Assembly: GCF_000027125.1 (NCBI RefSeq)
Contig: NC_017626.1
Source of the DNA: Escherichia coli 042
GTDB lineage: Bacteria; Pseudomonadota; Gammaproteobacteria; Enterobacterales; Enterobacteriaceae
Length of the DNA stretch: 64,000 nt
Reading direction: 5' to 3' (one strand)
A model generated the notes under the pieces. The model was given only the letters and a program-made list of their open reading frames with translations. It did no database searches and was not told where the DNA came from. Each line of letters starts with the position of its first letter. Positions within the stretch are counted from its first letter, which is position 1. Positions 1 through 64,000 of this stretch are shown piece after piece. Made by a program: the position numbers and the translations under genes.

Positions 1-522
1 GTTTTCCTCTTTTTTCATCTCAATCGCACTGGCGCGGATATGCACCAGCAGGCGATAGTGGTGGCCGATACTTTCTACCGGCTCAATTTGTTTCCATTCT
101 GTGGCCTGGTCGTCTGAAAAATAGGCAATGACACCGATATAACCGGTTTTCTCATCCAGCTTGATCGGCGGCAGTGTTTTTACGGTGTCCGGCAACAGGT
201 TGAAGTCCTGGTGATCGATATAGTTCTTCCCCAGCACGTCGGGCAGCGCGGTGGTGGCAATCTGATCGTAATCGGCGGCCTGGAATTTGGAGTCGTCGCT
301 CAGATACACCAACTGGACATCCACCGGCGCGGCTTCACCGTCCGCCGTCAGGTTGCTGTCCGGCTCGGTCAGCAGCGTGACGGTCAGCTCGGTTGACTGA
401 TCCATCAGCTTTCCGACCTGAATATCCGGATTGCGGATCACCTGGCTGATTTTTTTCGCTGTTTCACAGCCAGTTAACACAACGCTCATCAGAACGCAGG
501 CCAGAAACGCTTTGCCGTTCAT
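1..522 (-). CDS. tssJ: T6SS outer-membrane lipoprotein TssJ (3' end runs off the left edge of the window)
   Basis: Reverse-strand ORF not in the ORF track because it lacks an in-window stop; N-terminus MNGKAFLACVLMSVVLTGCE is a signal peptide with lipobox LTGC; its ATG (520-522) overlaps the stop of the upstream gene (ATGA); sits in a T6SS operon. Confidence 0.55.
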   Translation of the reverse strand, partial: MNGKAFLACVLMSVVLTGCETAKKISQVIRNPDIQVGKLMDQSTELTVTLLTEPDSNLTADGEAAPVDVQLVYLSDDSKFQAADYDQIATTALPDVLGKNYIDHQDFNLLPDTVKTLPPIKLDEKTGYIGVIAYFSDDQATEWKQIEPVESIGHHYRLLVHIRASAIEMKKEEN

Positions 523-1811
523 GCTTCCGGCTCCCGCTGTTTTTCGCGCAGCACCCGGTCATAGACCTGGGCATAAACTTCATTGAACAGCATTTCAAAT
601 CCCTGCTGTCGGCTGGAGGCCAGTTCATCGTAATAGTTGCTGTACATCTGCCATGCCCAGGCGTTGTCCATTTTCTGGCGCAGCTCATGGCTGCGGCGGT
701 ATTGCGCAAAGCGGCGCATCAGGTTGCCCGGCGAGAAGGCGTCCAGCATGACACGCAACGCTTCCACAATCGCCGCCCGGTTGGCCTCTTCATGATGCCG
801 GATGTTGCGCAGGCTTTCGGCGATGGCCGCAGGTGCGGCGAGATGTACCGGGCTTTTACCCTCGGCGAACATGACGTTCAGCGCGGTGGGATAGTCCATA
901 TCAAGGCGCAACGGGTTGTCTTCCAGTGGACGCAGGTGTTTATCCGACAGGCTGTTCTGTTGTTGTTGCAGACTCAGCAATCCCTTAATGGCGGCCTGCA
1001 ACGCCCGTCCGGCCTCTTCGAGAAACTCATCCGCATCCTGAGAATTGTGCAGCGTCAGCGGACACTCCATACCGCGCAGCAGCGGGGTTACGGCCAGGTG
1101 GTACTGCGCCATGGCAGAAAATTCATCGCCGTCCTCATGACGGGCATTGCCGGGCGGCAGATCCATAAACGGCGTGTTGATCCCGTTTGCACCTGTCAGA
1201 TCGGAGGCGGGGGCAACGGGCCGGGAAACGCGTGGGGCGATCGGATCATCTGCCACCATCAGGCTTTCCGTCTGGAGTGCCTGGAGCGGATCGCTGGAAA
1301 AACCGTGCGCAACCGTGGGGGCAAGCTGATGCTGGAACGGCATTCCCGGATACGCCGGTTGTCCCTCGGTGGTCAACAGGGTGTCCGCCAGACTGTCGCG
1401 GTTCATTACAATCGTTTCCGGGGTCGCCATCCGCTCGTCATAGGTAACAGCTACACCGTCATGCAGAAACACTTTCAGCGCCAGTGCGCCGAGCTGGATC
1501 TCATCCCCCTGGCGCAGGCGGATGAGCGCATCGGAAGAGACCGGGGCCAGATTAATCATCAGTCCCGGCGTCAGGCACCGCAGGCAATAGGCTCCGTCGT
1601 GCCGGATAACGGTACAGGCACGCGCAGCAATGCTTCCCGCCCGGTCCTGTACCTGCCAGTGACATTCCGGCGTATGGCCAATATCACCGCCGTTTTCGCT
1701 GAACAGGCATTTTGCGGCGCGTCCGCTTTCCAGTTCGTTGCCATTCATCACCTGTAAAGTCAGTGAGGCCTGGCGGGATTGCTGTTTTTCCTCAGCCATA
1801 AGTGGTTCCAT
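519..1811 (-). CDS. FHA-domain T6SS-associated protein (TagH/Fha-like); start placed at internal Met MEPLMAEEK 5 nt after the tssG stop
   Basis: N-terminal region (TLQVMNGNELESG...IRHDGAYCLRCLTPGLMINLAPVS...LRQGDEIQLG) reads as a forkhead-associated fold; lies between tssG and tssJ; the track ORF start at 1907 would overlap tssG by 90 nt. Confidence 0.5.
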   Translation of the reverse strand: MEPLMAEEKQQSRQASLTLQVMNGNELESGRAAKCLFSENGGDIGHTPECHWQVQDRAGSIAARACTVIRHDGAYCLRCLTPGLMINLAPVSSDALIRLRQGDEIQLGALALKVFLHDGVAVTYDERMATPETIVMNRDSLADTLLTTEGQPAYPGMPFQHQLAPTVAHGFSSDPLQALQTESLMVADDPIAPRVSRPVAPASDLTGANGINTPFMDLPPGNARHEDGDEFSAMAQYHLAVTPLLRGMECPLTLHNSQDADEFLEEAGRALQAAIKGLLSLQQQQNSLSDKHLRPLEDNPLRLDMDYPTALNVMFAEGKSPVHLAAPAAIAESLRNIRHHEEANRAAIVEALRVMLDAFSPGNLMRRFAQYRRSHELRQKMDNAWAWQMYSNYYDELASSRQQGFEMLFNEVYAQVYDRVLREKQREPEA

Positions 1812-1815
1812 AGAA

Positions 1816-2865
1816 TTATTCCCTGATTCGGATTGTGATGGCGGGCGGTACTTTCGGCTGACCAATAAAGCTGGTTCTGCCGAGGCGGGAGCTGGCAGGA
1901 TCGCCAAGGCGCATCCCTTTAGCCTGCTGTGGTGCTAGGCACAGCCGTAAATCCCAGGCAAACTGGTCGCGCAGAATAAAGGAAAGGAACATGGTCAGCG
2001 GCAGGTGATTTTCGCCATCGGGTAAAAATGAGAGATAACGCTCCCGCGACAGGCCGCCAATCTGCAACAGGAATTTTCCGCTGCGATCCGGCACCCGTGC
2101 GCCGAGGGTAAAATTAACGCCGAGTATGGAGCGTCCCGGAATATGTCCAGCCGTTTTTCCTTTCGGATTACGTACACCCAGCCGGTTCTGGTGTGCCGGA
2201 TCAATGGCGACTTTACGCAGTTGCCAGCGTTCAATGGTGACATCCGGCAAATCAAAACAGTGCGACACCAGATTACAGATAACCTCCGGCGCGCGGCCTG
2301 GTGTTGCCAGAATTCCGGCGTAGGCCAGCATTTTGCTGTGGTTAATGGCAAGCCTGTCACGCACGCTCTGATTACCCAGCCCGACCAGTGCGTACATGCG
2401 CTGTGAAAAGGTGTCAGTACCGCCGTTACGAAAGCAGATGTAGTAGCGGTATTTGCGCCAGGCATGATAGGCAAACTGTGTCCAGCGGTGGCTGAATAGA
2501 TCGAGAAATTCTTTCAGGCCGTCTTCGTTCTGTGCGGACTCCTGCGCCATCTGATCCAGATAATAGCCCGGTAGCGGCGACTGGCTGCCGGAAAAGCCCA
2601 GGAAACGGGTTTGCAGTACATACTGTCCGTTCTGGCTACGGGAAAGCACACTCAGGTCCGTACCCGGAAAACCGATATTGGCGTCAGAGCTGAAACGCAC
2701 GATCTCTTGGGCTGGCTCGGTACGCAGGGAAATATCCTGGCCCGGAGCGCCATACCGACGGTACAGCGCCTCCATCAGCACATAGAAATTGCAGTTGCGC
2801 ACATCCGCCGATAACGGCGGTTTTGTCGCTATATAAGGGCGTGCTGACCCATTTTCTCCTGCCAT
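1816..2865 (-). CDS. tssG: T6SS baseplate subunit TssG
   Basis: 349-aa ORF directly downstream of and overlapping tssF, typical TssG size and position; recognised from translation. Confidence 0.8.
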   Translation of the reverse strand: MAGENGSARPYIATKPPLSADVRNCNFYVLMEALYRRYGAPGQDISLRTEPAQEIVRFSSDANIGFPGTDLSVLSRSQNGQYVLQTRFLGFSGSQSPLPGYYLDQMAQESAQNEDGLKEFLDLFSHRWTQFAYHAWRKYRYYICFRNGGTDTFSQRMYALVGLGNQSVRDRLAINHSKMLAYAGILATPGRAPEVICNLVSHCFDLPDVTIERWQLRKVAIDPAHQNRLGVRNPKGKTAGHIPGRSILGVNFTLGARVPDRSGKFLLQIGGLSRERYLSFLPDGENHLPLTMFLSFILRDQFAWDLRLCLAPQQAKGMRLGDPASSRLGRTSFIGQPKVPPAITIRIRE

Positions 2866-4688
2866 TCCCAGGCCTCCTGACTTTCCGTGTTGATGATTTT
2901 CAGACAGTGGTACGAATTGATGCTGGCGTAGAGAGCAAAAAAGTGCGAGAGCACTGTACCAAGAAGATAAATTTCACCTTCGCAGATAAATGGATCGGGA
3001 CGTATCCACAGCGTGGTCGCCAGCCCGCGAACCGGCACGCCTTTAAACAACCTGTCAACAGGTTTGGTTTCGAGTTTTTCTATGGCATCCAGTTTCTGGC
3101 GCGACAGTCTGGCCCGCTGCGGATGGTGAGCGCCTGGCAGGTCGAAGGTCCGCAGGATCTGGATCAGTGTCTCCCTGTCCAGCAGGGATAGGTAGTTCAG
3201 GTTCATCGCGGAAATCAGCGACCAGTGCATGTCGCCGTCCGTGACTGGCCAGAGCGGCTGCGTCGGGCGTGTGACATTATGAAATGAGGCCACCGCCGGG
3301 TTTTTGTTGACGGCCACGCAGATATCGCCGATATGCAGCCGAGCAGGGATCATACGGTTGGTACAGATTAATGACGTGGTGATCACATCATCATTAAACC
3401 GTGAGCTGTCCGGAATGCTGCCGTCCGCATGGACAAAGGCGATACTATGTTCAAGCCCGCGGTGAAACAGGGATGTTTTAGTCCGGTGATGCCAGTAGAC
3501 GACTTCCCGCTGGCGGCTGTACTCCATCTGGTGCTGGAAACTTTCAAATTCGGGCCAGACACGCGCCTGGCTGCCAGGGTTGGATTCAGTACCTGAAACT
3601 TTGACTTTGCTGGTGACTGTGCTTATCTGAAAAATGTCATAAGCGTCGGGATGCCGGTGGCTGGCGCGCAGCGGGTATTCCGCTATCCGCCCATCAGGCC
3701 TGACGGGTTCCGCATAATGCGTAAACAGGTTAATGGCTGGCGTACAGTGCAGACGCAGTGAGTCCCGGCGTAGCTTGATGTCGGCAGGTAACGGGCGGTT
3801 AAAGTGCAGGCGCAGCGTAAACGCGCTGGCCGGGAAATCGTCCGGTAGTGGCGCAACATCGCGCAGATGGAAAAAAAAGAAGGCTTCGGGATAGCAGAAA
3901 TACTCCTGGAGTACCCGATAGCCGCTGTGGACATTTTTCGGCCACGGCAGCAGTGCGTCCTGGTTTTCAAATCCGGCGGCCTCCAGCCACAGATCCGGCA
4001 GCGGCAGGCGGTACTCTCCGGCAATCAGTTCCGCATCCATCAGGCATTCGCAAAACCACAGATAAAGTTGGTGTCGGGTATAATCGTCTTCATTACCCAG
4101 CCAGAACGTTATTTTGTTCAGGTCAAGCATGGCGGGGGAGACATTGTTATCTGCGGTAAAACTGATATCTATGATGCCTTCTTTCAGGCTGCTGGCGTTG
4201 TGGGTGTCGAGAATGCGCAGTGGTTGCAGCCAGATATCGCGCGCCAGCGTGAAATGACAGGCTACGGAAGAAACGATTTTATCATGATTGTCAGACAGCA
4301 CCTTCTGAGCAGCCAGGGCGGACTTTTCTGAGCGGCTTCTGATCAGTTCATTACGGCAGACTTGAACAGGGACTTTTAACTGATCGGTTTTGGGTTCATA
4401 GGCAATAACCGTCATGGCCGGAACTGGGCGTAAATAGTTTGCCCACAGCATACGGATTAGCCCATGGGTGAATTCGGGGAATTCGTCCTCAAGTTTCTGA
4501 CGCAGGCTACCGGACATAAAGGCAAAGGCTTCCATCAGACGCTCCACGTCCGGATCACCCTCTTTCTCGGCCAGAAAGTGGGCCAGATGTGGTTTTTCCT
4601 GCGCCAGCAGTTTGCCAAGCTGGCGAAGATAATCCAGCTCTTCGCGGTAGTAACGTTCTTCAAAAGCCACAGAGATCACTCCACACAA
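2829..4688 (-). CDS. tssF: T6SS baseplate subunit TssF
   Basis: 619-aa ORF, size and order (tssE-tssF-tssG) typical of TssF. Confidence 0.85.
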   Translation of the reverse strand: MCGVISVAFEERYYREELDYLRQLGKLLAQEKPHLAHFLAEKEGDPDVERLMEAFAFMSGSLRQKLEDEFPEFTHGLIRMLWANYLRPVPAMTVIAYEPKTDQLKVPVQVCRNELIRSRSEKSALAAQKVLSDNHDKIVSSVACHFTLARDIWLQPLRILDTHNASSLKEGIIDISFTADNNVSPAMLDLNKITFWLGNEDDYTRHQLYLWFCECLMDAELIAGEYRLPLPDLWLEAAGFENQDALLPWPKNVHSGYRVLQEYFCYPEAFFFFHLRDVAPLPDDFPASAFTLRLHFNRPLPADIKLRRDSLRLHCTPAINLFTHYAEPVRPDGRIAEYPLRASHRHPDAYDIFQISTVTSKVKVSGTESNPGSQARVWPEFESFQHQMEYSRQREVVYWHHRTKTSLFHRGLEHSIAFVHADGSIPDSSRFNDDVITTSLICTNRMIPARLHIGDICVAVNKNPAVASFHNVTRPTQPLWPVTDGDMHWSLISAMNLNYLSLLDRETLIQILRTFDLPGAHHPQRARLSRQKLDAIEKLETKPVDRLFKGVPVRGLATTLWIRPDPFICEGEIYLLGTVLSHFFALYASINSYHCLKIINTESQEAWEWQEKMGQHALI

Positions 4689-5101
4689 TAGCGTTGATGA
4701 TTGTCCAGCAAAATGTCAAATTCAAACACTCCCCTGGTTTCGCTGACATCGACCGTAGCCACAATATGAAAACGTAGTTCCACAGGGGCGTATTCATCCG
4801 GTGCCGCAGCCGTAACAACAACATCGGTAATACGAGGTTCGTAATGTAAAATGCACTGGCTAATGGACTTACGGATTTCTCGTCTGAAATCGCTGGAGGC
4901 CAGCGATTCATCATTTAAATCAGTAATCCCCAGCTCTGGTGAGCCATAACAACTGCCGGAGCGGGTATTCAGGACCTGTCGCAGGTTACGTCTGATGGAA
5001 CGTATCAGTGCTTCTTTTGTATTCTGGTATGAAGGCGGGTTGGCCGCCTCACGAATACGTTCAAAAAGACTGCTGGTTGGCCCTGAATCCCGTCTTTGCA
5101 T
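4676..5101 (-). CDS. tssE: T6SS baseplate subunit TssE (gp25-like)
   Basis: 141-aa ORF immediately after tssC; gp25/GPW-like small protein by size and sequence character. Confidence 0.8.
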   Translation of the reverse strand: MQRRDSGPTSSLFERIREAANPPSYQNTKEALIRSIRRNLRQVLNTRSGSCYGSPELGITDLNDESLASSDFRREIRKSISQCILHYEPRITDVVVTAAAPDEYAPVELRFHIVATVDVSETRGVFEFDILLDNHQRYCVE

Positions 5102-5105
5102 CTGA

Positions 5106-6590
5106 TTATTCCTTATCCAGTCGTCCGACCAGACTCAGGTCGAAACTGGCACCCATGTATTTAAAATGCGGTCTGACAGAAATCGCGACCTGGTACCAGC
5201 CTGGCTCACCATCCACATCAAGTACCTCGATCTTCGCCTGACGTAATGGTCGGTGGCTGCGGACTTCGGCAGGCGGATTCTCCTGGTCGGCCACATACTG
5301 GCGAATCCAGGTGTTCAGCTCACGCTCCAGGTCACTGCGTTCTTTCCATGAGCCAAGCTGTTCGCGCTGAATTACCTTGATGTAATGCGCTAACCTACTG
5401 ATTACAAATAAGTATGGCAGCTGAGTGCCGAGTTTATAGTTGGTCTCCGCAGCCTTGCCTTCGGGGGTTTTGGGGAATTTTTTGGGTTTCTGCACCGAGT
5501 TGGCCGAGAAAAAGCACGCATTATCAGATCCTTTACGCATGGTCAGTGTGATAAAGCCTTCTTCCGCCAGCTCATACTCTCTCCGGTCAGTGATCAACAC
5601 TTCAGTCGGAATTTTTGCCTGCATTTGCCCCATGGATTCATACAGATGCACCGGGAGGTCTTTGACTGCGCCGCCGCTGGAAGGGCCAATGATATTGGGA
5701 CACCAGCGATATTTAGCAAAACTTTCAGCCAGGTTCGCAGCTAGTAAAAACGAGGTGTTCCCCCACAAATAAGACTCGTGACTCTGGCTGACGTCTTCAT
5801 GGTAACGGAAGGTCCTGGCTGGGTTCTCATCTGGCGAGTAAGGGTGACGCAGCAGGAACCGGGGGGCAGTCAGTCCCAGGTAGCGTGAATCTTCAGATTC
5901 ACGCAAGGCACGCCAGCGGGAATAGGCCGGGCCTTCAAAGATTGCTCCTGGTTCTTTGATCCCTGGTAACTCTGTCCATGAGTCCAGACCGAAAAATTCG
6001 GATGATACTGATGAGAGGAACGGGCTGTGCGCCATCGCACTGACCTGGCTGATATATTTCAGCAACTTCATATCCGGCGTGGTGTTCTTAAAGGCAAAGT
6101 TGCCGATTACCGCCGCCACTGGCTCACCGCCAAATTGTCCGTAACCGCTTGAATATACATGCTTGTAATACGCAGACTGCGTGATTTCAGGTGCAAATTC
6201 GAAATCATCCAGCAGTTCTTCCTGAGTGACATTCAGGAAATGGACCTTGATGTTTTCCCGTGTATCCGCGCGTTCAACCAGCAGCTTCAGCGAGCGCAGC
6301 AGGGATTCCAGTTCCTGAAACTCCGGGGCATGAATAATGGCATCCATCTGCCTGCTGGTTCGGGCATCAATATCAGCAATCATGGCGTCAACGGCCAGGA
6401 TATTGATAGGTTCAGCGCTACTGTCGCCCTGTAACATGGCGGCAATAAAGGCGCTCACGCCCTGGCGGGTGATATCGTAGCTTTCTGATTTAGGCTGGAC
6501 GCGGGTTTGCGCCATGATTTCATCAAGCAGAGATGGGGGCGCGGCGGTTTGCGACGCGCTGACGGGAGCAATATCTTCCTTTACTGACAT
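5106..6590 (-). CDS. tssC: T6SS contractile sheath large subunit TssC (VipB)
   Basis: 494-aa ORF following tssB; sheath large-subunit size and conserved character. Confidence 0.9.
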   Translation of the reverse strand: MSVKEDIAPVSASQTAAPPSLLDEIMAQTRVQPKSESYDITRQGVSAFIAAMLQGDSSAEPINILAVDAMIADIDARTSRQMDAIIHAPEFQELESLLRSLKLLVERADTRENIKVHFLNVTQEELLDDFEFAPEITQSAYYKHVYSSGYGQFGGEPVAAVIGNFAFKNTTPDMKLLKYISQVSAMAHSPFLSSVSSEFFGLDSWTELPGIKEPGAIFEGPAYSRWRALRESEDSRYLGLTAPRFLLRHPYSPDENPARTFRYHEDVSQSHESYLWGNTSFLLAANLAESFAKYRWCPNIIGPSSGGAVKDLPVHLYESMGQMQAKIPTEVLITDRREYELAEEGFITLTMRKGSDNACFFSANSVQKPKKFPKTPEGKAAETNYKLGTQLPYLFVISRLAHYIKVIQREQLGSWKERSDLERELNTWIRQYVADQENPPAEVRSHRPLRQAKIEVLDVDGEPGWYQVAISVRPHFKYMGASFDLSLVGRLDKE

Positions 6591-6612
6591 ACTGAAAATC
6601 CTTCTGTGAAAA

Positions 6613-7116
6613 TTATTTCTGAGCGGCGATACCCAGTTCTTGGATCAGCTGCTCGCGGCTGTCTTCGTTTTCCAGTAGCGCCTGAAGTTGTGCGCGGAAG
6701 GCCGGAATATTGCCTAGTGGAGACTTAAGTGCGACCAGAGCTTCACGCAATTCGAGCAGACGTTTTATTTCTGGTACCTGGCTGGCAATATGGTCCGGAG
6801 AAAGGTCATCCATAGATTTGACTTTCAGGTTGACGTACATTTGCTCATTGGGAGCGTCACTGAGTTCAGCCGGAACAACAAACTCCCGTTCAATGTCAGC
6901 TTCTGAAATGACTGCGTTGAGGTTATAGCGGTTGATAGCAATGGCAGTTCGCTCGTCCAACGGCGTGTTATCTGGTTTCCCTTTCAGATTGCCGGTGATC
7001 AATAAATTCAGCGGCAATTCGATATCAGCAGCCACCCCATCAACTTTTGGTGTATACCGAACGCTGATTCTTTCTTTCGGCGCGACACTGCCGCCATTGT
7101 TGTTCATTTTGCTCAT
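6613..7116 (-). CDS. tssB: T6SS contractile sheath small subunit TssB (VipA)
   Basis: 167-aa ORF, first gene of the minus-strand operon, divergent from hcp. Confidence 0.9.
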   Translation of the reverse strand: MSKMNNNGGSVAPKERISVRYTPKVDGVAADIELPLNLLITGNLKGKPDNTPLDERTAIAINRYNLNAVISEADIEREFVVPAELSDAPNEQMYVNLKVKSMDDLSPDHIASQVPEIKRLLELREALVALKSPLGNIPAFRAQLQALLENEDSREQLIQELGIAAQK

Positions 7117-7818
7117 AAAAATGTTCCCGTTCAGGCCATGAGCACAGCATTTTCGTACTGCATAAAAATACCGAAGATACCGTTTCAGTGGCAGTTAGAT
7201 AATGTAACCTTCCTTCTGTTGTGATCGGTATTCTACTCATGAAATAAAATATTAAAAGAACTATTTATATTTTAGAAAGAGATGTATTCTTCCTTGCTAA
7301 TATATTATAGTGAAATAAATTTTGGTATTTATAGACTTGATGAATATGATTTTACGGTCAATAAAATGCCATAATATATTGATTTATATGTATTTATTAA
7401 ATTTATTAATAAGTTTTATGTATGGTTTTATCAATTGATTAATTGCTGGCAATACATCATAAGGAATTCCTTTAAGGAATGTCTTAATTGCGTGCTGGAA
7501 CGATGGCTGAGTAAGTGTCGTAATAATTTGTTTTTGACGCGGCTGTGGATTTTTATGGGGGGAAGGATACGTTATGGATAATTCTGCTGTTGAAGTTGAT
7601 ATATTTTTAGCTTATGTGACCGTGTTCTGAAATTGACTAAAAATATATTTAAACACCATAAAAGAGTTTTTCAGTAGGTGCTAATTACGTGTGCCTGTAA
7701 CTCGAATAAAGAAAAGGGTGTGGTTCCTGATGTGAGCCGCATCACACTCTAACCCGTCGGGGATTAACGACGGGTTGTTCGTAAAACAGCAGTTGATAAT
7801 TTCACAAGGAGTTCATAA
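7117..7818. promoter_or_regulatory. AT-rich ~700 bp divergent control region between tssB and hcp
   Basis: No credible ORF; very low GC compared with flanking genes; contains a single GATC (about 7224) and the palindrome AAGGAATTCCTT (about 7463-7474); must hold promoters for both divergent operons. Confidence 0.5.
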
Positions 7819-8337
7819 ATGCCAACCCCATGTTACATTTCAATTACAGGTCAGACCCAGGGGAACATCACTGCCGGTGCTTTCACCGCAGATTCTGTCG
7901 GCAATATCTACGTGCAGGGACACGAAGATGAAATGCTGGTGCAGGAGTTTCTGCATAACGTTACTGTTCCAACCGATCCACAGTCTGGTCAACCTTCCGG
8001 GCAGCGCGCGCACAAACCGTTCATTTTCACCGTGGCGCTGAACAAAGCCGTTCCGCTGCTGTACAACGCGCTGGCCTCCGGTGAAATGCTGCCGAAAGTG
8101 GAGCTGCACTGGTGGCGTACTTCAGTTGAAGGCAAGCAGGAGCACTACTTCACCACACGTCTTACTGACGCGACGATTGTGGACATGAACCTGCACATGC
8201 CGCACTGCCAGGACCCTGCACAGCGTGAGTTTACGCAATTGCTCGCAGTATCACTGGCATACCGTAAGGTTGAGTGGGAGCACATCAAATCCGGTACTTC
8301 TGGTGCCGATGACTGGCGTGCACCGCTGGAAGCATAA
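7819..8337 (+). CDS. hcp: T6SS inner tube protein Hcp
   Basis: 172-aa ORF with Hcp-family character; RBS AAGGAG 8 nt upstream; strong terminator downstream. Confidence 0.9.
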   Translation: MPTPCYISITGQTQGNITAGAFTADSVGNIYVQGHEDEMLVQEFLHNVTVPTDPQSGQPSGQRAHKPFIFTVALNKAVPLLYNALASGEMLPKVELHWWRTSVEGKQEHYFTTRLTDATIVDMNLHMPHCQDPAQREFTQLLAVSLAYRKVEWEHIKSGTSGADDWRAPLEA

Positions 8338-8348
8338 ATCTGAGTCAA

Positions 8349-8385
8349 CAACATCCTGCCTTCGTGCAGGATGTTGTTTTTGTAC
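8349..8385 (+). terminator. Rho-independent terminator after hcp
   Basis: Stem ACAACATCCTGC / GCAGGATGTTGT with 6-nt loop followed by TTTTT. Confidence 0.6.
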
Positions 8386-8557
8386 GTGTAAAAAATGAGT
8401 GTCAGTAAGGAGTTACGCTTTCATGAGGGAGATGGCGGATGCCGGAAACCCGGGCGGTAGCGTACCTGAAAATGTAAAGATGAGTGTAACGCTGCACTGG
8501 CACCCTTTGCTGCATGGTAAGAATCATTTGGTCCGTGAATAAATCAGGGAGGTCATT

Positions 8558-10516
8558 ATGTCCTTAAAAGGTCTGCGCTTTACGCTGGAGATTGACGGCC
8601 AGGAGCCGGACACCTTTGCAGTGGTGCATTTCAGGTTAATCCAGAACCAGTCTTATCCGTTTGTGATGAGTGTGGATGTTGCCAGCGACTCTTTTATGCA
8701 GACGGCGGAGATGCTGCTGGAGAAGAAGGCGACGCTGACCATCTGGCAGGGCGTCATCCCGCTGCGTTATGTCACCGGCGTGGTGGCGGGTTTTGGCATG
8801 CAGGAGAACAATGGCTGGCAGATGCGTTATCACCTGCGTATTGAGCCGCCGTTATGGCGGTGCGGGCTGCGGCAGAACTTCCGTATCTTCCAGCAGCAGG
8901 ATATCCGGACGATATCGGCCACGTTACTGAACGAGAACGGCGTCACGGAGTGGACACCGCTGTTTTATGAGGACCATCCGGCGCGGGAGTTCTGTGTCCA
9001 GTACGGGGAAAGCGACCTGGCGTTTCTGGCGCGGTTGTGGGCGGAGGAGGGAATTTTCTTCTTTGAGCGGTTTGCGGCGGACAGTCCGGAGCAGAAGCTG
9101 ACGCTGTGCGACGATGTGGCGGGGCTGTCACAGGCGGGAGAGCTTCCGTTTAACCCGGACACATCGGCAGGAGCGGAGACAGAGTGTGTCAGTATGTTCC
9201 GTTATGAGGCGTATGTCCGCCCGTCGTCGGTGCAGAGCCAGGATTACACGTTTAAGGTGCCGGACTGGCCGGGGATGTATGAGCAGCAGGGTGAGAACCT
9301 GAACGGACAGCTGGAGCAGTATGAGATATTTGATTATCCGGGAAGGTTCAAGGATGAACAGCACGGCAAGGATTTCACGCTGTACCAGATGGAGAGCCTG
9401 CGCAGTGATGCGGAAAAGGCCACAGGGCAGAGTAATTCACCGAAGCTGTGGCCGGGAACGCGGTTTACGCTGACGGGGCATCCGCAGAAGATGCTGAACC
9501 GTGAATGGCAGGTGGTACAGAGTATTCTGTCAGGGGACCAGCCGCAGGCGCTGCACGGCAGCCAGGGGAGAGGAACCACGCTGGGAAATCAGTTAGAGGT
9601 GATACCGGCGGACCGGACGTGGCGTCCACGGCTGCAAAGCAAACCGAAGGTGGACGGGCCACAGAGCGCCATTGTCACCGGTCCTGCGGGAGAGGAAATC
9701 TTCTGCGACGAACACGGACGTGTGCGAGTGCAGTTTCACTGGGACAGGTATAACCCGGCAACGGAGGCGAGTTCATGCTGGGTGAGGGTGTCGCAGGCGT
9801 GGGCGGGGCCGGGATTTGGTAACCTGGCGATACCGCGCATCGGCCAGGAAGTGATTGTAGACTTCCTGAACGGCGACCCGGACCAGCCGATAATCATGGG
9901 GCGGACGTACCATGAGGACAACCGTTCGCCGGGGAGTCTGCCGGGGACGAAGACGCAGATGACGATACGGTCGAAGACCTATAAAGGAAGCGGCTTTAAT
10001 GAACTGCGGTTCGAGGACGCGACGGACAAGGAAGAAATTTACCTGCACGCACAGAAAAATATGCAAGTCGTTGTGCTGAACAGCAAGGATAAGCGGGTCA
10101 ACTATGACCGGACGGTCAGCATCGGGCATGATGAATCCCTGGTGGTGGCAAATGACCGGAAAGTGACGGTTGAAGGTAAACAGGACCATAAAACCACCAA
10201 AGACCATGTCAGCCTGACAGAGGGCAATCAGGGGCTGGAGGTGAAAGGCGATCTGGCACAGAAAATAAGCGGCGCGCTGGGTATCAGCGTACAGGGCGAT
10301 ATTGTTTTACAGAGCGACAGCAAAATCAGTCTGCGGGTGGGCGGTTCATTTGTGGTGATCCATTCCGGCGGCGTGGATATTAAGGGCGCGAAAATCAATC
10401 TTAACGGCGGAGGCAGTCCGGGAGACGTGATCCTGCCGATGCGCCCGGTGATCCTGAAAGCCGCAGCCGGAAGCGGGACAATGTTTGTGGCGCACTGCCC
10501 GAAGGAGGATAAGTGA
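8558..10516 (+). CDS. vgrG: T6SS spike protein VgrG (core gp27/gp5-like, no long C-terminal extension)
   Basis: 652-aa ORF with VgrG character including the C-terminal repetitive beta-helix region (VVLNSKDKRVNYDRTVSIGHDESLVVANDRKVTVEG...). Confidence 0.9.
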   Translation: MSLKGLRFTLEIDGQEPDTFAVVHFRLIQNQSYPFVMSVDVASDSFMQTAEMLLEKKATLTIWQGVIPLRYVTGVVAGFGMQENNGWQMRYHLRIEPPLWRCGLRQNFRIFQQQDIRTISATLLNENGVTEWTPLFYEDHPAREFCVQYGESDLAFLARLWAEEGIFFFERFAADSPEQKLTLCDDVAGLSQAGELPFNPDTSAGAETECVSMFRYEAYVRPSSVQSQDYTFKVPDWPGMYEQQGENLNGQLEQYEIFDYPGRFKDEQHGKDFTLYQMESLRSDAEKATGQSNSPKLWPGTRFTLTGHPQKMLNREWQVVQSILSGDQPQALHGSQGRGTTLGNQLEVIPADRTWRPRLQSKPKVDGPQSAIVTGPAGEEIFCDEHGRVRVQFHWDRYNPATEASSCWVRVSQAWAGPGFGNLAIPRIGQEVIVDFLNGDPDQPIIMGRTYHEDNRSPGSLPGTKTQMTIRSKTYKGSGFNELRFEDATDKEEIYLHAQKNMQVVVLNSKDKRVNYDRTVSIGHDESLVVANDRKVTVEGKQDHKTTKDHVSLTEGNQGLEVKGDLAQKISGALGISVQGDIVLQSDSKISLRVGGSFVVIHSGGVDIKGAKINLNGGGSPGDVILPMRPVILKAAAGSGTMFVAHCPKEDK

Positions 10517-11355
10517 TGGAAACGGCACCCGTGCAGTACGCCATTGTGGATGGCGCTGTGGAGGAAGGATTGCTGGATTTTCTGAACGAGGTGAATCCCC
10601 CGCACTGTTGTCTGTATGCAGAACCCATACAACTGGATCTGGTCGCGCTAGCCCCCTATCTCGTGGAAGTCGTTCCGGAGGTTGAAGCATGGCTGAGTGT
10701 TAAGGCGTCGCCATGGGGAATATATCTGACTTCTGAGTCATCCATGCGTGAGCTACAGCAACACTTCAGACGTTATCTGTGGGTTAGGATCCCCGAACAG
10801 GAGAAACCTGTTCTCATGCGATTTTATGATCCCCGGAATATATGGGTATTAGTGGAAGTTCTGACCCCCCGCCAGCGTCTTTCTTTTATCAGTCCCGTCA
10901 GACAGCTAAGTACCCGTTATGGTGAAGAATGTCGTGAGGATAATTTTTCTTCCGTCCGTCCCGCAGAAACTATGAATATAAGGGCAGAACGGCCATCACA
11001 ACTGACGCTGAGTTACAGACAATATAGCCAACTGGAACGAAAGGCACGGGATAATTATCTTGATATATTATCTGCATTTATCGAAGAAAATGTAGATAAA
11101 AACGGATGGGATGATTCATCAAAAGCTGAATCATCCCGAATTCTGGCAGAAGATTATTTCTCTTTTTGCCAGTCATTAAATATAGCAGATGATCGTTCCG
11201 TCAGAACAATGACGCTTATATTACTGAAAAAAAATATAATCGATCTCAGATATATTCCGGATGACTGGTATGAACAACTCAGCAATCAGTCATACCCGGG
11301 ACATATTCGGGTACATGAACTTGCACAACAGGAACTGGGATTTATCCCACAATAA
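10516..11355 (+). CDS. DUF4123-family T6SS effector adaptor/chaperone
   Basis: Start overlaps the vgrG stop; sequence character (YAIVDGA...LAPYLVE...LMRFYDPRN) matches DUF4123 adaptors that load cargo onto VgrG. Confidence 0.75.
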   Translation: METAPVQYAIVDGAVEEGLLDFLNEVNPPHCCLYAEPIQLDLVALAPYLVEVVPEVEAWLSVKASPWGIYLTSESSMRELQQHFRRYLWVRIPEQEKPVLMRFYDPRNIWVLVEVLTPRQRLSFISPVRQLSTRYGEECREDNFSSVRPAETMNIRAERPSQLTLSYRQYSQLERKARDNYLDILSAFIEENVDKNGWDDSSKAESSRILAEDYFSFCQSLNIADDRSVRTMTLILLKKNIIDLRYIPDDWYEQLSNQSYPGHIRVHELAQQELGFIPQ

Positions 11356-11376
11356 AAAGACAAACGGATAGATTAT

Positions 11377-12948
11377 ATGACATCTCCATCTTCGACAGCC
11401 GGAAAGCCCTGTGTGGAATGCGGCATTCCTGATCCATGTATTTTTGATGTTATTAGTGATTTTCCAGAGGCCGGCGAGAAACATTTCTGGTCAAAAGAAG
11501 GAGTGGCGCGTTTTAAGCTACTGGATGATGGTTCCGGATGTGATGGTATAATTACCATTACCTACCAGTGCGATAAAAGTGGAACACATGAGGCATGGTT
11601 AGAGGAAGAATCAGAAAATAATCATAAGATACTGCAACCTTTCGGAATACCTAATAAGGTCACTTTGGATGATAACTTGTCTGAAGGTGAAATAATTGCT
11701 ATGGGTACATTTCGAGTACCATGGGATTATTTGGGGGCAATATCCTCTCCACTTAAGAATCATTATGAACCTGCCCATTATTCAGTCAGAATTGACAGTT
11801 GTTACGAATGTGGCAATTATGTTGAAATTGATGTTTATCCTACAGTGGAAATTAGGTTTACTACAGGGTTCAGCTATGAGATTTCGTCATCAAAACAGAC
11901 GAGAACAGTAAAAGAGCGGCGTGACGAAAGAATAAAAGCCAGGGACGCAATGGAGAACACCAAGCCCAGGGATAAAAATAAACTCCGTAGCGGCTGGACA
12001 AATACCACTGCTGAGTTTGAGTGGATAAACAAGACTTCCCTGACTGTCGATTTTGGCGTAAAAATAGCTAATGTTGAACACACAAGTGAATATGAAAAAG
12101 AGATAAAAAAACTTCGACAAACAAAGCAACTGGAACAGATAGGAAGAATTGACTCTCTGGTCAAGAATGTCAATAAATATTTTGCGCCAGATCCTGACAA
12201 TAATAATGGTACGCGCAAATATGCATTGTTCAGTGCAAAAATAGAACCCGTTAAACTGGGTATATCGTATGCCTATCAATATACCGATATCCAGGATGGC
12301 CCCTGTCATTTTTATGGTTTGTTTGGTGCCCCATTTTTTGAAGCGTCGTTCAGATTCGATATTATTTCATTTATATGTGCATATTGTAAAGTCGAGTCAT
12401 TGGTCAACAGATGTCGTGAATATCTCCGTAAAAACGGAGCCAGTGTTGAATGCTATATCGAGATTTCAGCGGAGATTAATCTTGATCTTGGCGCAGTATA
12501 CGCTGAAAAGGATAAAAAATGGGAGTTTAATGTAAAGGAAAGTAACATCAAGCTCGGTTTAAAAGGTGTGGTGAGTGCGACGTTTGAGGCGAATGTTTTT
12601 GTTGTACAACTGACCGCCGAAGCGACTGCCTCTATAGAAGCGAAAGCTGGATTTGGATTTGATTCACATGATGACGGACTGGACCTAGCATTATTTCATG
12701 ACGGCATTAAAGGGAAGTTTGAATTTAAGATTGATGTGTCTCATGGTGAAGTTGATGAAAAAGGAAAGGGGAAGGAAAAGAGCGAAAAACCTGAGAAGAA
12801 AGATACCGTTGAGTGGCAGTTATGTGATCCTATGGAGGTAAAGGATTCACCATTACGGGTTAATTTATACGGTAAAGAACGCACTGTGGAGAAAAAAGTA
12901 ACACCGCCGAAGCCAGTGACAACGTGGACGATAGGTATGGATTATTAA
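11377..12948 (+). CDS. Candidate VgrG-delivered T6SS effector, family not recognised
   Basis: 523-aa AT-rich ORF immediately after vgrG and DUF4123; Cys-rich N-terminus (CVECGIPDPC), Lys/Glu-rich C-terminus; no GxSxG or HxKxxxxD motif seen. Confidence 0.45.
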   Translation: MTSPSSTAGKPCVECGIPDPCIFDVISDFPEAGEKHFWSKEGVARFKLLDDGSGCDGIITITYQCDKSGTHEAWLEEESENNHKILQPFGIPNKVTLDDNLSEGEIIAMGTFRVPWDYLGAISSPLKNHYEPAHYSVRIDSCYECGNYVEIDVYPTVEIRFTTGFSYEISSSKQTRTVKERRDERIKARDAMENTKPRDKNKLRSGWTNTTAEFEWINKTSLTVDFGVKIANVEHTSEYEKEIKKLRQTKQLEQIGRIDSLVKNVNKYFAPDPDNNNGTRKYALFSAKIEPVKLGISYAYQYTDIQDGPCHFYGLFGAPFFEASFRFDIISFICAYCKVESLVNRCREYLRKNGASVECYIEISAEINLDLGAVYAEKDKKWEFNVKESNIKLGLKGVVSATFEANVFVVQLTAEATASIEAKAGFGFDSHDDGLDLALFHDGIKGKFEFKIDVSHGEVDEKGKGKEKSEKPEKKDTVEWQLCDPMEVKDSPLRVNLYGKERTVEKKVTPPKPVTTWTIGMDY

Positions 12949-13014
12949 GTGATATTACAGAAATTAAAAGTGAACAGTATAATGAGTATTTTCCCCTTTT
13001 GAGAGAGAATAATT

Positions 13015-14025
13015 ATGAAGGCAAAACATTTAATATCGGTTATTTTACTGTCAGGAGTTGTTATGGGAACTGGATTTTGCTCTAACGATAACCAGCAAAA
13101 AATTCGCAGTAAGTTTAATATTGAAGAGTCATATTGTGCCATTAAGACTAATGGCGTCCTCGGGTTCAGTAACCGAAGAAGTGCCTGGCGGGCAAATGGT
13201 GATTCAACCGGGGCCATATCCAGCACCAATGCCATGATGCTGATGGCGAATGGAGAAAATGAAATCAGTCTGGAGATTGGGGCATTAGGATGGTTTTCTG
13301 ACAAGCCTGCCAGTATGGAAGAACGGGGGCGTTTTTTTCCAAAAGCAGGATGCAGCCTGGATTTGGTTCGTTTTATTAAACAGGAGGAAACGCTGCTTTC
13401 TTCAATAAAAGTGACCATCAACCAGCAGGGCATACCTGAAGCCCGGCCAGACAGCGTGCATCCCGTTATCCGGAAAGAGATTTTGGCTGAGCAGGCGGAG
13501 CCAGGATTTATTGATCCAGATTATTTTGATGAAACCTATTTCCCGAAAGGGATGAAGGTGTATCAGTTCACTCAAAAAGTTACCGTGACAGGGCTTCCTG
13601 AATGGGCCTGGACGCGGGCAACCCCCTATACCGGAAGCGACGAGCAGTTACGGAAGTTAAAAGCCGCCTATACCGAAATGGCAAGCATCATCAGTAGCCG
13701 GGACAGGGCACGTCTGAAAGCTTATAACAAAGAGGCGCTGAAGGCATGGTCAGCCACAACCGGTGACTCTGAGGATGACATATTACTCTCACTCTTCTCA
13801 AAAGATAATGTGGAGGGAGGGAAAGCCAGAATGCAGCCCATCAGGTGGGACGATTATGCCGTCCGGGTTATGAATGGTGGACGTATGGTGCAGCTATATA
13901 ATAAATCGAAACCAATATATTCCCCACTGACTTACCGTTTTACAGATGAAAGTGGTGAAGAGCGTATGGGGTATTACGCTCCGGTATTTTCGCTGATTGA
14001 TGGTCAGTTTATCCCTGTTACTTGA
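13015..14025 (+). CDS. Exported protein, candidate cognate immunity protein
   Basis: 336-aa ORF with N-terminal signal peptide and a Cys after the hydrophobic core (MGTGFC); sits directly downstream of the candidate effector. Confidence 0.4.
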   Translation: MKAKHLISVILLSGVVMGTGFCSNDNQQKIRSKFNIEESYCAIKTNGVLGFSNRRSAWRANGDSTGAISSTNAMMLMANGENEISLEIGALGWFSDKPASMEERGRFFPKAGCSLDLVRFIKQEETLLSSIKVTINQQGIPEARPDSVHPVIRKEILAEQAEPGFIDPDYFDETYFPKGMKVYQFTQKVTVTGLPEWAWTRATPYTGSDEQLRKLKAAYTEMASIISSRDRARLKAYNKEALKAWSATTGDSEDDILLSLFSKDNVEGGKARMQPIRWDDYAVRVMNGGRMVQLYNKSKPIYSPLTYRFTDESGEERMGYYAPVFSLIDGQFIPVT

Positions 14026-14054
14026 TTAACCTGTTGGGCTACAAATCAGGATGT

Positions 14055-14098
14055 CCGGTAAGGTGATTATTACTGAGTTAAGCACCTTACCGTTTTTT
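14055..14098 (+). terminator. Rho-independent terminator after the effector/immunity pair
   Basis: Stem CCGGTAAGGTG / CACCTTACCG followed by TTTTTT. Confidence 0.55.
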
Positions 14099-14334
14099 AA
14101 ATTTTTTGTCGCTGATATTCCAGACAGGAAAACAATATGCCTTTAGCTGCCAGATTAAACGACAAAGGTACCGGCACAGGGAAAGATCACGTAACGCTGC
14201 TTTTTTGTACTAAATAATTCGCATTTTATGTTTAAAATTTGAGATATTCCTCATTACCTGAGGCTGTTTTTTATTACTTATACATGATCAAATACTCCTT
14301 ACATAATTAAGGGGAACAAAATGGAACTTAAAAA

Positions 14335-15262
14335 TTGATGGAACATATTTCTGTTATTCCCGATTACAGACAAGCCTGGAAAGTGGAACATAAATTGTCG
14401 GATATTCTACTGTTGACTATTTGTGCCGTTATTTCGGGTGCAGAAGGTTGGGAAGATATAGAGGATTTTGGGGAAACACATCTCGATTTTTTAAAACAAT
14501 ACGGTGATTTTGAAAATGGTATTCCTGTTCACGATACCATCGCCAGAGTTGTATCCTGTATCAGTCCTGCAAAATTTCACGAGTGCTTTATTAACTGGAT
14601 GCGAGATTGCCATACTTCAGATGATAAAGACGTCATCGCAATTGATGGAAAAACGCTCCGGCACTCTTATGACAAGAGTCGCCGCAGGGGAGCGATTCAT
14701 GTCATTAGTGCGTTCTCAACAATGCACAGCCTGGTCATCGGACAGATCAAGACGGATGAGAAATCCAATGAGATTACAGCTATCCCAGAACTTCTTAACA
14801 TGCTGGATATTAAAGGAAAAATCATCACAACTGATGCGATGGGTTGCCAGAAAGATATTGCAGAGAAGATACAAAAACAGGGCGGTGATTATTTATTCGC
14901 TGTAAAAGGAAATCAGGGGCGGCTTAATAAAGCCTTTGAGGAAAAATTCCCACTGAAAGAATTAAATAATCCAGAGCATGACAGTTACGCAATGAGTGAA
15001 AAGAGTCACGGCAGAGAAGAAATCCGTCTTCATATTGTTTGCGATGTCCCTGATGAACTTATTGATTTCACGTTTGAATGGAAAGGACTGAAGAAATTAT
15101 GCGTGGCAGTCTCCTTTCGGTCCATAATAGCAGAACAAAAGAAAGAGCCAGAAATGACGGTCAGATATTATATCAGTTCTGCTGATTTAACCGCAGAGAA
15201 GTTCGCCACAGCAATCCGAAACCACTGGCACGTGGAGAATAAGCTGCACTGGCGTCTGGACG
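14335..15262 (+). CDS. ISAs1-family transposase, exon 1 (reading frame interrupted by the group II intron)
   Basis: Near-identical to the intact copy-B transposase up to ...HWRLD; one base fewer than copy B in the A-run near the start codon region. Confidence 0.8.
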
Positions 15263-17153
15263 GTGTGCCGCAGGAACACAAGATAGCTGCATAAGGATAC
15301 GCAGTTAGCTTTTGTATAAGCTCATAAAGAGATGGTGGAAGGCCCACCGGGATCGGCTGTCGGAAGCAGATTCCAAACCACTTCATGCTGCTGTGGTAAA
15401 GAGCCATGGTAGTGAGCGATGAAGTAAAGCGTGAGTGAAAACTCAGCAGGTAAGATACTCATGAGACGAGTGAACCCGAACCCATGTTGACGCGTCGTAA
15501 ACCAGAGACTGACATCAAAACCGAAGGGGCGTCCAGCCTTCGGGATAAGTCTGCGAGTGAATTCCGAATGCTGCGCAGACGGTGTCCGGCGTAAAGTGGG
15601 CGTGACGGAGTATCAGGCTCTTCCTGGGAACTGCGGGAACCTGTCGTTGTGATGATAAGGGAGAAATGCAAGTCACTGAATTGGCGAGCATGAAAGTACC
15701 GATGCACAGCACAGGGACGGAGCCGTTCGTAGTAGTGATGAAGCTTCTGTAATGGAGGTGGAGCGAAGGGGCGGCATCAGACAGTCTTTGGACAGTGTTC
15801 AACTGAACATGTTCAGGAGGAGACAATGACAAAGACAAAAGCGTTTAACATTGATAAGTCACTGGTGGTCAGCGCGTACAGGCGAGTGAAGACCAGTGCA
15901 GGCGCGGCGGGAATTGATAAGCAATCGCTGGCGGACTTTGATAAACGGTTAGTTGATAATCTGTACAAAATCTGGAACCGACTTTCTTCAGGAAGTTATT
16001 TCCCACCGGCAGTGAAAGCGGTGGCAATTCCGAAGAAATTGGGTGGAGAGAGAATTCTGGGTATCCCGACAGTCAGCGATCGTATCGCGCAGACGGTGGT
16101 AAAACTGGCCTTTGAGCCACAGGTTGAGCCACATTTTCTGGCAGACTCTTACGGCTACAGACCGAATAAATCGGCACTGGATGCTATAGGGGTAACGCGT
16201 AAGCGTTGCTGGTATTACGACTGGGTACTGGAATTTGACATCAAAGGGCTGTTCGATAACATCCCGCACGAACTGATAATGAAAGCCGTGGACAAACACA
16301 ATCCGGCCCGGTGGGTAAAATTGTATATACAGCGGTGGCTGACAGCGCCGATGGTGATGTCAGACGGAGAAGTCAGAGCACGAACAATGGGAACGCCGCA
16401 GGGAGGTGTCATAAGTCCGTTGCTGGCAAACCTGTTCATGCATTATGTGTTTGATAAATGGCTGGCAAAATATTATCCGAAAGTGCCGTGGTATCGATAT
16501 GCTGATGATGGCATTTTGCATTGTCACAGCGAAGCAGAAGCGACTGAAATGCGAGAAGTATTACGCAAAAGATTTAGCGAATGCGGACTGGAAATGCATC
16601 CGGAGAAAACGCGAGTTATCTACTGCAAAGATGGAAGCCGGAAGGGTGATTATGAACATACCATGTTCGACTTTCTGGGGTACACATTCAGGCGACGCGT
16701 AGTAAAGAACGTTAAGCGAAACAGTCTGTTTGTAAGTTTTACCCCCGCAGCGAGCAAATCAGCGCTAAAGGCAATGCGTCGGGAAATCAAAGCGACAGGG
16801 ATAAGGAAAAGAGTGGATTTAAGCATTGAGCAGATAGCGAAATGGATAAATCCAAAACTGAATGGCTGGATAAATTATTACGGGCGATATACCTGTTCGG
16901 AATTATACAGCGTGTTCAGATATATCAATAAAGCACTGGTGAGGTGGGGGCGTAAGAAATATAAAATGCTCAGCCGATACAAGACAAGAGCCTCAAAATT
17001 TCTGGAAGAAATGGCGAAGCGAAGTCCACAGTTGTTTGCCCACTGGCGTCTGAAGATGAGAGGCGGACTTGTTTGATGGGAGCGGTATGAGCCGAGAGGT
17101 TCACGTACCGTTCTGCGAGAGGCTGCGGGGGAGGTTCCTGCGGCCTACTCACC
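15263..17153 (+). mobile_element. Group II intron, same orientation as the host transposase gene
   Basis: Exactly fills the gap between the copy-A junction CTGGACG|TGGTAATG and the uninterrupted copy B; starts GTGTG; encodes an RT/maturase; a domain V-like hairpin (GAGCCGAGAGGTTCACGTACCGTTC) lies near the 3' end. Confidence 0.8.
15826..17076 (+). CDS. Group II intron-encoded reverse transcriptase/maturase
   Basis: 416-aa ORF with RT motifs ([10 protein letters not shown], the YADD box in [12 protein letters not shown]) and a C-terminal maturase-like region. Confidence 0.9.
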
Positions 17154-17347
17154 TGGTAATGAATGAAGACGACTGCAAAATAAGAAGAGGAAATGCAGCA
17201 GAATTATTTTCAGGGATACGGCACATCGCTATTAATATTTTGACGAATGATAAGGTATTCAAGGCAGGGTTAAGACGTAAGATGCGAAAAGCAGCCATGG
17301 ACAGAAACTATCTGGCGTCAGTCCTTGCGGGGTGCGGGCTTTCGTAA
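17154..17347 (+). CDS. ISAs1-family transposase, exon 2 (C-terminal segment)
   Basis: Translation [64 protein letters not shown] matches the C-terminus of copy B. Confidence 0.75.
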
Positions 17348-17378
17348 TCTTTCCCTGGATGTGAAAAGCAGCTGCGGA

Positions 17379-18669
17379 CAGGGAAAGATCATCAGAAGTA
17401 CACTTTTTGTACTAAACAATTCGCATTTTATGTTTAAAAATTGAGATATTCCTCATTACCTGAAGCTGTTTTTTATTGCTTATACATGATCAAATACTCC
17501 TTACATAATTAAGGAGAACAAAATGGAACTTAAAAAATTGATGGAGCATATTTCTATTATCCCCGATTACAGACAAGCCTGGAAAGTGGAACATAAATTA
17601 TCGGATATTCTACTGTTGACTATTTGTGCCGTTATTTCTGGTGCAGAAGGTTGGGAAGATATAGAGGATTTTGGGGAAACACATCTCGATTTTTTGAAGC
17701 AATATGGTGATTTTGATAATGGTATTCCTGTTCACGATACCATTGCCAGAGTTGTATCCTGTATCAGTCCTGCAAAATTTCACGAGTGCTTTATTAACTG
17801 GATGCGTGACTGCCATTCTTCAGATGATAAAGACGTCATTGCAATTGATGGAAAAACGCTCCGACACTCTTATGACAAGAGTCGCCGCAGGGGAGCGATT
17901 CATGTCATTAGTGCGTTCTCAACAATGCACAGCCTGGTCATCGGACAGATCAGGACGGATGAGAAATCTAATGAGATTACAGCTATCCCTGAACTTATTA
18001 ACATGCTGGATATTAAAGGAAAAATCATCACAACTGATGCGATGGGTTGCCAGAAAGATATTGCAGAGAAGATACAAAAACAGGGAGGTGATTATTTATT
18101 CGCTGTAAAAGGAAACCAGGGGCGGCTAAATAAAGCCTTCGAGGAAAAATTTCTGCTGAAAGAATTAAATAATCCAGAGCATGACAGTTACGCAATTAGT
18201 GAAAAGAGTCACGGCAGAGAAGAAATCCGTCTTCACATTGTTTGCGATGTCCCTGATGAACTTATTGATTTCACGTTTGAATGGAAAGGTCTGAAGAAAT
18301 TATGCGTGGCAGTCTCCTTTCGGTCAATAATAGCAGAACAAAAGAAAGAGCCCCAAATGACGGTCAGATATTATATCAGTTCTGCTGATTTAACCGCAGA
18401 GAAGTTCGCCACAGCAATCCGAAACCACTGGCACGTGGAGAATAAGCTGCACTGGCGTCTGGACGTGGTAATGAATGAAGACGACTGCAAAATAAGAAGA
18501 GGAAACGCAGCAGAATTATTTTCAGGGATACGGCACATTGCTATTAATATTTTGACGAATGATAAGGTATTCAAGGCAGGGTTAAGACGTAAGATGCGAA
18601 AAGCAGCCATGGACAGAAACTACCTGGCGTCAGTCCTTGCGGGGAGCGGGCTTTCGTAATCTTGCCCTG
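17379..18669 (+). mobile_element. ISAs1-family (H-repeat) insertion sequence, copy B (intact)
   Basis: Same terminal inverted repeats as copy A; single uninterrupted transposase ORF. Confidence 0.8.
17523..18659 (+). CDS. ISAs1-family (H-repeat-associated) transposase
   Basis: 378-aa ORF; recognised H-repeat protein family. Confidence 0.9.
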
Positions 18670-18778
18670 GTACAGTAAACAAACGAAAGTTGTTATTTCA
18701 ATGGTCAGGGCAAGAGCATGAAGTGTTTACTACACACTATGCTCTTGTCCTGGAGTCAGGTCTTGTTTGGAGGGATAA

Positions 18779-19282
18779 ATGGTAGATATTGTCGAGGCCG
18801 ATAAAACGGATATTTATTTCATTCAGGAGAGTGTTTATGGCAAAATCGGGTTGCCAGCTTTTGGTAATACAATAGGACCATCCGCACAGCAAGTTGTTAA
18901 AAAGGTATTCGCTGTCGTTAAAGAACGAGATAAGACACATGCAAAACAGAGATTATTGTTGGAATATAATGGTAACAAACTCTGGATGAATGCTATTGAT
19001 GGCAGTGAAGCTATCCTACCAACAGAATTTTCTAAGCGATACGAACTTTCATTATTTAATACTACTAATTTTGGAGAAGATCCTTTTCCTGATGTTAATT
19101 TATATAATAATATGAAATCAAGTTTTTTTGTAAGGTTTGGTGGAACATCCCATCCCGAGGCTTGGGCTATTTATAATGCAAGTACGAAAGAGGTTAAATA
19201 TATAGAAACTGCAAGAGAAATTGATAAAATATTCAGTGATTTTAACTTGAGTGGTACATTGCCAATTCACATTGGTCGATGA
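18779..19282 (+). CDS. Hypothetical protein (AT-rich orphan ORF)
   Basis: 167-aa ORF in a low-GC segment between the IS copies and the IS remnant; no recognisable motif. Confidence 0.3.
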   Translation: MVDIVEADKTDIYFIQESVYGKIGLPAFGNTIGPSAQQVVKKVFAVVKERDKTHAKQRLLLEYNGNKLWMNAIDGSEAILPTEFSKRYELSLFNTTNFGEDPFPDVNLYNNMKSSFFVRFGGTSHPEAWAIYNASTKEVKYIETAREIDKIFSDFNLSGTLPIHIGR

Positions 19283-19348
19283 TTTTTTAAATTGTGTGAT
19301 TAAATAATTGAACATTAATGATGATTTATAGCATTATTATTCTATAAC

Positions 19349-19861
19349 ATGAATAAACGGATTGAATGTGTTATGTTAAAAATAAGTTTATACGTAATAA
19401 TATTGTTATTTTCCTTTCAGATTAGTGCAGCCATTACTAGCAAGGAAAGTGAGGTTGTTTCACCATTATTAATGGATGTTAATTCTTCACTAACAATGGA
19501 AAATATTTCTGAATTATCCACATCATCGGAACCATCGCAACAGGGGGTATTTCCTGTAATATGTACTCGACTTCATCCTGGCTCCGTAATGAAACGCCAG
19601 TTATTAACCGGCTGGGGGCCTGTTTTTATAATTGGTGATGATCCTTTTTCTCTGCGCTGGATGAGTGAACATCTGGAGATCCTTAAATCGCTAAATGCCC
19701 TTGGTTTGGTTGTTAATGTTGAATCAGTAGAACGAATGGAGGTATTACAGCAGCGGGCTGATGGGTTATTGTTATTGCCAGTTATCTGCGATAATTTCGT
19801 GCAAACTCTGCAATTAAATGCTTATCCGGTATTAATCACAGAGATGGAAATATCACAATGA
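19349..19861 (+). CDS. Hypothetical secreted protein; C-terminal motif resembles an integrating-conjugative-element protein family
   Basis: 170-aa ORF with N-terminal signal peptide; FIIGDD...GLVVNVESVE...YPVLIT recalled as typical of the PFL_4695-type ICE protein family (from memory, unverified). Confidence 0.35.
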   Translation: MNKRIECVMLKISLYVIILLFSFQISAAITSKESEVVSPLLMDVNSSLTMENISELSTSSEPSQQGVFPVICTRLHPGSVMKRQLLTGWGPVFIIGDDPFSLRWMSEHLEILKSLNALGLVVNVESVERMEVLQQRADGLLLLPVICDNFVQTLQLNAYPVLITEMEISQ

Positions 19862-19889
19862 TTAATAACATAATTACTGCAAATAATAT

Positions 19890-20105
19890 CGTAATTTTGA
19901 AAATGGTAATCCTGTTCACGGCACCATAATTAGAGTTATGTCTTGTATCCGTTCAGTATAATTTCACGAATGCTTTATTAACTGGATGCGAGATTGCCAT
20001 TCATCAAATGATAAAGACGTCATCGCAATTGATGGAAAAGCGCTTCCACACTCCTATGATAAAAGTGGTCGCAGGGGAGCGGGCTTTCGTAGTCTTAGCC
20101 CGACT
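19890..20105 (+). mobile_element. Internally deleted ISAs1-family remnant
   Basis: Transposase codons about 60-120 (ENGNPVHGTI...[24 protein letters not shown]) fused directly to the IS right end CGGGCTTTCGTAGTCTTAGCCCG. Confidence 0.6.
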
Positions 20106-20132
20106 CTCCCCGGCCCTAAACACAACACCCAC

Positions 20133-20912
20133 TCACCACAACCTAAACTCATCCGCATCCCGCCATGCCGGAAACTTTTCTCTATATTCCCGCAATGCCG
20201 CCATCGACAGCTCCGCATCAATGCGCGTTGCCTGATGCGCGTCGGCGGTGGCGATAATCTCGCCCTGTGGATTAATCACCCGGCTGTCACCGCGATAATG
20301 GCAGCCGTTGCCATCGCTGCCGACGCGATTGCATCCCGCCACATACGCTTGATTCTCAATCGCGCGGGCCGTCAGCAATGCCTGCCAGTGCAGAGAGCGC
20401 GGAGCCGGCCAGTTGGCGACGTACAGGGCGAGGTCGTAATCGTTGAGATTGCGCGACCACACAGGAAAACGTAAGTCGTAGCACACCAGCGGCAAAATAC
20501 GCCAGCCGCGCCATTCCACAATCACTCGCGCATTGCCCGCTTTATAATGCAGATGCTCATCTGCCATGCGGAACAGATGACGCTTATCATAAAAATGTAC
20601 CGTGCCGCCTGGCTCAACCAGCAAAAAGCGGTTAACCGAACCAGACTCCGTTTGTAATGCAACACTGCCTGCAATCAGCGCATTGCACTGCTGCGCTTTG
20701 GCTGTCATCCAGTTCACTACGTCATCTTGTGCTAGCGACGAAGCTGCCGCTTCCATGGCAAAGCCGCTGGTAAACATCTCCGGTAGAACGATCACATCGC
20801 GTCCGGTAATATCTTCCAGTTGACGATCAAAATGACGCAGGTTGGCAGGACCATCCATCCACACCAGTGGTTGCTGCAAAAGCGTAATCTTCAAACCAGG
20901 CACGGTGTACAA
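20133..20912 (-). CDS. yafV: Omega-amidase / carbon-nitrogen hydrolase family protein YafV
   Basis: 259-aa ORF recognised as E. coli YafV (nitrilase-superfamily). Confidence 0.9.
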
Positions 20913-21056
20913 CTCCTTTATGCGAAGGGTTTTATAACTTTAACACCTTATCAGGCAGTTGCCTTAGCGCAGAATAAATTGATAACAAATGCTGATATTG
21001 GAAATATCTGATTTGCAAATTATCGTGTTATCGCCAGGCTTTAGGAGGTTAATAAC

Positions 21057-21530
21057 ATGGGCAGGATAAGCTCGGGAGGAATGATGTTTAAGGCAATAAC
21101 GACAGTCGCCGCTCTGGTCATCGCCACCAGTGCAATGGCGCAGGATGATTTAACCATTAGCAGCCTTGCAAAGGGCGAAACCACCAAAGCTGCGTTTAAT
21201 CAGATGGTGCAAGGGCATAAGCTGCCTGCATGGGTGATGAAAGGCGGTACTTATACTCCCGCACAAACCGTAACGTTGGGAGATGAGACGTATCAGGTGA
21301 TGAGCGCGTGCAAACCGCATGACTGTGGCTCGCAACGTATCGCTGTGATGTGGTCCGAGAAATCTAATCAGATGACGGGGCTGTTCTCGACTATTGATGA
21401 GAAAACGTCGCAAGAGAAACTCACCTGGTTGAATGTGAACGATGCGCTTTCGATTGATGGTAAAACGGTGCTGTTCGCGGCGTTGACCGGCAGCCTGGAA
21501 AACCATCCGGATGGTTTTAATTTTAAATAA
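21057..21530 (+). CDS. ivy: Inhibitor of vertebrate lysozyme Ivy
   Basis: 157-aa ORF with signal peptide and the CKPHDCG lysozyme-inhibitory loop. Confidence 0.9.
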   Translation: MGRISSGGMMFKAITTVAALVIATSAMAQDDLTISSLAKGETTKAAFNQMVQGHKLPAWVMKGGTYTPAQTVTLGDETYQVMSACKPHDCGSQRIAVMWSEKSNQMTGLFSTIDEKTSQEKLTWLNVNDALSIDGKTVLFAALTGSLENHPDGFNFK

Positions 21531-21544
21531 TTAGCGGATAAAGA

Positions 21545-21570
21545 AACGGAGCCTTTCGGCTCCGTTATTC
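21545..21570. terminator. Bidirectional hairpin terminator between convergent ivy and fadE
   Basis: AACGGAGCC TTTC GGCTCCGTT stem-loop flanked by A/T-rich tracts. Confidence 0.6.
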
Positions 21571-21572
21571 AA

Positions 21573-24017
21573 TTACGCGGCTTCAACTTTTCGCACTTTC
21601 TCCGGCAACTTTACCGGCTTCGTCGCAAGCTCTTCCGGATCAAAGTCATCGACATTAATACTGCGCAGACGGCTTTCTTCAGCTTTCACAAGAATAGCGG
21701 CTTCATCTTTATCAATCAGCCCCTTCGCCAGCGCGTTATGCGCCAGTTCATCCAGACGGGTAAACGGCAGGTTTTTACCCAGCTCTTTACAGATCCGCTG
21801 ATGAATTGGGTCGGCGGCAATCACATCCACCAGCGCCTCTTCCAGTAAACCAACCGGGTTATGCTCGCTCGGGGTCAGGTACTGACCGCGACCAATACGT
21901 GAACGGGTGGCGTTCGGCACTTGTAAAATCTTCGCCACCTTATGATCCAGCTTGTCAGACGGTGCCAGATAATGACGTCCGGTCGGGAAGATCACCACAT
22001 TCAGCAGCCCGGCAACCACGCGGTTCGGGAAGTTTTGCAGTAAATCGTCCATCGCCTGCTCTGCCTGATACAGCGCATCCTGTACGCCCCAGTGCACCAG
22101 CGGCAGGTCGGCTTCATTACGGCCTTCGTCGTCATAACGCTTCAGAACGGCAGAGGCGAGGTAAAGCTGGCTTAAAATATCCCCCAGACGTGCCGAGATA
22201 CGCTCGCGACGTTTCAAGCTGCCGCCCAGCACAGCCATCGAGACATCAGAAAGCAGGGCGAGGTTGGCGCTCAGGCGGTTCAGGTGCTGATAGTAGCGTT
22301 TAGTGGCATCGCCGGTTGGCGTGCTGCTGGTTAAACCGCGCGTCAGGCCCAGCCAGAAGCTGCGAACTTTGTTGCTACCGACGTGACCGATATGTTTGAA
22401 CAGCAGTTTATCGAACGCGTTTACGTCATTGTTCTTCGCCGCTTCCATCTCTTCCAGCACGTACGGATGGCAACGAATCGCCCCCTGACCGAAGATCATC
22501 ATGCTACGGGTCAGAATGTTGGCCCCTTCAACGGTGATGGCAATCGGTGCGCCCTGGTAAGCACGGGCCAGGAAGTTGCTCTGCCCGAGCATAATGCCTT
22601 TGCCACCAGTGATATCCATCGCATCAATAATCGACTGCTGCCCACGGTGGGTACAGTGATACTTAACGATAGCCGACAGCACGGCAGGTTTTTCACCGAG
22701 CATAATGCCGTAGGTAATCAGCGATGCCGCAGCATCCATTACATAAGCGTTTCCGGCAATACGCGCCAGCGGCTCTTCAATCCCTTCCATCTTACCAATA
22801 GAGATTTTGAACTGACGGCGGATGTGCGCATACGCACCCGTTGCCAGCGCTACCGATTTCACGCCGCCGGTTGAGTTGGAAGGCAGGGTGATACCGCGGC
22901 CTACCGAGAGGCACTCCACCAGCATCCGCCAGCCTTGTCCGGCCATTTTCGGCCCGCCGATAATGTAATCGATCGGTACGAAGACATCTTTACCGCGCGT
23001 CGGTCCGTTCTGGAACGGCACGTTCAGCGGGAAGTGGCGACGACCAATTTCCACGCCCGGCGTGGTGGTCGGGATCAGCGCACAGGTAATACCTAAATCT
23101 TCTGCGCCACCCAGCAGTTTTTCCGGGTCGGATAGTTTAAACGCCAGACCAAGCACGGTCGCAATCGGTGCGAGCGTAATGTAACGTTTGTTCCAGGTCA
23201 GACGCATCCCCAGCACCTGCTGGCCCTGCCATTCCCCCATGCAGACAATTCCGGTATCCGGAATCGCGCCCGCATCGGAACCCGCTTCCGGGCTGGTCAG
23301 TGCAAAGCAAGGGATTTCCTGACCACGCGCCAGACGCGGCAGATAGTGATCTTTCTGCTCGTCAGTGCCGTAATGTTGCAGTAGCTCACCCGGGCCTAAT
23401 GAGTTTGGCACACCGACGGTAATCGCCAGGATCCCGCTCACGCCGGAGAGTTTTTGCAGCACGCGAGACTGGGCATAAGCCGAGAACTCCAGCCCGCCGT
23501 ACTCTTTTTTGATGATCATCGCGAAGAAACGATGCTCTTTAAGGTACGCCCACAACTCCGGCGGCAGATCCGCCAGCTCATGAGTAATCTGGAAATCATT
23601 CGCCATCCGGCAGGCTTCTTCTACCGGGCCGTCGAGAAACGCTTGCTCTTCTGCGGTCAGGCGCGGCTGCGGATAGTTATGCAGCTTTTTCCAGTCCGGC
23701 TTGCCCTGGAACAAGTCGCCCTCCCACCAGGTGGTGCCCGCATCAATCGCTTCTTTCTCAGTGCGCGACATCGGCGGCATTACCTTACGGAAACCGCGAA
23801 ATACCGGCGCGGAAATCATCGACTTACGCATAGGCGCAAAGTTAAATGGCACGAGGATAATGGCCAGAGGCACCAGTACCCACGCCGACCACAGACCAGC
23901 AACGCCGAGGGCGGCTGTCCAGGCGAGCAAAATCAGACTGCTGATAAATAAGCTCACGCGGTGATAGAACAACGCGCCGAGCAGGACAACCGTAGCGAGA
24001 ATACTCAAAATCATCAT
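21573..24017 (-). CDS. fadE: Acyl-CoA dehydrogenase FadE
   Basis: Recognised FadE; start placed at [13 protein letters not shown] (814 aa) rather than the longer track ORF. Confidence 0.95.
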
Positions 24018-24256
24018 AACGAAAAGCCCCTTACTTGTAGGAGGTCTGACCACTTGTGATGATATGGTTGTAGTGGATGTAAAAACATTTAGCAATGTGT
24101 TTACAATATAATTACAACAAAGCTCACATTGTTGCTGTTTTTATCCGCACTTCAGGTCAAAAAGTCCTGGTCATAGCACCTGCCCGTACTTCTCGCTTTT
24201 GGCGGTATCCGGTACACTGCATTTTGTCTATTACATTTATGCTGAAGGATATCCTC

Positions 24257-24835
24257 ATGTACCAGGATCTTATTCGTAACGAACTGAACGAAGCGGCGGA
24301 AACGCTGGCTAACTTTTTAAAAGATGACGCCAATATTCACGCCATTCAGCGCGCGGCGGTCCTGTTAGCAGACAGCTTTAAAGCTGGTGGCAAAGTGCTT
24401 TCCTGCGGCAACGGCGGCTCCCATTGCGACGCTATGCACTTTGCCGAAGAGTTGACCGGTCGCTACCGTGAAAACCGTCCGGGCTACCCGGCGATTGCCA
24501 TTTCCGACGTTAGTCATATTTCCTGCGTCGGTAACGATTTTGGTTTCAATGATATTTTCTCCCGTTACGTTGAAGCGGTAGGTCGCGAAGGCGATGTACT
24601 GCTGGGGATCTCCACCTCAGGTAACTCTGCAAACGTGATCAAAGCGATCGCGGCGGCGCGTGAGAAGGGGATGAAAGTGATCACCCTGACCGGTAAAGAC
24701 GGCGGTAAAATGGCTGGCACAGCGGATATCGAAATTCGCGTACCGCACTTTGGTTATGCCGACCGCATTCAGGAGATCCACATTAAAGTGATCCATATCC
24801 TGATCCAGTTAATTGAAAAAGAGATGGTTAAGTAA
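24257..24835 (+). CDS. gmhA: Phosphoheptose isomerase GmhA
   Basis: 192-aa [17 protein letters not shown]... SIS-domain protein recognised as GmhA/LpcA; start at the internal Met of the track ORF. Confidence 0.95.
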
Positions 24836-24841
24836 GTCTGG

Positions 24842-24980
<139 letters not shown>

Positions 24981-25040
24981 AAAATACTTAAATCAATCTT
25001 CGCCGGGGGCCATGCGCTCCCGCTGTTGTGGAGGTTACCC

Positions 25041-25808
25041 ATGTGCGAATTGCTCGGGATGAGCGCCAACGTCCCTACCGATATCTGCTTTAGTTTCACC
25101 GGGCTTGTACAGCGTGGTGGTGGAACCGGGCCACATAAAGATGGCTGGGGCATCACCTTTTACGAAGGTAAAGGCTGTCGCACATTTAAAGATCCACAAC
25201 CCAGCTTTAATTCCCCCATCGCCAAACTTGTCCAGGACTACCCGATAAAATCCTGTTCGGTTGTGGCTCATATTCGGCAGGCCAATCGGGGCGAGGTGGC
25301 GCTGGAAAATACTCACCCGTTTACCCGCGAGTTATGGGGACGCAACTGGACTTATGCCCATAACGGGCAACTGACGGGCTACAAATCACTGGAAACCGGC
25401 AACTTCCGCCCGGTCGGTGAAACCGATAGCGAAAAAGCCTTTTGCTGGCTCCTGCATAAATTAACGCAGCGTTACCCGCGCACACCGGGCAACATGGCGG
25501 CAGTGTTTAAATATATCGCCTCACTGGCGGATGAACTGCGGCAGAAGGGCGTTTTCAACATGCTGCTTTCAGACGGGCGCTATGTAATGGCGTATTGCTC
25601 GACTAATTTACACTGGATCACCCGCCGCGCGCCGTTTGGCGTGGCAACGTTGCTGGATCAGGATGTGGAAATCGACTTCAGCTCGCAGACCACACCTAAT
25701 GATGTGGTCACGGTGATTGCGACACAGCCGCTGACGGGCAATGAAACCTGGCAAAAGATTATGCCAGGCGAATGGCGCTTATTTTGCCTCGGGGAGCGTG
25801 TAGTTTGA
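25041..25808 (+). CDS. yafJ: Class II glutamine amidotransferase-like protein YafJ
   Basis: Starts [19 protein letters not shown], the N-terminal Cys nucleophile type; recognised as YafJ. Confidence 0.9.
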
Positions 25809-26519
25809 TGCCAGCTGTGGTTGCACAACTTCGTGGCTTAACGGCTTGCTGACCACGTAACGGCCATTGACCACAGAAACGGTCGGTGGCTTACGGGTTT
25901 GCTCAAAGTAGTCGTAGCCCGGTTTCAGTTGCTCCCAGAAGTCCTTAAAGTTGGAATACTTATGGCGCTTCATATTAGCGTCGGTCATACGGAACGGGTA
26001 AATACTCACTTGCACGCTCGGCTGACCAAACACCAGCGCACCAGTAACGAACTGGAAGATCTCATCAATACCCTGATTGGTCATCGCGTAGCAGCCGATG
26101 GAAACACAATCGCCGTGGATCATCAGGTATTTCCCTTCATAACCATGCGCACGGTCATAGGCATTGGGGAATCCAATATTAATCGCTTTGTAGTAACGGC
26201 TGTCTGGTTTTAACTGATTACGCTGGACGCTATAAAACCCTTCCGGGCTTTTGAAATCGCCCTGACGCTGTTTTGGTCCTAAGCCGCCGGAATATTTACA
26301 GATTTTATAGCTGTCGAGCAGTTGATATTGCTCGCCCATTTTGACGTAGAGATCGAGCGTACGTTCTTCCTTGAAGATCTGGATGTAGACAGGGGATCCC
26401 ATCAACTGCTGCTTATACTCTTTGCTCACTGGCGTGGTCGAGCTACTGCTGCCCAGCAAACCGGCAAACGAAACGCACGGGATCAACAACATCGCAAGAA
26501 TTAATGCGATTTTACGCAT
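25779..26519 (-). CDS. yafK: L,D-transpeptidase-family periplasmic protein YafK
   Basis: 246-aa ORF with signal peptide; recognised as YafK. Confidence 0.9.
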
Positions 26520-26810
26520 ACTGCTTATTCCTTGATAAAACGGTTACACACGCCAGGACGGCAAAATGGATCCCAAATCGGAATAGTCTGGATTTGGAAG
26601 GCTCACATTATCACCAAAAGAGTTTTACGCAAGCCTGTCGGCGCAGGGTTTACAAATTTAGCACAGGGGCAGTTTTCATTAGTCCGAAAAGCGCATGTAT
26701 CATTTATTTCCTAAGATTATGAAACCTCAATAGTAATATGCAAATAAGCAATTAATAATCCCGTTTACTCCTCCGGTCTTTTAAAATTCTCCCCTTCATT
26801 CAGCCGGTTT

Positions 26811-27569
26811 ATGTCCTTCATGTCTTCGTTCTTTCACGGCAGATTTCTGCATCCAGGCGTGTTTTCGTTATGCGTTTTGCTCCCTTTACTCGCCAGCGCC
26901 ACCACATCACATATCTCTTTCAGCTACGCCGCCCGCCAGCGGATGCAAAACCGTGCGCGTTTATTAAAACAGTACCAAACCCATCTGAAAAAACAGGCCA
27001 GCTATATTGTGGAAGGCAATGCCGAAAGCAGAAAGGCGCTGCGCCAGCACAACCGCGAACAGATAAAACAGCATCCAGAATGGTTTCCTGCGCCGCTCAA
27101 GGCGAGTGACAGACGCTGGCAGGCGCTGGCGGAGAACAACCATTTCTTAAGCAGCGACCATCTGCACAACATCACCGAAGTGGCGATTCACCGCCTGGAG
27201 CAGCAGCTTGGTAAGCCTTACGTCTGGGGCGGCACGCGGCCCGATCAAGGCTTCGACTGTAGCGGGTTGGTTTTTTATGCCTACAACAAGATCCTCGAGG
27301 CGAAGCTCCCGCGCACGGCCAATGAGATGTATCACTACCATCGGGCAACGATTGTGGCGAATAACGACCTGCGCCGGGGAGATTTGCTGTTTTTCCATAT
27401 TCACAGCCGTGAGATTGCCGATCATATGGGCGTGTATCTGGGAGACGGTCAGTTTATCGAGTCGCCGCGCACCGGGGAAACCATTCGGGTAAGTCGGTTA
27501 GCTGAACCTTTCTGGCAGGATCATTTTTTAGGCGCGCGCAGGATTTTGACGGAAGAGACGATTTTGTAG
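26811..27569 (+). CDS. yafL: NlpC/P60-family peptidoglycan peptidase lipoprotein YafL
   Basis: 252-aa ORF with the NlpC/P60 catalytic Cys context (GFDCSGLVFYAY) and His (HMGVYLGDGQFIESP). Confidence 0.85.
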   Translation: MSFMSSFFHGRFLHPGVFSLCVLLPLLASATTSHISFSYAARQRMQNRARLLKQYQTHLKKQASYIVEGNAESRKALRQHNREQIKQHPEWFPAPLKASDRRWQALAENNHFLSSDHLHNITEVAIHRLEQQLGKPYVWGGTRPDQGFDCSGLVFYAYNKILEAKLPRTANEMYHYHRATIVANNDLRRGDLLFFHIHSREIADHMGVYLGDGQFIESPRTGETIRVSRLAEPFWQDHFLGARRILTEETIL

Positions 27570-27655
27570 GACGGATAAGGCGTTCACGCCGCATCCGGCA
27601 ATAGTGCACCGATGCCTGATGCGACGCTGCCGCGTCTTATCATGCCTACGAGTCT
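27568..27655. repeat. REP elements
   Basis: GGATAAGGCGTTCACGCCGCATCCGGCA ... TGCCTGATGCGACGCTGCCGCGTCTTATCATGCCTAC. Confidence 0.8.
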
Positions 27656-27745
27656 GCGAATTTTTTGCGAGCTGCTTTCCCGATATAACACAACTTCATT
27701 GTCGACTTTTCCTTTTCTTCTTATCGTTGAGAAAAAGGAGTCGCC

Positions 27746-28243
27746 ATGTCTGAATATCGTCGTTATTACATCAAGGGGGGAACATGGTTTTTCACGGTAC
27801 ATTTACGGAATCGTCGAAGCCAACTTTTGACCACCCAGTACCAGACACTCCGTAACGCCATTATTAAAGTTAAGCAGGCCAGACCTTTTGAAATTAACGC
27901 CTGGGTAGTTTTGCCAGAGCATATGCACTGTATCTGGACATTACCCGAAAGTGATGATGATTTTTCCTCTCGCTGGCGGGAGATTAAAAAGCAGTTCACC
28001 CATGCTTGCGGATTGAAAAATATCTGGCAACCGCGTTTTTGGGAGCATGCCATTCGCAATACAAAAGATTATCGCCATCATGTTGATTATATTTATATAA
28101 ATCCAGTGAAACATGGCTGGGTAAAGCAGGTGAGTGATTGGCCATTCTCAACGTTCCATCGCGATGTAGCGCGAGGGTTATATCCCATTGATTGGGCGGG
28201 AGACATAACGGATTTTAGTGCCGGGGAGCGTATTATTTTATAA
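27746..28243 (+). CDS. rayT: REP-associated tyrosine transposase RayT (TnpA-REP, YafM)
   Basis: 165-aa ORF with the IS200/IS605-like HxH region (LPEHMHCIW) and catalytic Tyr region; recognised as rayT. Confidence 0.9.
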   Translation: MSEYRRYYIKGGTWFFTVHLRNRRSQLLTTQYQTLRNAIIKVKQARPFEINAWVVLPEHMHCIWTLPESDDDFSSRWREIKKQFTHACGLKNIWQPRFWEHAIRNTKDYRHHVDYIYINPVKHGWVKQVSDWPFSTFHRDVARGLYPIDWAGDITDFSAGERIIL

Positions 28244-28247
28244 TTGT

Positions 28248-28665
28248 GCGCGGATGCCTGATGCGACGCAGGCGCGTCTTATCATGCCTACAAACTTGTG
28301 CCGGATCGGTGGGCCGGATAAGGCGTTCACACCGCATCCGGCAATTGTGCACCGGTGCCTGATGCGACGCTGGCGCGTCTTATCATGCCTACAAACCTGT
28401 GCCGGATCGGTGGGCCGGATAAGGCGTTCACACCGCATCCGGTAATTGTGCACCGGTGCCTGATGCGACGCTGGCGCGTCTTATCATGCCTACAAACCTG
28501 TGCCGGATCGGTGGGCTGGATAAGGCGTTCACACCGCATCCGGCAATTGTGCGCAGATGCCTGATGCGACGCTGACGCGTCTTATCATGCCTACAAACTT
28601 GTGCCGGATCGGTAGGCCGGATAAGGCGTTCACGCCGCATCCGGCAATTGTGCACCGATGCCGGA
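28248..28665. repeat. BIME/REP array (about four ~100-bp units) directly downstream of rayT
   Basis: Unit TGCCTGATGCGACGCTGGCGCGTCTTATCATGCCTACAAACCTGTGCCGGATCGGTGGGCCGGATAAGGCGTTCACACCGCATCCGG repeats with about 100-bp period. Confidence 0.85.
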
Positions 28666-28681
28666 TTCGCCCCAAAGGCCA

Positions 28682-30775
28682 TCAACTCAACGCCCCCATA
28701 ATCTTCAACTCCAGCTCATCCGGCACTTCGTTATACGACAGCACATGCAGACCCGGCGCAAACAACCTTGCATAACGCGCCAGCAAAGGACGCAGCTGCG
28801 GCGGCACCAGCAGCACAGGGGCTTTCCCCGCTGCTTTCATCTGCTCCTTCACCTGCGGCATCGTACTCTGGAACTGGTTGAGCATATTCGGGTCAACCGG
28901 CACGCTGTCGAGCATCACTTTGCCGGCCTGTTGCGCCTGATTCACCACATTGGTCAGCAGATTTTCCAGCTCATTATTCAGCGTATACACCGTCAGCTCC
29001 TGTTTGCGAACGAACGGATGGGTAATGCTGCGCCGCAGCGCCAGGCGCACATCGGCCGCCAGCAGAATATGATCTTTGGTCAATGTGCTACTGGCGACCA
29101 GCACAGTGGCGATGGTGACGATATCGCGCAGGGAAACGCCTTCGGTCAGTAATGCACGGTACACTTTCAGCAACTGGCTGTAATTGAGCGCTGCGCTCAA
29201 ATCTTCCGCCAGTCGCGGTGCCATCGACGACAAACGATTATGCAACTGCGTAATATCGTCATAGTTAAATAAATCAGGAATATAGCTGCGCACAATCTTA
29301 TTCACATGGGTGGCAATCACGCTGGCGCTGTCGATCACCTGATACCCCATATTCAGCGCCTTCGCTTTCTGCGCGGGCTGGATCCAGGTCACCGGCATCC
29401 CGTACGCCGGGTCGTTCCCCAGCACGCCGTCAATCTCGCCGTAGGTTTCGCTGGAGGGCAGGGCCATCAGTTTATCCGCCGGAATATCCGCTTCATCAGC
29501 CTTAATGCCATTGATGAAAATGGCGTACTGGCTGGGCTTGAGGCGGAAGTTTTCCCGAATACGGATCTCCGGCAGCAGCACGCCGTTGCCGTCGGAAATC
29601 ACCTGCCGCACGCCGCGAATCCGCTGGGTGAGCGGGTTACCTTGGGCTTTATCGACTAGCGCCACCAGCTTGTAGCCGAGGCTTAAGCTGATGGGCTCGA
29701 TCAGCGGAATGGTTTCCCAACTGACCTGTTGCTCGCTGGTTTCGGTGATGGTTCGGGTCAGCGTTTCGAGGCTTTTCTCCTCCGCCTCCGCCGCCTGCGG
29801 GCGTTTGCTCATCCGCCAGCCGGTAAAGCCAAGCAGGGCGCTGAACAGCAAAAATGGCAGATGCGGCATCCCCGGCACCACCGCCAGCACAAACATGATC
29901 CCGGTGGCGGTGTAGAGCACCGACGGGCTTGCCAGCAGCTGGTGGCGCACGTCATGGGCGATATCGCCGTTGTCGCTGACGCGGGTGACGATAATTGCCG
30001 CTGCGGTGGAGAGCAGCAGGGACGGGATCTGCGCCACCAGCCCGTCGCCGATGGTCATCAGCACATACTGCTGGAAGGCGGCGTCGGCGCTCAGGTTGTA
30101 TTTGAAGATGCCGATACAGACGCCGCCGATCAGGTTGATCGCCAGAATCATCATCCCGGCGATGGCGTCCCCGCGCACAAACTTCGATGCCCCGTCCATC
30201 GCGCCGTAGAAATCGGCCTCGCTGGCAACATCTTTACGCCGGGTTTGCGCCTGCGCCTGGTTGATCAACCCAGCGTTAAGATCGGCGTCAATCGCCATCT
30301 GTTTACCGGGCATCGCGTCTAAGGTAAAGCGGGCAGAAACCTCGGAAATACGCTCGGCCCCTTTGGTGACGACGATAAAGTTGATGATCATCAGGATGAT
30401 AAACACCACAAAGCCGACGACAAAGTTGCCGCCAATCACCACCTGACCAAATGACTCAATTACCTTACCCGCCGCGCCCGCGCCGAGATGCCCGTGCAGC
30501 AACACCACGCGCGTAGAAGCAACGTTGAGCGTCAGGCGCATTAAGGTGGTGATCAGCAAAATGGTCGGGAACAGGCTGAATTCCAGCGGCCTTTTCGCTG
30601 ACACCGCCACCAGCAGTACCATCACCGCCAGCACAATGTTGAAGGTGAACAGAATATCCAGCAGCGCAGGCGGCAGCGGCAAAATAACCATCGCCAGAAT
30701 ACACAGGATCACCAGCGGCACGCCGAGATTGCCGCCGCGCAGTAGCGCGAGGAACGATTTAGTTGTTTTCGCCAT
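28682..30775 (-). CDS. lfhA: Lateral flagellar export apparatus protein FlhA homolog
   Basis: 697-aa full-length FlhA-family ORF. Confidence 0.95.
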   Translation of the reverse strand: MAKTTKSFLALLRGGNLGVPLVILCILAMVILPLPPALLDILFTFNIVLAVMVLLVAVSAKRPLEFSLFPTILLITTLMRLTLNVASTRVVLLHGHLGAGAAGKVIESFGQVVIGGNFVVGFVVFIILMIINFIVVTKGAERISEVSARFTLDAMPGKQMAIDADLNAGLINQAQAQTRRKDVASEADFYGAMDGASKFVRGDAIAGMMILAINLIGGVCIGIFKYNLSADAAFQQYVLMTIGDGLVAQIPSLLLSTAAAIIVTRVSDNGDIAHDVRHQLLASPSVLYTATGIMFVLAVVPGMPHLPFLLFSALLGFTGWRMSKRPQAAEAEEKSLETLTRTITETSEQQVSWETIPLIEPISLSLGYKLVALVDKAQGNPLTQRIRGVRQVISDGNGVLLPEIRIRENFRLKPSQYAIFINGIKADEADIPADKLMALPSSETYGEIDGVLGNDPAYGMPVTWIQPAQKAKALNMGYQVIDSASVIATHVNKIVRSYIPDLFNYDDITQLHNRLSSMAPRLAEDLSAALNYSQLLKVYRALLTEGVSLRDIVTIATVLVASSTLTKDHILLAADVRLALRRSITHPFVRKQELTVYTLNNELENLLTNVVNQAQQAGKVMLDSVPVDPNMLNQFQSTMPQVKEQMKAAGKAPVLLVPPQLRPLLARYARLFAPGLHVLSYNEVPDELELKIMGALS

Positions 30776-31898
30776 CCAGTTTAAGCACCTCTTTGGGAAT
30801 GGAAATATGTCTGTTCAGGGCCGGGCGCGGCTGTGCACCATCGCGCCAGTGTTTCATTTGCAGGACGTAGGTCAGAACGTGGGCGATAGCCCGGTAAAGC
30901 TGAAAAGGAATTTGCTGATTCACCTGAGTGGTGTAGTAAACCGAGCGCGCCAGCCGCGGGAACTCGACCACTTCCACCTGACTTTCAGCAGCGACCTGGC
31001 GAATATAGAGGGCGATTTCATCGGTGCCTTTCGCCACCACAAACGGCGCGGCGGCACGCGACTGGTCATACTGCAACGCCACGGCGTAGTGGGTCGGGTT
31101 GGTGATCACCACGTTGGCCTTTGGCACCACTTTGCGAATTTGCCCCATCGCCAGTTGCCGTTGCAGCCGCCGCACGCGCGCCTTCACTTCCGGCTTGCCT
31201 TCCTGATTTTTGTACTCTTCTTTCAGTTTTTGTTTGGTCATCTTCAGCCCTTTGGTGAACAGGGCTTTCGCCAGCGGCACGTCGAGAAGCGCAAAGAAAA
31301 TAAACAGGATGACAAAGTTGCGCATCACGCTGGCGTAGAGCGACAAACCGTCATTCATCGCCAGTTTGAACGGCAGCGCCTGCAGGCCGAGAAAGGCGGC
31401 AAAGTTATTGCGCAGGCTTACCCACAGCATCACCAGCACCACGGCAGACTTCACCGTCATCTTTCCCGTTTCCGCCAGATGTTCACTGGAAAACAGCCGC
31501 CTAATCCCTTTTAACGGACTGATTTTGCTGAAATCCGGGAGGATTTTTTTCGGCAGAAACAGCCAGCCGCCGGGCACCAGTGAGGAGAGCAGCGCGGCGG
31601 CGGGCATTGGCAGCAAGGTAAGAATAAACTTGCCGAGAATTAACAGGTGATGGCGCAGAAACTGGCCGATAGCGTCCGGGTTATTAATCTCCTGCGCGTA
31701 CTGATGCACGCTGATAAAACTCTCGCGCACAAAATCGGCATACCACGGGAAGCTGCTGGAGATCACCACAAACGCCGCAAACAGGCTCGCCGCCAGCCCC
31801 ATATCCTTCGAGCGCGGCAGTTGCCCCTCTTCACGCGCTTTACGCAGCTTTTGCGCCGAGGGTTTCTCTGTTTTTTCTTCGCTGCTGCTATCCGCCAT
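30759..31898 (-). CDS. lfhB: Lateral flagellar export switch protein FlhB homolog
   Basis: 379-aa FlhB-family ORF overlapping lfhA by 17 nt. Confidence 0.95.
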   Translation of the reverse strand: MADSSSEEKTEKPSAQKLRKAREEGQLPRSKDMGLAASLFAAFVVISSSFPWYADFVRESFISVHQYAQEINNPDAIGQFLRHHLLILGKFILTLLPMPAAALLSSLVPGGWLFLPKKILPDFSKISPLKGIRRLFSSEHLAETGKMTVKSAVVLVMLWVSLRNNFAAFLGLQALPFKLAMNDGLSLYASVMRNFVILFIFFALLDVPLAKALFTKGLKMTKQKLKEEYKNQEGKPEVKARVRRLQRQLAMGQIRKVVPKANVVITNPTHYAVALQYDQSRAAAPFVVAKGTDEIALYIRQVAAESQVEVVEFPRLARSVYYTTQVNQQIPFQLYRAIAHVLTYVLQMKHWRDGAQPRPALNRHISIPKEVLKLDGENN

Positions 31899-32670
31899 AG
31901 TGACCTTTCAGCGCGTCGAGTTGTTGCAGGACAAAATTCGCCAGATGCAGATAGTGATCCGGCAGGTTGTAAAGCAGGGTGGCAAAGCAGACCAGCCCCA
32001 CCAGCATGTTGATGGGAAAGCCGAGCGAAAAGAGGTTCAGCGGCGGCGCAATGCGGTTAAGCAGGCCAAAGCAGCCCTGCACAATCAGCATGATAAAAGT
32101 GGTCGGCAGCGCCAGCAGCGATGCGGACGCCAGCACCCAGCTAAAGGCCAGCGCGATGGTGCGCAGGGTTTGCGGATGCAGCGCGTTGCCGATCGGCCAG
32201 TAGGTGAAGCCCTTATACAAAACGCTCACCAGCAGCAGATGCCCGTCCATGGCAAAAAATAGCAGGATCGCATAGACGTTAATTAACTCCGCCAGCACGG
32301 TGGTCGATGCGCCGCTGCTCGGGTCGTTCATCACCGCCATGCTCATCCCCATATTGAACGAGAGAATTTGCCCGGCGAGTTGTAGCGCGAGAAACAGAAA
32401 CTGAAACATCAGCCCGAACAACATGCCCCATAAAATTTGCTCCACCGTCAGGATCAGGCTGTTGAGCGATAGCAAATCATGGGGAATGGGATGGGGGATC
32501 AACGGCGTGATGATGATCGCCAGCGCCAGCGACAAAATAATCCTCACACGAACGGTCAGGGCGCTGTTATCCAGCACCGGCACATAGCGCAGAAACGCCA
32601 TAATGCGCACGAAGGGGAACCACAGCCCCAGCGCCAGATCCATCAGTTGCGTAACGTCGCTTGTGCGCAT
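31888..32670 (-). CDS. lfiR: Lateral flagellar export protein FliR homolog
   Basis: Polytopic membrane ORF; start placed at MRTSDVTQLMDL overlapping the fliQ stop. Confidence 0.85.
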   Translation of the reverse strand: MRTSDVTQLMDLALGLWFPFVRIMAFLRYVPVLDNSALTVRVRIILSLALAIIITPLIPHPIPHDLLSLNSLILTVEQILWGMLFGLMFQFLFLALQLAGQILSFNMGMSMAVMNDPSSGASTTVLAELINVYAILLFFAMDGHLLLVSVLYKGFTYWPIGNALHPQTLRTIALAFSWVLASASLLALPTTFIMLIVQGCFGLLNRIAPPLNLFSLGFPINMLVGLVCFATLLYNLPDHYLHLANFVLQQLDALKGHYGG

Positions 32671-32671
32671 C

Positions 32672-32944
32672 TTAATGCACCAGCAGGGCGGCCTGGGTAA
32701 ACAGGTGAATGCAGAGATCATGCAACTGGATAATCATCCATTTGCCGCACACGCCCAGCACCACCAGCGTGACAATCAGCCTTGGCAAAAAGCTCAGGGT
32801 CTGTTCATTAATCTGCGTCACCGCCTGGAACACGCTCACCAGCAGGCCGACCAGCAGGCTTGGCACCACCAGTACCGAAACCAGCAAAATCACTACTTTA
32901 ATGCCGCTGGCGACAATGTCGGCGGCTACGTCTACGGTCAACAT
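32672..32944 (-). CDS. lfiQ: Lateral flagellar export protein FliQ homolog
   Basis: 90-aa two-helix membrane protein, FliQ size and character. Confidence 0.9.
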   Translation of the reverse strand: MLTVDVAADIVASGIKVVILLVSVLVVPSLLVGLLVSVFQAVTQINEQTLSFLPRLIVTLVVLGVCGKWMIIQLHDLCIHLFTQAALLVH

Positions 32945-32946
32945 AA

Positions 32947-33699
32947 TCAGCCCAGCCCCAGCCCGCGAATGCTGGTGGTGAGCGTACCGATGGTCAGCGA
33001 CCAGCCGTCGATCAGCACAAACAGCATCAGCTTAAAGGGCAGCGAAACGATCAGCGGCGACAGCATCATCATCCCCATCGCCATCAATACGCTGGCGACA
33101 ATCAGGTCGATAACCAGAAACGGGATGTAAATCATAAAGCCAATCTGGAAAGCGGTTTTCAGCTCGCTCAACACATAGGCGGGCACCACAATCGAGAGAT
33201 CCTGATCGGCAGCATTGCCCTTTGCGCCGCCGATGGTCATGATTTGCGCCATCGCTTTTTTGTCGGTCTGCGCCAGCATAAAGCGTTTCAGCGGCGTCGC
33301 GGCGGTGCTTAACGCATCGGTCAGGGTTATCTGATCGTTTTCAAACGGCACCACCGCGTGGTCGTAAATATTGAGCCAGACAGGGCGCATCACCAGCATG
33401 GTGAGGGAGAGCGCAATACCAATCAGAATGCGGTTTGGCGGCGTTTGTTGCAGCCCCAGCGCCTGGCGCAGCAGCGACAGCACGATAATAAAGCGCGTAA
33501 AGCAGGTCATCATCAGCACCATCGTCGGCAGCAAACCGACGAGGGTCATCAGAATCAGCACCTGGATTTTGACGCTGTACTCCTGAGTGTTGCCGTGGGT
33601 GACCACGTTAAGCAGCGCAATATCGCCCCCCTGGGCCAACGCCACCGGCGCAAGCGCCAGCAGCCCAAGGCCCAGCGTCAGTTGAGTGCGGCGTTTCAT
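32947..33699 (-). CDS. lfiP: Lateral flagellar export protein FliP homolog
   Basis: 250-aa ORF with signal peptide and FliP character. Confidence 0.9.
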   Translation of the reverse strand: MKRRTQLTLGLGLLALAPVALAQGGDIALLNVVTHGNTQEYSVKIQVLILMTLVGLLPTMVLMMTCFTRFIIVLSLLRQALGLQQTPPNRILIGIALSLTMLVMRPVWLNIYDHAVVPFENDQITLTDALSTAATPLKRFMLAQTDKKAMAQIMTIGGAKGNAADQDLSIVVPAYVLSELKTAFQIGFMIYIPFLVIDLIVASVLMAMGMMMLSPLIVSLPFKLMLFVLIDGWSLTIGTLTTSIRGLGLG

Positions 33700-34067
33700 G
33701 GTGCCAGGTCGTTGATATCGCGGGTGTTAAACTCCAGCACGCGCAGGCCGTACTTCTCGTTGACCACCACCACTTCTGCTTTGCCCAGCAGGATATTGTT
33801 CACTTTAATATCCAGCGGCTCCCCGGCGAGTTTATCCAGCTCAATCACCGTGTCGTCGTCGATGTTTAGCAGGTCGGCTAACATAATTTCCACCGACGAC
33901 ACTTCCAGCGTTAAGGTCACCGGAATGCGTTTCAACAGCGTCATCGAGTCGGAAAAGCGGTCTTCCAGGCGGGTGACCAGCGTTTCAGCGTCGGCGGATT
34001 TCGCGACAGGCGCAACTTCATCGGTGAGGCCAAAATCCCCGGCTAAAATATCTTCTTGCTTACTCAT
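33696..34067 (-). CDS. lfiN: Lateral flagellar C-ring protein FliN homolog
   Basis: Start placed at MSKQEDI (123 aa) just after the fliM stop; C-terminal SpoA-like region. Confidence 0.85.
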   Translation of the reverse strand: MSKQEDILAGDFGLTDEVAPVAKSADAETLVTRLEDRFSDSMTLLKRIPVTLTLEVSSVEIMLADLLNIDDDTVIELDKLAGEPLDIKVNNILLGKAEVVVVNEKYGLRVLEFNTRDINDLAP

Positions 34068-34911
34068 GGCTATTCTCATTTTTGCCCGCCAGCTCCGACA
34101 AAAACAGTTTGTCTTTGTCTTCCACAATCAGGGCGCTAAATAATTCAGATTGCCCAATCGCCACCGGGAACGTTTCTCCCAGCGAGATGGGTAAAATATC
34201 CCCGGCTTTTATCTGCGTGAGATCCGCGACATTCAGCGACAGCTCGGCGATTTTGACGTTCAGGGTCAGCGGCAGGGAGCGGATGATTTCTTTAATCAGG
34301 GCCGGTTTATTAACGGATTTCGCCACCTGCTGCGGTTTACTGTGCTCGCTGTGGCGGATCAGATTCAAAATAAAATCGGTGTGGGCGTCGTCGAGCAAAA
34401 TACGAAAACTGCTCTCTTCATCGTCCGCAAGGGTAAAGGTTAATTGATACGCCCAGTGGGTAATCACCGTGCTGCTGTCCAGTTTTAATTTCAGCGCAAT
34501 ACCGGAGGTTTGCAGATTAAATATCAGCGTGCAGATATCCAGCGCCAGACGGTTTTTTAAACGCGTTTCGGTTTTGGTCGGCAACCCGTTATGGGCTTTC
34601 GCCTCTTCAAGAGACGACTCCAGACCATAAAAATTGCCCAGCAGCATTAACAATAAGGAGCGATCAATATCAAACGCCAGATGCCCGACCTGGGAAACCA
34701 TCAGTTCGGCGTTTTTATTAATAATATCCATTTCGCAGCCAATCTTTTTTAAGGTGATATTGCTGCGATGCTTTTTGAGAAAGTAGCTGCCAAGATGCGA
34801 ATCAATCACGTCAAAATTCCCCGTAAACAGGGTCGGCAGGCGATGGTAGGGGCGTCCGAGCCGATTACCTTCTAATTTAAAGATGCCTGGCGTTTTACTG
34901 TACTTCAGCAT
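34060..34911 (-). CDS. lfiM: Lateral flagellar C-ring protein FliM homolog
   Basis: 283-aa ORF, first gene of the minus-strand operon lfiMNPQR-lfhBA. Confidence 0.9.
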   Translation of the reverse strand: MLKYSKTPGIFKLEGNRLGRPYHRLPTLFTGNFDVIDSHLGSYFLKKHRSNITLKKIGCEMDIINKNAELMVSQVGHLAFDIDRSLLLMLLGNFYGLESSLEEAKAHNGLPTKTETRLKNRLALDICTLIFNLQTSGIALKLKLDSSTVITHWAYQLTFTLADDEESSFRILLDDAHTDFILNLIRHSEHSKPQQVAKSVNKPALIKEIIRSLPLTLNVKIAELSLNVADLTQIKAGDILPISLGETFPVAIGQSELFSALIVEDKDKLFLSELAGKNENSHE

Positions 34912-35059
34912 GGCTTACTTTCTCTGCTGTAATGGTATGGGTGTTTCTGTGCACGCAAATCCGGCTGTGACACAAGGTGAGGTATTAAATAGAGGGGGAG
35001 TGAAAGGGGCAAATTATTAATAGGGTGAAGATATAATTAAATTATTAATGGGTGATATA

Positions 35060-35168
<109 letters not shown>

Positions 35169-35298
35169 GGTGTTGCATGTAACTGGTTGTTTAATAACAA
35201 TTAATATTTTTATTATCGTTTAATTCGAACTTGTTAATCCCGCCGGTGATACGCTTCAGAACATCCTGATTAATGTCGCTACTTATATCGTTCACCCT

Positions 35299-36279
35299 AT
35301 GTCTGAACTTATTGCAACTGCCGCTTCCAGCATTAACGCTTTTACTCTGGCAAAGCGTGTCGCCGCATTTAACGTGCCGGTGCTCATTCAGGGCGAAACC
35401 GGTGCGGGCAAAGAGTGCGTGGCGAAATATATTCACTCCGTAGCCTTTGGTGAAAACGCGCCCTATATCGGCGTGAACTGCGCGGCGATCCCGGAAAATA
35501 TGCTGGAAGCGACCTTATTTGGCTACGACAAAGGCGCATTTACCGGCGCAATTGCCAGCGTACCAGGCAAAATGGAACTGGCGAATAACGGCACCTTATT
35601 GCTCGATGAAATTGGCGATATGCCGCTGGCGCTACAGGCCAAAATATTACGCGTATTGCAGGAACAGCAGGTTGAGCGATTAGGCAGTAACCGACAAATT
35701 AAACTCAATTTTCGCCTGATTGCCTGCACCAATAAAAACCTTGAGCAGGAAGTCGCCGCCGGGCGTTTTCGTGAAGATCTCTATTATCGTCTGGCGGTTA
35801 TTCCTATTACCATGCCGCCGCTGCGTGAACGCCTGAACGATATTATCCCGCTGGCAGAGTCATTTATTAAAAAATACTCCACAGTGCTGGTGAAAAATAT
35901 CACCCTTTCAGAATCTACTCGCCGGGCGCTGCTCAATTACCGCTGGCCCGGCAACGTGCGCCAGCTGGAGAACGCCATTCAGCGTGGAATGATTTTAAAT
36001 CGCGACGGCGTGATTTTCCCGGATGCCTTAGGCCTGCCGGAAATAGACGTTGCCGATCACAGTGAACTGCAATGGCCTGTTCAGCCCTCCGTATCTGTTG
36101 CGGAAACCAGCGATTTAGGCCAGGCCGGACGTAGCGCCCAGTATCAATATATCGCCGACCTGATGCGTAAATATCAGGGCAACCGCAGCAAAATTGCCGA
36201 CCTGTTAGGCATTACCCCGCGCGCACTGCGCTATCGACTGGCCTCCATGCGCAAGCAAGGTATCGAAGTTTTCTCCTGA
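35299..36279 (+). CDS. lafK: Sigma-54-dependent transcriptional activator LafK, AAA+ plus HTH only, no N-terminal regulatory domain
   Basis: Walker A GETGAGKE about 30 aa from the start, GAFTGA motif present, C-terminal HTH (KIADLLGITPRALRYRL). Confidence 0.85.
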   Translation: MSELIATAASSINAFTLAKRVAAFNVPVLIQGETGAGKECVAKYIHSVAFGENAPYIGVNCAAIPENMLEATLFGYDKGAFTGAIASVPGKMELANNGTLLLDEIGDMPLALQAKILRVLQEQQVERLGSNRQIKLNFRLIACTNKNLEQEVAAGRFREDLYYRLAVIPITMPPLRERLNDIIPLAESFIKKYSTVLVKNITLSESTRRALLNYRWPGNVRQLENAIQRGMILNRDGVIFPDALGLPEIDVADHSELQWPVQPSVSVAETSDLGQAGRSAQYQYIADLMRKYQGNRSKIADLLGITPRALRYRLASMRKQGIEVFS

Positions 36280-36293
36280 CCCGGAAGTTAAAA

Positions 36294-36635
36294 ATGAGCA
36301 TTACCACAATCAACAGCACCATGCAGGCGCAAATCATGCAGGACGTGCAGCGGATGCAGGCCAACGCCCAGGCACCGGTGCTGCCCGCCATGACCTTCAG
36401 TTCCACCGACCCGGACGTTTCGTTTAACCGCATTATGTCCGGCGCGCTCGGTCACGTTGACCAGTTCCAGCAGGTGGCGGAGCAGCAGCAAACAGCTATC
36501 GACACGGGCAAAAGTGATGATTTAGCAGGTGCGATGATCGCCAGCCAGCAGGCGTCGCTCTCTTTCTCCGCGCTGGTGCAGGTGCGCAACAAAATCGCCA
36601 CCGGATTTAACGATCTGATGAGTATGTCGATCTAA
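36294..36635 (+). CDS. lfiE: Lateral flagellar MS-ring/rod junction protein FliE homolog
   Basis: 113-aa ORF, FliE size and character. Confidence 0.85.
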   Translation: MSITTINSTMQAQIMQDVQRMQANAQAPVLPAMTFSSTDPDVSFNRIMSGALGHVDQFQQVAEQQQTAIDTGKSDDLAGAMIASQQASLSFSALVQVRNKIATGFNDLMSMSI

Positions 36636-36639
36636 CCCT

Positions 36640-38286
36640 ATGAATGCACAAATAAAGAAGTTAACCCAGGCGTTTCCGGCGTTTCGACTGCGTCTTGCAG
36701 ATAACAAACGCTGGGCATTGATGGCGGGAGTGGGGCTTGCCGTTGCGGCGACGGCGATTATCGTTAGTGTGCTGTGGACCGGTAATCGCGGCTACGTCTC
36801 GCTCTACGGACGCCAGGAAAATCTGCCCGTGTCGCAGATTGTCACCGTGCTGGACGGTGAAAAGCTCAGCTACCGCATTGACCCGCAGAGCGGGCAAATT
36901 CTGGTGCCGGAAGACGCGTTGTCGAAAACGCGCATGACCCTTGCCGCCAAAGGCGTGCAGGCGATATTGCCCAGCGGCTACGAGCTGATGGACAAAGACG
37001 AAGTGCTCGGCAGCAGCCAGTTCGTGCAGAACGTGCGCTACAAACGCAGCCTCGAAGGGGAGCTGGCGCAGAGCATTATGTCGCTGGACTCGGTGGAGAG
37101 TGCGCGGGTGCATCTGGCGCTTAACGAAGAAAGTTCGTTTGTGGTCAGCGATGAGCCGCAAAACAGCGCCTCGGTGGTGGTGCGCCTGCACTACGGCGCG
37201 AAGCTGAATATGGACCAGGTGAACGCCATTGTGCATCTGGTGTCCGGCAGCATTCCGGGGCTGCACGCCAGCAAAGTTAGCGTCGTCGATCAGGCGGGAA
37301 ATCTGCTGACCGACGGCATTGGCGCAGGCGAGGCGGTTTCTGCCGCCACCCGTAAACGCGATCAAATCCTCAAAGATATCCAGGACAAAACCCGCGCCAG
37401 CGTGGCGAACGTGCTGGATTCGCTGGTTGGTACGGGGAATTACCGCGTCAGCGTCATGCCGGATCTCGACCTCAGTACCATCGACGAAACCCAGGAACAC
37501 TACGGCGACGCGCCGAAAATCAACCGCGAAGAAAACGTGCTGGACAGCGACACTAATCAGGTGGCGATGGGCGTACCCGGCTCGCTCAGCAACCGTCCGC
37601 CCGTTGCGGCGAATCAGATGACCAACGGTACGGAAGAAAATCGCTCGCCGGAAGCGTTATCCAAACACAGCGAAAGCAAGCGCGATTACTCTTACGACCG
37701 CAGCGTCCAGCATATTCAGCATCCCGGATTTGCGGTGAAACGCCTTAACGTGGCGGTGGTGCTCAATCAAAACGCCCCGGCGATGAAAAACTGGAAGCCG
37801 GAGCAGACCGCACAGCTTACCGCGCTGCTGAACAATGCCGCCGGGATCGACGTCCAGCGCGGTGACAATCTCACCTTATCGCTGCTTAACTTTGTCCCGC
37901 AGGCGGTGCCGGTCGAACCAATTATTCCGCTGTGGAAAGATGACAGCGTGCTGGCCTGGGTACGCCTGATTGGCTGCGGCCTGCTGGCGCTGTTGTTGCT
38001 GTTCTTTGTGGTGCGCCCGGTAATGAAACGCCTGACGGCGGTGCGTGCGCCGGTTATCACACCAGAACCGGAAGCTGTCAGCGAACCGTGGATTGCCATG
38101 CCGGAAGAGGAGCGCAAAAACGTCGACCTGCCGTCGCTGCCTGGTGATGACAGCCTGCCGTCCCAGAGTTCCGGCCTCGAAGTAAAACTCGAGTTCCTGC
38201 AAAAACTGGCCATGAGCGACACCGATCGCGTAGCCGAAGTTCTCAGACAATGGATCACCAGCAATGAGCGAATTGACAACAAATAA
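36640..38286 (+). CDS. lfiF: Lateral flagellar MS-ring protein FliF homolog
   Basis: 548-aa ORF with N- and C-terminal TM segments. Confidence 0.9.
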   Translation: MNAQIKKLTQAFPAFRLRLADNKRWALMAGVGLAVAATAIIVSVLWTGNRGYVSLYGRQENLPVSQIVTVLDGEKLSYRIDPQSGQILVPEDALSKTRMTLAAKGVQAILPSGYELMDKDEVLGSSQFVQNVRYKRSLEGELAQSIMSLDSVESARVHLALNEESSFVVSDEPQNSASVVVRLHYGAKLNMDQVNAIVHLVSGSIPGLHASKVSVVDQAGNLLTDGIGAGEAVSAATRKRDQILKDIQDKTRASVANVLDSLVGTGNYRVSVMPDLDLSTIDETQEHYGDAPKINREENVLDSDTNQVAMGVPGSLSNRPPVAANQMTNGTEENRSPEALSKHSESKRDYSYDRSVQHIQHPGFAVKRLNVAVVLNQNAPAMKNWKPEQTAQLTALLNNAAGIDVQRGDNLTLSLLNFVPQAVPVEPIIPLWKDDSVLAWVRLIGCGLLALLLLFFVVRPVMKRLTAVRAPVITPEPEAVSEPWIAMPEEERKNVDLPSLPGDDSLPSQSSGLEVKLEFLQKLAMSDTDRVAEVLRQWITSNERIDNK

Positions 38287-39274
38287 GAGCAACAGCTACC
38301 TGGAACAGGCGGCGATCCTGCTGCTGTGTCTGGGCGAAGAAGCGGCGGCGACGGTGATGCAAAAACTCAGCCGCGAAGAAGTGGTGCGCCTGAGCGAAAA
38401 CATGGCGCGGCTTTCCGGCGTCAAAACCAGCATGGCGCGCAGAGTGATCAACAACTTCTTTGATGAATTCCGCGAACAGAGCGGCATCAACGGCGCATCG
38501 CGATCCATGTTGCAGGGGATCCTCAACAAAGCCCTCGGCACCGAGATCGCCAGCAGCGTGATCAACGGCATCTACGGCGATGAGATCCGCTCGCGGATGG
38601 CGCGCCTGCAATGGGTGGAACCGCGCCAGTTAGCGATGCTGATCTCCGAAGAACATCTGCAATTGCAGGCGGTATTCCTCGCGTTTCTGACGCCGGAAAT
38701 CTCGGCAGCGGTGCTCTCTTATCTCAACGAATCGGTGCAAAACGAAATTCTCTACCGGGTGGCGAAACTCAACGATGTTAACCGCGACGTGGTGGATGAA
38801 CTGGATCGCCTGATCGAACGCGGCCTGTCGGTGCTTTCGGAGCACGGCTCGAAGGTAAAAGGCATCAAACAGGCGGCGGATATCGTCAACCGCTTCCAGG
38901 GTAACCAGCAGGTGATCCTCGACCAGATGCGCGAGCGCGACGAAGAGGTGCTGGAGCAGCTTCAGGATGAGATGTACGACTTCTTTATCCTCAGCCGCCA
39001 GAACGAAGAGGTGCGTCGACGTCTGCTCGACGAAGTACCGATGGAAGACTGGGCGGTAGCGCTGAAAGGCACCGAAGCCCTGTTGCGCCGTTCCATTTAC
39101 GCTGTGATGCCAAAACGTCAGGCGCAGCAACTGGAAGCCATTACCGCGCGTCTGGGGCCGGTGCCGGTCAGCCGTATCGAACAGATCCGCCGCGAAATCA
39201 TGGGCATTGCCCGTGAACTGGAAGAGGCGGGCGAAATTCAGCTACAGCTCTTTGCGGAACAGACGGCGGAGTAA
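38264..39274 (+). CDS. lfiG: Lateral flagellar motor switch protein FliG homolog
   Basis: 336-aa FliG-like ORF. Confidence 0.9.
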   Translation: MSELTTNKSNSYLEQAAILLLCLGEEAAATVMQKLSREEVVRLSENMARLSGVKTSMARRVINNFFDEFREQSGINGASRSMLQGILNKALGTEIASSVINGIYGDEIRSRMARLQWVEPRQLAMLISEEHLQLQAVFLAFLTPEISAAVLSYLNESVQNEILYRVAKLNDVNRDVVDELDRLIERGLSVLSEHGSKVKGIKQAADIVNRFQGNQQVILDQMRERDEEVLEQLQDEMYDFFILSRQNEEVRRRLLDEVPMEDWAVALKGTEALLRRSIYAVMPKRQAQQLEAITARLGPVPVSRIEQIRREIMGIARELEEAGEIQLQLFAEQTAE

Positions 39275-39277
39275 CCC

Positions 39278-39988
39278 ATGACCATTGAAACACTGCGCGG
39301 GCGCTATCGCCTGCACCGTTTTCCGCCGCGCCAGCGTGCGGTGACAGGAGAACCGCTCACCGCCAGCATTAGCGCCGCCGATTACCAGCGCCAGTTGATG
39401 GACGGTTTTCAGGAAGGGCTGCAAAAAGGCTTTGCTCAGGGAATGACCGAAGGTCAGGAGCAGGGCTTTAGCGAAGGTCATCAGCAAGGTTTTGCCGAGG
39501 GGCGACGCCAGGGTTACACCGAAGGCAGCCTCGCCGGGCAGCAGGAAGGGCGCAAACAGTTTGTTGAGGCGGCGCAGCCGCTGAAAGCCATCACCGGAAA
39601 AGTGAACGACTTCCTCGCCCATATCGAACGTAAACAGCGGGAAGATTTGCTGCAACTGGTGGAAAAAGTCACCCGCCAGGTGATCCGCTGCGAACTGGCG
39701 CTGCAACCGACGCAGTTGCTGGCGCTGGTGGAAGAGGCACTGGCGGCCTTCCCGGCGATGCCGGAGACCCTGCAAGTAATGCTGAGCACGGAAGAATTTA
39801 ACCGCCTGCGCGACGCGGTGCCGGAAAAGGTCAGTGAATGGGGGCTGACGCCTTCGCCGGATCTGCCGCCGGGGGAATGCCGGGTGATCACTGATAAATC
39901 AGAACTGGATATCGGCTGCGAGCATCGCCTGGAACAGTGCATGACCGCACTGAAAGAAACCCTAACGCCGGAGTCTCAGGGTGAGTGA
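39278..39988 (+). CDS. lfiH: Lateral flagellar export ATPase regulator FliH homolog
   Basis: 236-aa ORF with the AxxxG/GxxxG repeat tract (GFQEGLQKGFAQGMTEGQEQGFSEGHQQGFAEG). Confidence 0.85.
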   Translation: MTIETLRGRYRLHRFPPRQRAVTGEPLTASISAADYQRQLMDGFQEGLQKGFAQGMTEGQEQGFSEGHQQGFAEGRRQGYTEGSLAGQQEGRKQFVEAAQPLKAITGKVNDFLAHIERKQREDLLQLVEKVTRQVIRCELALQPTQLLALVEEALAAFPAMPETLQVMLSTEEFNRLRDAVPEKVSEWGLTPSPDLPPGECRVITDKSELDIGCEHRLEQCMTALKETLTPESQGE

Positions 39989-41318
39989 TTTTTCCGCTTT
40001 CGATAACGCGCTGCGCTCGCTGGAGTCGATCCCGCTGGCCCGCGTCGCCGGGCGGCTGGTGCGGCTTAACGGCATCCTGCTGGAGTGCGTCGGCTGCTCG
40101 CTAATGACCGGACAACTGTGCCGCATCGAAAGCGCCAATCACACGCTGATCGACGCGCAGGCCGTGGGCTTTAACCGCGACATCACCTACTTAATGCCGT
40201 TTAAACAGCCGGTCGGACTGATGGCGGGCGCACGCGTCTTCCCGGAAGAAAAAGCCCACGACATCCTGATTGGCGAAAGCTGGTTAGGCCGCGTGGTTAA
40301 CGGCCTCGGCGAACCGCTGGATGGCAAAGGTCGCCTGAACGGCAACGATCTTCTGCCGCCGCTGCCGCCGTCGGTCAATCCCTTAACCCGCCGATCGGTG
40401 GACGAACCGCTGGACGTGGGCGTGAAAGCGATCAACGGCCTGCTGACCATCGGCAAAGGCCAGCGCGTCGGTCTGATGGCGGGCAGCGGCGTCGGGAAAA
40501 GTGTGCTGCTGGGGATGATCACCCGCCAGACCAAAGCCGATATCGTGGTGGTCGGGCTGATTGGCGAACGCGGGCGCGAAGTGAAAGAGTTTATCGACCA
40601 CTCACTGGGCGCGGACGGGTTGGCAAAGTCTATCGTCGTCGTCGCGCCTGCCGATGAATCGCCGCTGATGCGCCTGAAAGCCACCGAACTGTGCCACTCC
40701 ATCGCTGCCTGGTTTCGCGACCGCGGGCATCACGTTTTACTGCTGGTGGATTCCCTGACCCGTTACGCGATGGCCCAGCGGGAAATAGCTCTCTCGCTCG
40801 GCGAACCGCCCGCCACCAAAGGCTATCCGCCGTCGGCATTCGGCATGATCCCCAAACTGGTCGAGAGCGCAGGCAACAGCGAAAGCTCGGGATCGATGAC
40901 CGCCATCTACACCGTGCTGGCGGAAGGCGACGATCAGCAAGATCCGATTGTCGACTGCGCCCGTGCGGTGCTGGACGGGCATATCGTATTAACCCGCAAA
41001 CTGGCGGAAGCGGGGCATTATCCGGCCATTGATATCGGCCAGTCGATCAGCCGCTGCATGAATCAGGTGACCAGCCTGGAACATCAGCAATCCGCCCGTG
41101 CGTTAAAGCAAAACTACGCCGCGTATATGGAGATCAAACCGCTGATCCCGCTCGGCGGCTACGTGGCAGGTGCCGACGCCAGCGTCGACAAAGCGGTAAA
41201 AATGTTCCCGGCTATCGAGCGGTTTTTGCGCCAGGAGATGCGCGAACCCGCCTCCCTGGAACTGGTGCAAAGCCGCCTGCAAATCCTCTTTCCTGGCGTC
41301 AAAAAGGCAGAACAGTAA
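39981..41318 (+). CDS. lfiI: Lateral flagellum-specific export ATPase FliI homolog
   Basis: 445-aa ORF with Walker A GSGVGKS and F1-ATPase-like fold character. Confidence 0.95.
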   Translation: MSDFSAFDNALRSLESIPLARVAGRLVRLNGILLECVGCSLMTGQLCRIESANHTLIDAQAVGFNRDITYLMPFKQPVGLMAGARVFPEEKAHDILIGESWLGRVVNGLGEPLDGKGRLNGNDLLPPLPPSVNPLTRRSVDEPLDVGVKAINGLLTIGKGQRVGLMAGSGVGKSVLLGMITRQTKADIVVVGLIGERGREVKEFIDHSLGADGLAKSIVVVAPADESPLMRLKATELCHSIAAWFRDRGHHVLLLVDSLTRYAMAQREIALSLGEPPATKGYPPSAFGMIPKLVESAGNSESSGSMTAIYTVLAEGDDQQDPIVDCARAVLDGHIVLTRKLAEAGHYPAIDIGQSISRCMNQVTSLEHQQSARALKQNYAAYMEIKPLIPLGGYVAGADASVDKAVKMFPAIERFLRQEMREPASLELVQSRLQILFPGVKKAEQ

Positions 41319-41320
41319 CC

Positions 41321-41755
41321 ATGCGACAAATCATCGACACCCTCGCGCAGTTGCAGCGCCTGCGGGATAAATCGGTCAAAGACAAAACTGTCGAGCTGGC
41401 AAAGCAAAAACAGATCTGCGCGGGCTATGACAACAATATTAAGGCGTTAGGCTACCTGGTAGAGAAAACGTCTGCGGGCGCGGCGGCGTCGGTGGAATCG
41501 CTGAAAAACGTCAGCGGCTACAAAGGCACCCTGCGCAAGGTGATCGCCTGGCAGGAACAGGAAAAAACGCTGGCTAACATCAAAGCCACGCGAATGCAGA
41601 AAAACCTGACGGCGGCGGCGTGCGAAGAGAAAGTGGTGGCCCTGACGCTGGACGACAAACGCCGCGAGCAGCAGGAAAGCGCCACGGCGAAAGCGCAAAA
41701 AGCGGTGGATGACATTGCCGTTCAGTGCTGGCTACGGCATAAATTAGCGGAGTAG
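41321..41755 (+). CDS. lfiJ: Lateral flagellar export chaperone FliJ homolog
   Basis: 144-aa coiled-coil-type ORF following fliI. Confidence 0.8.
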   Translation: MRQIIDTLAQLQRLRDKSVKDKTVELAKQKQICAGYDNNIKALGYLVEKTSAGAAASVESLKNVSGYKGTLRKVIAWQEQEKTLANIKATRMQKNLTAAACEEKVVALTLDDKRREQQESATAKAQKAVDDIAVQCWLRHKLAE

Positions 41756-41757
41756 CG

Positions 41758-42162
41758 ATGAAAACGGTCATCACCTTCGGCACCTTTGATGTGTTTCACG
41801 TCGGTCATCTGCGCCTTTTACAACGCGCCCGCACGCTGGGCGAACGGTTGCTGGTCGGCGTATCGTCCGATGCCCTGAACATCGCCAAAAAGGGCAGGGC
41901 ACCGGTTTACCATCAGGATGACCGCATGGCGATCATCGCCGGGCTGGCGTGCGTGGAGGGCGTATTTCTGGAGGAATCGCTGGAGCAGAAAGCGGAGTAT
42001 TTGCGGGGGTACGGTGCGGATATTTTGGTGATGGGCGATGACTGGGCGGGGAAGTTTGACGATTTCTCGTGTGTCTGTGAGGTGGTCTATTTTCCCCGTA
42101 CGCCATCGGTATCGACGACGGAGATTATTGAGGTGATTAGGGGTAAATCAGCCACCTACTGA
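41758..42162 (+). CDS. Glycerol-3-phosphate cytidylyltransferase-like protein (TagD-like)
   Basis: 134-aa ORF with the cytidylyltransferase signature TFGTFDVFHVGHLRLL (HxGH) and C-terminal RTPSVSTTEII. Confidence 0.8.
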   Translation: MKTVITFGTFDVFHVGHLRLLQRARTLGERLLVGVSSDALNIAKKGRAPVYHQDDRMAIIAGLACVEGVFLEESLEQKAEYLRGYGADILVMGDDWAGKFDDFSCVCEVVYFPRTPSVSTTEIIEVIRGKSATY

Positions 42163-42217
42163 TTTAATTCCCGCGGTGAGAGAAGATGATGCCGTCTGCC
42201 GTTTGGCTATGTTAAAT

Positions 42218-42320
42218 ATGTTTAAAAAATCGCGTTTTTTCGACATATCCCCAAAACATGTCGATGGCATAAACGTATTCCAACGACATGTTTAAAAATC
42301 GCATTTTATCGACATATCCC
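42218..42320. repeat. Two direct copies of a ~33-bp hairpin-forming element between the convergent transferase genes
   Basis: ATGTTTAAAAAATCGCGTTTTTTCGACATATCCCC (about 42218-42252) and ATGTTTAAAAATCGCATTTTATCGACATATCCC (about 42288-42320); each has an A-run/T-run hairpin core. Confidence 0.6.
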
Positions 42321-51248: not shown

Positions 51249-52034
51249 ATGAACGCAGCACTATGGATCAGCAAAACCGGCCTCTCGGCGCAGGATGCTG
51301 AAATGAGCGCGATTGCCAACAACATCGCCAACGTTAACACCACCGGCTTCAAGCGTGACCGGGTGATGTTTCAGGATCTGTTCTACCAGACCCAGGAAGC
51401 GCCGGGCGCGATGCTCGATCAGAACAACATCATGCCGACCGGGCTGCAATTCGGTAGCGGCGTGCGCATTGTCGGCACCCAGAAAACCTTCACCGAAGGC
51501 AACGTCGAAACCACCGACAACGCCATGAATGTCGCCATTATGGGGCAGGGGTTTTTGCAGGTGCAAAAGGCCAACGGCGATATCGCCTATACCCGCGACG
51601 GCAACTTGCAGGTGAACGCCGACGGCGTACTGACCAACTCGCAGGGCTTGCCGTTGCAGCCGGAAATCGACGTTCCGGCGGGGGCGACCAACGTCGCGTT
51701 TGGCGAGGACGGCACGGTGACGGCGATCTTACCCGGCGACAGCGATGTGACCGAGTTAGGGCAACTGACACTGGTGAACTTCGCCAACCCAGCGGGGCTT
51801 TCTGCCGAGGGCGACAACCTGTATCTGGAAACCGCCGCCAGCGGTCAGCCGACCGAAGGTGTGCCGGGCGAAGATGGGCTTGGCACCTTGCAGGACAACG
51901 CGCTCGAAGGCTCGAACGTGGATATCGTCAACGAAATGGTGGCGATGATTACGGTGCAACGCGCGTACGAGATGAACGCCAAAATGGTGTCGGCAGCGGA
52001 CGATATGTTGCAGTACATCAGCCAGACGCTGTAA
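51249..52034 (+). CDS. lfgG: Distal rod protein FlgG homolog
   Basis: Start at MNAALWISKTGL (261 aa); the track ORF start lies inside the REP element. Confidence 0.9.
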   Translation: MNAALWISKTGLSAQDAEMSAIANNIANVNTTGFKRDRVMFQDLFYQTQEAPGAMLDQNNIMPTGLQFGSGVRIVGTQKTFTEGNVETTDNAMNVAIMGQGFLQVQKANGDIAYTRDGNLQVNADGVLTNSQGLPLQPEIDVPAGATNVAFGEDGTVTAILPGDSDVTELGQLTLVNFANPAGLSAEGDNLYLETAASGQPTEGVPGEDGLGTLQDNALEGSNVDIVNEMVAMITVQRAYEMNAKMVSAADDMLQYISQTL

Positions 52035-52048
52035 GGGAGTGGGGGCAA

Positions 52049-52172
52049 CGTGCGGTCTGATGCCCTCACCCCGGCCCTCTCCCACAGGGAGAGGGGGAAA
52101 AGCGGTGCACGATGTAACAACGCGCACAGGTCAGTCCCCTCTCCCTTGAGGGAGAGGGTTAGGGTGAGGGGG
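52049..52172. repeat. GC-rich composite palindromic repeat, copy 2
   Basis: CTGATGCCCTCACCCCGGCCCTCTCCCACAGGGAGAGGG ... CCCCTCTCCCTTGAGGGAGAGGGTTAGGGTGAGGGG. Confidence 0.75.
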
Positions 52173-52240
52173 AACAAACAGCTCCGCACCCACTAAACAA
52201 CCGGCCACCCCCGTGGCCTGCAACACTAAACAGGCAGAAC

Positions 52241-52906
52241 GTGAAAAATTATCTCTGGCTGGTGGCGCTGCTTCCACTCCTTAGCGGGTGTGAATCACAG
52301 GCCATTCTGGTCAAAAAAGACGACGCATACTTTGCGCCACCCAAAACCGAAGCGCCGCCTCCGGCAGACGGGCGTGCCGGGGGCGTGTTTGAAACTGGCT
52401 ACAACTGGTCGCTAACCGCCGACCGGCGGGCTTACCGCGTGGGCGATATCCTGACGGTGATCCTCGAAGAATCTACCCAGTCGAGCAAACAGGCGAAAAC
52501 CAACTTCGGCAAAAACAACACCGTCGATATCGGCGCGCCGACCATTTTTGGTCACACCAAAGATAAGCTTTCCGGCTCTATCGACGCCAACCGCGACTTT
52601 GACGGCAGCGCCACTTCCCAGCAGCAGAACAGCCTGCGCGGGGAGATCACCGTTTCCGTCCATGCGGTGCAGCCCAACGGCATTCTGGAAATTCGCGGCG
52701 AAAAATGGCTCACCCTCAACCAGGGTGATGAGTACATCCGCTTAAGCGGCCTGGTGCGCGCCGACGATATCCAGAACGACAACTCGGTTTCCTCCCAGCG
52801 GATCGCCGACGCCCGCATTTCCTATGCCGGACGCGGCGCGTTAAGCGACGCCAACGCCGCAGGCTGGCTGACGCGGTTGTTTAACCATCCTCTGTTCCCG
52901 ATTTAA
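52241..52906 (+). CDS. lfgH: L-ring lipoprotein FlgH homolog
   Basis: 221-aa ORF with lipobox LLSGC. Confidence 0.9.
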
Positions 52907-54021
52907 TGCCGGAGAGTGCAATGCAAAACTGGATAAAGGCCGCAGCGATCGCTGTAAGCCTGGCGCTGCCCGGCGTGGCGCTGGCGCAATCGCTGGAGTC
53001 GCTGGTCAACGTACAGGGCGTGCGTGAAAACCAACTGGTCGGCTACAGCCTGGTGGTCGGCCTCGACGGCACGGGTGATAAAAACCAGGTCAAATTCACC
53101 AACCAGACCATCACCAATATGCTGCGCCAGTTTGGCGTGCAGCTGCCGAATAAAATCGACCCGAAGGTGAAAAACGTCGCGGCGGTGGCGGTGAGCGCCA
53201 CGCTGCCGCCGATGTACTCGCGCGGGCAGACCATTGACGTCACCGTTTCGTCGATTGGCGATGCCAAAAGTATTCGCGGCGGCACTTTATTGCTTACGCA
53301 GCTGCACGGCGCAGATGGCGAAGTGTATGCCCTGGCGCAGGGAAGTGTGGTGGTGGGCGGGATGAATGCCACCGGGGCCAGCGGTTCCAGCGTGACGGTT
53401 AACACACCGACCGCCGGGTTAATTCCCAACGGCGCGACGGTGGAGCGTGAGATCCCCAGCGATTTTCAGATGGGCGACACCATCACCCTCAACCTGAAAC
53501 GCCCGTCGTTTAAAGATGCCAACAATATTGCGGCGGCGATCAACGCTTCGTTTGGCGGCATCGCCACCGCGCAGAGTTCCACCAACGTTACCGTGCGCGC
53601 GCCCACCAGCCCCGGCGCGCGGGTGGCGTTTATGTCGCAACTGGATGATGTACAGGTGCAGGTAGAGAAAATCCGCGCCCGCGTGGTGTTTAACTCGCGC
53701 ACTGGCACGGTGGTAATGGGCGATGGCGTTGCGCTGCACGCGGCGGCGGTGTCGCACGGCAGTTTGACCGTCTCGATTAACGAAACCAGCAACGTCAGCC
53801 AGCCGAATGCCTTTGCGGGCGGGCGCACGGCGGTAACGCCGCAGAGCAATATCGCGGTGAATCACGCCCGTCCGGGGGTGGTGAGTTTGCCGGAGTCGAG
53901 CAGCCTGAAAACGTTGGTTAATGCGTTGAACAGTTTAGGCGCGACGCCGGATGACATTATGTCGATTTTGCAGGCGCTGCATGAAGCGGGCGCGCTGGAT
54001 GCCGACCTGGAGGTGATCTGA
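52906..54021 (+). CDS. lfgI: P-ring protein FlgI homolog
   Basis: 371-aa ORF with signal peptide, FlgI-like. Confidence 0.9.
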
Positions 54022-54320
54022 TGAAAGTTAACGGCAGCGGCGGGATTGATGGCAGCGACGCATTAATGGGGCCGAAGGTTCAGGCCAATGATATCAAGCA
54101 GGCTGCGGAACAGTTTGAGGCGATTTTTTTACGCAACATGTTGAAAGAGATGCGTAAAACCAACGAGTTGTTCGATTCGAAAGATAACCCGTTTAACAGC
54201 GATTCGGTGCGCATGATGCAGGGGTTTTATGACGATGAGTTGTGTAACACCCTGGCGCAGCAGCACGGGATTGGGATTGCGGCGATGATTGTGAAGCAGT
54301 TGTCGCCGAAGCATAAATGA
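54021..54320 (+). CDS. lfgJ: Rod-binding FlgJ-like protein, single domain, no muramidase domain
   Basis: 99-aa ORF with the FlgJ N-terminal rod-binding motif (FEAIFLRNMLKEMRKT); too short for a peptidoglycan hydrolase domain. Confidence 0.75.
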   Translation: MKVNGSGGIDGSDALMGPKVQANDIKQAAEQFEAIFLRNMLKEMRKTNELFDSKDNPFNSDSVRMMQGFYDDELCNTLAQQHGIGIAAMIVKQLSPKHK

Positions 54321-54335
54321 GGCTCCGACGTTCGG

Positions 54336-54420
54336 TGCCTGATGCGACGCTGGCGCGTCTTATCAGGCCTACGAGTCGCCCGTATGTAGGCCGGATAAGG
54401 CGTTCACGCCGCATCCGGCA
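54336..54420. repeat. REP elements between lfgJ and lfgK
   Basis: TGCCTGATGCGACGCTGGCGCGTCTTATCAGGCCTAC ... GTAGGCCGGATAAGGCGTTCACGCCGCATCCGGCA. Confidence 0.8.
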
Positions 54421-54495
54421 CCCGGTTTACGGAACTTAAGAATCCCCAACCTAACGCCGCTTTTAACCGGCACGATTTACCGGTAAGGATCCAAC

Positions 54496-55872
54496 ATGGA
54501 CATGATTAACATCGGCTACAGCGGCGCATCAACCGCGCAGGTGGAGCTGAACGTCACGGCGCAAAACACCGCCAACGCCATGACCACGGGCTACACCCGT
54601 CAGGTGGCGGAGATCAGCACCATCGGTGCCAGCGGCGGTTCGCCGAACAGCGCCGGTAACGGCGTGCAGGTCGATAGCATTCGCCGCGTCTCCAACCAGT
54701 ATCAGGTGAATCAGGTGTGGTATGCCGCCAGCGATTACGGCTATTACAGCACCCAGCAAGGGTATCTCACGCAACTGGAAGCGGTACTGAGCGACGATAA
54801 CAGCAGCCTGAGCGGCGGCTTCGATAACTTTTTCGCCGCCCTTAACGAAGCGACCACCAGCCCCGATGATTCCGCCCTGCGCGAGCAGGTGATCAGCGAA
54901 GCCGGGGCGCTGTCGCTGCGTATCGACAACACGCTGGATTACATCGACTCGCAAAGCACGGAAATCATCAGCCAGCAGCAGGCGATGGTGTCGCAAATTA
55001 ATACGCTCACCAGCGGTATCGCCAGCTATAACCAGCAAATCGCTCAGGCCGAAGCCAACGGCGATAACGCCTCCGCGCTGTACGACGCCCGCGACCAGAT
55101 GGTGGAAGAACTCAGCGGGATGATGGATGTGCAGGTCAATATCGACGACCAGGGCAACTACAACGTTACCCTGAAAAACGGTCAACCGCTGGTGAGCGGG
55201 CAGCAAAGCTCGACCATCGCGCTGGAAACCAACGCCGACGGCACGCCGACCATGTCGCTGACCTTCGCCGGAACCACCTCGACGATGACCACCGACACTG
55301 GAGGTTCATTAGGCGCACTGTTTGATTATCAAAACGACGTGCTGACGCCGCTGACCGACACCATCAACAGCATGGCGTCGCAGTTTGCCGATGCGGTCAA
55401 CAATCAACTGGCGCAGGGCTACGATCTCAACGGCAACCCCGGCGAGCCGCTGTTTATTTATGACGCCAGCAACGCCGATGGCCCGCTGACCGTCAACCCG
55501 GATATCACCGCCGATGAGCTGGCGTTTTCCAGTTCACCGGACGAAAGCGGTAACAGCGACAACTTACAGGCGCTGATCAATATCTCCACCGAACCGCTGG
55601 AGATAGCCAACCTCGGCAGCGTGACGGTCGGGCAGGCGTGCTCGTCAATCATCAGCAATATCGGCATTTACAGCCAGCAAAACCAGACGGAAGTCGATGC
55701 CGCGTCCAATGTCTATTCCGCAGCGCAAAACCAGCAGAGCAGCGTCAGCGGCGTCAGCATGGACGAAGAGGCGGTTAACCTGATCACCTATCAACAAATT
55801 TATGAAGCCAATCTGAAAGTCATTTCCGCCGGGGCCGAGATTTTCGATTCGGTGCTGGAAATGTGCAGCTAA
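54496..55872 (+). CDS. lfgK: Hook-associated protein 1 FlgK homolog
   Basis: 458-aa ORF with conserved axial-protein N- and C-termini. Confidence 0.85.
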   Translation: MDMINIGYSGASTAQVELNVTAQNTANAMTTGYTRQVAEISTIGASGGSPNSAGNGVQVDSIRRVSNQYQVNQVWYAASDYGYYSTQQGYLTQLEAVLSDDNSSLSGGFDNFFAALNEATTSPDDSALREQVISEAGALSLRIDNTLDYIDSQSTEIISQQQAMVSQINTLTSGIASYNQQIAQAEANGDNASALYDARDQMVEELSGMMDVQVNIDDQGNYNVTLKNGQPLVSGQQSSTIALETNADGTPTMSLTFAGTTSTMTTDTGGSLGALFDYQNDVLTPLTDTINSMASQFADAVNNQLAQGYDLNGNPGEPLFIYDASNADGPLTVNPDITADELAFSSSPDESGNSDNLQALINISTEPLEIANLGSVTVGQACSSIISNIGIYSQQNQTEVDAASNVYSAAQNQQSSVSGVSMDEEAVNLITYQQIYEANLKVISAGAEIFDSVLEMCS

Positions 55873-55886
55873 GCGGGAGCGCGAAA

Positions 55887-56816
55887 ATGCGAGTAACCAC
55901 CCAACAAACCTACGTCTCGATGACGCAAAGTTTTAATAATCTCTCCGGCGATCTGGCGCATGTGGTCGAGCAGATGGCAACCGGCAAGGAAATTTTGCAG
56001 CCGTCGGATGACCCGATCGCCGCCACGCGCATCACCCAGTTGAACCGCCAACAGTCGGCGATTGAGCAGTATCAGAGCAATATCGACTCCGCGTCGGCGG
56101 GGTTAAGTCAGCAGGAATCAATCCTTGATGGCGTCAACAACAGCCTGCTGGCGGTGCGCGACGACCTGCTGGAAGCGGCGAATGGCACCAATACCGCCGA
56201 TTCGCTCGCAAGTCTCGGGCAGGATATTGAGTCGCTCACCGAATCAATGGTCGTGGCGCTGAACTATCAGGACGAAGACGGGCATTACGTGTTTGGCGGT
56301 ACCATCAACGATCAGCCGCCGATTGTGGCGGTGGACGATGACGGCGATGGCGTGACCGACAGCTACAGCTATCAGGGCAACAGCGACCACCGCCAGACCA
56401 CGGTGTCGAACGGCGTGGAAGTGGATACCAACGTGGCGGTGAGCGATTTCTTCGGCAGCAATTTAGATGTGCTCAACACACTGAATACCCTGTCGCAGGA
56501 GTTGCAAGACCCAAACGTTGACCCGGCCGATCCGCAGGTGCAGAGCGATATTCAGAACGCCGTTGATGTGGTGGACACCGCCTCGGATAACCTCAACGCC
56601 TCGATTGCGTCGCTCGGCGAGACGCAGAACACCATGTCGATGTTGAGCGATGCGCAGACCGATATCTCTACCTCTAATGATGAGCTGATTGGTTCATTAC
56701 AGGATCTCGATTACGGCCCGGCGTCGATCACCTTTACCGGACTGGAAGTAGCAATGGAAGCTACCCTCAAGACTTACTCGAAAGTGAGTGAGTTGAATTT
56801 GTTCAGCGTTCTCTAA
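55887..56816 (+). CDS. lfgL: Hook-associated protein 3 FlgL homolog
   Basis: Start at MRVTTQQTYVSM; flagellin-like N-terminus. Confidence 0.8.
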   Translation: MRVTTQQTYVSMTQSFNNLSGDLAHVVEQMATGKEILQPSDDPIAATRITQLNRQQSAIEQYQSNIDSASAGLSQQESILDGVNNSLLAVRDDLLEAANGTNTADSLASLGQDIESLTESMVVALNYQDEDGHYVFGGTINDQPPIVAVDDDGDGVTDSYSYQGNSDHRQTTVSNGVEVDTNVAVSDFFGSNLDVLNTLNTLSQELQDPNVDPADPQVQSDIQNAVDVVDTASDNLNASIASLGETQNTMSMLSDAQTDISTSNDELIGSLQDLDYGPASITFTGLEVAMEATLKTYSKVSELNLFSVL

Positions 56817-56832
56817 CTCTTTCAGGAACAGT

Positions 56833-57810
56833 ATGCAGGTCGGACTTACATCTTCGTCACTCGCCACCGGCGGCGCGCATAGCGCTGCGGTATCGTCGTC
56901 AACCGTTGCGCCCACTCAGGCGGTGCGGCAAAAACTCCCGGCGACGGCGAGTGAATATCCGGCCTCGCCGCTGATTACCACTCGCCCGCAGCGTTACAGC
57001 GTGCAGCTTAACGACCAGCTCACCACGTTGCAGCAGGCGGATCACTATCTCGGGCAACTGGAGCAGCAGTTGCTCGATTATCGTCACAGCCAGCGCAAAG
57101 GCGGGCAGGCGCAGAGTTCGGCGCTGATGCAGATGCTGGACAAACGCACCGCGCTTTCCGGCGGTGCGGTGGACCGCCAGTTGCAGCCAGTGTTGCAGGG
57201 GGAAGCGCGGGTGACTTTTCACTCGCCGGATCTGGCGAATCTGGTACACAATCCCACGCCGGGAACGCGCATGTTCAGCGTCTCTGACGGGCGGCAGACT
57301 CAGCTTTCGGCGGTGATGCTGTCTGAGGATGACAGCGCTGGGCAGTACCAGACGCGGCTGACCAACGCCCTGCGCCGCGTGGGCGTGCAGATGCATCAAA
57401 ACGCCGATGGTATAAGTTTCTCCACCACTGAAAAACAGTGGCCCAACATTGAAAGCACCCTAAGCGTGCGCACCGATGGTGATAAATCAGCGTTTATGCC
57501 ACTAAAAACCTTTGCCGAACCGTCGCAGGCGGACCGCTTAGTGCAAAGCCTGCAACAGGGCGGAGCGGGGATTTCTCAGACGTTAGAAAGCATTAATCAG
57601 CAGCGTGTGCAGATGGCGGTACAGCAGGAAAAGGCGCGGCAGTTGATCGACGGCATGTCGCGCTTCCCGCAAACGGAAAGCGCCGTGCAGGCGTCGGAAA
57701 ATCTCGGCGGCGTGCTGGATAGCGCCAATCATAACTATCAGGTTTTATTGCAGGCGGTGAACGGTCAGGCGCGAATTTCCAGCCAGACGGTGAGGAGTTT
57801 ATTGGGTTAG
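56833..57810 (+). CDS. Hypothetical flagellar-cluster protein (possibly the Flag-2 gene named lafW; assignment from memory, unverified)
   Basis: 325-aa Gln/Ala/Ser-rich ORF directly after flgL; no recognisable catalytic motif. Confidence 0.5.
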   Translation: MQVGLTSSSLATGGAHSAAVSSSTVAPTQAVRQKLPATASEYPASPLITTRPQRYSVQLNDQLTTLQQADHYLGQLEQQLLDYRHSQRKGGQAQSSALMQMLDKRTALSGGAVDRQLQPVLQGEARVTFHSPDLANLVHNPTPGTRMFSVSDGRQTQLSAVMLSEDDSAGQYQTRLTNALRRVGVQMHQNADGISFSTTEKQWPNIESTLSVRTDGDKSAFMPLKTFAEPSQADRLVQSLQQGGAGISQTLESINQQRVQMAVQQEKARQLIDGMSRFPQTESAVQASENLGGVLDSANHNYQVLLQAVNGQARISSQTVRSLLG

Positions 57811-57831
57811 GGTTATTGTCATTGTTGCTTT

Positions 57832-57872
57832 TATAGCTATTAAGCTATAGTTTATCTATAGCATAAAAGCTA
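57832..57872 (+). promoter_or_regulatory. Palindromic operator-like repeats upstream of the toxin gene
   Basis: TATAGCTAT / AAGCTATAG / TCTATAGCA / AAGCTAT: four ATAGC/GCTAT half-sites in about 40 bp immediately 5' of the toxin ATG. Confidence 0.45.
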
Positions 57873-57882
57873 TGAGGGACCG

Positions 57883-58227
57883 ATGATGTGGGACGTCGAG
57901 ACAACGGAGACTTTCGACAACTGGTTTGATGCCCAGACTGTTGCGCTGAAAGAAGATTTACTTGCTGCAATGCTGATTCTTGCTGAGTATGGCCCACAGT
58001 TGGGCAGACCCTTTGCGGATACGGTTAATGATTCACAGTTTTCAAATATGAAAGAATTACGCGTCCAACATCAGGGAAACCCGGTACGTGCTTTTTTTGC
58101 TTTCGATCCTGCGCGCCGTGGCATTGTATTATGTGCGGGTGATAAAACGGGGTTAAATGAGAAAAAGTTTTATCGCGATATGATCAAGCTCGCTGATTCT
58201 GAATACCGTAAGCATCTGAAAAAGTAA
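57883..58227 (+). CDS. RelE/ParE-superfamily toxin (HigB-like, toxin-first arrangement)
   Basis: 114-aa ORF (MMWDVETTETFDNWFD...GPQLGRPFADT...KELRVQHQGNPVRAFFAFDPARRGIVLCAGDKTG) matching the addiction-module killer protein family. Confidence 0.7.
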   Translation: MMWDVETTETFDNWFDAQTVALKEDLLAAMLILAEYGPQLGRPFADTVNDSQFSNMKELRVQHQGNPVRAFFAFDPARRGIVLCAGDKTGLNEKKFYRDMIKLADSEYRKHLKK

Positions 58228-58236
58228 GGAACGATA

Positions 58237-58536
58237 ATGGCTACTCTAAAAGAACTGATGGCAAAGCAAAGCCCTGAAAGCCAGGCGCGTATTGCGGCAA
58301 AAGTTGAGGAAATGCGCCAGACCATCGCCTTGCATCAGCTGAGAGAAGAACTCAATATTTCGCAAACGGAAATGGCGGCAGCGATGGGCATTAAGCAACC
58401 GACTCTTGCAAAAATGGAGCAGGCAGATAACGATCCTCGGTTGTCTACGCTAAAACGCTATGTTGCGGCTTTAGGTGGGGAATTGAGTATCGACGTTAAA
58501 CTGCCGAATGGTAAGAGAATTGCATTTCAGATTTAA
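58237..58536 (+). CDS. HTH (XRE-type) antitoxin, HigA-like
   Basis: 99-aa ORF 10 nt after the toxin gene; HTH region ELNISQTEMAAAMGIKQPTLAKME. Confidence 0.7.
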   Translation: MATLKELMAKQSPESQARIAAKVEEMRQTIALHQLREELNISQTEMAAAMGIKQPTLAKMEQADNDPRLSTLKRYVAALGGELSIDVKLPNGKRIAFQI

Positions 58537-58593
58537 TTTTGGGGTGCATTTTATGAACCGGATTAGATAAAACGGTATCTAATCCGGTAAACA

Positions 58594-59487
58594 TCAGCAT
58601 TTCTGCACAGTATTTAACAACTTCTCTAAATTCTGATACATCGCGCTATTAATATCGCTATTCTGCCAGCTATCCACATTAAAAGTTAATTGCCAGCTAC
58701 CGTTGCACTGGTTGCGCAGAACAATATCACTCTCCAGTCGGTTACGAACATATTTATAATAGGTTGTCATTGTCATATTATGCGCTGACAATAAATTATC
58801 GAGTTTGTCTTTTCCTGGTGCGAGGGTTTGTGACAGTAACGGTACGGAATTATTTTCCTTTCCAGAACTAAGATGAAATATTTTTATTCTTGGACTGTTA
58901 ATTGACTCTTTTACCAGTTGCGGGGCGTCAGGTGTACTTTTCAAGTGTGAATACCCCACGGTTGAGCCAACCAATATAACAGCTGCGGCCAACGCTAACC
59001 CCATCAGTCCTTTATGTTTTTTTCTAACAGGCACATACGGTGTTGTCGAAGATATCTCTTCTGGGGCTGTATCCTGTATCTGGTCGGTAATAATCAGCGC
59101 TTCTGCAGGCGATGACTCCGGCAAAGACACATACTCTTTATTGCATAAGTAACCTTTCTTCGGAATTGTTTTAATAATGTTCTGTTGTTTGCCATCATCG
59201 TCGATAGCAACGCGCAACGCATGGATCGCCGTCGGCAGGCTGTTTCCGCCGACAATACGGTTCTTCCATACTTCGGCACATAAATAAGATCGCGATAAAA
59301 CCACATCGGCATTTTTTGCTAATGTTTCCAGCAAAATAAAATGGTATTCGCCGAGACGACGTGTTTCACCCGTTTCGCAATGTATTAAGGCATTAAGCGA
59401 CGGGTCCATCCGCCAGTTGTTGATAATAATACTCATAGTTGAGTTTACCTTAGCAAGGGATAAATGTTTCCTGATAGTGCTTTGCAT
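58594..59487 (-). CDS. lafZ: ToxR/CadC-like single-pass membrane transcriptional regulator
   Basis: N-terminal OmpR-type winged-helix region, central TM helix GLMGLALAAAVILVGSTVGY, periplasmic C-terminus; AT-rich; alternative start MSIIINNW at 59436. Confidence 0.6.
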   Translation of the reverse strand: MQSTIRKHLSLAKVNSTMSIIINNWRMDPSLNALIHCETGETRRLGEYHFILLETLAKNADVVLSRSYLCAEVWKNRIVGGNSLPTAIHALRVAIDDDGKQQNIIKTIPKKGYLCNKEYVSLPESSPAEALIITDQIQDTAPEEISSTTPYVPVRKKHKGLMGLALAAAVILVGSTVGYSHLKSTPDAPQLVKESINSPRIKIFHLSSGKENNSVPLLSQTLAPGKDKLDNLLSAHNMTMTTYYKYVRNRLESDIVLRNQCNGSWQLTFNVDSWQNSDINSAMYQNLEKLLNTVQKC

Positions 59488-59921
59488 AAAGCACAGTCTT
59501 ATACGTCCCTGAGAAGATGATTTTTCTGCGTGATAATTAATATTTTATGGTGATAAGATTATTCTTAATCACTATATAGCGTGGAAATGTAACGAAATGA
59601 CAGGACAGGTACAATAGCCAAATGTGTACTATTTGCAACGCAATGTAAATTTTGGCATCAGTACATTGAGAACAAAACGCGATAATTGATGACAATCTTA
59701 ACTATATCAAGCGTTTGATAAAGACATATTTTGATACCTGGCCATGTGGCAGATATTGCTAATAATCTTTTTATCTGAATTTAAACTCTGCTTTTTTTAG
59801 CTAAAAGTGGCATCGGATAATACGTGGCGAAAAAATTATAACGGCGATTTTAAGTTTGCTCCTGAGGTGTCGTTTTTACAGGGTATCGAAACGAAAACGA
59901 TTAATCCCAAGGAGCAGTATC

Positions 59922-60836
59922 ATGTTATCTATTAACACCAATAACGCCTCAATGGCCGCCGTTAATGCAATCAGCAAAAGCAGCTCTTCTCTGTCTACAT
60001 CTATGGAACGCCTGGCGACAGGTAACCGGATTAACTCTTCTGCCGATGACGCCGCAGGCAAACAAATTGCTAACCGTCTGACAGCACAGTCCAGCGGTAT
60101 GGGTGTTGCGCTGAGCAACATCAATGATGCCACCGCGATGCTGCAAACCGCTGACAGCATGTTCGACGAAATGTCTGACGTGCTGGGTCGTATGAAAGAC
60201 CTGTCAACTCAGGCAGCGAACGGCACCTACAGCGACGACGACCTGCAGGCGATGCAGGACGAATACGACGAACTGGGCCAGCAGATGTCTGACATGCTGC
60301 AAAACACCACTTACGGCGGCACCAACCTGTTCGGTGTTTCCGGTACCAGCAACACCGGTACTGACGGTCTGTTCCAGAGCGCGGTAACTTTCCAGGTGGG
60401 CGCGGAATCTTCCGACACCATGACCGTGAATATTTCAAGCCAGCTGAATACCCTGGTGACGGATCTTTCTGCAATCAGCAACTCCTTTAGTGCGGATCAG
60501 GCTGACACCACTGGCACCGCAGGCGTTTCTGGCGGTACTGAGCTGACTGCGTCTGGCTCGGCTAACCAGATGATCACCAGCATCTCTACCGCGATGGATG
60601 ACGTGTCTCAGATCCAGTCCAAGCTGGGTGCCTCTATCAACCGTCTGAACGACACTGCCAACAACCTGACCAGTATGCAAGACAACACCGAAGTCGCTAT
60701 CGGTAACATCATGGATACCGACTACGCGACGGAAGCGTCCAATATGACCAAACAGCAAGTGCTGATGCAGACTGGCATCACCATGCTGAAACAGTCCAAC
60801 AGCATGTCCAGCATGGTTTCCAGCCTGCTGCAGTAA
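59922..60836 (+). CDS. lafA: Lateral flagellin
   Basis: Start at MLSINTNNASMAAVNAI with RBS AAGGAG; conserved flagellin N- and C-terminal domains, short central region (304 aa). Confidence 0.9.
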   Translation: MLSINTNNASMAAVNAISKSSSSLSTSMERLATGNRINSSADDAAGKQIANRLTAQSSGMGVALSNINDATAMLQTADSMFDEMSDVLGRMKDLSTQAANGTYSDDDLQAMQDEYDELGQQMSDMLQNTTYGGTNLFGVSGTSNTGTDGLFQSAVTFQVGAESSDTMTVNISSQLNTLVTDLSAISNSFSADQADTTGTAGVSGGTELTASGSANQMITSISTAMDDVSQIQSKLGASINRLNDTANNLTSMQDNTEVAIGNIMDTDYATEASNMTKQQVLMQTGITMLKQSNSMSSMVSSLLQ

Positions 60837-60880
60837 TGGCGGACTTGCCGATGCGGCGTAAACGCCTTATCCGGCCACGA

Positions 60881-60906
60881 ACAACACCGCCTGCGGGCGG
60901 TGTTGT
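60881..60906 (+). terminator. Rho-independent terminator after lafA, adjacent to a single REP unit
   Basis: Stem ACAACACCGCC / GGCGGTGTTGT with loop TGCG followed by GCTTTC. Confidence 0.55.
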
Positions 60907-60993
60907 GCTTTCAGCGGCAGGCTTTTTTCCGCCAGAACGGAAACGTCATTTCCGCCTGTTTTTCAATCTATTGATTATTCACATAAAAAATAT

Positions 60994-61009
60994 TGGCACG
61001 CCTTTTGCC
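60994..61009 (+). promoter_or_regulatory. Sigma-54 (-24/-12) promoter upstream of lafB
   Basis: TGGCAC-GCCTT-TTGCC, consensus spacing, about 32 nt upstream of the lafB ATG. Confidence 0.75.
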
Positions 61010-61040
61010 ATTAACCTGACATCGTTACCCGGAGTCATCA

Positions 61041-62357
61041 ATGATTAACCCAAGAACCATTGCGCAAGAAATTGCTTATGCGGATGTCGCCACCCAGGCG
61101 GCAAATTTGCAGGAGAAGCAGACCGAGCTGGACGCTGAAAGCAGCGGCCTGGACTCGCTCAGCTCGGCGTTAAGCGATTTCCAGAGCGCCGTTGACGCGC
61201 TGAACAGCGATACCGACGGCCCGGTGACTTTTGCCGCCACCAGCAATAATGACTCGGCGACCGTTTCCGCTAACTCGCAGGCACAGGCGGGAAGCTACTC
61301 GTTTTTCGTTGAGCAACTGGCGCAGGGGCAGCAAACCACGTTCAGTATGGGCGACGACGCCTTTTCCGCTACCGGTACTTTTGAACTGACGATGGGCGAC
61401 AGCACCATGGATATCGATCTGTCGGCGGCAGATCAGAACGGTGACGGCGACGGTTTTATCGACGCCAGCGAACTGGTGAACGCGATTAACGACTCCGATG
61501 ATAATCCAGGCGTTTCAGCGGCGTTGGTGAAAACCGACGGCACCACCACCATTATGCTCACCTCCGATAGCACCGGGGCGCAGAGCGCGTTTTCGGTGAG
61601 CGTAACGGGGCATGATGCCAGCAACGATAGCACCAGCGCGCCCGTTGCCACGGTTGTTTCCTCAGCCCAGGACGCGATTATTCATCTCGGTAGCGCCACG
61701 GGCCCGGCGATCACCAACAGCAGCAATACGTTTGATGATGTGATCCCCGGCGTCACCATGACTTTTACCGAAGTCAGCGATTCTGACAGCGACCTCACCA
61801 CTTTTAACATCAGCGAAGATTCCAGCTCCAGCCAGGAGAAAGTACAGACTTTTGTCGATGCCTATAACACCTTGATTGATACGGTTGATTCGCTAACCAC
61901 TCACGGTGATGACAGTACCAGCGCCGGGGTATTTGCAGGCGACGCCGGACTCAGTTCACTGGCGAACCAGCTCGATGACATCGCCCATGCCAGCTACAAC
62001 GGCGTGTCGATTGTTGACTATGGCATCACCCTCGATTCTCACGGCCACTTACAGATTGACTCCGACCAGTTCAACGACGAAATGGCGAAAAATCCTGACG
62101 GTCTGACCTCTATTTTCGTTGGCGACAACAGCATGGTAGCGCAGATGGACGACCTGATTAACACCTACACGGACTCCAGCAACGGCATCATCACCCTGCG
62201 CCAGCAGAACATTGACGATCAGATGAGCAAAATTCAGGACGAAGGCGATCAGCTTACTGATACCTATAACGCCAACTACGACCGTTATCTCGAGGAGTAC
62301 ACCAACACGCTGGTCGAGGTGTACACCATGAAAGCCAGCATGGCGGCATTCGCGTAA
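61041..62357 (+). CDS. lafB: Filament cap protein FliD homolog
   Basis: 438-aa ORF with FliD-like N- and C-terminal coiled-coil segments. Confidence 0.85.
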   Translation: MINPRTIAQEIAYADVATQAANLQEKQTELDAESSGLDSLSSALSDFQSAVDALNSDTDGPVTFAATSNNDSATVSANSQAQAGSYSFFVEQLAQGQQTTFSMGDDAFSATGTFELTMGDSTMDIDLSAADQNGDGDGFIDASELVNAINDSDDNPGVSAALVKTDGTTTIMLTSDSTGAQSAFSVSVTGHDASNDSTSAPVATVVSSAQDAIIHLGSATGPAITNSSNTFDDVIPGVTMTFTEVSDSDSDLTTFNISEDSSSSQEKVQTFVDAYNTLIDTVDSLTTHGDDSTSAGVFAGDAGLSSLANQLDDIAHASYNGVSIVDYGITLDSHGHLQIDSDQFNDEMAKNPDGLTSIFVGDNSMVAQMDDLINTYTDSSNGIITLRQQNIDDQMSKIQDEGDQLTDTYNANYDRYLEEYTNTLVEVYTMKASMAAFA

Positions 62358-62379
62358 CTCAGAAGGAATATCCCTAAAG

Positions 62380-62772
62380 ATGTACCAAGTACAGGACGGC
62401 TATTCGCAATATAAAGAGATCGATCTCGCGGCGCGTACCGCGGCGGCATCGCCTCTGGAACTGGTGCTGGTGCTGTTTTCTGGCCTGATGGACGAGCTGG
62501 AACGCGCCAAAAGCCATATTGAAGGGCGGCGTTTCGAGAAGAAAGCCCAGAGCATCAATAAATGCATCGACATTCTCAATGCGCTCACCAGTTCGCTGGA
62601 ATTTGAAACCGGCGGCGAGCTGGTGGTCAACCTTTCGCGCCTCTATGACCACTGCGTTTACCGATTGTATGAAGCCAGCGGCGAACTGTCGGCAGAGAAA
62701 ATCGATGAAGTGATGCTGATCTTAAGCAACCTGCGCGAAGGCTGGGAAGGGCTTTCGGGCAAGCTGGGTTAA
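62380..62772 (+). CDS. lafC: Flagellin chaperone FliS homolog
   Basis: 130-aa ORF with FliS character. Confidence 0.85.
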   Translation: MYQVQDGYSQYKEIDLAARTAAASPLELVLVLFSGLMDELERAKSHIEGRRFEKKAQSINKCIDILNALTSSLEFETGGELVVNLSRLYDHCVYRLYEASGELSAEKIDEVMLILSNLREGWEGLSGKLG

Positions 62773-62776
62773 GACG

Positions 62777-63088
62777 ATGGAAAAACAACGCAGGCAACTT
62801 TTCGTACTGGTCGAGGCGATGAATGAAGCCCTCGACAAGCAACGCTGGCGACGCCTTCCGGCCCTGCATCAGCAGGTGATGCGCCAGTTTCACGATTATG
62901 CGACGGCGGAAACCGATGCGACGCAGTTGTGTGCGGTGAAGGCGCAACTGTACGGCGCGTTTAATGCCCTGATTAAACGACGCGAGCAGCGCGCAGAAGT
63001 GTTGAAAGCGCGTATGGAGCAGCATCAACGGCATCAGGAAGGTGTGCTGGCCTACTCAATTGTTAATTTACTTTCGGAGAAGTCATGA
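62777..63088 (+). CDS. lafD: FliT-like chaperone
   Basis: 103-aa helical ORF following fliS. Confidence 0.65.
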   Translation: MEKQRRQLFVLVEAMNEALDKQRWRRLPALHQQVMRQFHDYATAETDATQLCAVKAQLYGAFNALIKRREQRAEVLKARMEQHQRHQEGVLAYSIVNLLSEKS

Positions 63089-64000
63089 ATCCGGCATTGC
63101 TTGCCACGCTCGGAACGCTTGCGGAAACGGCGTCGCTGAAAGCGGATATTTTACCGCCGATGAGCGGTAAAAACGCGCCCGCGTTTACCCTGCCGAAAAT
63201 GGCGGTCGCGGCGGTGGCGGAGCGCGTTCATAGCGCTAAAACCAGTCAGCAACAGGCGACGCGCCCGCAGGAGAACGATCCGGTGGCGATGCAGGCGCTA
63301 ATGGCGCTGTTACTTCCGCAACCTGCCGCGACGCATCAGGACACGCCGCAGCCGCGAAACGTCGCAACATCGCCGGTTATTCAGCAATTGACGAAAGCGG
63401 TGGTGCAAAACGCGCCGCAACGCCCGACACAACAGCAGGAACTCACGACATTGCCGCCACAGTTGCAGGAACTGATCGGTCAGTTGCCGCAGGCGAAACC
63501 CGAACAGCAGGCCAGACTGGCAATTTACGCCAGTGAAGATTTACATGCCATTGCGCCGACGCAGCCGCGCGTCTCAACACAGCCCGCTCGCCCGAAACCT
63601 GAACTAACCCGTGTGACCGCGCGCCCACAGGTCGAGCGTAAAACGGAAAAAGTGCCGGACAGCGAACCGGTTATTGCGCGTGCGGTGTTGCAGGTTAAGA
63701 CGCCGGAGCTGGTCAGCCAGCATCAGGAGATTGTCGCCAAACCAGCCACGCTTTCAATGGACGAACTGGGCGAAAAACTGACGACGCTGTTGAAAGATCA
63801 GATCCACTTTCAGCTCAACAAACAACAGCAGATCTCCACCATCCGTCTCGATCCACCGTCGCTTGGCAAGCTCGAGATCGTCGTACAACTCGATAACGGC
63901 AAACTGATGGTGCACATCGGCGCGAACCAAAGTGAAGTTTGCCGCGCGTTACAACAGTTTAGCGACGATCTCCGCCAGCATCTGACGGCGCAAAATTTTA
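63085..64000 (+). CDS. lafE: Hook-length control protein FliK homolog (3' end beyond window)
   Basis: ORF starting ATG 63085 (MNPALLATLGTLAE...), Pro/Gln-rich linker then conserved FliK C-terminal region; no stop before the window end, so absent from the ORF track. Confidence 0.75.
   Translation, partial: MNPALLATLGTLAETASLKADILPPMSGKNAPAFTLPKMAVAAVAERVHSAKTSQQQATRPQENDPVAMQALMALLLPQPAATHQDTPQPRNVATSPVIQQLTKAVVQNAPQRPTQQQELTTLPPQLQELIGQLPQAKPEQQARLAIYASEDLHAIAPTQPRVSTQPARPKPELTRVTARPQVERKTEKVPDSEPVIARAVLQVKTPELVSQHQEIVAKPATLSMDELGEKLTTLLKDQIHFQLNKQQQISTIRLDPPSLGKLEIVVQLDNGKLMVHIGANQSEVCRALQQFSDDLRQHLTAQNF

Follow-up and report, generated by a model that had tools for sequence, protein, structure and literature searches.

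A probable Gp49 (Tad-Ata)-type HigBA toxin–antitoxin cassette in the lafW–lafZ spacer of the Escherichia coli 042 Flag-2 locus

Gp49 has been described in a survey (PMC11980606) as a toxin-first family of the RelE/ParE superfamily, with HigB1, HigB3 and Tad as named members, and its toxins are described there as ribosome-dependent degraders of mRNA. For the HigBA (Tad-Ata) pair of IncC (IncA/C2) plasmids, Qi, Kamruzzaman and Iredell (2021; PMC8265657) reported that HigB is a ribosome-dependent endoribonuclease, that a G64V substitution renders it non-toxic, and that the pair works effectively as an addiction module. For HigBA2 of the Acinetobacter baumannii plasmid pAB120, Armalyte et al. (2018; PMC5906591) reported that the toxin is an RNase in vitro and is inhibited by the antitoxin, and that the higBA2 promoter is repressed both by the antitoxin and by the complex. 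Addiction has been shown for both of these homologues (PMC8265657, PMC5906591), and it is context-dependent, because deleting higBA2 did not destabilise the native pAB120 plasmid.

The toxin–antitoxin (TA) pair between lafW and lafZ that we analyse here is likewise already described, and is not new. It was noted in print for strain 042 by Archer et al., and De Maayer et al. (2020; PMC6993521) treat the lafW–lafZ interval as a variable region (VR2), a hotspot for cargo genes; their Table S3 records, for 46 Escherichia strains, a VR2 that holds ‘ParE’ (113 aa) and ‘HipB1’ (99 aa). The protein accessions cited for strain 042 are CAH19144 for LafW and CAH19147 for LafZ; since exactly two numbers lie between them, the pair was presumably already included in the first 042 submission. 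In UniProt, the antitoxin is named Q5DY05_ECOLX. Because the locus has been described and the family is well characterised, our analysis carries little weight as a discovery.

The window, by which we mean the whole 64-kb stretch of DNA that was analysed, is the E. coli Flag-2 (lateral flagella) locus, and the 1-kb stretch around the TA pair recurs with 100% identity in several complete E. coli chromosomes, such as that of strain A10. PGAP gives the local gene order as flgK, flgL, a hypothetical protein (lafW), a ‘type II toxin-antitoxin system RelE/ParE family toxin’, a ‘helix-turn-helix domain-containing protein’, a transcriptional regulator (lafZ) and lafA. An earlier note on this DNA had placed the pair between the gene after flgL and lafZ, and this placement is correct. 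The left flank, lafW (56833..57810, plus strand), follows flgL/lfgL and encodes a Flag-2-specific putative hook-associated protein, for which NCBIfam has no model. The right flank, lafZ (58594..59487, minus strand; PGAP start at 59436), encodes a CadC/ToxR-like, membrane-anchored winged-helix regulator, and is convergent with the TA genes, with its end at 58594. A search of positions 57000-59800 against Rfam found no RNA family. Elsewhere in the Flag-2 locus, strain 042 carries a frameshift in lfgC. Within this flagellar setting, we consider that the pair is very probably an intact type II TA operon of the Gp49 (Tad-Ata)-type HigBA kind, carried as non-flagellar cargo of VR2, with a mechanism that would follow that of its homologues.

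The first gene of the pair (57886..58227, plus strand) encodes a higB-like toxin of 113 aa. Its reading frame is open from an alternative ATG at 57883, but the second ATG, at 57886, is the better spaced and is the start used by PGAP; the Shine-Dalgarno sequence GAGGGA lies at 57874-57879. The earlier note had recognised a RelE/ParE-superfamily toxin in this reading frame, and profile searches agree: the protein matches Gp49 (PF05973) with E=1.4e-20 over model positions 1-89 of 90, which assigns it to a toxin family rather than to a non-toxin family. In the Pfam scan, Gp49 is the only toxin family with E <= 0.001, and among the matches listed PF05973 is present in all of at least 120 toxin homologues. 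A PHROG annotated ‘toxin’ is matched as well (E=2e-22), while NCBIfam has no specific model for the protein. Sequence and profile searches of the PDB, including one with an 80-sequence profile, returned no meaningful solved relative. A structure predicted by AlphaFold2 from the 80-sequence alignment (pLDDT 96.3, pTM 0.89) has a RelE/ParE (BECR) fold, and the Foldseek search of the PDB places Streptococcus pneumoniae HigB (6af4/6af3, TM 0.69) at the top, with further matches to Vibrio cholerae HigB2 (5jaa) and to RelE (1wmi/4fxe, archaeal and E. coli). Structures of ParE2 and ParE1 are weaker fold matches, at ranks 12-18. The residues that are near-invariant in the family, by which we mean positions at least 90% conserved across 80 diverse members, are all present (R41, P42, K56, E57, L58, R59, R68, F73, D74, R77, K87 and Y96), and G64, which aligns without gaps with the essential G64 of IncC HigB, is kept. 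The active-site assignment would thus rest on family conservation and on the predicted fold, because the toxin is without a solved relative detectable by sequence.

The second gene (58237..58536, plus strand) encodes a higA-like antitoxin of 99 aa with an XRE helix-turn-helix (HTH), as the earlier note had also proposed. It matches the Pfam families HTH_3 (2e-12), HTH_31 (7.5e-8) and HTH_37, and its nearest solved relatives by sequence are HigA3 and HigA2 of Mycobacterium tuberculosis and HigA of S. pneumoniae. Since the toxin has a HigB-like predicted fold and the relatives of the antitoxin are HigA proteins, the two genes point independently to the same kind of complex. The operon is of the reverse type, with the toxin first and the antitoxin directly downstream on the same strand. 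A spacing of 10 nt had been given for the two genes; the tight toxin-antitoxin order stands, but the gap between the toxin stop codon and the antitoxin ATG is 9 nt (58228-58236), with the ATG beginning at the tenth base after the stop. The Shine-Dalgarno sequence of the antitoxin, AAGGAA (58226-58231), overlaps the toxin stop codon. The toxin-first order, the tight spacing and the palindromes upstream, which are described below, together form the HigBA layout.

The same two-gene cassette, with the same gene lengths and the same 9-nt gap, is found in at least two other chromosomal contexts. In Klebsiella and Citrobacter it lies between a DUF1198 gene (yicN) and a gene for an MFS transporter, and in another enterobacterium between iap and cysH. 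The homology across contexts runs from about 10 bp upstream of the first palindrome to a few bases past the antitoxin stop codon. Between cassettes of different contexts, the toxin gene has a pN of 0.09-0.10 against a pS of 0.74-0.82, and the antitoxin gene a pN of 0.07-0.09 against a pS of 0.71-0.77. Because pS is saturated while pN stays at about 0.07-0.10, both proteins are under strong purifying selection.

Four ATAGC/GCTAT half-sites had been seen upstream of the toxin, and they form two operator-like palindromes of 16 bp each, of the form ATAGC-N6-GCTAT and 25 bp apart from centre to centre. Palindrome 1 (ATAGCTATTAAGCTAT, 57833..57848) overlaps the putative -10 hexamer, and palindrome 2 (ATAGCATAAAAGCTAT, 57858..57873) lies between this hexamer and the ribosome-binding site; jointly they form a larger 18-nt inverted repeat. 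They are not expected by chance: the 64-kb window contains two occurrences of ATAGC-N6-GCTAT, both of them here, against 0.04 expected, and none of 100 shuffles contained two or more. In the Klebsiella, Citrobacter and iap-cysH cassettes, the half-sites are essentially invariant, while the spacers and the intervening segment vary. Since synonymous sites between the same cassettes are saturated, the operator half-sites have been kept far beyond neutral expectation. A candidate sigma-70 promoter (57825..57851, plus strand), consisting of TTGCTT (57825-57830), a 15-nt spacer and TATAGT (57846-57851), is likely to drive the operon. A consensus promoter scan upstream of the toxin did not report this candidate, which has a weak -35 hexamer and a short spacer; the pattern TTG...TATA(G/A)T is nonetheless kept, with unchanged spacing, in four cassettes that come from three unrelated genomic contexts.

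The earlier note had also suggested that the pair is an insertion, and had proposed comparing the same intergenic position in other Flag-2 loci. The flanks are matched by 1,272 of 5,426 complete E. coli genomes, and these count as Flag-2-positive. The cassette is present in 71 of the 1,272, always as a single copy and always between lafW and lafZ, so that about 94% of E. coli Flag-2 loci are without it. In cassette-free loci, the lafW–lafZ spacer is about 50 bp long and carries a REP-type hairpin (GCCGGATAAGACGC...GCGTCGCATCCGGC), preceded by GTAG in some strains. The suggested insertion is thus real, and is more exactly a replacement of the REP-bearing spacer. When the locus is aligned with the closest empty allele and with three empty sites, the inserted block is seen to span 57806..58590 (about 785 bp) and to fill the entire lafW–lafZ spacer. 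It holds the candidate promoter and the operators, higB, higA and two hairpins. The block starts inside the last lafW codon, giving lafW a TAG stop instead of TAA, and ends 3 nt before the lafZ stop codon. At 44-46%, the block is lower in GC than lafW and the flagellar genes further upstream (53-65%). The 60-nt piece at 58537-58596, which includes a second hairpin described below, is found only in the 71 cassette-positive genomes.

We also considered whether the cassette might be ancestral to E. coli Flag-2 and have been lost elsewhere, and rejected this reading. The cassette is confined to one lafW allele group (63 genomes at least 99% identical), and lafW alleles that are 98.3-98.7% identical are without it and have the same REP spacer as distant alleles. 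Possible traces of transposition were rejected as well: a short GGGTTA GGGTTA repeat at 57804-57815 and a TTATTG on both sides are unconvincing, and we found no transposase, integrase, target duplication or terminal repeat with the block at this locus.

The cassette is not limited to E. coli. Two loci, one of them labelled E. albertii, carry the block at identical junctions in a distant Flag-2 allele, in which lafW is 91% and lafZ 85% identical to the window. Over the block region (57798-58599), these E. albertii-type loci differ from the window at 13-15 of 802 positions (1.6-1.9%), whereas the 400 bp on either side diverge by 11.5-12.5% (Fisher p about 1e-12 to 1e-14). At both block ends, the shift from one level to the other takes place within about 10 bp. 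With 1.6-1.9% divergence in the block against about 12% in its flanks, the block is much younger than the divergence of these flanks. The pattern in these two loci is suggestive of transfer of the block between lineages of Escherichia, in one discrete piece and to the same spacer; alternatively, resident alleles could have overwritten the flanks of the block up to the point of heterology. We did not find the sharing of the block between E. coli and E. albertii in the literature that we compared, and regard it as a modest addition. The closest cassettes elsewhere, those of the Klebsiella/Citrobacter yicN–MFS and the iap-cysH intervals, do not represent a recent donor, because their synonymous sites are saturated, and a donor search with the exact hairpin sequence found no copy in 100,044 species-representative genomes or in IMG/VR viral contigs.

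How such a block might travel can be read in two ways, and we put forward only tentatively, as a somewhat doubtful idea, that it is a self-contained mobile unit lacking a recombinase of its own. In one reading, entry would be targeted, for example through a link to REP hairpins and to RayT, the transposase associated with REP, which is encoded beside Flag-2 at 27616-28113. In the other, the block would be a selfish allele whose addiction blocks homologous replacement, with the flanks made native again by recombination up to the heterology.

The earlier note had suggested that the pair may serve in addiction or abortive infection, or mark a recombination junction. On the chromosome, the pair could act as a selfish addiction element, in locus stabilisation or in defence, and it may be of no use to the host and simply tolerated. 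Defence against phage is a role of many type II TA modules (reviewed in PMC11980606). It is conceivable, though in our judgement unlikely, that the main selected role of this one is anti-phage abortive infection, or the exclusion of plasmids carrying a related HigBA. In its favour, homologues are found on 1,982 PLSDB plasmids, mostly conjugative, and also in a few phages, and a sister cassette occupies the iap-cysH interval, which in E. coli K-12 carries CRISPR-Cas. PADLOC also reports a partial, domain-level match to NsnC, limited to its C-terminal third (profile positions 191-291 of 294, E=1.6e-7), along with generic matches to HTH_VI/control proteins. However, these matches are weak, with no full-length component among them, and PADLOC assigns the pair to no curated defence system. 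The surrounding genes are moreover flagellar and do not form a defence island, and no phage data for Gp49-type HigBA were found in the literature that we compared.

A second possibility, that the pair is the decaying, non-functional remnant of an old insertion, appears very improbable. Many chromosomal TA loci do degenerate, and the lfgC frameshift mentioned above shows that the Flag-2 locus of strain 042 has itself suffered damage. Against this, both reading frames are full length with all the family-conserved residues in place, G64 included, and the operators and ribosome-binding sites are intact. Among the 71 complete genomes, moreover, the block shows 99.6-100% identity, and thousands of assemblies contain the exact toxin protein; all 29 of the 29 contigs with this protein that were examined have the context lfgK-lfgL-lafW-TA-lafZ-lafA.

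Downstream, the cassette meets lafZ across two hairpins. Hairpin 1 (58521..58548, plus strand), a terminator-like site that overlaps the stop codon of higA and precedes UUUUAU, is a candidate for the terminator of the operon. In hairpin 2 (58557..58588), a 6-nt loop separates the arms of a perfect 13-bp inverted repeat (ACCGGATTAGATA/TATCTAATCCGGT). Hairpin 2 sits between the convergent higA and lafZ genes in place of the REP hairpin of empty sites. Together, they have a folding energy of -32 kcal/mol (z = -6.35). A pair that adjoins and converges on a Flag-2 regulator, with two strong hairpins dividing the two transcription units, might bring to mind a domesticated module, in which the HTH protein has become a regulator of Flag-2 genes, lafZ for example, while the toxin has lost its activity or is merely incidental. 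We give this idea hardly any credence, since the operator motif occurs nowhere else in a window that holds the whole Flag-2 locus, the great majority of E. coli Flag-2 loci do without the pair, the same cassette stands as a unit in non-flagellar contexts, and purifying selection on the toxin is as strong as that on the antitoxin.

Our preferred reading therefore remains that of an intact HigBA operon, and its mechanism can be proposed with good confidence from homologues at 56-60% identity. The 113-aa toxin would act as a ribosome-dependent mRNA endoribonuclease, and the 99-aa HTH antitoxin would bind and neutralise it. Either by itself or with the toxin acting as co-repressor, the antitoxin would also bind the two ATAGC-N6-GCTAT palindromes that straddle the promoter and so repress the operon. 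If the cassette were lost, or if synthesis of the antitoxin stopped, free toxin would arrest growth, and because of this growth arrest after cassette loss the chromosomal block could behave as a selfish element that is hard to delete. The domain families, the gene order, the conserved residues and operators, the purifying selection and the presence/absence polymorphism come directly from the sequence, whereas we infer that the toxin is toxic and acts as an RNase, that the antitoxin neutralises it and binds the operators, and whatever gain the host may have from the pair. That the toxin is instead a ParE-type poison of DNA gyrase we also regard as most improbable: the RelE/ParE superfamily does include gyrase poisons, ParE2 and ParE1 are among the weaker fold matches, and overexpression of IncC HigB causes cell elongation (PMC8265657), but Pfam ParE_toxin is not matched where Gp49 passes E <= 0.001, HigB and RelE structures outrank ParE, the closest tested relatives (56-60% identity) are RNases, the antitoxin has an XRE HTH and is not of the ParD/RHH type, and the order here is toxin-first, whereas that of the ParE family is antitoxin-first (PMC11980606).

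What the analysis adds concerns mainly the naming, the limits and the movement of the cassette. The ‘ParE/HipB’ labels of the Flag-2 literature should, on the profile, fold and homologue comparisons, be corrected to those of a Gp49-type HigBA module with a probable mRNA interferase, and the operators and the exact limits of the insert are now defined. The replacement of a REP spacer, together with apparent exchange between species as a unit, makes this a small and clean case in which to follow how a minimal TA cassette moves and persists. If the cassette resists deletion, it could also bias the retention of the Flag-2 locus, which is often deleted, in the 042-like lineage.

Compared with known systems, the pair is identical in its genes and position to that published in VR2 of the 042 Flag-2 locus, and the protein lengths and the host match. 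The published labels (ParE toxin and HipB antitoxin) are, however, looser than the Gp49-type HigB and XRE HigA found here. Membership in ParDE was rejected, as the toxin does not match Pfam ParE_toxin (PF05016), the antitoxin HTH is neither ParD/RHH nor Phd-type, and the order is toxin-first. HipBA was rejected too: the HipB model NF007271 scores 26.1 bits against a cut-off of 79, no HipA is nearby, and the partner is a Gp49 protein.

The IncC HigBA (Tad-Ata) pair has a toxin 60% and an antitoxin 41% identical to those of the window, and pEc158, the IncC reference plasmid of Qi et al., is among the toxin matches with the same score. Both pairs are toxin-first, with a Gp49 toxin, an XRE antitoxin and the conserved G64. 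Both also have paired palindromes upstream, but those of IncC are of the form ATAG-N8-CTAT and lie 16 bp apart, against 25 bp in the Flag-2 copy. The IncC pair is plasmid-borne and a proven addiction module, whereas the Flag-2 copy is chromosomal and is known here from its sequence. The pAB120 HigBA2 pair, in which the toxin is 56% and the antitoxin 54% identical to the window pair, has the same reverse order, with overlapping genes in place of the 9-nt gap. It is carried on a small plasmid, and a single ATAGA-N6-TCTAT palindrome is seen upstream, against two in the Flag-2 copy. We identify the Acinetobacter plasmid cassette as the pAB120-type higBA2 because it contains exact matches, where they would be expected, to three of the primers that Armalyte et al. 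published.

More distantly, HigBA of S. pneumoniae (PDB 6AF3/6AF4; PMC7984235) provides the best structural match to the predicted toxin (TM 0.69, as above), but the two toxins share about 12% sequence identity, so the likeness is at the level of the fold only. The canonical HigB toxins, such as E. coli K-12 HigB/YgjN (PF09907) and the HigB proteins of Proteus vulgaris and V. cholerae (PF05015), share with the present toxin the superfamily, the toxin-first order and an HTH antitoxin. They belong, however, to other Pfam families, neither of which matches our toxin at E <= 10, and ‘HigBA’ as used here accordingly names an architecture together with the Gp49 subfamily.

The toxin-antitoxin block of about 785 bp and the Flag-2 DNA on either side of it have diverged to very different extents. 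We compared window positions 57798-58599 with the corresponding stretches of two E. albertii-type loci, L025 (E. albertii GCA_049995945.1) and L024 (GCA_025754005.1). The junctions of the block are identical in both loci and in the window, and the block itself differs from that of the window by only 1.6-1.9%, whereas the Flag-2 flanks have diverged by about 12%. At each end of the block, divergence changes abruptly, no more than about 10 bp from the boundary. These sequence comparisons suggest either that the block alone crossed between species, leaving the surrounding DNA behind, or that the flanks have since been replaced again as far as the heterology.

Both genes that flank the cassette, lafW (56833-57810) and lafZ (58594-59487, minus strand), are unusually polymorphic within E. 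coli. In 1,004 of 1,275 genomes the lafW allele is only 90-95% identical to that of the window, which is far below the usual level for a core gene. PGAP labels lafW variously as 'hypothetical protein', 'flagellar hook-associated protein' and, implausibly, 'FlhF'. It also places the lafZ start 17 codons downstream of the start of the longest ORF, giving a protein of 280 rather than 297 amino acids.

The spacer between these genes was examined in cassette-free E. coli Flag-2 loci (L001-L003, L020 and L021; equivalent to window 57811-58590), where it contains a REP-type palindrome, GCCGGATAAGACGC...GCGTCGCATCCGGC, preceded in some strains by GTAG. The cassette allele has an AT-rich perfect hairpin in place of this palindrome, and the base of its stem likewise reads CCGGAT...ATCCGG. 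According to the annotation of strain A10, whose chromosome matches the window around the cassette, rayT (yafM), which encodes a REP-associated tyrosine transposase, is located just beyond the lfhA end of Flag-2 (27616-28113, plus strand). This gene may have a bearing on how REP elements turn over in the Flag-2 locus, and any link to the cassette is hypothetical.

A sister cassette, whose toxin is 83% identical, is found in the iap-cysH intergenic region of another enterobacterium (loci L014-L017). In E. coli K-12 this interval holds the type I-E CRISPR-Cas locus, so it appears to be a place where defence or selfish cargo has settled repeatedly.

The strain A10 annotation shows an ISAs1-family transposase gene (about 14208-17217, plus strand) as two partial pseudogene pieces on either side of ltrA, a reverse transcriptase/maturase gene (15696-16946); a group II intron appears to interrupt the transposase gene, which is adjoined by an intact ISEc1 copy (17393-18529). 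Positions 1-13900 hold a type VI secretion cluster, with tssJ, tagH and tssGFECB on the minus strand, then hcp. After the cluster come a vgrG pseudogene, which is truncated, a gene for a DUF4123 adaptor, and two hypothetical genes, which could encode an effector and its immunity protein.

Within Flag-2, the VR1 region between lfiJ and lfgN (about 41634-45762) is annotated with non-flagellar genes encoding a TagD-like cytidylyltransferase, a large glycosyltransferase of 823 amino acids and a hypothetical protein of 309 amino acids. Judged by its gene content, this region is consistent with the flagellin-glycosylation genes described as VR1 cargo (PMC6993521).

What the first reader, a model, noticed from the sequence alone, without database searches (positions are those of the whole stretch)
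58594..59921. AT-rich ToxR-like membrane regulator divergent from the flagellin gene
The lafZ-like gene and the 430-bp spacer to lafA are far more AT-rich than the rest of Flag-2. The regulator has a cytoplasmic winged-helix domain, one TM helix and a periplasmic domain, so it could couple an envelope or surface signal to flagellin expression. No consensus sigma-54 promoter is present upstream of lafA, and I could not find a clean sigma-28 motif either.
Basis: partly seen in the sequence, partly recalled or inferred. Interest (0 to 1): 0.4.

Follow-up and report, generated by a model that had tools for sequence, protein, structure and literature searches.

The report
Membrane-anchored ToxR/VtrA-type regulator beside lateral flagellin

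Summary
lafZ is 42% GC and the lafZ-lafA spacer 35% GC, against 55.5% for Flag-2. The low-GC island also contains an inserted toxin-antitoxin pair.

- lafA does have a promoter: TTAAGTTT-N11-GTCGTTTT at 59850-59876, preceded by an UP-like A/T tract and conserved in 53 of 53 spacers. Weaker copies lie upstream of lfgK and lfgM. It differs from the E. coli FliA consensus in the -10 element, so a consensus scan misses it.
- In most other genera a 150-160-aa membrane protein gene overlaps the lafZ stop, in the position of ToxS/VtrC. Its start codon lies exactly 14 nt before the terminal Cys codon in 54 loci. Escherichia and Pseudocitrobacter lack it, yet lafZ there is under purifying selection.
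- The conserved non-promoter blocks surround a candidate lafZ promoter, and lafZ persists in genomes without lafA.

Direct control of lafA by LafZ is unproven. lafZ has been a named gene since 2005, so the interest is moderate.

The parts
58594..59436 (-). lafZ coding sequence (280 aa from the conserved start; the ORF is open up to 59487)
59113..59436 (-). cytoplasmic winged-helix DNA-binding domain (residues 1-108)
   Evidence: Pfam PF00486. ToxR E 1e-17 and CadC 8e-14 in the PDB profile search. pLDDT above 90. dN/dS 0.04-0.07.
59017..59112 (-). disordered juxtamembrane linker (residues 109-140), ending in the positively charged stretch VRKKHK
   Evidence: pLDDT 46-53. Hypervariable in the alignment. 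dN/dS 0.4-1.2.
58939..59016 (-). single transmembrane helix (residues 141-166)
   Evidence: AF2 helix at 141-166. Kyte-Doolittle maximum of 2.0 at residue 143, with positive charges on the N-terminal side.
58597..58938 (-). periplasmic beta2-alpha-beta3-alpha domain (residues 167-280) with invariant Cys244 and C-terminal Cys280
59437..59921 (.). AT-rich divergent lafZ-lafA spacer (485 bp, 34.8% GC)
59850..59876 (+). lafA promoter of lateral sigma-28 (LafS) type: -35 TTAAGTTT (59850-59857), 11-nt spacer, -10 GTCGTTTT (59869-59876). The predicted transcription start is near 59884.
   Evidence: Present 69-110 nt upstream of the lafA ATG in 53 of 53 spacers. PWM score 30.3 bits. Three hits of at least 15 bits in Flag-2, against 0.15 in shuffles.
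59830..59840 (+). A/T tract (AAAAAATTATA) 9-20 nt upstream of the -35, resembling an UP element
   Evidence: The only other positionally conserved element across genera, with consensus AAAAATTTTTT. The reading as an UP element is inference.
59884..59921 (+). predicted lafA 5' UTR, almost invariant from Escherichia to Pseudocitrobacter, with the inverted repeat ATCGAAACGAAAACGAT and the SD AAGGAG
59611..59638 (-). candidate sigma-70 promoter of lafZ: -35 TTGCAA (59638-59633), 16-nt spacer, -10 TATTGT (59616-59611)
   Evidence: Both hexamers are conserved from Escherichia to Citrobacter and Phytobacter while the spacer sequence varies. No transcription start has been mapped.
59633..59649 (+). 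conserved block A, TTGCAACGCAATGTAAA. It is a direct repeat TGCAA-N5-TGTAA that overlaps the candidate lafZ -35, and is a candidate LafZ operator.
   Evidence: 0-2 mismatches in 17 related loci at a fixed distance from the lafZ start
59584..59593 (+). conserved block C, GAAATGTAAC. It is a second AATGTAA copy 56 bp from block A and lies just downstream of the candidate lafZ start site.
59753..59767 (+). conserved block B, ATATTGCTAATAATC, of unassigned function (about -130 from the predicted lafA start)
59922..60836 (+). lafA, lateral flagellin
   Evidence: NCBIfam NF033376, 667 bits against a cut-off of 440
57883..58536 (+). inserted toxin-antitoxin pair (Gp49/RelE-like toxin 57883-58227; HTH_3 antitoxin 58237-58536) between lafW and lafZ. 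It forms part of the low-GC island.
   Evidence: PMC3032704
54433..54466 (+). weaker LafS-type promoter match upstream of lfgK
   Evidence: 15.8 bits
46768..46801 (-). weaker LafS-type promoter match upstream of lfgM
   Evidence: 16.8 bits in the window scan; 16.3 bits for the CE0007a copy
60994..61009 (+). sigma-54-type promoter TGGCACGCCTTTTGCC upstream of lafB, so sigma-54 control begins after lafA
   Evidence: 10 of 11 positions

Best explanation
lafZ encodes a bitopic inner-membrane transcription factor of the ToxR/VtrA 'co-component' superfamily. Its parts are an N-terminal cytoplasmic winged-helix domain, a flexible linker, one TM helix and a small periplasmic beta2-alpha-beta3-alpha domain. 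A conserved Cys pair in that domain probably forms a disulfide.

In nearly all other Flag-2 loci the gene is translationally coupled to an overlapping gene for a 150-160-aa membrane-anchored periplasmic protein, in the position of ToxS/VtrC. The Escherichia/Pseudocitrobacter lineage has lost that gene and keeps a 'solo' LafZ that is still under purifying selection.

lafA itself is transcribed from a conserved promoter of lateral sigma-28 (LafS) type with an UP-like tract. Flagellin expression is therefore primarily tied to the LafS/LfgM checkpoint.

The mechanism I think most likely, which is inferred and not shown, is as follows.
1. LafZ binds the conserved TGCAA-N5-TGTAA and AATGTAA elements that bracket its own sigma-70-type promoter. 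This gives autoregulation.
2. It acts as a signal-dependent gate or anti-silencer of the AT-rich, probably H-NS-bound, divergent region.
3. It is thus an extra input layered on the LafK, LafS, lafA hierarchy, and not the activator that recruits polymerase to lafA.

In this particular strain lfgC is frameshifted. The flagellar output is therefore probably dead whatever LafZ does.
For: Identity and architecture. The secondary-structure order beta2-alpha-beta3-alpha is the one that defines VtrA/ToxR periplasmic domains (PMC9214523).

Partner gene. Its ATG lies exactly 14 nt upstream of the terminal Cys codon in 54 loci. It is absent from Escherichia and Pseudocitrobacter, where the lafZ-lafW gap is about 60 bp, and there is no Escherichia member among the 115 family hits.

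Selection: dN/dS is 0.04-0.07 for the wHTH domain and 0.03-0.14 for the periplasmic domain. The gene and spacer are present in 1256 of 5426 complete E. coli genomes.

lafA promoter.

lafZ-anchored blocks and the candidate lafZ promoter.

AT-richness: the spacer is AT-rich in 52 of 52 loci.

Family behaviour: ToxR-family factors bind low-GC DNA and antagonise H-NS (PMC4829181).

Expression: LafA was not expressed in strain EC958 in LB at 28 or 37 C (PMC4637896).

This strain: lfgC is frameshifted (PMC2808357).
Against: - There is no experimental datum on LafZ in any organism. 'lafZ' occurs in only three relevant papers, all comparative.
- The binding motif is a guess from conservation. Within E. 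coli alone, TGTAA pentamers are not enriched, and the V. cholerae ToxR box is absent.
- VtrA/VtrC is described as an obligate heterodimer (PMC9214523), so a partnerless LafZ may be unstable or constitutive.
- The partner's fold was not modelled here.
- H-NS occupancy was not tested.
- No pan-genus conserved site other than the promoter and the A/T tract was found at a fixed distance from lafA.
Confidence: 0.55

Rival explanations
1. One reading: LafZ is the dedicated direct activator of lafA. It binds just upstream of the lafA promoter and couples an envelope or surface cue to flagellin synthesis.
For: lafZ and lafA are divergent in every locus that holds both, 52 in all. The long AT-rich spacer has conserved blocks, including block B about 130 nt upstream of the lafA start. 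ToxR-family regulators usually act on adjacent genes (PMC9214523, PMC4829181).
Against: lafA has a complete, strongly conserved sigma-28-type promoter with an UP-like tract, and no other positionally conserved site across genera. Blocks A and C keep a constant distance to lafZ, not to lafA. lafZ with its partner is retained where lafA is absent.
Confidence: 0.22
2. LafZ acts mainly elsewhere. It either sits at the top of the Flag-2 hierarchy (for example controlling lafK or lafS) or controls non-flagellar genes, and its adjacency to lafA is historical.
For: Remnants that hold only regulators, arranged lafS / lafZ-partner / lafK, occur with intact ORFs in Winslowiella, Erwinia, Silvania and Kosakonia. 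The same arrangement occurs in Limnobaculum, but lafZ is truncated there. Many Erwinia and Pantoea genomes keep only lafZ and its partner.
Against: The conserved spacer blocks do not recur upstream of lafK or anywhere else in the window. No target is known.
Confidence: 0.18
3. In E. coli lafZ is a functionless relic. It has lost its co-component, sits in a silent locus, and is low in GC because selection is relaxed.
For: The partner gene is lost. Flag-2 is not expressed under laboratory conditions (PMC4637896). lfgC is frameshifted in this strain. Protein identity to orthologues is far lower than for the neighbouring genes.
Against: dN/dS is 0.03-0.14 in both folded domains across Escherichia and Pseudocitrobacter. 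Every invariant wHTH residue and both Cys are retained. The ORF is intact in all eight compared alleles and was annotated as an ordinary transcriptional regulator in the listed RefSeq records.
Confidence: 0.05

Closest known systems
VtrA/VtrC of Vibrio parahaemolyticus (bile-acid co-component receptor)
   Different: Periplasmic sequence identity is 10%. E. coli LafZ has no co-component, whereas VtrA/VtrC is an obligate heterodimer. The ligand is unknown. LafZ has a conserved Cys pair. The genomic context is a flagellar locus, not T3SS2.
ToxR/ToxS of Vibrio
   Different: The ToxR box TNAAA-N5-TNAAA is not in the spacer. There is no toxS-like gene in E. coli. There is no detectable periplasmic sequence similarity.
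TcpP/TcpH of Vibrio cholerae
   Same: It is a membrane wHTH regulator with an overlapping partner gene and periplasmic cysteines. The published TcpP site, TGTAA-N6-TGTAA (PMC4829181), resembles the conserved TGCAA-N5-TGTAA and AATGTAA blocks here.
   Different: The resemblance of motifs is a lead, not a test. The wHTH is much more weakly related (E 0.58).
YqeI/YqeJ, GrvA/FidL, MarT/FidL and PsaE/PsaF (enterobacterial co-component cassettes, Kinch et al. 2022)
   Same: They have the same two-gene cassette logic and fast-evolving periplasmic parts (PMC9214523). The Yersinia pair YP3283/YP3282 in that paper is a 348-aa regulator whose overlap with its partner includes the Cys codon, so it may be the Yersinia LafZ pair. 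This was not verified.
   Different: That paper never mentions flagella or Flag-2. Most of those periplasmic domains lack the C-terminal helix that LafZ, VtrA and ToxR have (PMC9214523).
CadC of E. coli
   Same: It has a ToxR-like wHTH (E 8e-14) and is membrane-anchored. PGAP often names LafZ a 'CadC family transcriptional regulator'.

Membership tests
ToxR/VtrA-type membrane-bound transcription factors (co-component superfamily) | N-terminal cytoplasmic OmpR/PhoB-type winged helix without a receiver domain | tested here: met
   PF00486 at 51 bits against a cut-off of 26.2. ToxR DNA-binding domain E 1e-17. The wHTH starts at residue 1.
ToxR/VtrA-type membrane-bound transcription factors (co-component superfamily) | single transmembrane helix, N-in / C-out | tested here: met
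   AF2 helix at 141-166. Hydropathy peak of 2.0 at residue 143, and KKHK on the N-terminal side. This is a prediction only.
ToxR/VtrA-type membrane-bound transcription factors (co-component superfamily) | periplasmic beta2-alpha-beta3-alpha 'input modulator' fold | tested here: met
ToxR/VtrA-type membrane-bound transcription factors (co-component superfamily) | periplasmic cysteine pair forming an intramolecular disulfide | not testable with these tools
   Two Cys are invariant in 49 of 49 sequences.
ToxR/VtrA-type membrane-bound transcription factors (co-component superfamily) | downstream, usually overlapping, gene for a membrane-anchored periplasmic co-component (ToxS/VtrC/TcpH-like) | tested here: not met
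   It is absent in the window and in all Escherichia and Pseudocitrobacter loci. A candidate is present in about 60 of 80 loci of other genera, with a fixed -14 nt overlap.
ToxR/VtrA-type membrane-bound transcription factors (co-component superfamily) | binding to AT-rich direct repeats near the regulated promoter | tested here: inconclusive
   There is no TNAAA-N5-TNAAA in the spacer. A conserved TGCAA-N5-TGTAA overlaps the candidate lafZ promoter. There are no binding data.
CadC (lysine decarboxylation activator) equivalog | full-length match to NF007540 and a large two-subdomain periplasmic pH sensor | tested here: not met
   33.8 bits against a cut-off of 400, matching the wHTH only. The periplasmic domain is 114 aa.
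OmpR/PhoB two-component response regulators | N-terminal receiver domain with a phospho-acceptor Asp | tested here: not met
   All response-regulator models match only their C-terminal DNA-binding part, far below cut-off. No receiver domain was found by Pfam.
sigma-28 (FliA/LafS) class-3 flagellar promoters (for the lafA upstream site) | TAAA-type -35 and GCCGATAA-type -10, 11-12 nt apart, upstream of late flagellar genes | tested here: inconclusive
   The -35 matches 7 of 8 positions and the spacing is 11 nt, but the -10 is GTCGTTTT, 4 of 8 against the FliA consensus. Support comes from conservation in 53 of 53 spacers and from recurrence upstream of lfgK and lfgM. Dependence on LafS needs experiment.

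The most novel reading that the evidence does not exclude
E. coli LafZ is a naturally 'solo' VtrA/ToxR-type sensor. It works without the co-component that the superfamily is thought to need. More broadly, LafZ and its partner form an autonomous signalling module with LafK and LafS, and that module outlives the flagellum it once controlled: remnants holding only the regulators occur in at least four genera. This would imply a regulon beyond Flag-2 and an unknown periplasmic, possibly lipid, signal for lateral flagella in enterobacteria.
Probability: 0.2. Interest if true: 0.6.

Novelty: new member of a known kind. Interest (0 to 1): 0.38.

Why it matters
Flag-2 is carried by about a quarter of complete E. 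coli genomes (1256 of 5426) and by many Enterobacterales, yet it is silent in the laboratory and no inducing signal is known. Three results make that question testable.
- LafZ can now be placed in the VtrA/ToxR co-component superfamily. This points to a periplasmic, possibly lipid or bile-type, cue, and to the hypothetical gene in 'variable region 2' as a candidate sensor.
- The conserved LafS-type promoter gives a concrete reporter for lafA.
- The partnerless E. coli lineage is a natural experiment on whether these regulators need their co-component.

None of this changes the basic picture. lafZ was already listed as a putative transmembrane regulator.

Tried and rejected
- The E. coli FliA consensus TAAAGTTT-N11-GCCGATAA does not single out the lafA promoter. 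It scores 11/16, the same as background sites.
- A sigma-54 scan found nothing in the spacer.
- The ToxR box TNAAA-N5-TNAAA has no match in the spacer, and 4 in the whole window against 2.6 expected.
- TcpP-type TGTAA repeats are not enriched within E. coli alone.
- The spacer blocks do not recur upstream of lafK or elsewhere in the window.
- Rfam found no family in 57700-60100.
- Profile searches of the periplasmic domain and of the partner family against Pfam and PDB sequences found nothing.
- PADLOC found nothing for LafZ.
- The sigma-70 consensus scan of the spacer was uninformative, with 9 hits against 4.5 expected.
- The afdb50 fold library was unavailable.
- Ren et al. 2005 is not held. 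What is said here about the original annotation rests on later papers that cite it.
- An attempt to link Kinch et al.'s YP3283/YP3282 to Yersinia LafZ through cluster names was inconclusive.
- Recent horizontal acquisition as the cause of the low GC was rejected. lafZ is syntenic in every Flag-2 locus examined, and the spacer is AT-rich in 52 of 52 loci. The inserted toxin-antitoxin pair is a separate event: only 71 genomes cover at least 80% of the TA-containing query, against 1256 for the lafZ and spacer query.
Full report
WHAT THE WINDOW IS. The 2.2 kb around the finding is 100% identical to several complete E. coli chromosomes. There it is annotated as lafW (hypothetical), a RelE/ParE toxin, an HTH protein, a 'transcriptional regulator' and lafA. 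The window is the Flag-2 (lateral-flagella-like) locus. It carries the lfgC frameshift and the toxin-antitoxin pair between lafW and lafZ. Both were described for the enteroaggregative strain 042 (PMC3032704, PMC2808357).

THE OBSERVATION. It is confirmed.
- lafZ is 41.9% GC (GC3 43%) and the spacer 34.6-34.8%. lafA is 53.6%, lafW 59.5% and Flag-2 as a whole 55.5%.
- The five lowest 500-bp windows of the whole locus lie at 59307-59956. The lowest window outside the island is 43.4%.
- The ORF is open from 59487. The start supported by RefSeq, by 50 or more homologues and by a conserved Shine-Dalgarno sequence is 59436, giving 280 aa. The spacer is therefore 485 bp.
- The low-GC island also holds the inserted toxin-antitoxin pair at 57883-58536. 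Only 71 genomes cover at least 80% of the query that includes this pair, while 1256 genomes carry lafZ and the spacer.
- AT-richness of the spacer is not peculiar to E. coli. In 52 loci from about 25 genera the lafZ-lafA spacer is 29-43% GC and 413-1052 bp long. lafZ is lower in GC than its surroundings in 51 of 52 loci, most strongly in Escherichia and Citrobacter.

THE PROTEIN.
- Pfam finds only Trans_reg_C. NCBIfam finds nothing near its cut-offs; the best hit is CadC at 33.8 bits against a cut-off of 400.
- A profile of 53 homologues matches the V. cholerae ToxR DNA-binding domain best among all solved structures (E 1e-17), then CadC (8e-14), then response regulators.
- AlphaFold with this alignment gives a confident wHTH at residues 1-105, a disordered linker, a helix at 141-166 that coincides with the hydropathy maximum, and a confident alpha/beta domain at 173-280.
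- The periplasmic domain has no Pfam family and no relative among PDB sequences. Modelled alone, it has pLDDT 91 and the element order beta2-alpha-beta3-alpha.
- Beta2-alpha-beta3-alpha is the element set that Kinch et al. use to define the VtrA/ToxR 'input modulator' superfamily (PMC9214523).
- Two cysteines are invariant, Cys244 and the C-terminal Cys280, and a tryptophan is nearly invariant. This parallels the ToxR disulfide (PMC7265457).

The ToxR-like architecture is therefore real. CadC membership is not.

A PARTNER GENE THAT E. COLI LACKS.
- In about 60 of the 80 related loci, a 151-160-aa ORF with an N-terminal hydrophobic anchor follows lafZ on the same strand and overlaps its end.
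- In 54 loci its start codon lies exactly 14 nt upstream of the terminal Cys codon. The conserved LafZ C-terminal motif L-N-E-M-x-x-C and the partner's N-terminus M-K-W/C are therefore encoded by the same bases in two frames.
- The family has 115 clusters. All are called 'hypothetical', none has a Pfam domain and none comes from Escherichia.
- This is the position and size of ToxS, VtrC and TcpH, and overlapping genes are a hallmark of the co-component superfamily (PMC9214523).
It may already have been modelled as 'YP3282' in Yersinia by Kinch et al., but I could not verify that.
- De Maayer et al. treat the region between lafW and lafZ as a variable 'cargo' region that on average encodes one, mostly hypothetical, protein (PMC6993521). 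That typical single gene may well be this partner.
- In Escherichia and Pseudocitrobacter the lafZ-lafW gap is about 60 bp, or the toxin-antitoxin insert. The motif has become L-N-T-V-Q-K-C, which destroys the partner's ATG.
- Even so, dN/dS in this clade is 0.04-0.07 for the wHTH and 0.03-0.14 for the periplasmic domain, against 0.3-1.2 for the linker and TM. The solo gene is being maintained.
- LafZ also has much lower protein identity than its neighbours. Between E. coli and Pseudocitrobacter, LafA is 99-100% identical, LafW 93-95% and LafZ 63-67%. The middle of the gene cannot be aligned at DNA level although the flanks are 91-93% identical.

THE lafA PROMOTER.
- Stacking the upstream regions from all loci shows TTTAA(G/T)TTT, 11-12 nt, then GTCGTTT(T/A), 69-110 nt before the lafA ATG in all 53 spacers.
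- In the window the -35 is at 59850-59857 and the -10 at 59869-59876.
- A two-block weight matrix built from these sites scores 30.3 bits here. In the Flag-2 part of the window only two further sites reach 15 bits. They lie directly upstream of lfgK and lfgM, the counterparts of the flagellar genes known to have class-3 promoters (the class-3 assignment is from established knowledge of Flag-1). Three sites are observed against 0.15 in shuffles.
- The only other element conserved at a fixed position across genera is an AAAAATTTTTT tract 9-20 nt upstream of the -35. It fits the distal UP-element consensus, but that reading rests on my own knowledge and is an inference.
- There is no sigma-54 site before lafA. 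There is one before lafB (60994) and a perfect one before lfgB (47580).
- lafA is thus best read as a LafS-dependent late gene.

THE REST OF THE SPACER.
- Between Escherichia, Pseudocitrobacter, Citrobacter and Phytobacter, where LafZ identity is 48-100%, three blocks are conserved. They are TTGCAAC..AATGTAAA (59633-59649), GAAATGTAAC (59584-59593) and ATATT.CTAATAATC (59753-59767).
- Their distance to the lafZ start varies less than their distance to lafA (about 50-70 bp against 90-95 bp across these loci).
- Read on the lafZ strand, the first block contains TTGCAA. Sixteen variable bases later comes a conserved TATTGT (59616-59611). This is the signature of a sigma-70 promoter with a 5' UTR of roughly 165 nt.
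- The first block is also a direct repeat, TGCAA-N5-TGTAA, with one-turn spacing. A second AATGTAA lies 56 bp away, just downstream of the predicted start.
- Such pentamer repeats resemble the published TcpP site TGTAA-N6-TGTAA (PMC4829181). This is a lead only.
- The ToxR box is absent. The blocks do not recur upstream of lafK or elsewhere in the window.
- In the Enterobacter/Lelliottia/Kluyvera clade a different conserved sigma-70-like block lies 250-280 nt upstream of lafZ.

WHERE lafZ SURVIVES WITHOUT lafA.
- Twenty-eight of the 80 loci have no lafA divergent from lafZ. Nine of these still keep lafW, lfgL and lfgK next to lafZ, and the other 19 have no Flag-2 structural gene within 6 kb.
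- In Winslowiella, Erwinia mallotivora, Silvania and Kosakonia the arrangement is lafS divergent from lafZ-partner, followed by lafK, with no structural genes between them. The same arrangement occurs in Limnobaculum, where lafZ is broken.
- Many Erwinia and Pantoea genomes keep just lafZ and its partner amid unrelated genes.
- This argues that LafZ belongs with the Flag-2 regulators and that its role is not limited to lafA.

HOW IT MOST LIKELY WORKS. Three things are shown: the membership-type architecture, the loss of the partner with continued constraint, and the conserved lafA promoter. The rest is inferred. LafZ, held in the membrane, binds AT-rich repeats around its own promoter. Like ToxR at H-NS-bound DNA (PMC4829181), it conditionally opens the divergent region. 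LafS then drives lafA once the hook-basal body checkpoint is passed. In E. coli the input must be read by the periplasmic domain alone, through its stability or disulfide state. That LafA is not made by strain EC958 in LB at 28 or 37 C (PMC4637896) fits a locus waiting for an unknown cue. In the present strain the lfgC frameshift probably blocks assembly, and thus LafS release, whatever LafZ does (PMC2808357).

NOVELTY AND VERDICT. lafZ has been listed as a putative transmembrane regulator since 2005 (cited in PMC6993521, PMC7526173), and no functional study exists. Four points appear not to have been reported in the papers I could read:
- the assignment to the VtrA/ToxR co-component superfamily;
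- the fixed-overlap partner gene and its loss in Escherichia;
- the lateral-type sigma-28 promoter;
- the regulator-only remnants.

They make this a new member of a known kind, with a partnerless variant in E. coli, and not a new kind of system. Interest is moderate.

Noticed in passing
window 57810-58592: A 781-bp insertion carries a Gp49/RelE-like toxin (57883-58227) and an HTH_3 antitoxin (58237-58536) between lafW and lafZ. Only 71 genomes cover at least 80% of the TA-containing query, against 1256 that carry lafZ and the spacer. It is already known from strain 042.
   Followed up: partly
window 47970-48403: lfgC (the rod protein FlgC homologue) is frameshifted. The reading frame ends after about 21 codons and resumes in another frame, whereas strain CE0007a has an intact 144-aa protein. 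This is the same defect reported for strain 042, so Flag-2 is probably non-functional in this strain.
   Followed up: partly
L010-L082, immediately downstream of the lafZ homologue (e.g. L011 6929-7408): An uncharacterised family of 151-160-aa membrane-anchored proteins has no Pfam domain and is always annotated 'hypothetical'. Its ATG lies exactly 14 nt upstream of LafZ's terminal Cys codon in 54 loci. It sits in the position of ToxS/VtrC and may be the typical single 'cargo' gene of Flag-2 variable region 2.
   Followed up: partly
L036, L041, L047, L058 (also L075, L062, L032): These are Flag-2 remnants that hold only regulators: lafS divergent from lafZ-partner, followed by lafK, with all structural genes gone. 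They occur in at least three enterobacterial families. Several Erwinia and Pantoea genomes keep only lafZ and its partner.
   Followed up: partly
window 58794-59128 compared with L008/L009: The linker, TM and first part of the periplasmic region of lafZ cannot be aligned at DNA level between E. coli and Pseudocitrobacter, although the flanking Flag-2 DNA is 91-93% identical and LafA is 99-100% identical. This is local hyper-divergence or an allelic replacement.
   Followed up: partly
window 60994-61009 and 47580-47595: There are sigma-54-type promoters upstream of lafB (TGGCACGCCTTTTGCC) and lfgB (TGGCACAGCGATTGCT, 11 of 11 positions). lafA and lafB therefore appear to be under different sigma factors although they are adjacent.
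   Followed up: no
window 59884-59921: The predicted lafA 5' UTR is almost invariant between Escherichia and Pseudocitrobacter. It contains the inverted repeat ATCGAAACGAAAACGAT next to the SD AAGGAG, so it is a possible site of post-transcriptional control.
   Followed up: no
L040, L043, L044, L061, L079, L081, L082 (about 195-250 nt upstream of lafA): A second match to the sigma-28-like motif lies upstream of the main one in loci of Cedecea, Lelliottia, Enterobacter, Yersinia and an unclassified Enterobacterales isolate. These may be tandem lafA promoters.
   Followed up: no
window 24846-24923, 27569-27646, 28312-28591, 51083-51159: Six REP-type elements reach the Rfam naRNA4 (RF02564) gathering score. 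They include three tandem copies just outside lfhA and one in the lfgF-lfgG spacer. BLAST shows further related copies, including one at 54336-54420 in the lfgJ-lfgK spacer, which is expanded to four tandem copies in locus L006.
   Followed up: no
window 15334-17153: A group II intron (Rfam RF01999 and RF00029) with a 416-aa ORF lies in a low-GC stretch (33-45% GC) upstream of Flag-2.
   Followed up: no
window 58558-58587: A perfect 12-bp-stem hairpin, CCGGATTAGATA-N6-TATCTAATCCGG, lies between the convergent ends of the antitoxin gene and lafZ. It has no clear T-tract.
   Followed up: no

Follow-up and report, generated by a model that had tools for sequence, protein, structure and literature searches.

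The TGGCAC-N5-TTGC element just upstream of lafB in the Flag-2 locus is very probably the class-2 promoter of the lafB operon, run by sigma-54 and the activator LafK and separate from the lafA flagellin unit. The window is a 64,000-nucleotide stretch of Escherichia coli DNA, and we infer sigma-54, LafK and IHF binding, the start site and activity in the present strain. The promoter and the gene that follows it comprise these features.

60994 to 61009, plus strand: sigma-54 (-24/-12) promoter element TGGCACGCCTTTTGCC of lafB, with GG at 60995-96 and GC at 61007-08.
61019 to 61021, plus strand: predicted lafB transcription start, placed by standard sigma-54 geometry 11-13 nt past the -12 GC, with a leader of about 21 nt.
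61031 to 61034, plus strand: Shine-Dalgarno sequence GGAG of lafB, read from the sequence and kept in the Enterobacterales alignment.
61041 to 62357, plus strand: lafB, first gene of the operon, encoding a FliD-type filament cap (open reading frame with FliD_N and FliD_C domains, annotated fliD).

The initial annotation had placed TGGCAC-GCCTT-TTGCC about 32 nt before the lafB ATG, and this was confirmed. TGGCAC occupies 60994-60999, GCCTT 61000-61004 and TTGCC 61005-61009 on the plus strand, with 31 nt between the element and the ATG at 61041 and the Shine-Dalgarno sequence in between. The GG and GC are spaced canonically for sigma-54, with ten bases between them. Compared with TGGCACG-N4-TTGCW, the single departure is a final C in place of the consensus A or T; this C is common to the whole E. 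coli/Pseudocitrobacter clade. A weight-matrix scan ranked TGGCACGCCTTTTGC, an exact match to TGGCAC-N5-TTGC, as the second best site in the window at 16.9 bits. Counting both strands, the 64 kb contain the exact motif twice where 0.28 copies are expected; among 100 shuffles, 4 had two or more. Allowing one mismatch gave 6 matches in the window against 7.0 expected. Because the one-mismatch count equals chance, the motif alone is weak evidence, and its position is what counts.

Conservation was measured in loci found by an alignment of LafB relatives, which led to 80 fetched loci (one genome per species), 47 of them of the lateral type. The search used a 9-sequence LafB alignment; a 29-sequence alignment was too divergent. 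All 47 lateral-type loci have a sigma-54 site 28-56 nt ahead of the lafB start, with scores of 12.7-19.4 bits, and across these loci the minus strand and coding sequence score much lower than the lafB site. The enteric loci come from Escherichia, Pseudocitrobacter, Citrobacter, Phytobacter and two further Enterobacteriaceae, and the others from the Pseudomonas mendocina group, Stutzerimonas, Enterovibrio, Photobacterium, Vibrio, Ferrimonas and a Cellvibrionaceae metagenome-assembled genome. LafB identity drops to about 30% across this set and the five spacer bases vary, while the GG and TTGC are invariant. Fixed promoter bases amid a diverging spacer and protein point to the footprint of a functional sigma-54 promoter. 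The site is absent before the more distant FliD genes of Colwellia, Pseudoalteromonas, Massilia and Leeia. Within the species, the 16-mer, the arms of an upstream inverted repeat and the Shine-Dalgarno sequence are invariant in five E. coli alleles with 88-100% identity. The lafB gene of V. campbellii, taken from chromosome 2 (filed as a plasmid in PLSDB), has the sigma-54 motif AGGCACACATCTTGCG at the same place. Among the matches listed from a protein search with Vibrio LafB, V. fluvialis and V. furnissii predominated. In metagenomes, matches to the published 19-mer came solely from unrelated gut contigs, none of which has a FliD gene downstream.

The lafB site had been called the "second" sigma-54 promoter; the site stands and the count does not, since the window has three such promoters. 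The top three weight-matrix scores, at 47580 (plus), 60994 (plus) and 45935 (minus), are far above the remainder. All three sites are intergenic within Flag-2 and oriented toward the next gene, 31-36 nt before its start (36 nt for lfgB, 31 nt for lafB and 34 nt for a FliB-like lysine-N-methylase gene). The two additional promoter modules are as follows.

47514 to 47595, plus strand: predicted lfgB promoter module, with the repeat GGAAATAAAACTTCC (47514-28) and TGGCACAGCGATTGCT (47580-95); the lfgB ATG is at 47632.
45920 to 45990, minus strand: predicted promoter module of the FliB-like lysine-N-methylase gene, with the repeat at 45990-45976 and CGGCACGCTTATTGCA at 45935-45920; the ATG is at 45885.

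The methylase-gene module also precedes a 40%-identical orthologue in Enterobacteriaceae RIT691 (locus L021, 2089-2169, minus strand). With its own sigma-54 promoter and repeat, the methylase gene suggests that flagellin modification falls within the LafK regulon. The same weight-matrix scan of the window found no comparable sigma-54 site upstream of lafA, lafK, lfiM, lfgA or lafZ, and GGAA-N7-TTCC is absent from the upstream regions of lafK, lfiM, lfgA and lafZ (34912-35298, 47551-47631 minus and 59488-59921).

Two further elements lie between the lafA gene and the lafB promoter element.

60938 to 60954, no strand assigned: inverted repeat CGGAAACGTCATTTCCG with core GGAA-N7-TTCC at 60939-60953, a candidate LafK enhancer by conservation and co-occurrence.
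60964 to 60976, minus strand: perfect match to the IHF core consensus, AATCAATAGATTG (WATCAANNNNTTR), located between the repeat and the -24 element; the window has 6 such cores where 1.9 are expected.

The repeat is centered about 49 bp upstream of the -24 GG, near -74. The lafB and methylase-gene promoters are alike over about 80 bp, and the 9-mer TTCCGCCTG is common to all three promoters. This 9-mer is the right arm of the repeat, and its only three copies in the window lie 44, 44 or 55 bp before the three -24 hexamers. GGAA-N7-TTCC occurs five times in the window against 1.0 expected, three of the copies at sigma-54 promoters. The other two (11415, and 51662 inside lfgG) lack a nearby sigma-54 site and match the chance rate, as do two V. 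campbellii copies in motY-like and flhB-like open reading frames. The position of the repeat is identical in every Enterobacterales lafB promoter, and every distant lafB promoter has it too. Its offsets from the -24 hexamer fall at about -55, -66, -75 and -99, in steps of approximately whole helical turns. GGAA-N7-TTC[CA] was present within 130 nt upstream of 51/51 such promoters compared to 0/82 other sigma-54-like matches of at least 12.5 bits (Fisher p = 5e-38). The 51 are all lafB promoters in the fetched DNA, the three promoters of the window and that of the RIT691 methylase gene. Outside lafB promoters the repeat was found 10 times in 686 kb against 10.5 expected, which is the chance rate.

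A consensus of cGGAAR-N5-YTTCCgc was derived from 38 distinct sites. Its fifth positions, R and Y, vary independently, with the non-pairing A.C combination in 6/38, and the arms are invariant. As an RNA hairpin the repeat is weak (-7.2 kcal/mol, z = -1.2). The U-run after it is missing in most orthologues, and the lfgB copy sits inside the divergent lfgA coding region. An intrinsic terminator at 60938-60954 was rejected on these grounds: the weak stem, the sequence-fixed arms, the usual lack of a U-run and the copy in lfgA. The constraint acts on sequence and not on pairing, which argues for a protein-binding site, and the hairpin is more likely an enhancer than a terminator. An enhancer centered near -74 is closer to its promoter than most known enhancers. 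An extra TTCC at 60927-60930, 8-9 bp upstream of the repeat (TTCC-N8-GGAA-N7-TTCC), is kept in most Enterobacterales lafB promoters. In the Pseudomonas group, the promoters have the repeat near -100 and, near -60, an additional imperfect copy, GGAA-N7-TTCA.

Of 34 lafB promoters, 12 have a perfect IHF core in the interval from repeat to promoter, compared to a background of 0.012 per 110 nt. Other Enterobacterales have near-matches with 1-2 mismatches at the equivalent position, as judged by eye from the alignment. Two overlapping IHF cores are also found at 59705-59720 in the lafZ-lafA intergenic region.

The window encodes the activator that would use such a site.

35299 to 36279, plus strand: lafK, encoding a sigma-54 activator of 326 amino acids with an AAA+ domain at residues 6-244, HTH_8 at 282-315 and no N-terminal sensor domain.

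LafK matches PF00158 (E = 1.7e-64) together with AAA_lid_14 and HTH_8, and the GAFTGA motif is present. It has been classed with PspF and HrpRS (PMC3162934). The E. coli protein begins at the AAA+ domain, and the V. campbellii LafK (444 amino acids; locus L092, 8101-9432, minus strand) is extended at its N terminus by about 122 residues. Identity across the region common to both proteins is 48%, with good conservation of the HTH. LafZ is described as specific to Enterobacterales Flag-2 loci (PMC6993521), and a protein so restricted cannot be the binder of a widely conserved repeat. LafK is the natural candidate to bind it. A definition of a LafK binding site was not found in the open-access literature, and in that role the conserved repeat may be new. 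The chances are about even that CGGAAR-N5-YTTCCG is a LafK site kept throughout the gammaproteobacterial lateral systems since they arose, with an IHF site between it and the promoter and with an E. coli regulon of three promoters; that regulon would comprise lfgB, lafB and a flagellin lysine-methylase/glycosyltransferase unit.

The flagellin gene upstream appears to be controlled differently. Its features are listed here.

59922 to 60836, plus strand: lafA, lateral flagellin, called from the open reading frame, annotation and domains.
59850 to 59876, plus strand: predicted sigma-28-type promoter of lafA, TTAAGTTT (59850-57), N11 and GTCGTTTT (59869-76), a conserved block.
60850 to 60876, plus strand: REP element just past the lafA stop, one of 12 copies in the window (0 expected).
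60881 to 60906, plus strand: likely lafA terminator by folding, an 11-bp G+C-rich hairpin ACAACACCGCC/GGCGGTGTTGT followed by GCTTTC.

The claim that lafA has no obvious sigma-54 site held: the best match in 59488-59922 reached 1.9 bits compared to 16.9 for lafB. Alignment of 13 Enterobacterales lafA upstream regions identified the common block TTAAGTTT-N11-GTCG(T/C)(T/A)TTT, which we take to resemble the FliA consensus TAAAGTTT-N11-GCCGATAA. Only G.CG of the lafA -10 element agrees with the Flag-1 consensus. A strict search for TAAA-N15-GCCGATAA with up to 3 mismatches gave 94 uninformative matches, none of them upstream of lafA on the right strand. Vibrionaceae have CCGCATAG at the equivalent -10 position before lafA.

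The lafB motif had also been placed after the lafA terminator. This was upheld in part: the REP element and the strong hairpin at 60881-60906 (-23 kcal/mol, z = -4.7) follow lafA; the second hairpin, at 60938-60954, is better read as a candidate enhancer. The GGCGGTGTT...TTT arm of the lafA hairpin is kept in Citrobacter, Phytobacter and RIT691. The U-run after the hairpin is poor (GCUUUC), so some lafA read-through is possible. The REP region gave only sub-threshold naRNA4 matches in Rfam. The 12 REP copies are at 24846-28641, 35084, 51083, 51183, 54389 and 60850, and five are in Flag-2 intergenic regions, including one between lfiM and lafK (35084-35110). A tandem run of four (28312-28641) adjoins the REP-associated transposase gene rayT (27751-28248).

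Over its lafA-lafB part (59500-62400), the window agrees at 100% identity with E. coli chromosomes whose annotation there names lateral flagellin LafA, FliD and FliS. Flag-2 in a strain with the identical segment runs lfhAB-lfiRQPNM, lafK, lfiEFGHIJ, the modification genes, lfgNMA, lfgB-L and lafW, followed by a toxin-antitoxin pair, lafZ, lafA and an eight-gene run from fliD (lafB) to lafU. Reference coordinates are shifted by 5-6 bp in places, and open reading frame coordinates were therefore taken from the window itself. By the annotation of that strain, the lafB operon consists of fliD, fliS, a hypothetical gene, fliK-like and fliL-like genes, a FliA-type sigma factor gene, motA and lafU, with gaps of -4 to 22 nt. 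The unit had been described as the cap and chaperone genes; both are included, but it is wider, with eight packed genes from fliD to lafU.

Flag-2 is carried by 1275/5426 complete E. coli genomes (about 23%). The rod gene lfgC (47970-48403) has a 2-bp insertion at 48015-48016 relative to strain CB6837 that causes a frameshift and a stop after 21 codons. We take this lesion to resemble a frameshift that has been reported in lfgC of strain 042. Among complete RefSeq E. coli genomes, none matched the 301-bp stretch around the insertion at 99% or above; the best, at 97.3%, lacks the insertion. With lfgC frameshifted, the Flag-2 flagellum is probably not assembled in the present strain, and selection on the promoter may for that reason be relaxed here. 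The lafA-lafB segment (59500-62400) is 100% identical to CB6837, yet in the lfgB-lfgC segment (47900-48200) identity to complete genomes reaches no more than about 97%, and this unequal identity suggests a mosaic, recombinant locus. Inside Flag-2, between lafW and lafZ (57883-58536), are genes for a toxin of the RelE/ParE family and an HTH antitoxin. Positions 1-20000 of the window contain a cluster for type VI secretion and, split by a group II intron (ltrA, 15831-17081), a transposase gene of the ISAs1 family.

The proposed mechanism starts with sigma-54 polymerase bound to the GG (60995-96) and GC (61007-08) in a closed complex that would be unable to open alone. LafK would probably bind CGGAAA-N5-TTTCCG at 60938-60954, and an IHF-type bend at 60964-60976 would carry it to the polymerase. 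The promoter would open on ATP hydrolysis, with transcription beginning near 61020 and running from lafB to lafU. The predicted products are the cap, the chaperones, one hook-length and one FliL-like protein, LafS (the sigma-28 factor) and the stators. Since the sigma-28 gene lies inside the operon, the lafB promoter would link LafK to sigma-28 and hence to lafA, in a cascade from LafK/sigma-54 through the lafB operon with lafS to sigma-28 and lafA.

Similar arrangements are known from other systems. NtrC sites have the form TGCACC-N5-GGTGCA and occur in tandem at -110 and -140. The repeat shares their 6-N5-6 layout, in which the half-sites are separated by one helical turn, the spacing expected of a dimeric Fis-type HTH; it differs in its half-site (CGGAAR compared to TGCACC) and in being a single site near -74 in Enterobacterales and not a tandem pair. 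At E. coli pspA, the activator PspF has only AAA+ and HTH domains (about 325 amino acids, no sensor), and the enhancer is near the promoter with an IHF site between. LafK and lafB, as predicted here, resemble PspF and pspA in activator architecture, close enhancer and intervening IHF site, whereas neither the regulon nor the DNA motif is related. PspA controls PspF, and we know of no such partner for LafK.

The closest parallels are lateral systems. The lafB site is the E. coli counterpart of a known V. parahaemolyticus class-2 promoter and is expected, not surprising. At V. parahaemolyticus fliD_L (lafB), as in E. coli, the order is flagellin, fliD-type cap, chaperones and then the sigma-28 and stator genes; the sigma-54 motif is at the same place, and flagellin is under sigma-28, as predicted here for E. 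coli. V. campbellii, of the same genus, has the same repeat at -68 from the lafB promoter compared to -55 in E. coli, where it is one helical turn nearer. The E. coli site is also closer to consensus (TGGCAC compared to AGGCAC), its LafK lacks the Vibrio N-terminal region of about 122 residues, and a REP element is inserted after lafA. In V. parahaemolyticus, the hierarchy of Stewart and McCarter 2003, as summarized in PMC4481668, places the LafK/sigma-54-dependent genes, including the lateral sigma-28 gene, in class 2 and flagellin in class 3. The published hierarchy for A. hydrophila, as summarized in PMC5013049 and PMC4481668 (Wilhelms et al. 2013), likewise has sigma-54/LafK at class 2 and flagellin at class 3. 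Aeromonas resembles the arrangement predicted for E. coli in its LafK-dependent class-2 promoters and class-3 flagellin promoter, and the same accounts describe several clusters there as transcribed independently of LafK. An A. hydrophila lafK mutation lowers lateral PflgB from 970 to 20 Miller units, and PlafA collapses too (PMC5013049). The sigma-54 motif TAGGCACGTATCTTGCGAT is listed upstream of V. parahaemolyticus lafB, and lafBCD transcripts drop in an rpoN mutant (PMC9817140). Purified RpoN without core polymerase gave no shift of the lafB promoter fragment by EMSA in that study; it bound the lafA promoter with the weak motif GTGGCAAGCGACCTGCCTC and not lafB with a good motif (PMC9817140). 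This binding pattern, obtained without core polymerase, is opposite to the prediction from conserved motifs. The conserved site, the terminator, the sigma-28-type lafA promoter, the encoded LafK and the published hierarchies together support the earlier proposal that lafB is transcribed separately from flagellin under LafK/sigma-54.

Other readings of the locus were considered. One is that an ancestral promoter has stayed intact in sequence here yet is silent or of no relevance, with Flag-2 cryptic and lafK perhaps unexpressed; this is unlikely. The truncated lfgC fits a cryptic system, E. coli Flag-2 has been called non-functional (PMC4481668), and lafK itself lacks an upstream sigma-54 site or repeat. 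Against silence, the 16-mer, repeat arms and Shine-Dalgarno sequence stay invariant though the alleles differ by up to 12% nearby, which argues for purifying selection in the species, and the region is retained in nearly a quarter of complete genomes. A rod-gene frameshift stops assembly, not class-2 transcription; by the logic of the flagellar checkpoint, lafB would still be transcribed here if LafK is made, and lafA would be off. Expression of lafB mainly by read-through from the sigma-28 lafA promoter, with the sigma-54 site minor or redundant, is less probable still. Two points count for such read-through: class-2 and class-3 promoters both transcribe fliD in Salmonella and in E. coli Flag-1, and the U-run after the 60881-60906 hairpin is weak. 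That hairpin is nonetheless very stable and conserved, and with lafS inside the lafB operon, expression from sigma-28 alone would be circular. The sigma-54 site and repeat are moreover kept wherever lafB is found, including Pseudomonas-group loci in which a tblastn search, limited to matches that align from the first five residues of LafA, detected no flagellin gene in the 4 kb upstream of lafB.

The chance that the motif is a random match or a small minus-strand hairpin or terminator (TGGCA...TGCCA) with no promoter role is close to nil. A terminator scan did flag TGGCAAAAGGCGTGCCA plus a T-run on the minus strand, and the one-mismatch motif is no commoner than chance. Conservation in all 47 lateral-type loci excludes a chance match. 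The stem would have only 5 bp, no minus-strand gene ends there, and other genera have TTGCT at -12, which loses the pairing and keeps the sigma-54 spacing. The hairpin reading was rejected on this conservation.

A LafK/sigma-54 promoter at lafB therefore remains the preferred reading. Flag-2 is present in about a quarter of complete E. coli genomes, and how it is expressed is poorly understood. The mapped promoter, candidate enhancer and IHF site are direct targets for reporter and mutational tests, and the repeat together with the -24/-12 pair provides a motif for identifying LafK-controlled genes in any genome. The promoter would put the lateral sigma-28 gene, the cap, the chaperones and the stators under LafK/sigma-54, and this placement of the sigma-28 gene would explain why flagellin has a different promoter.
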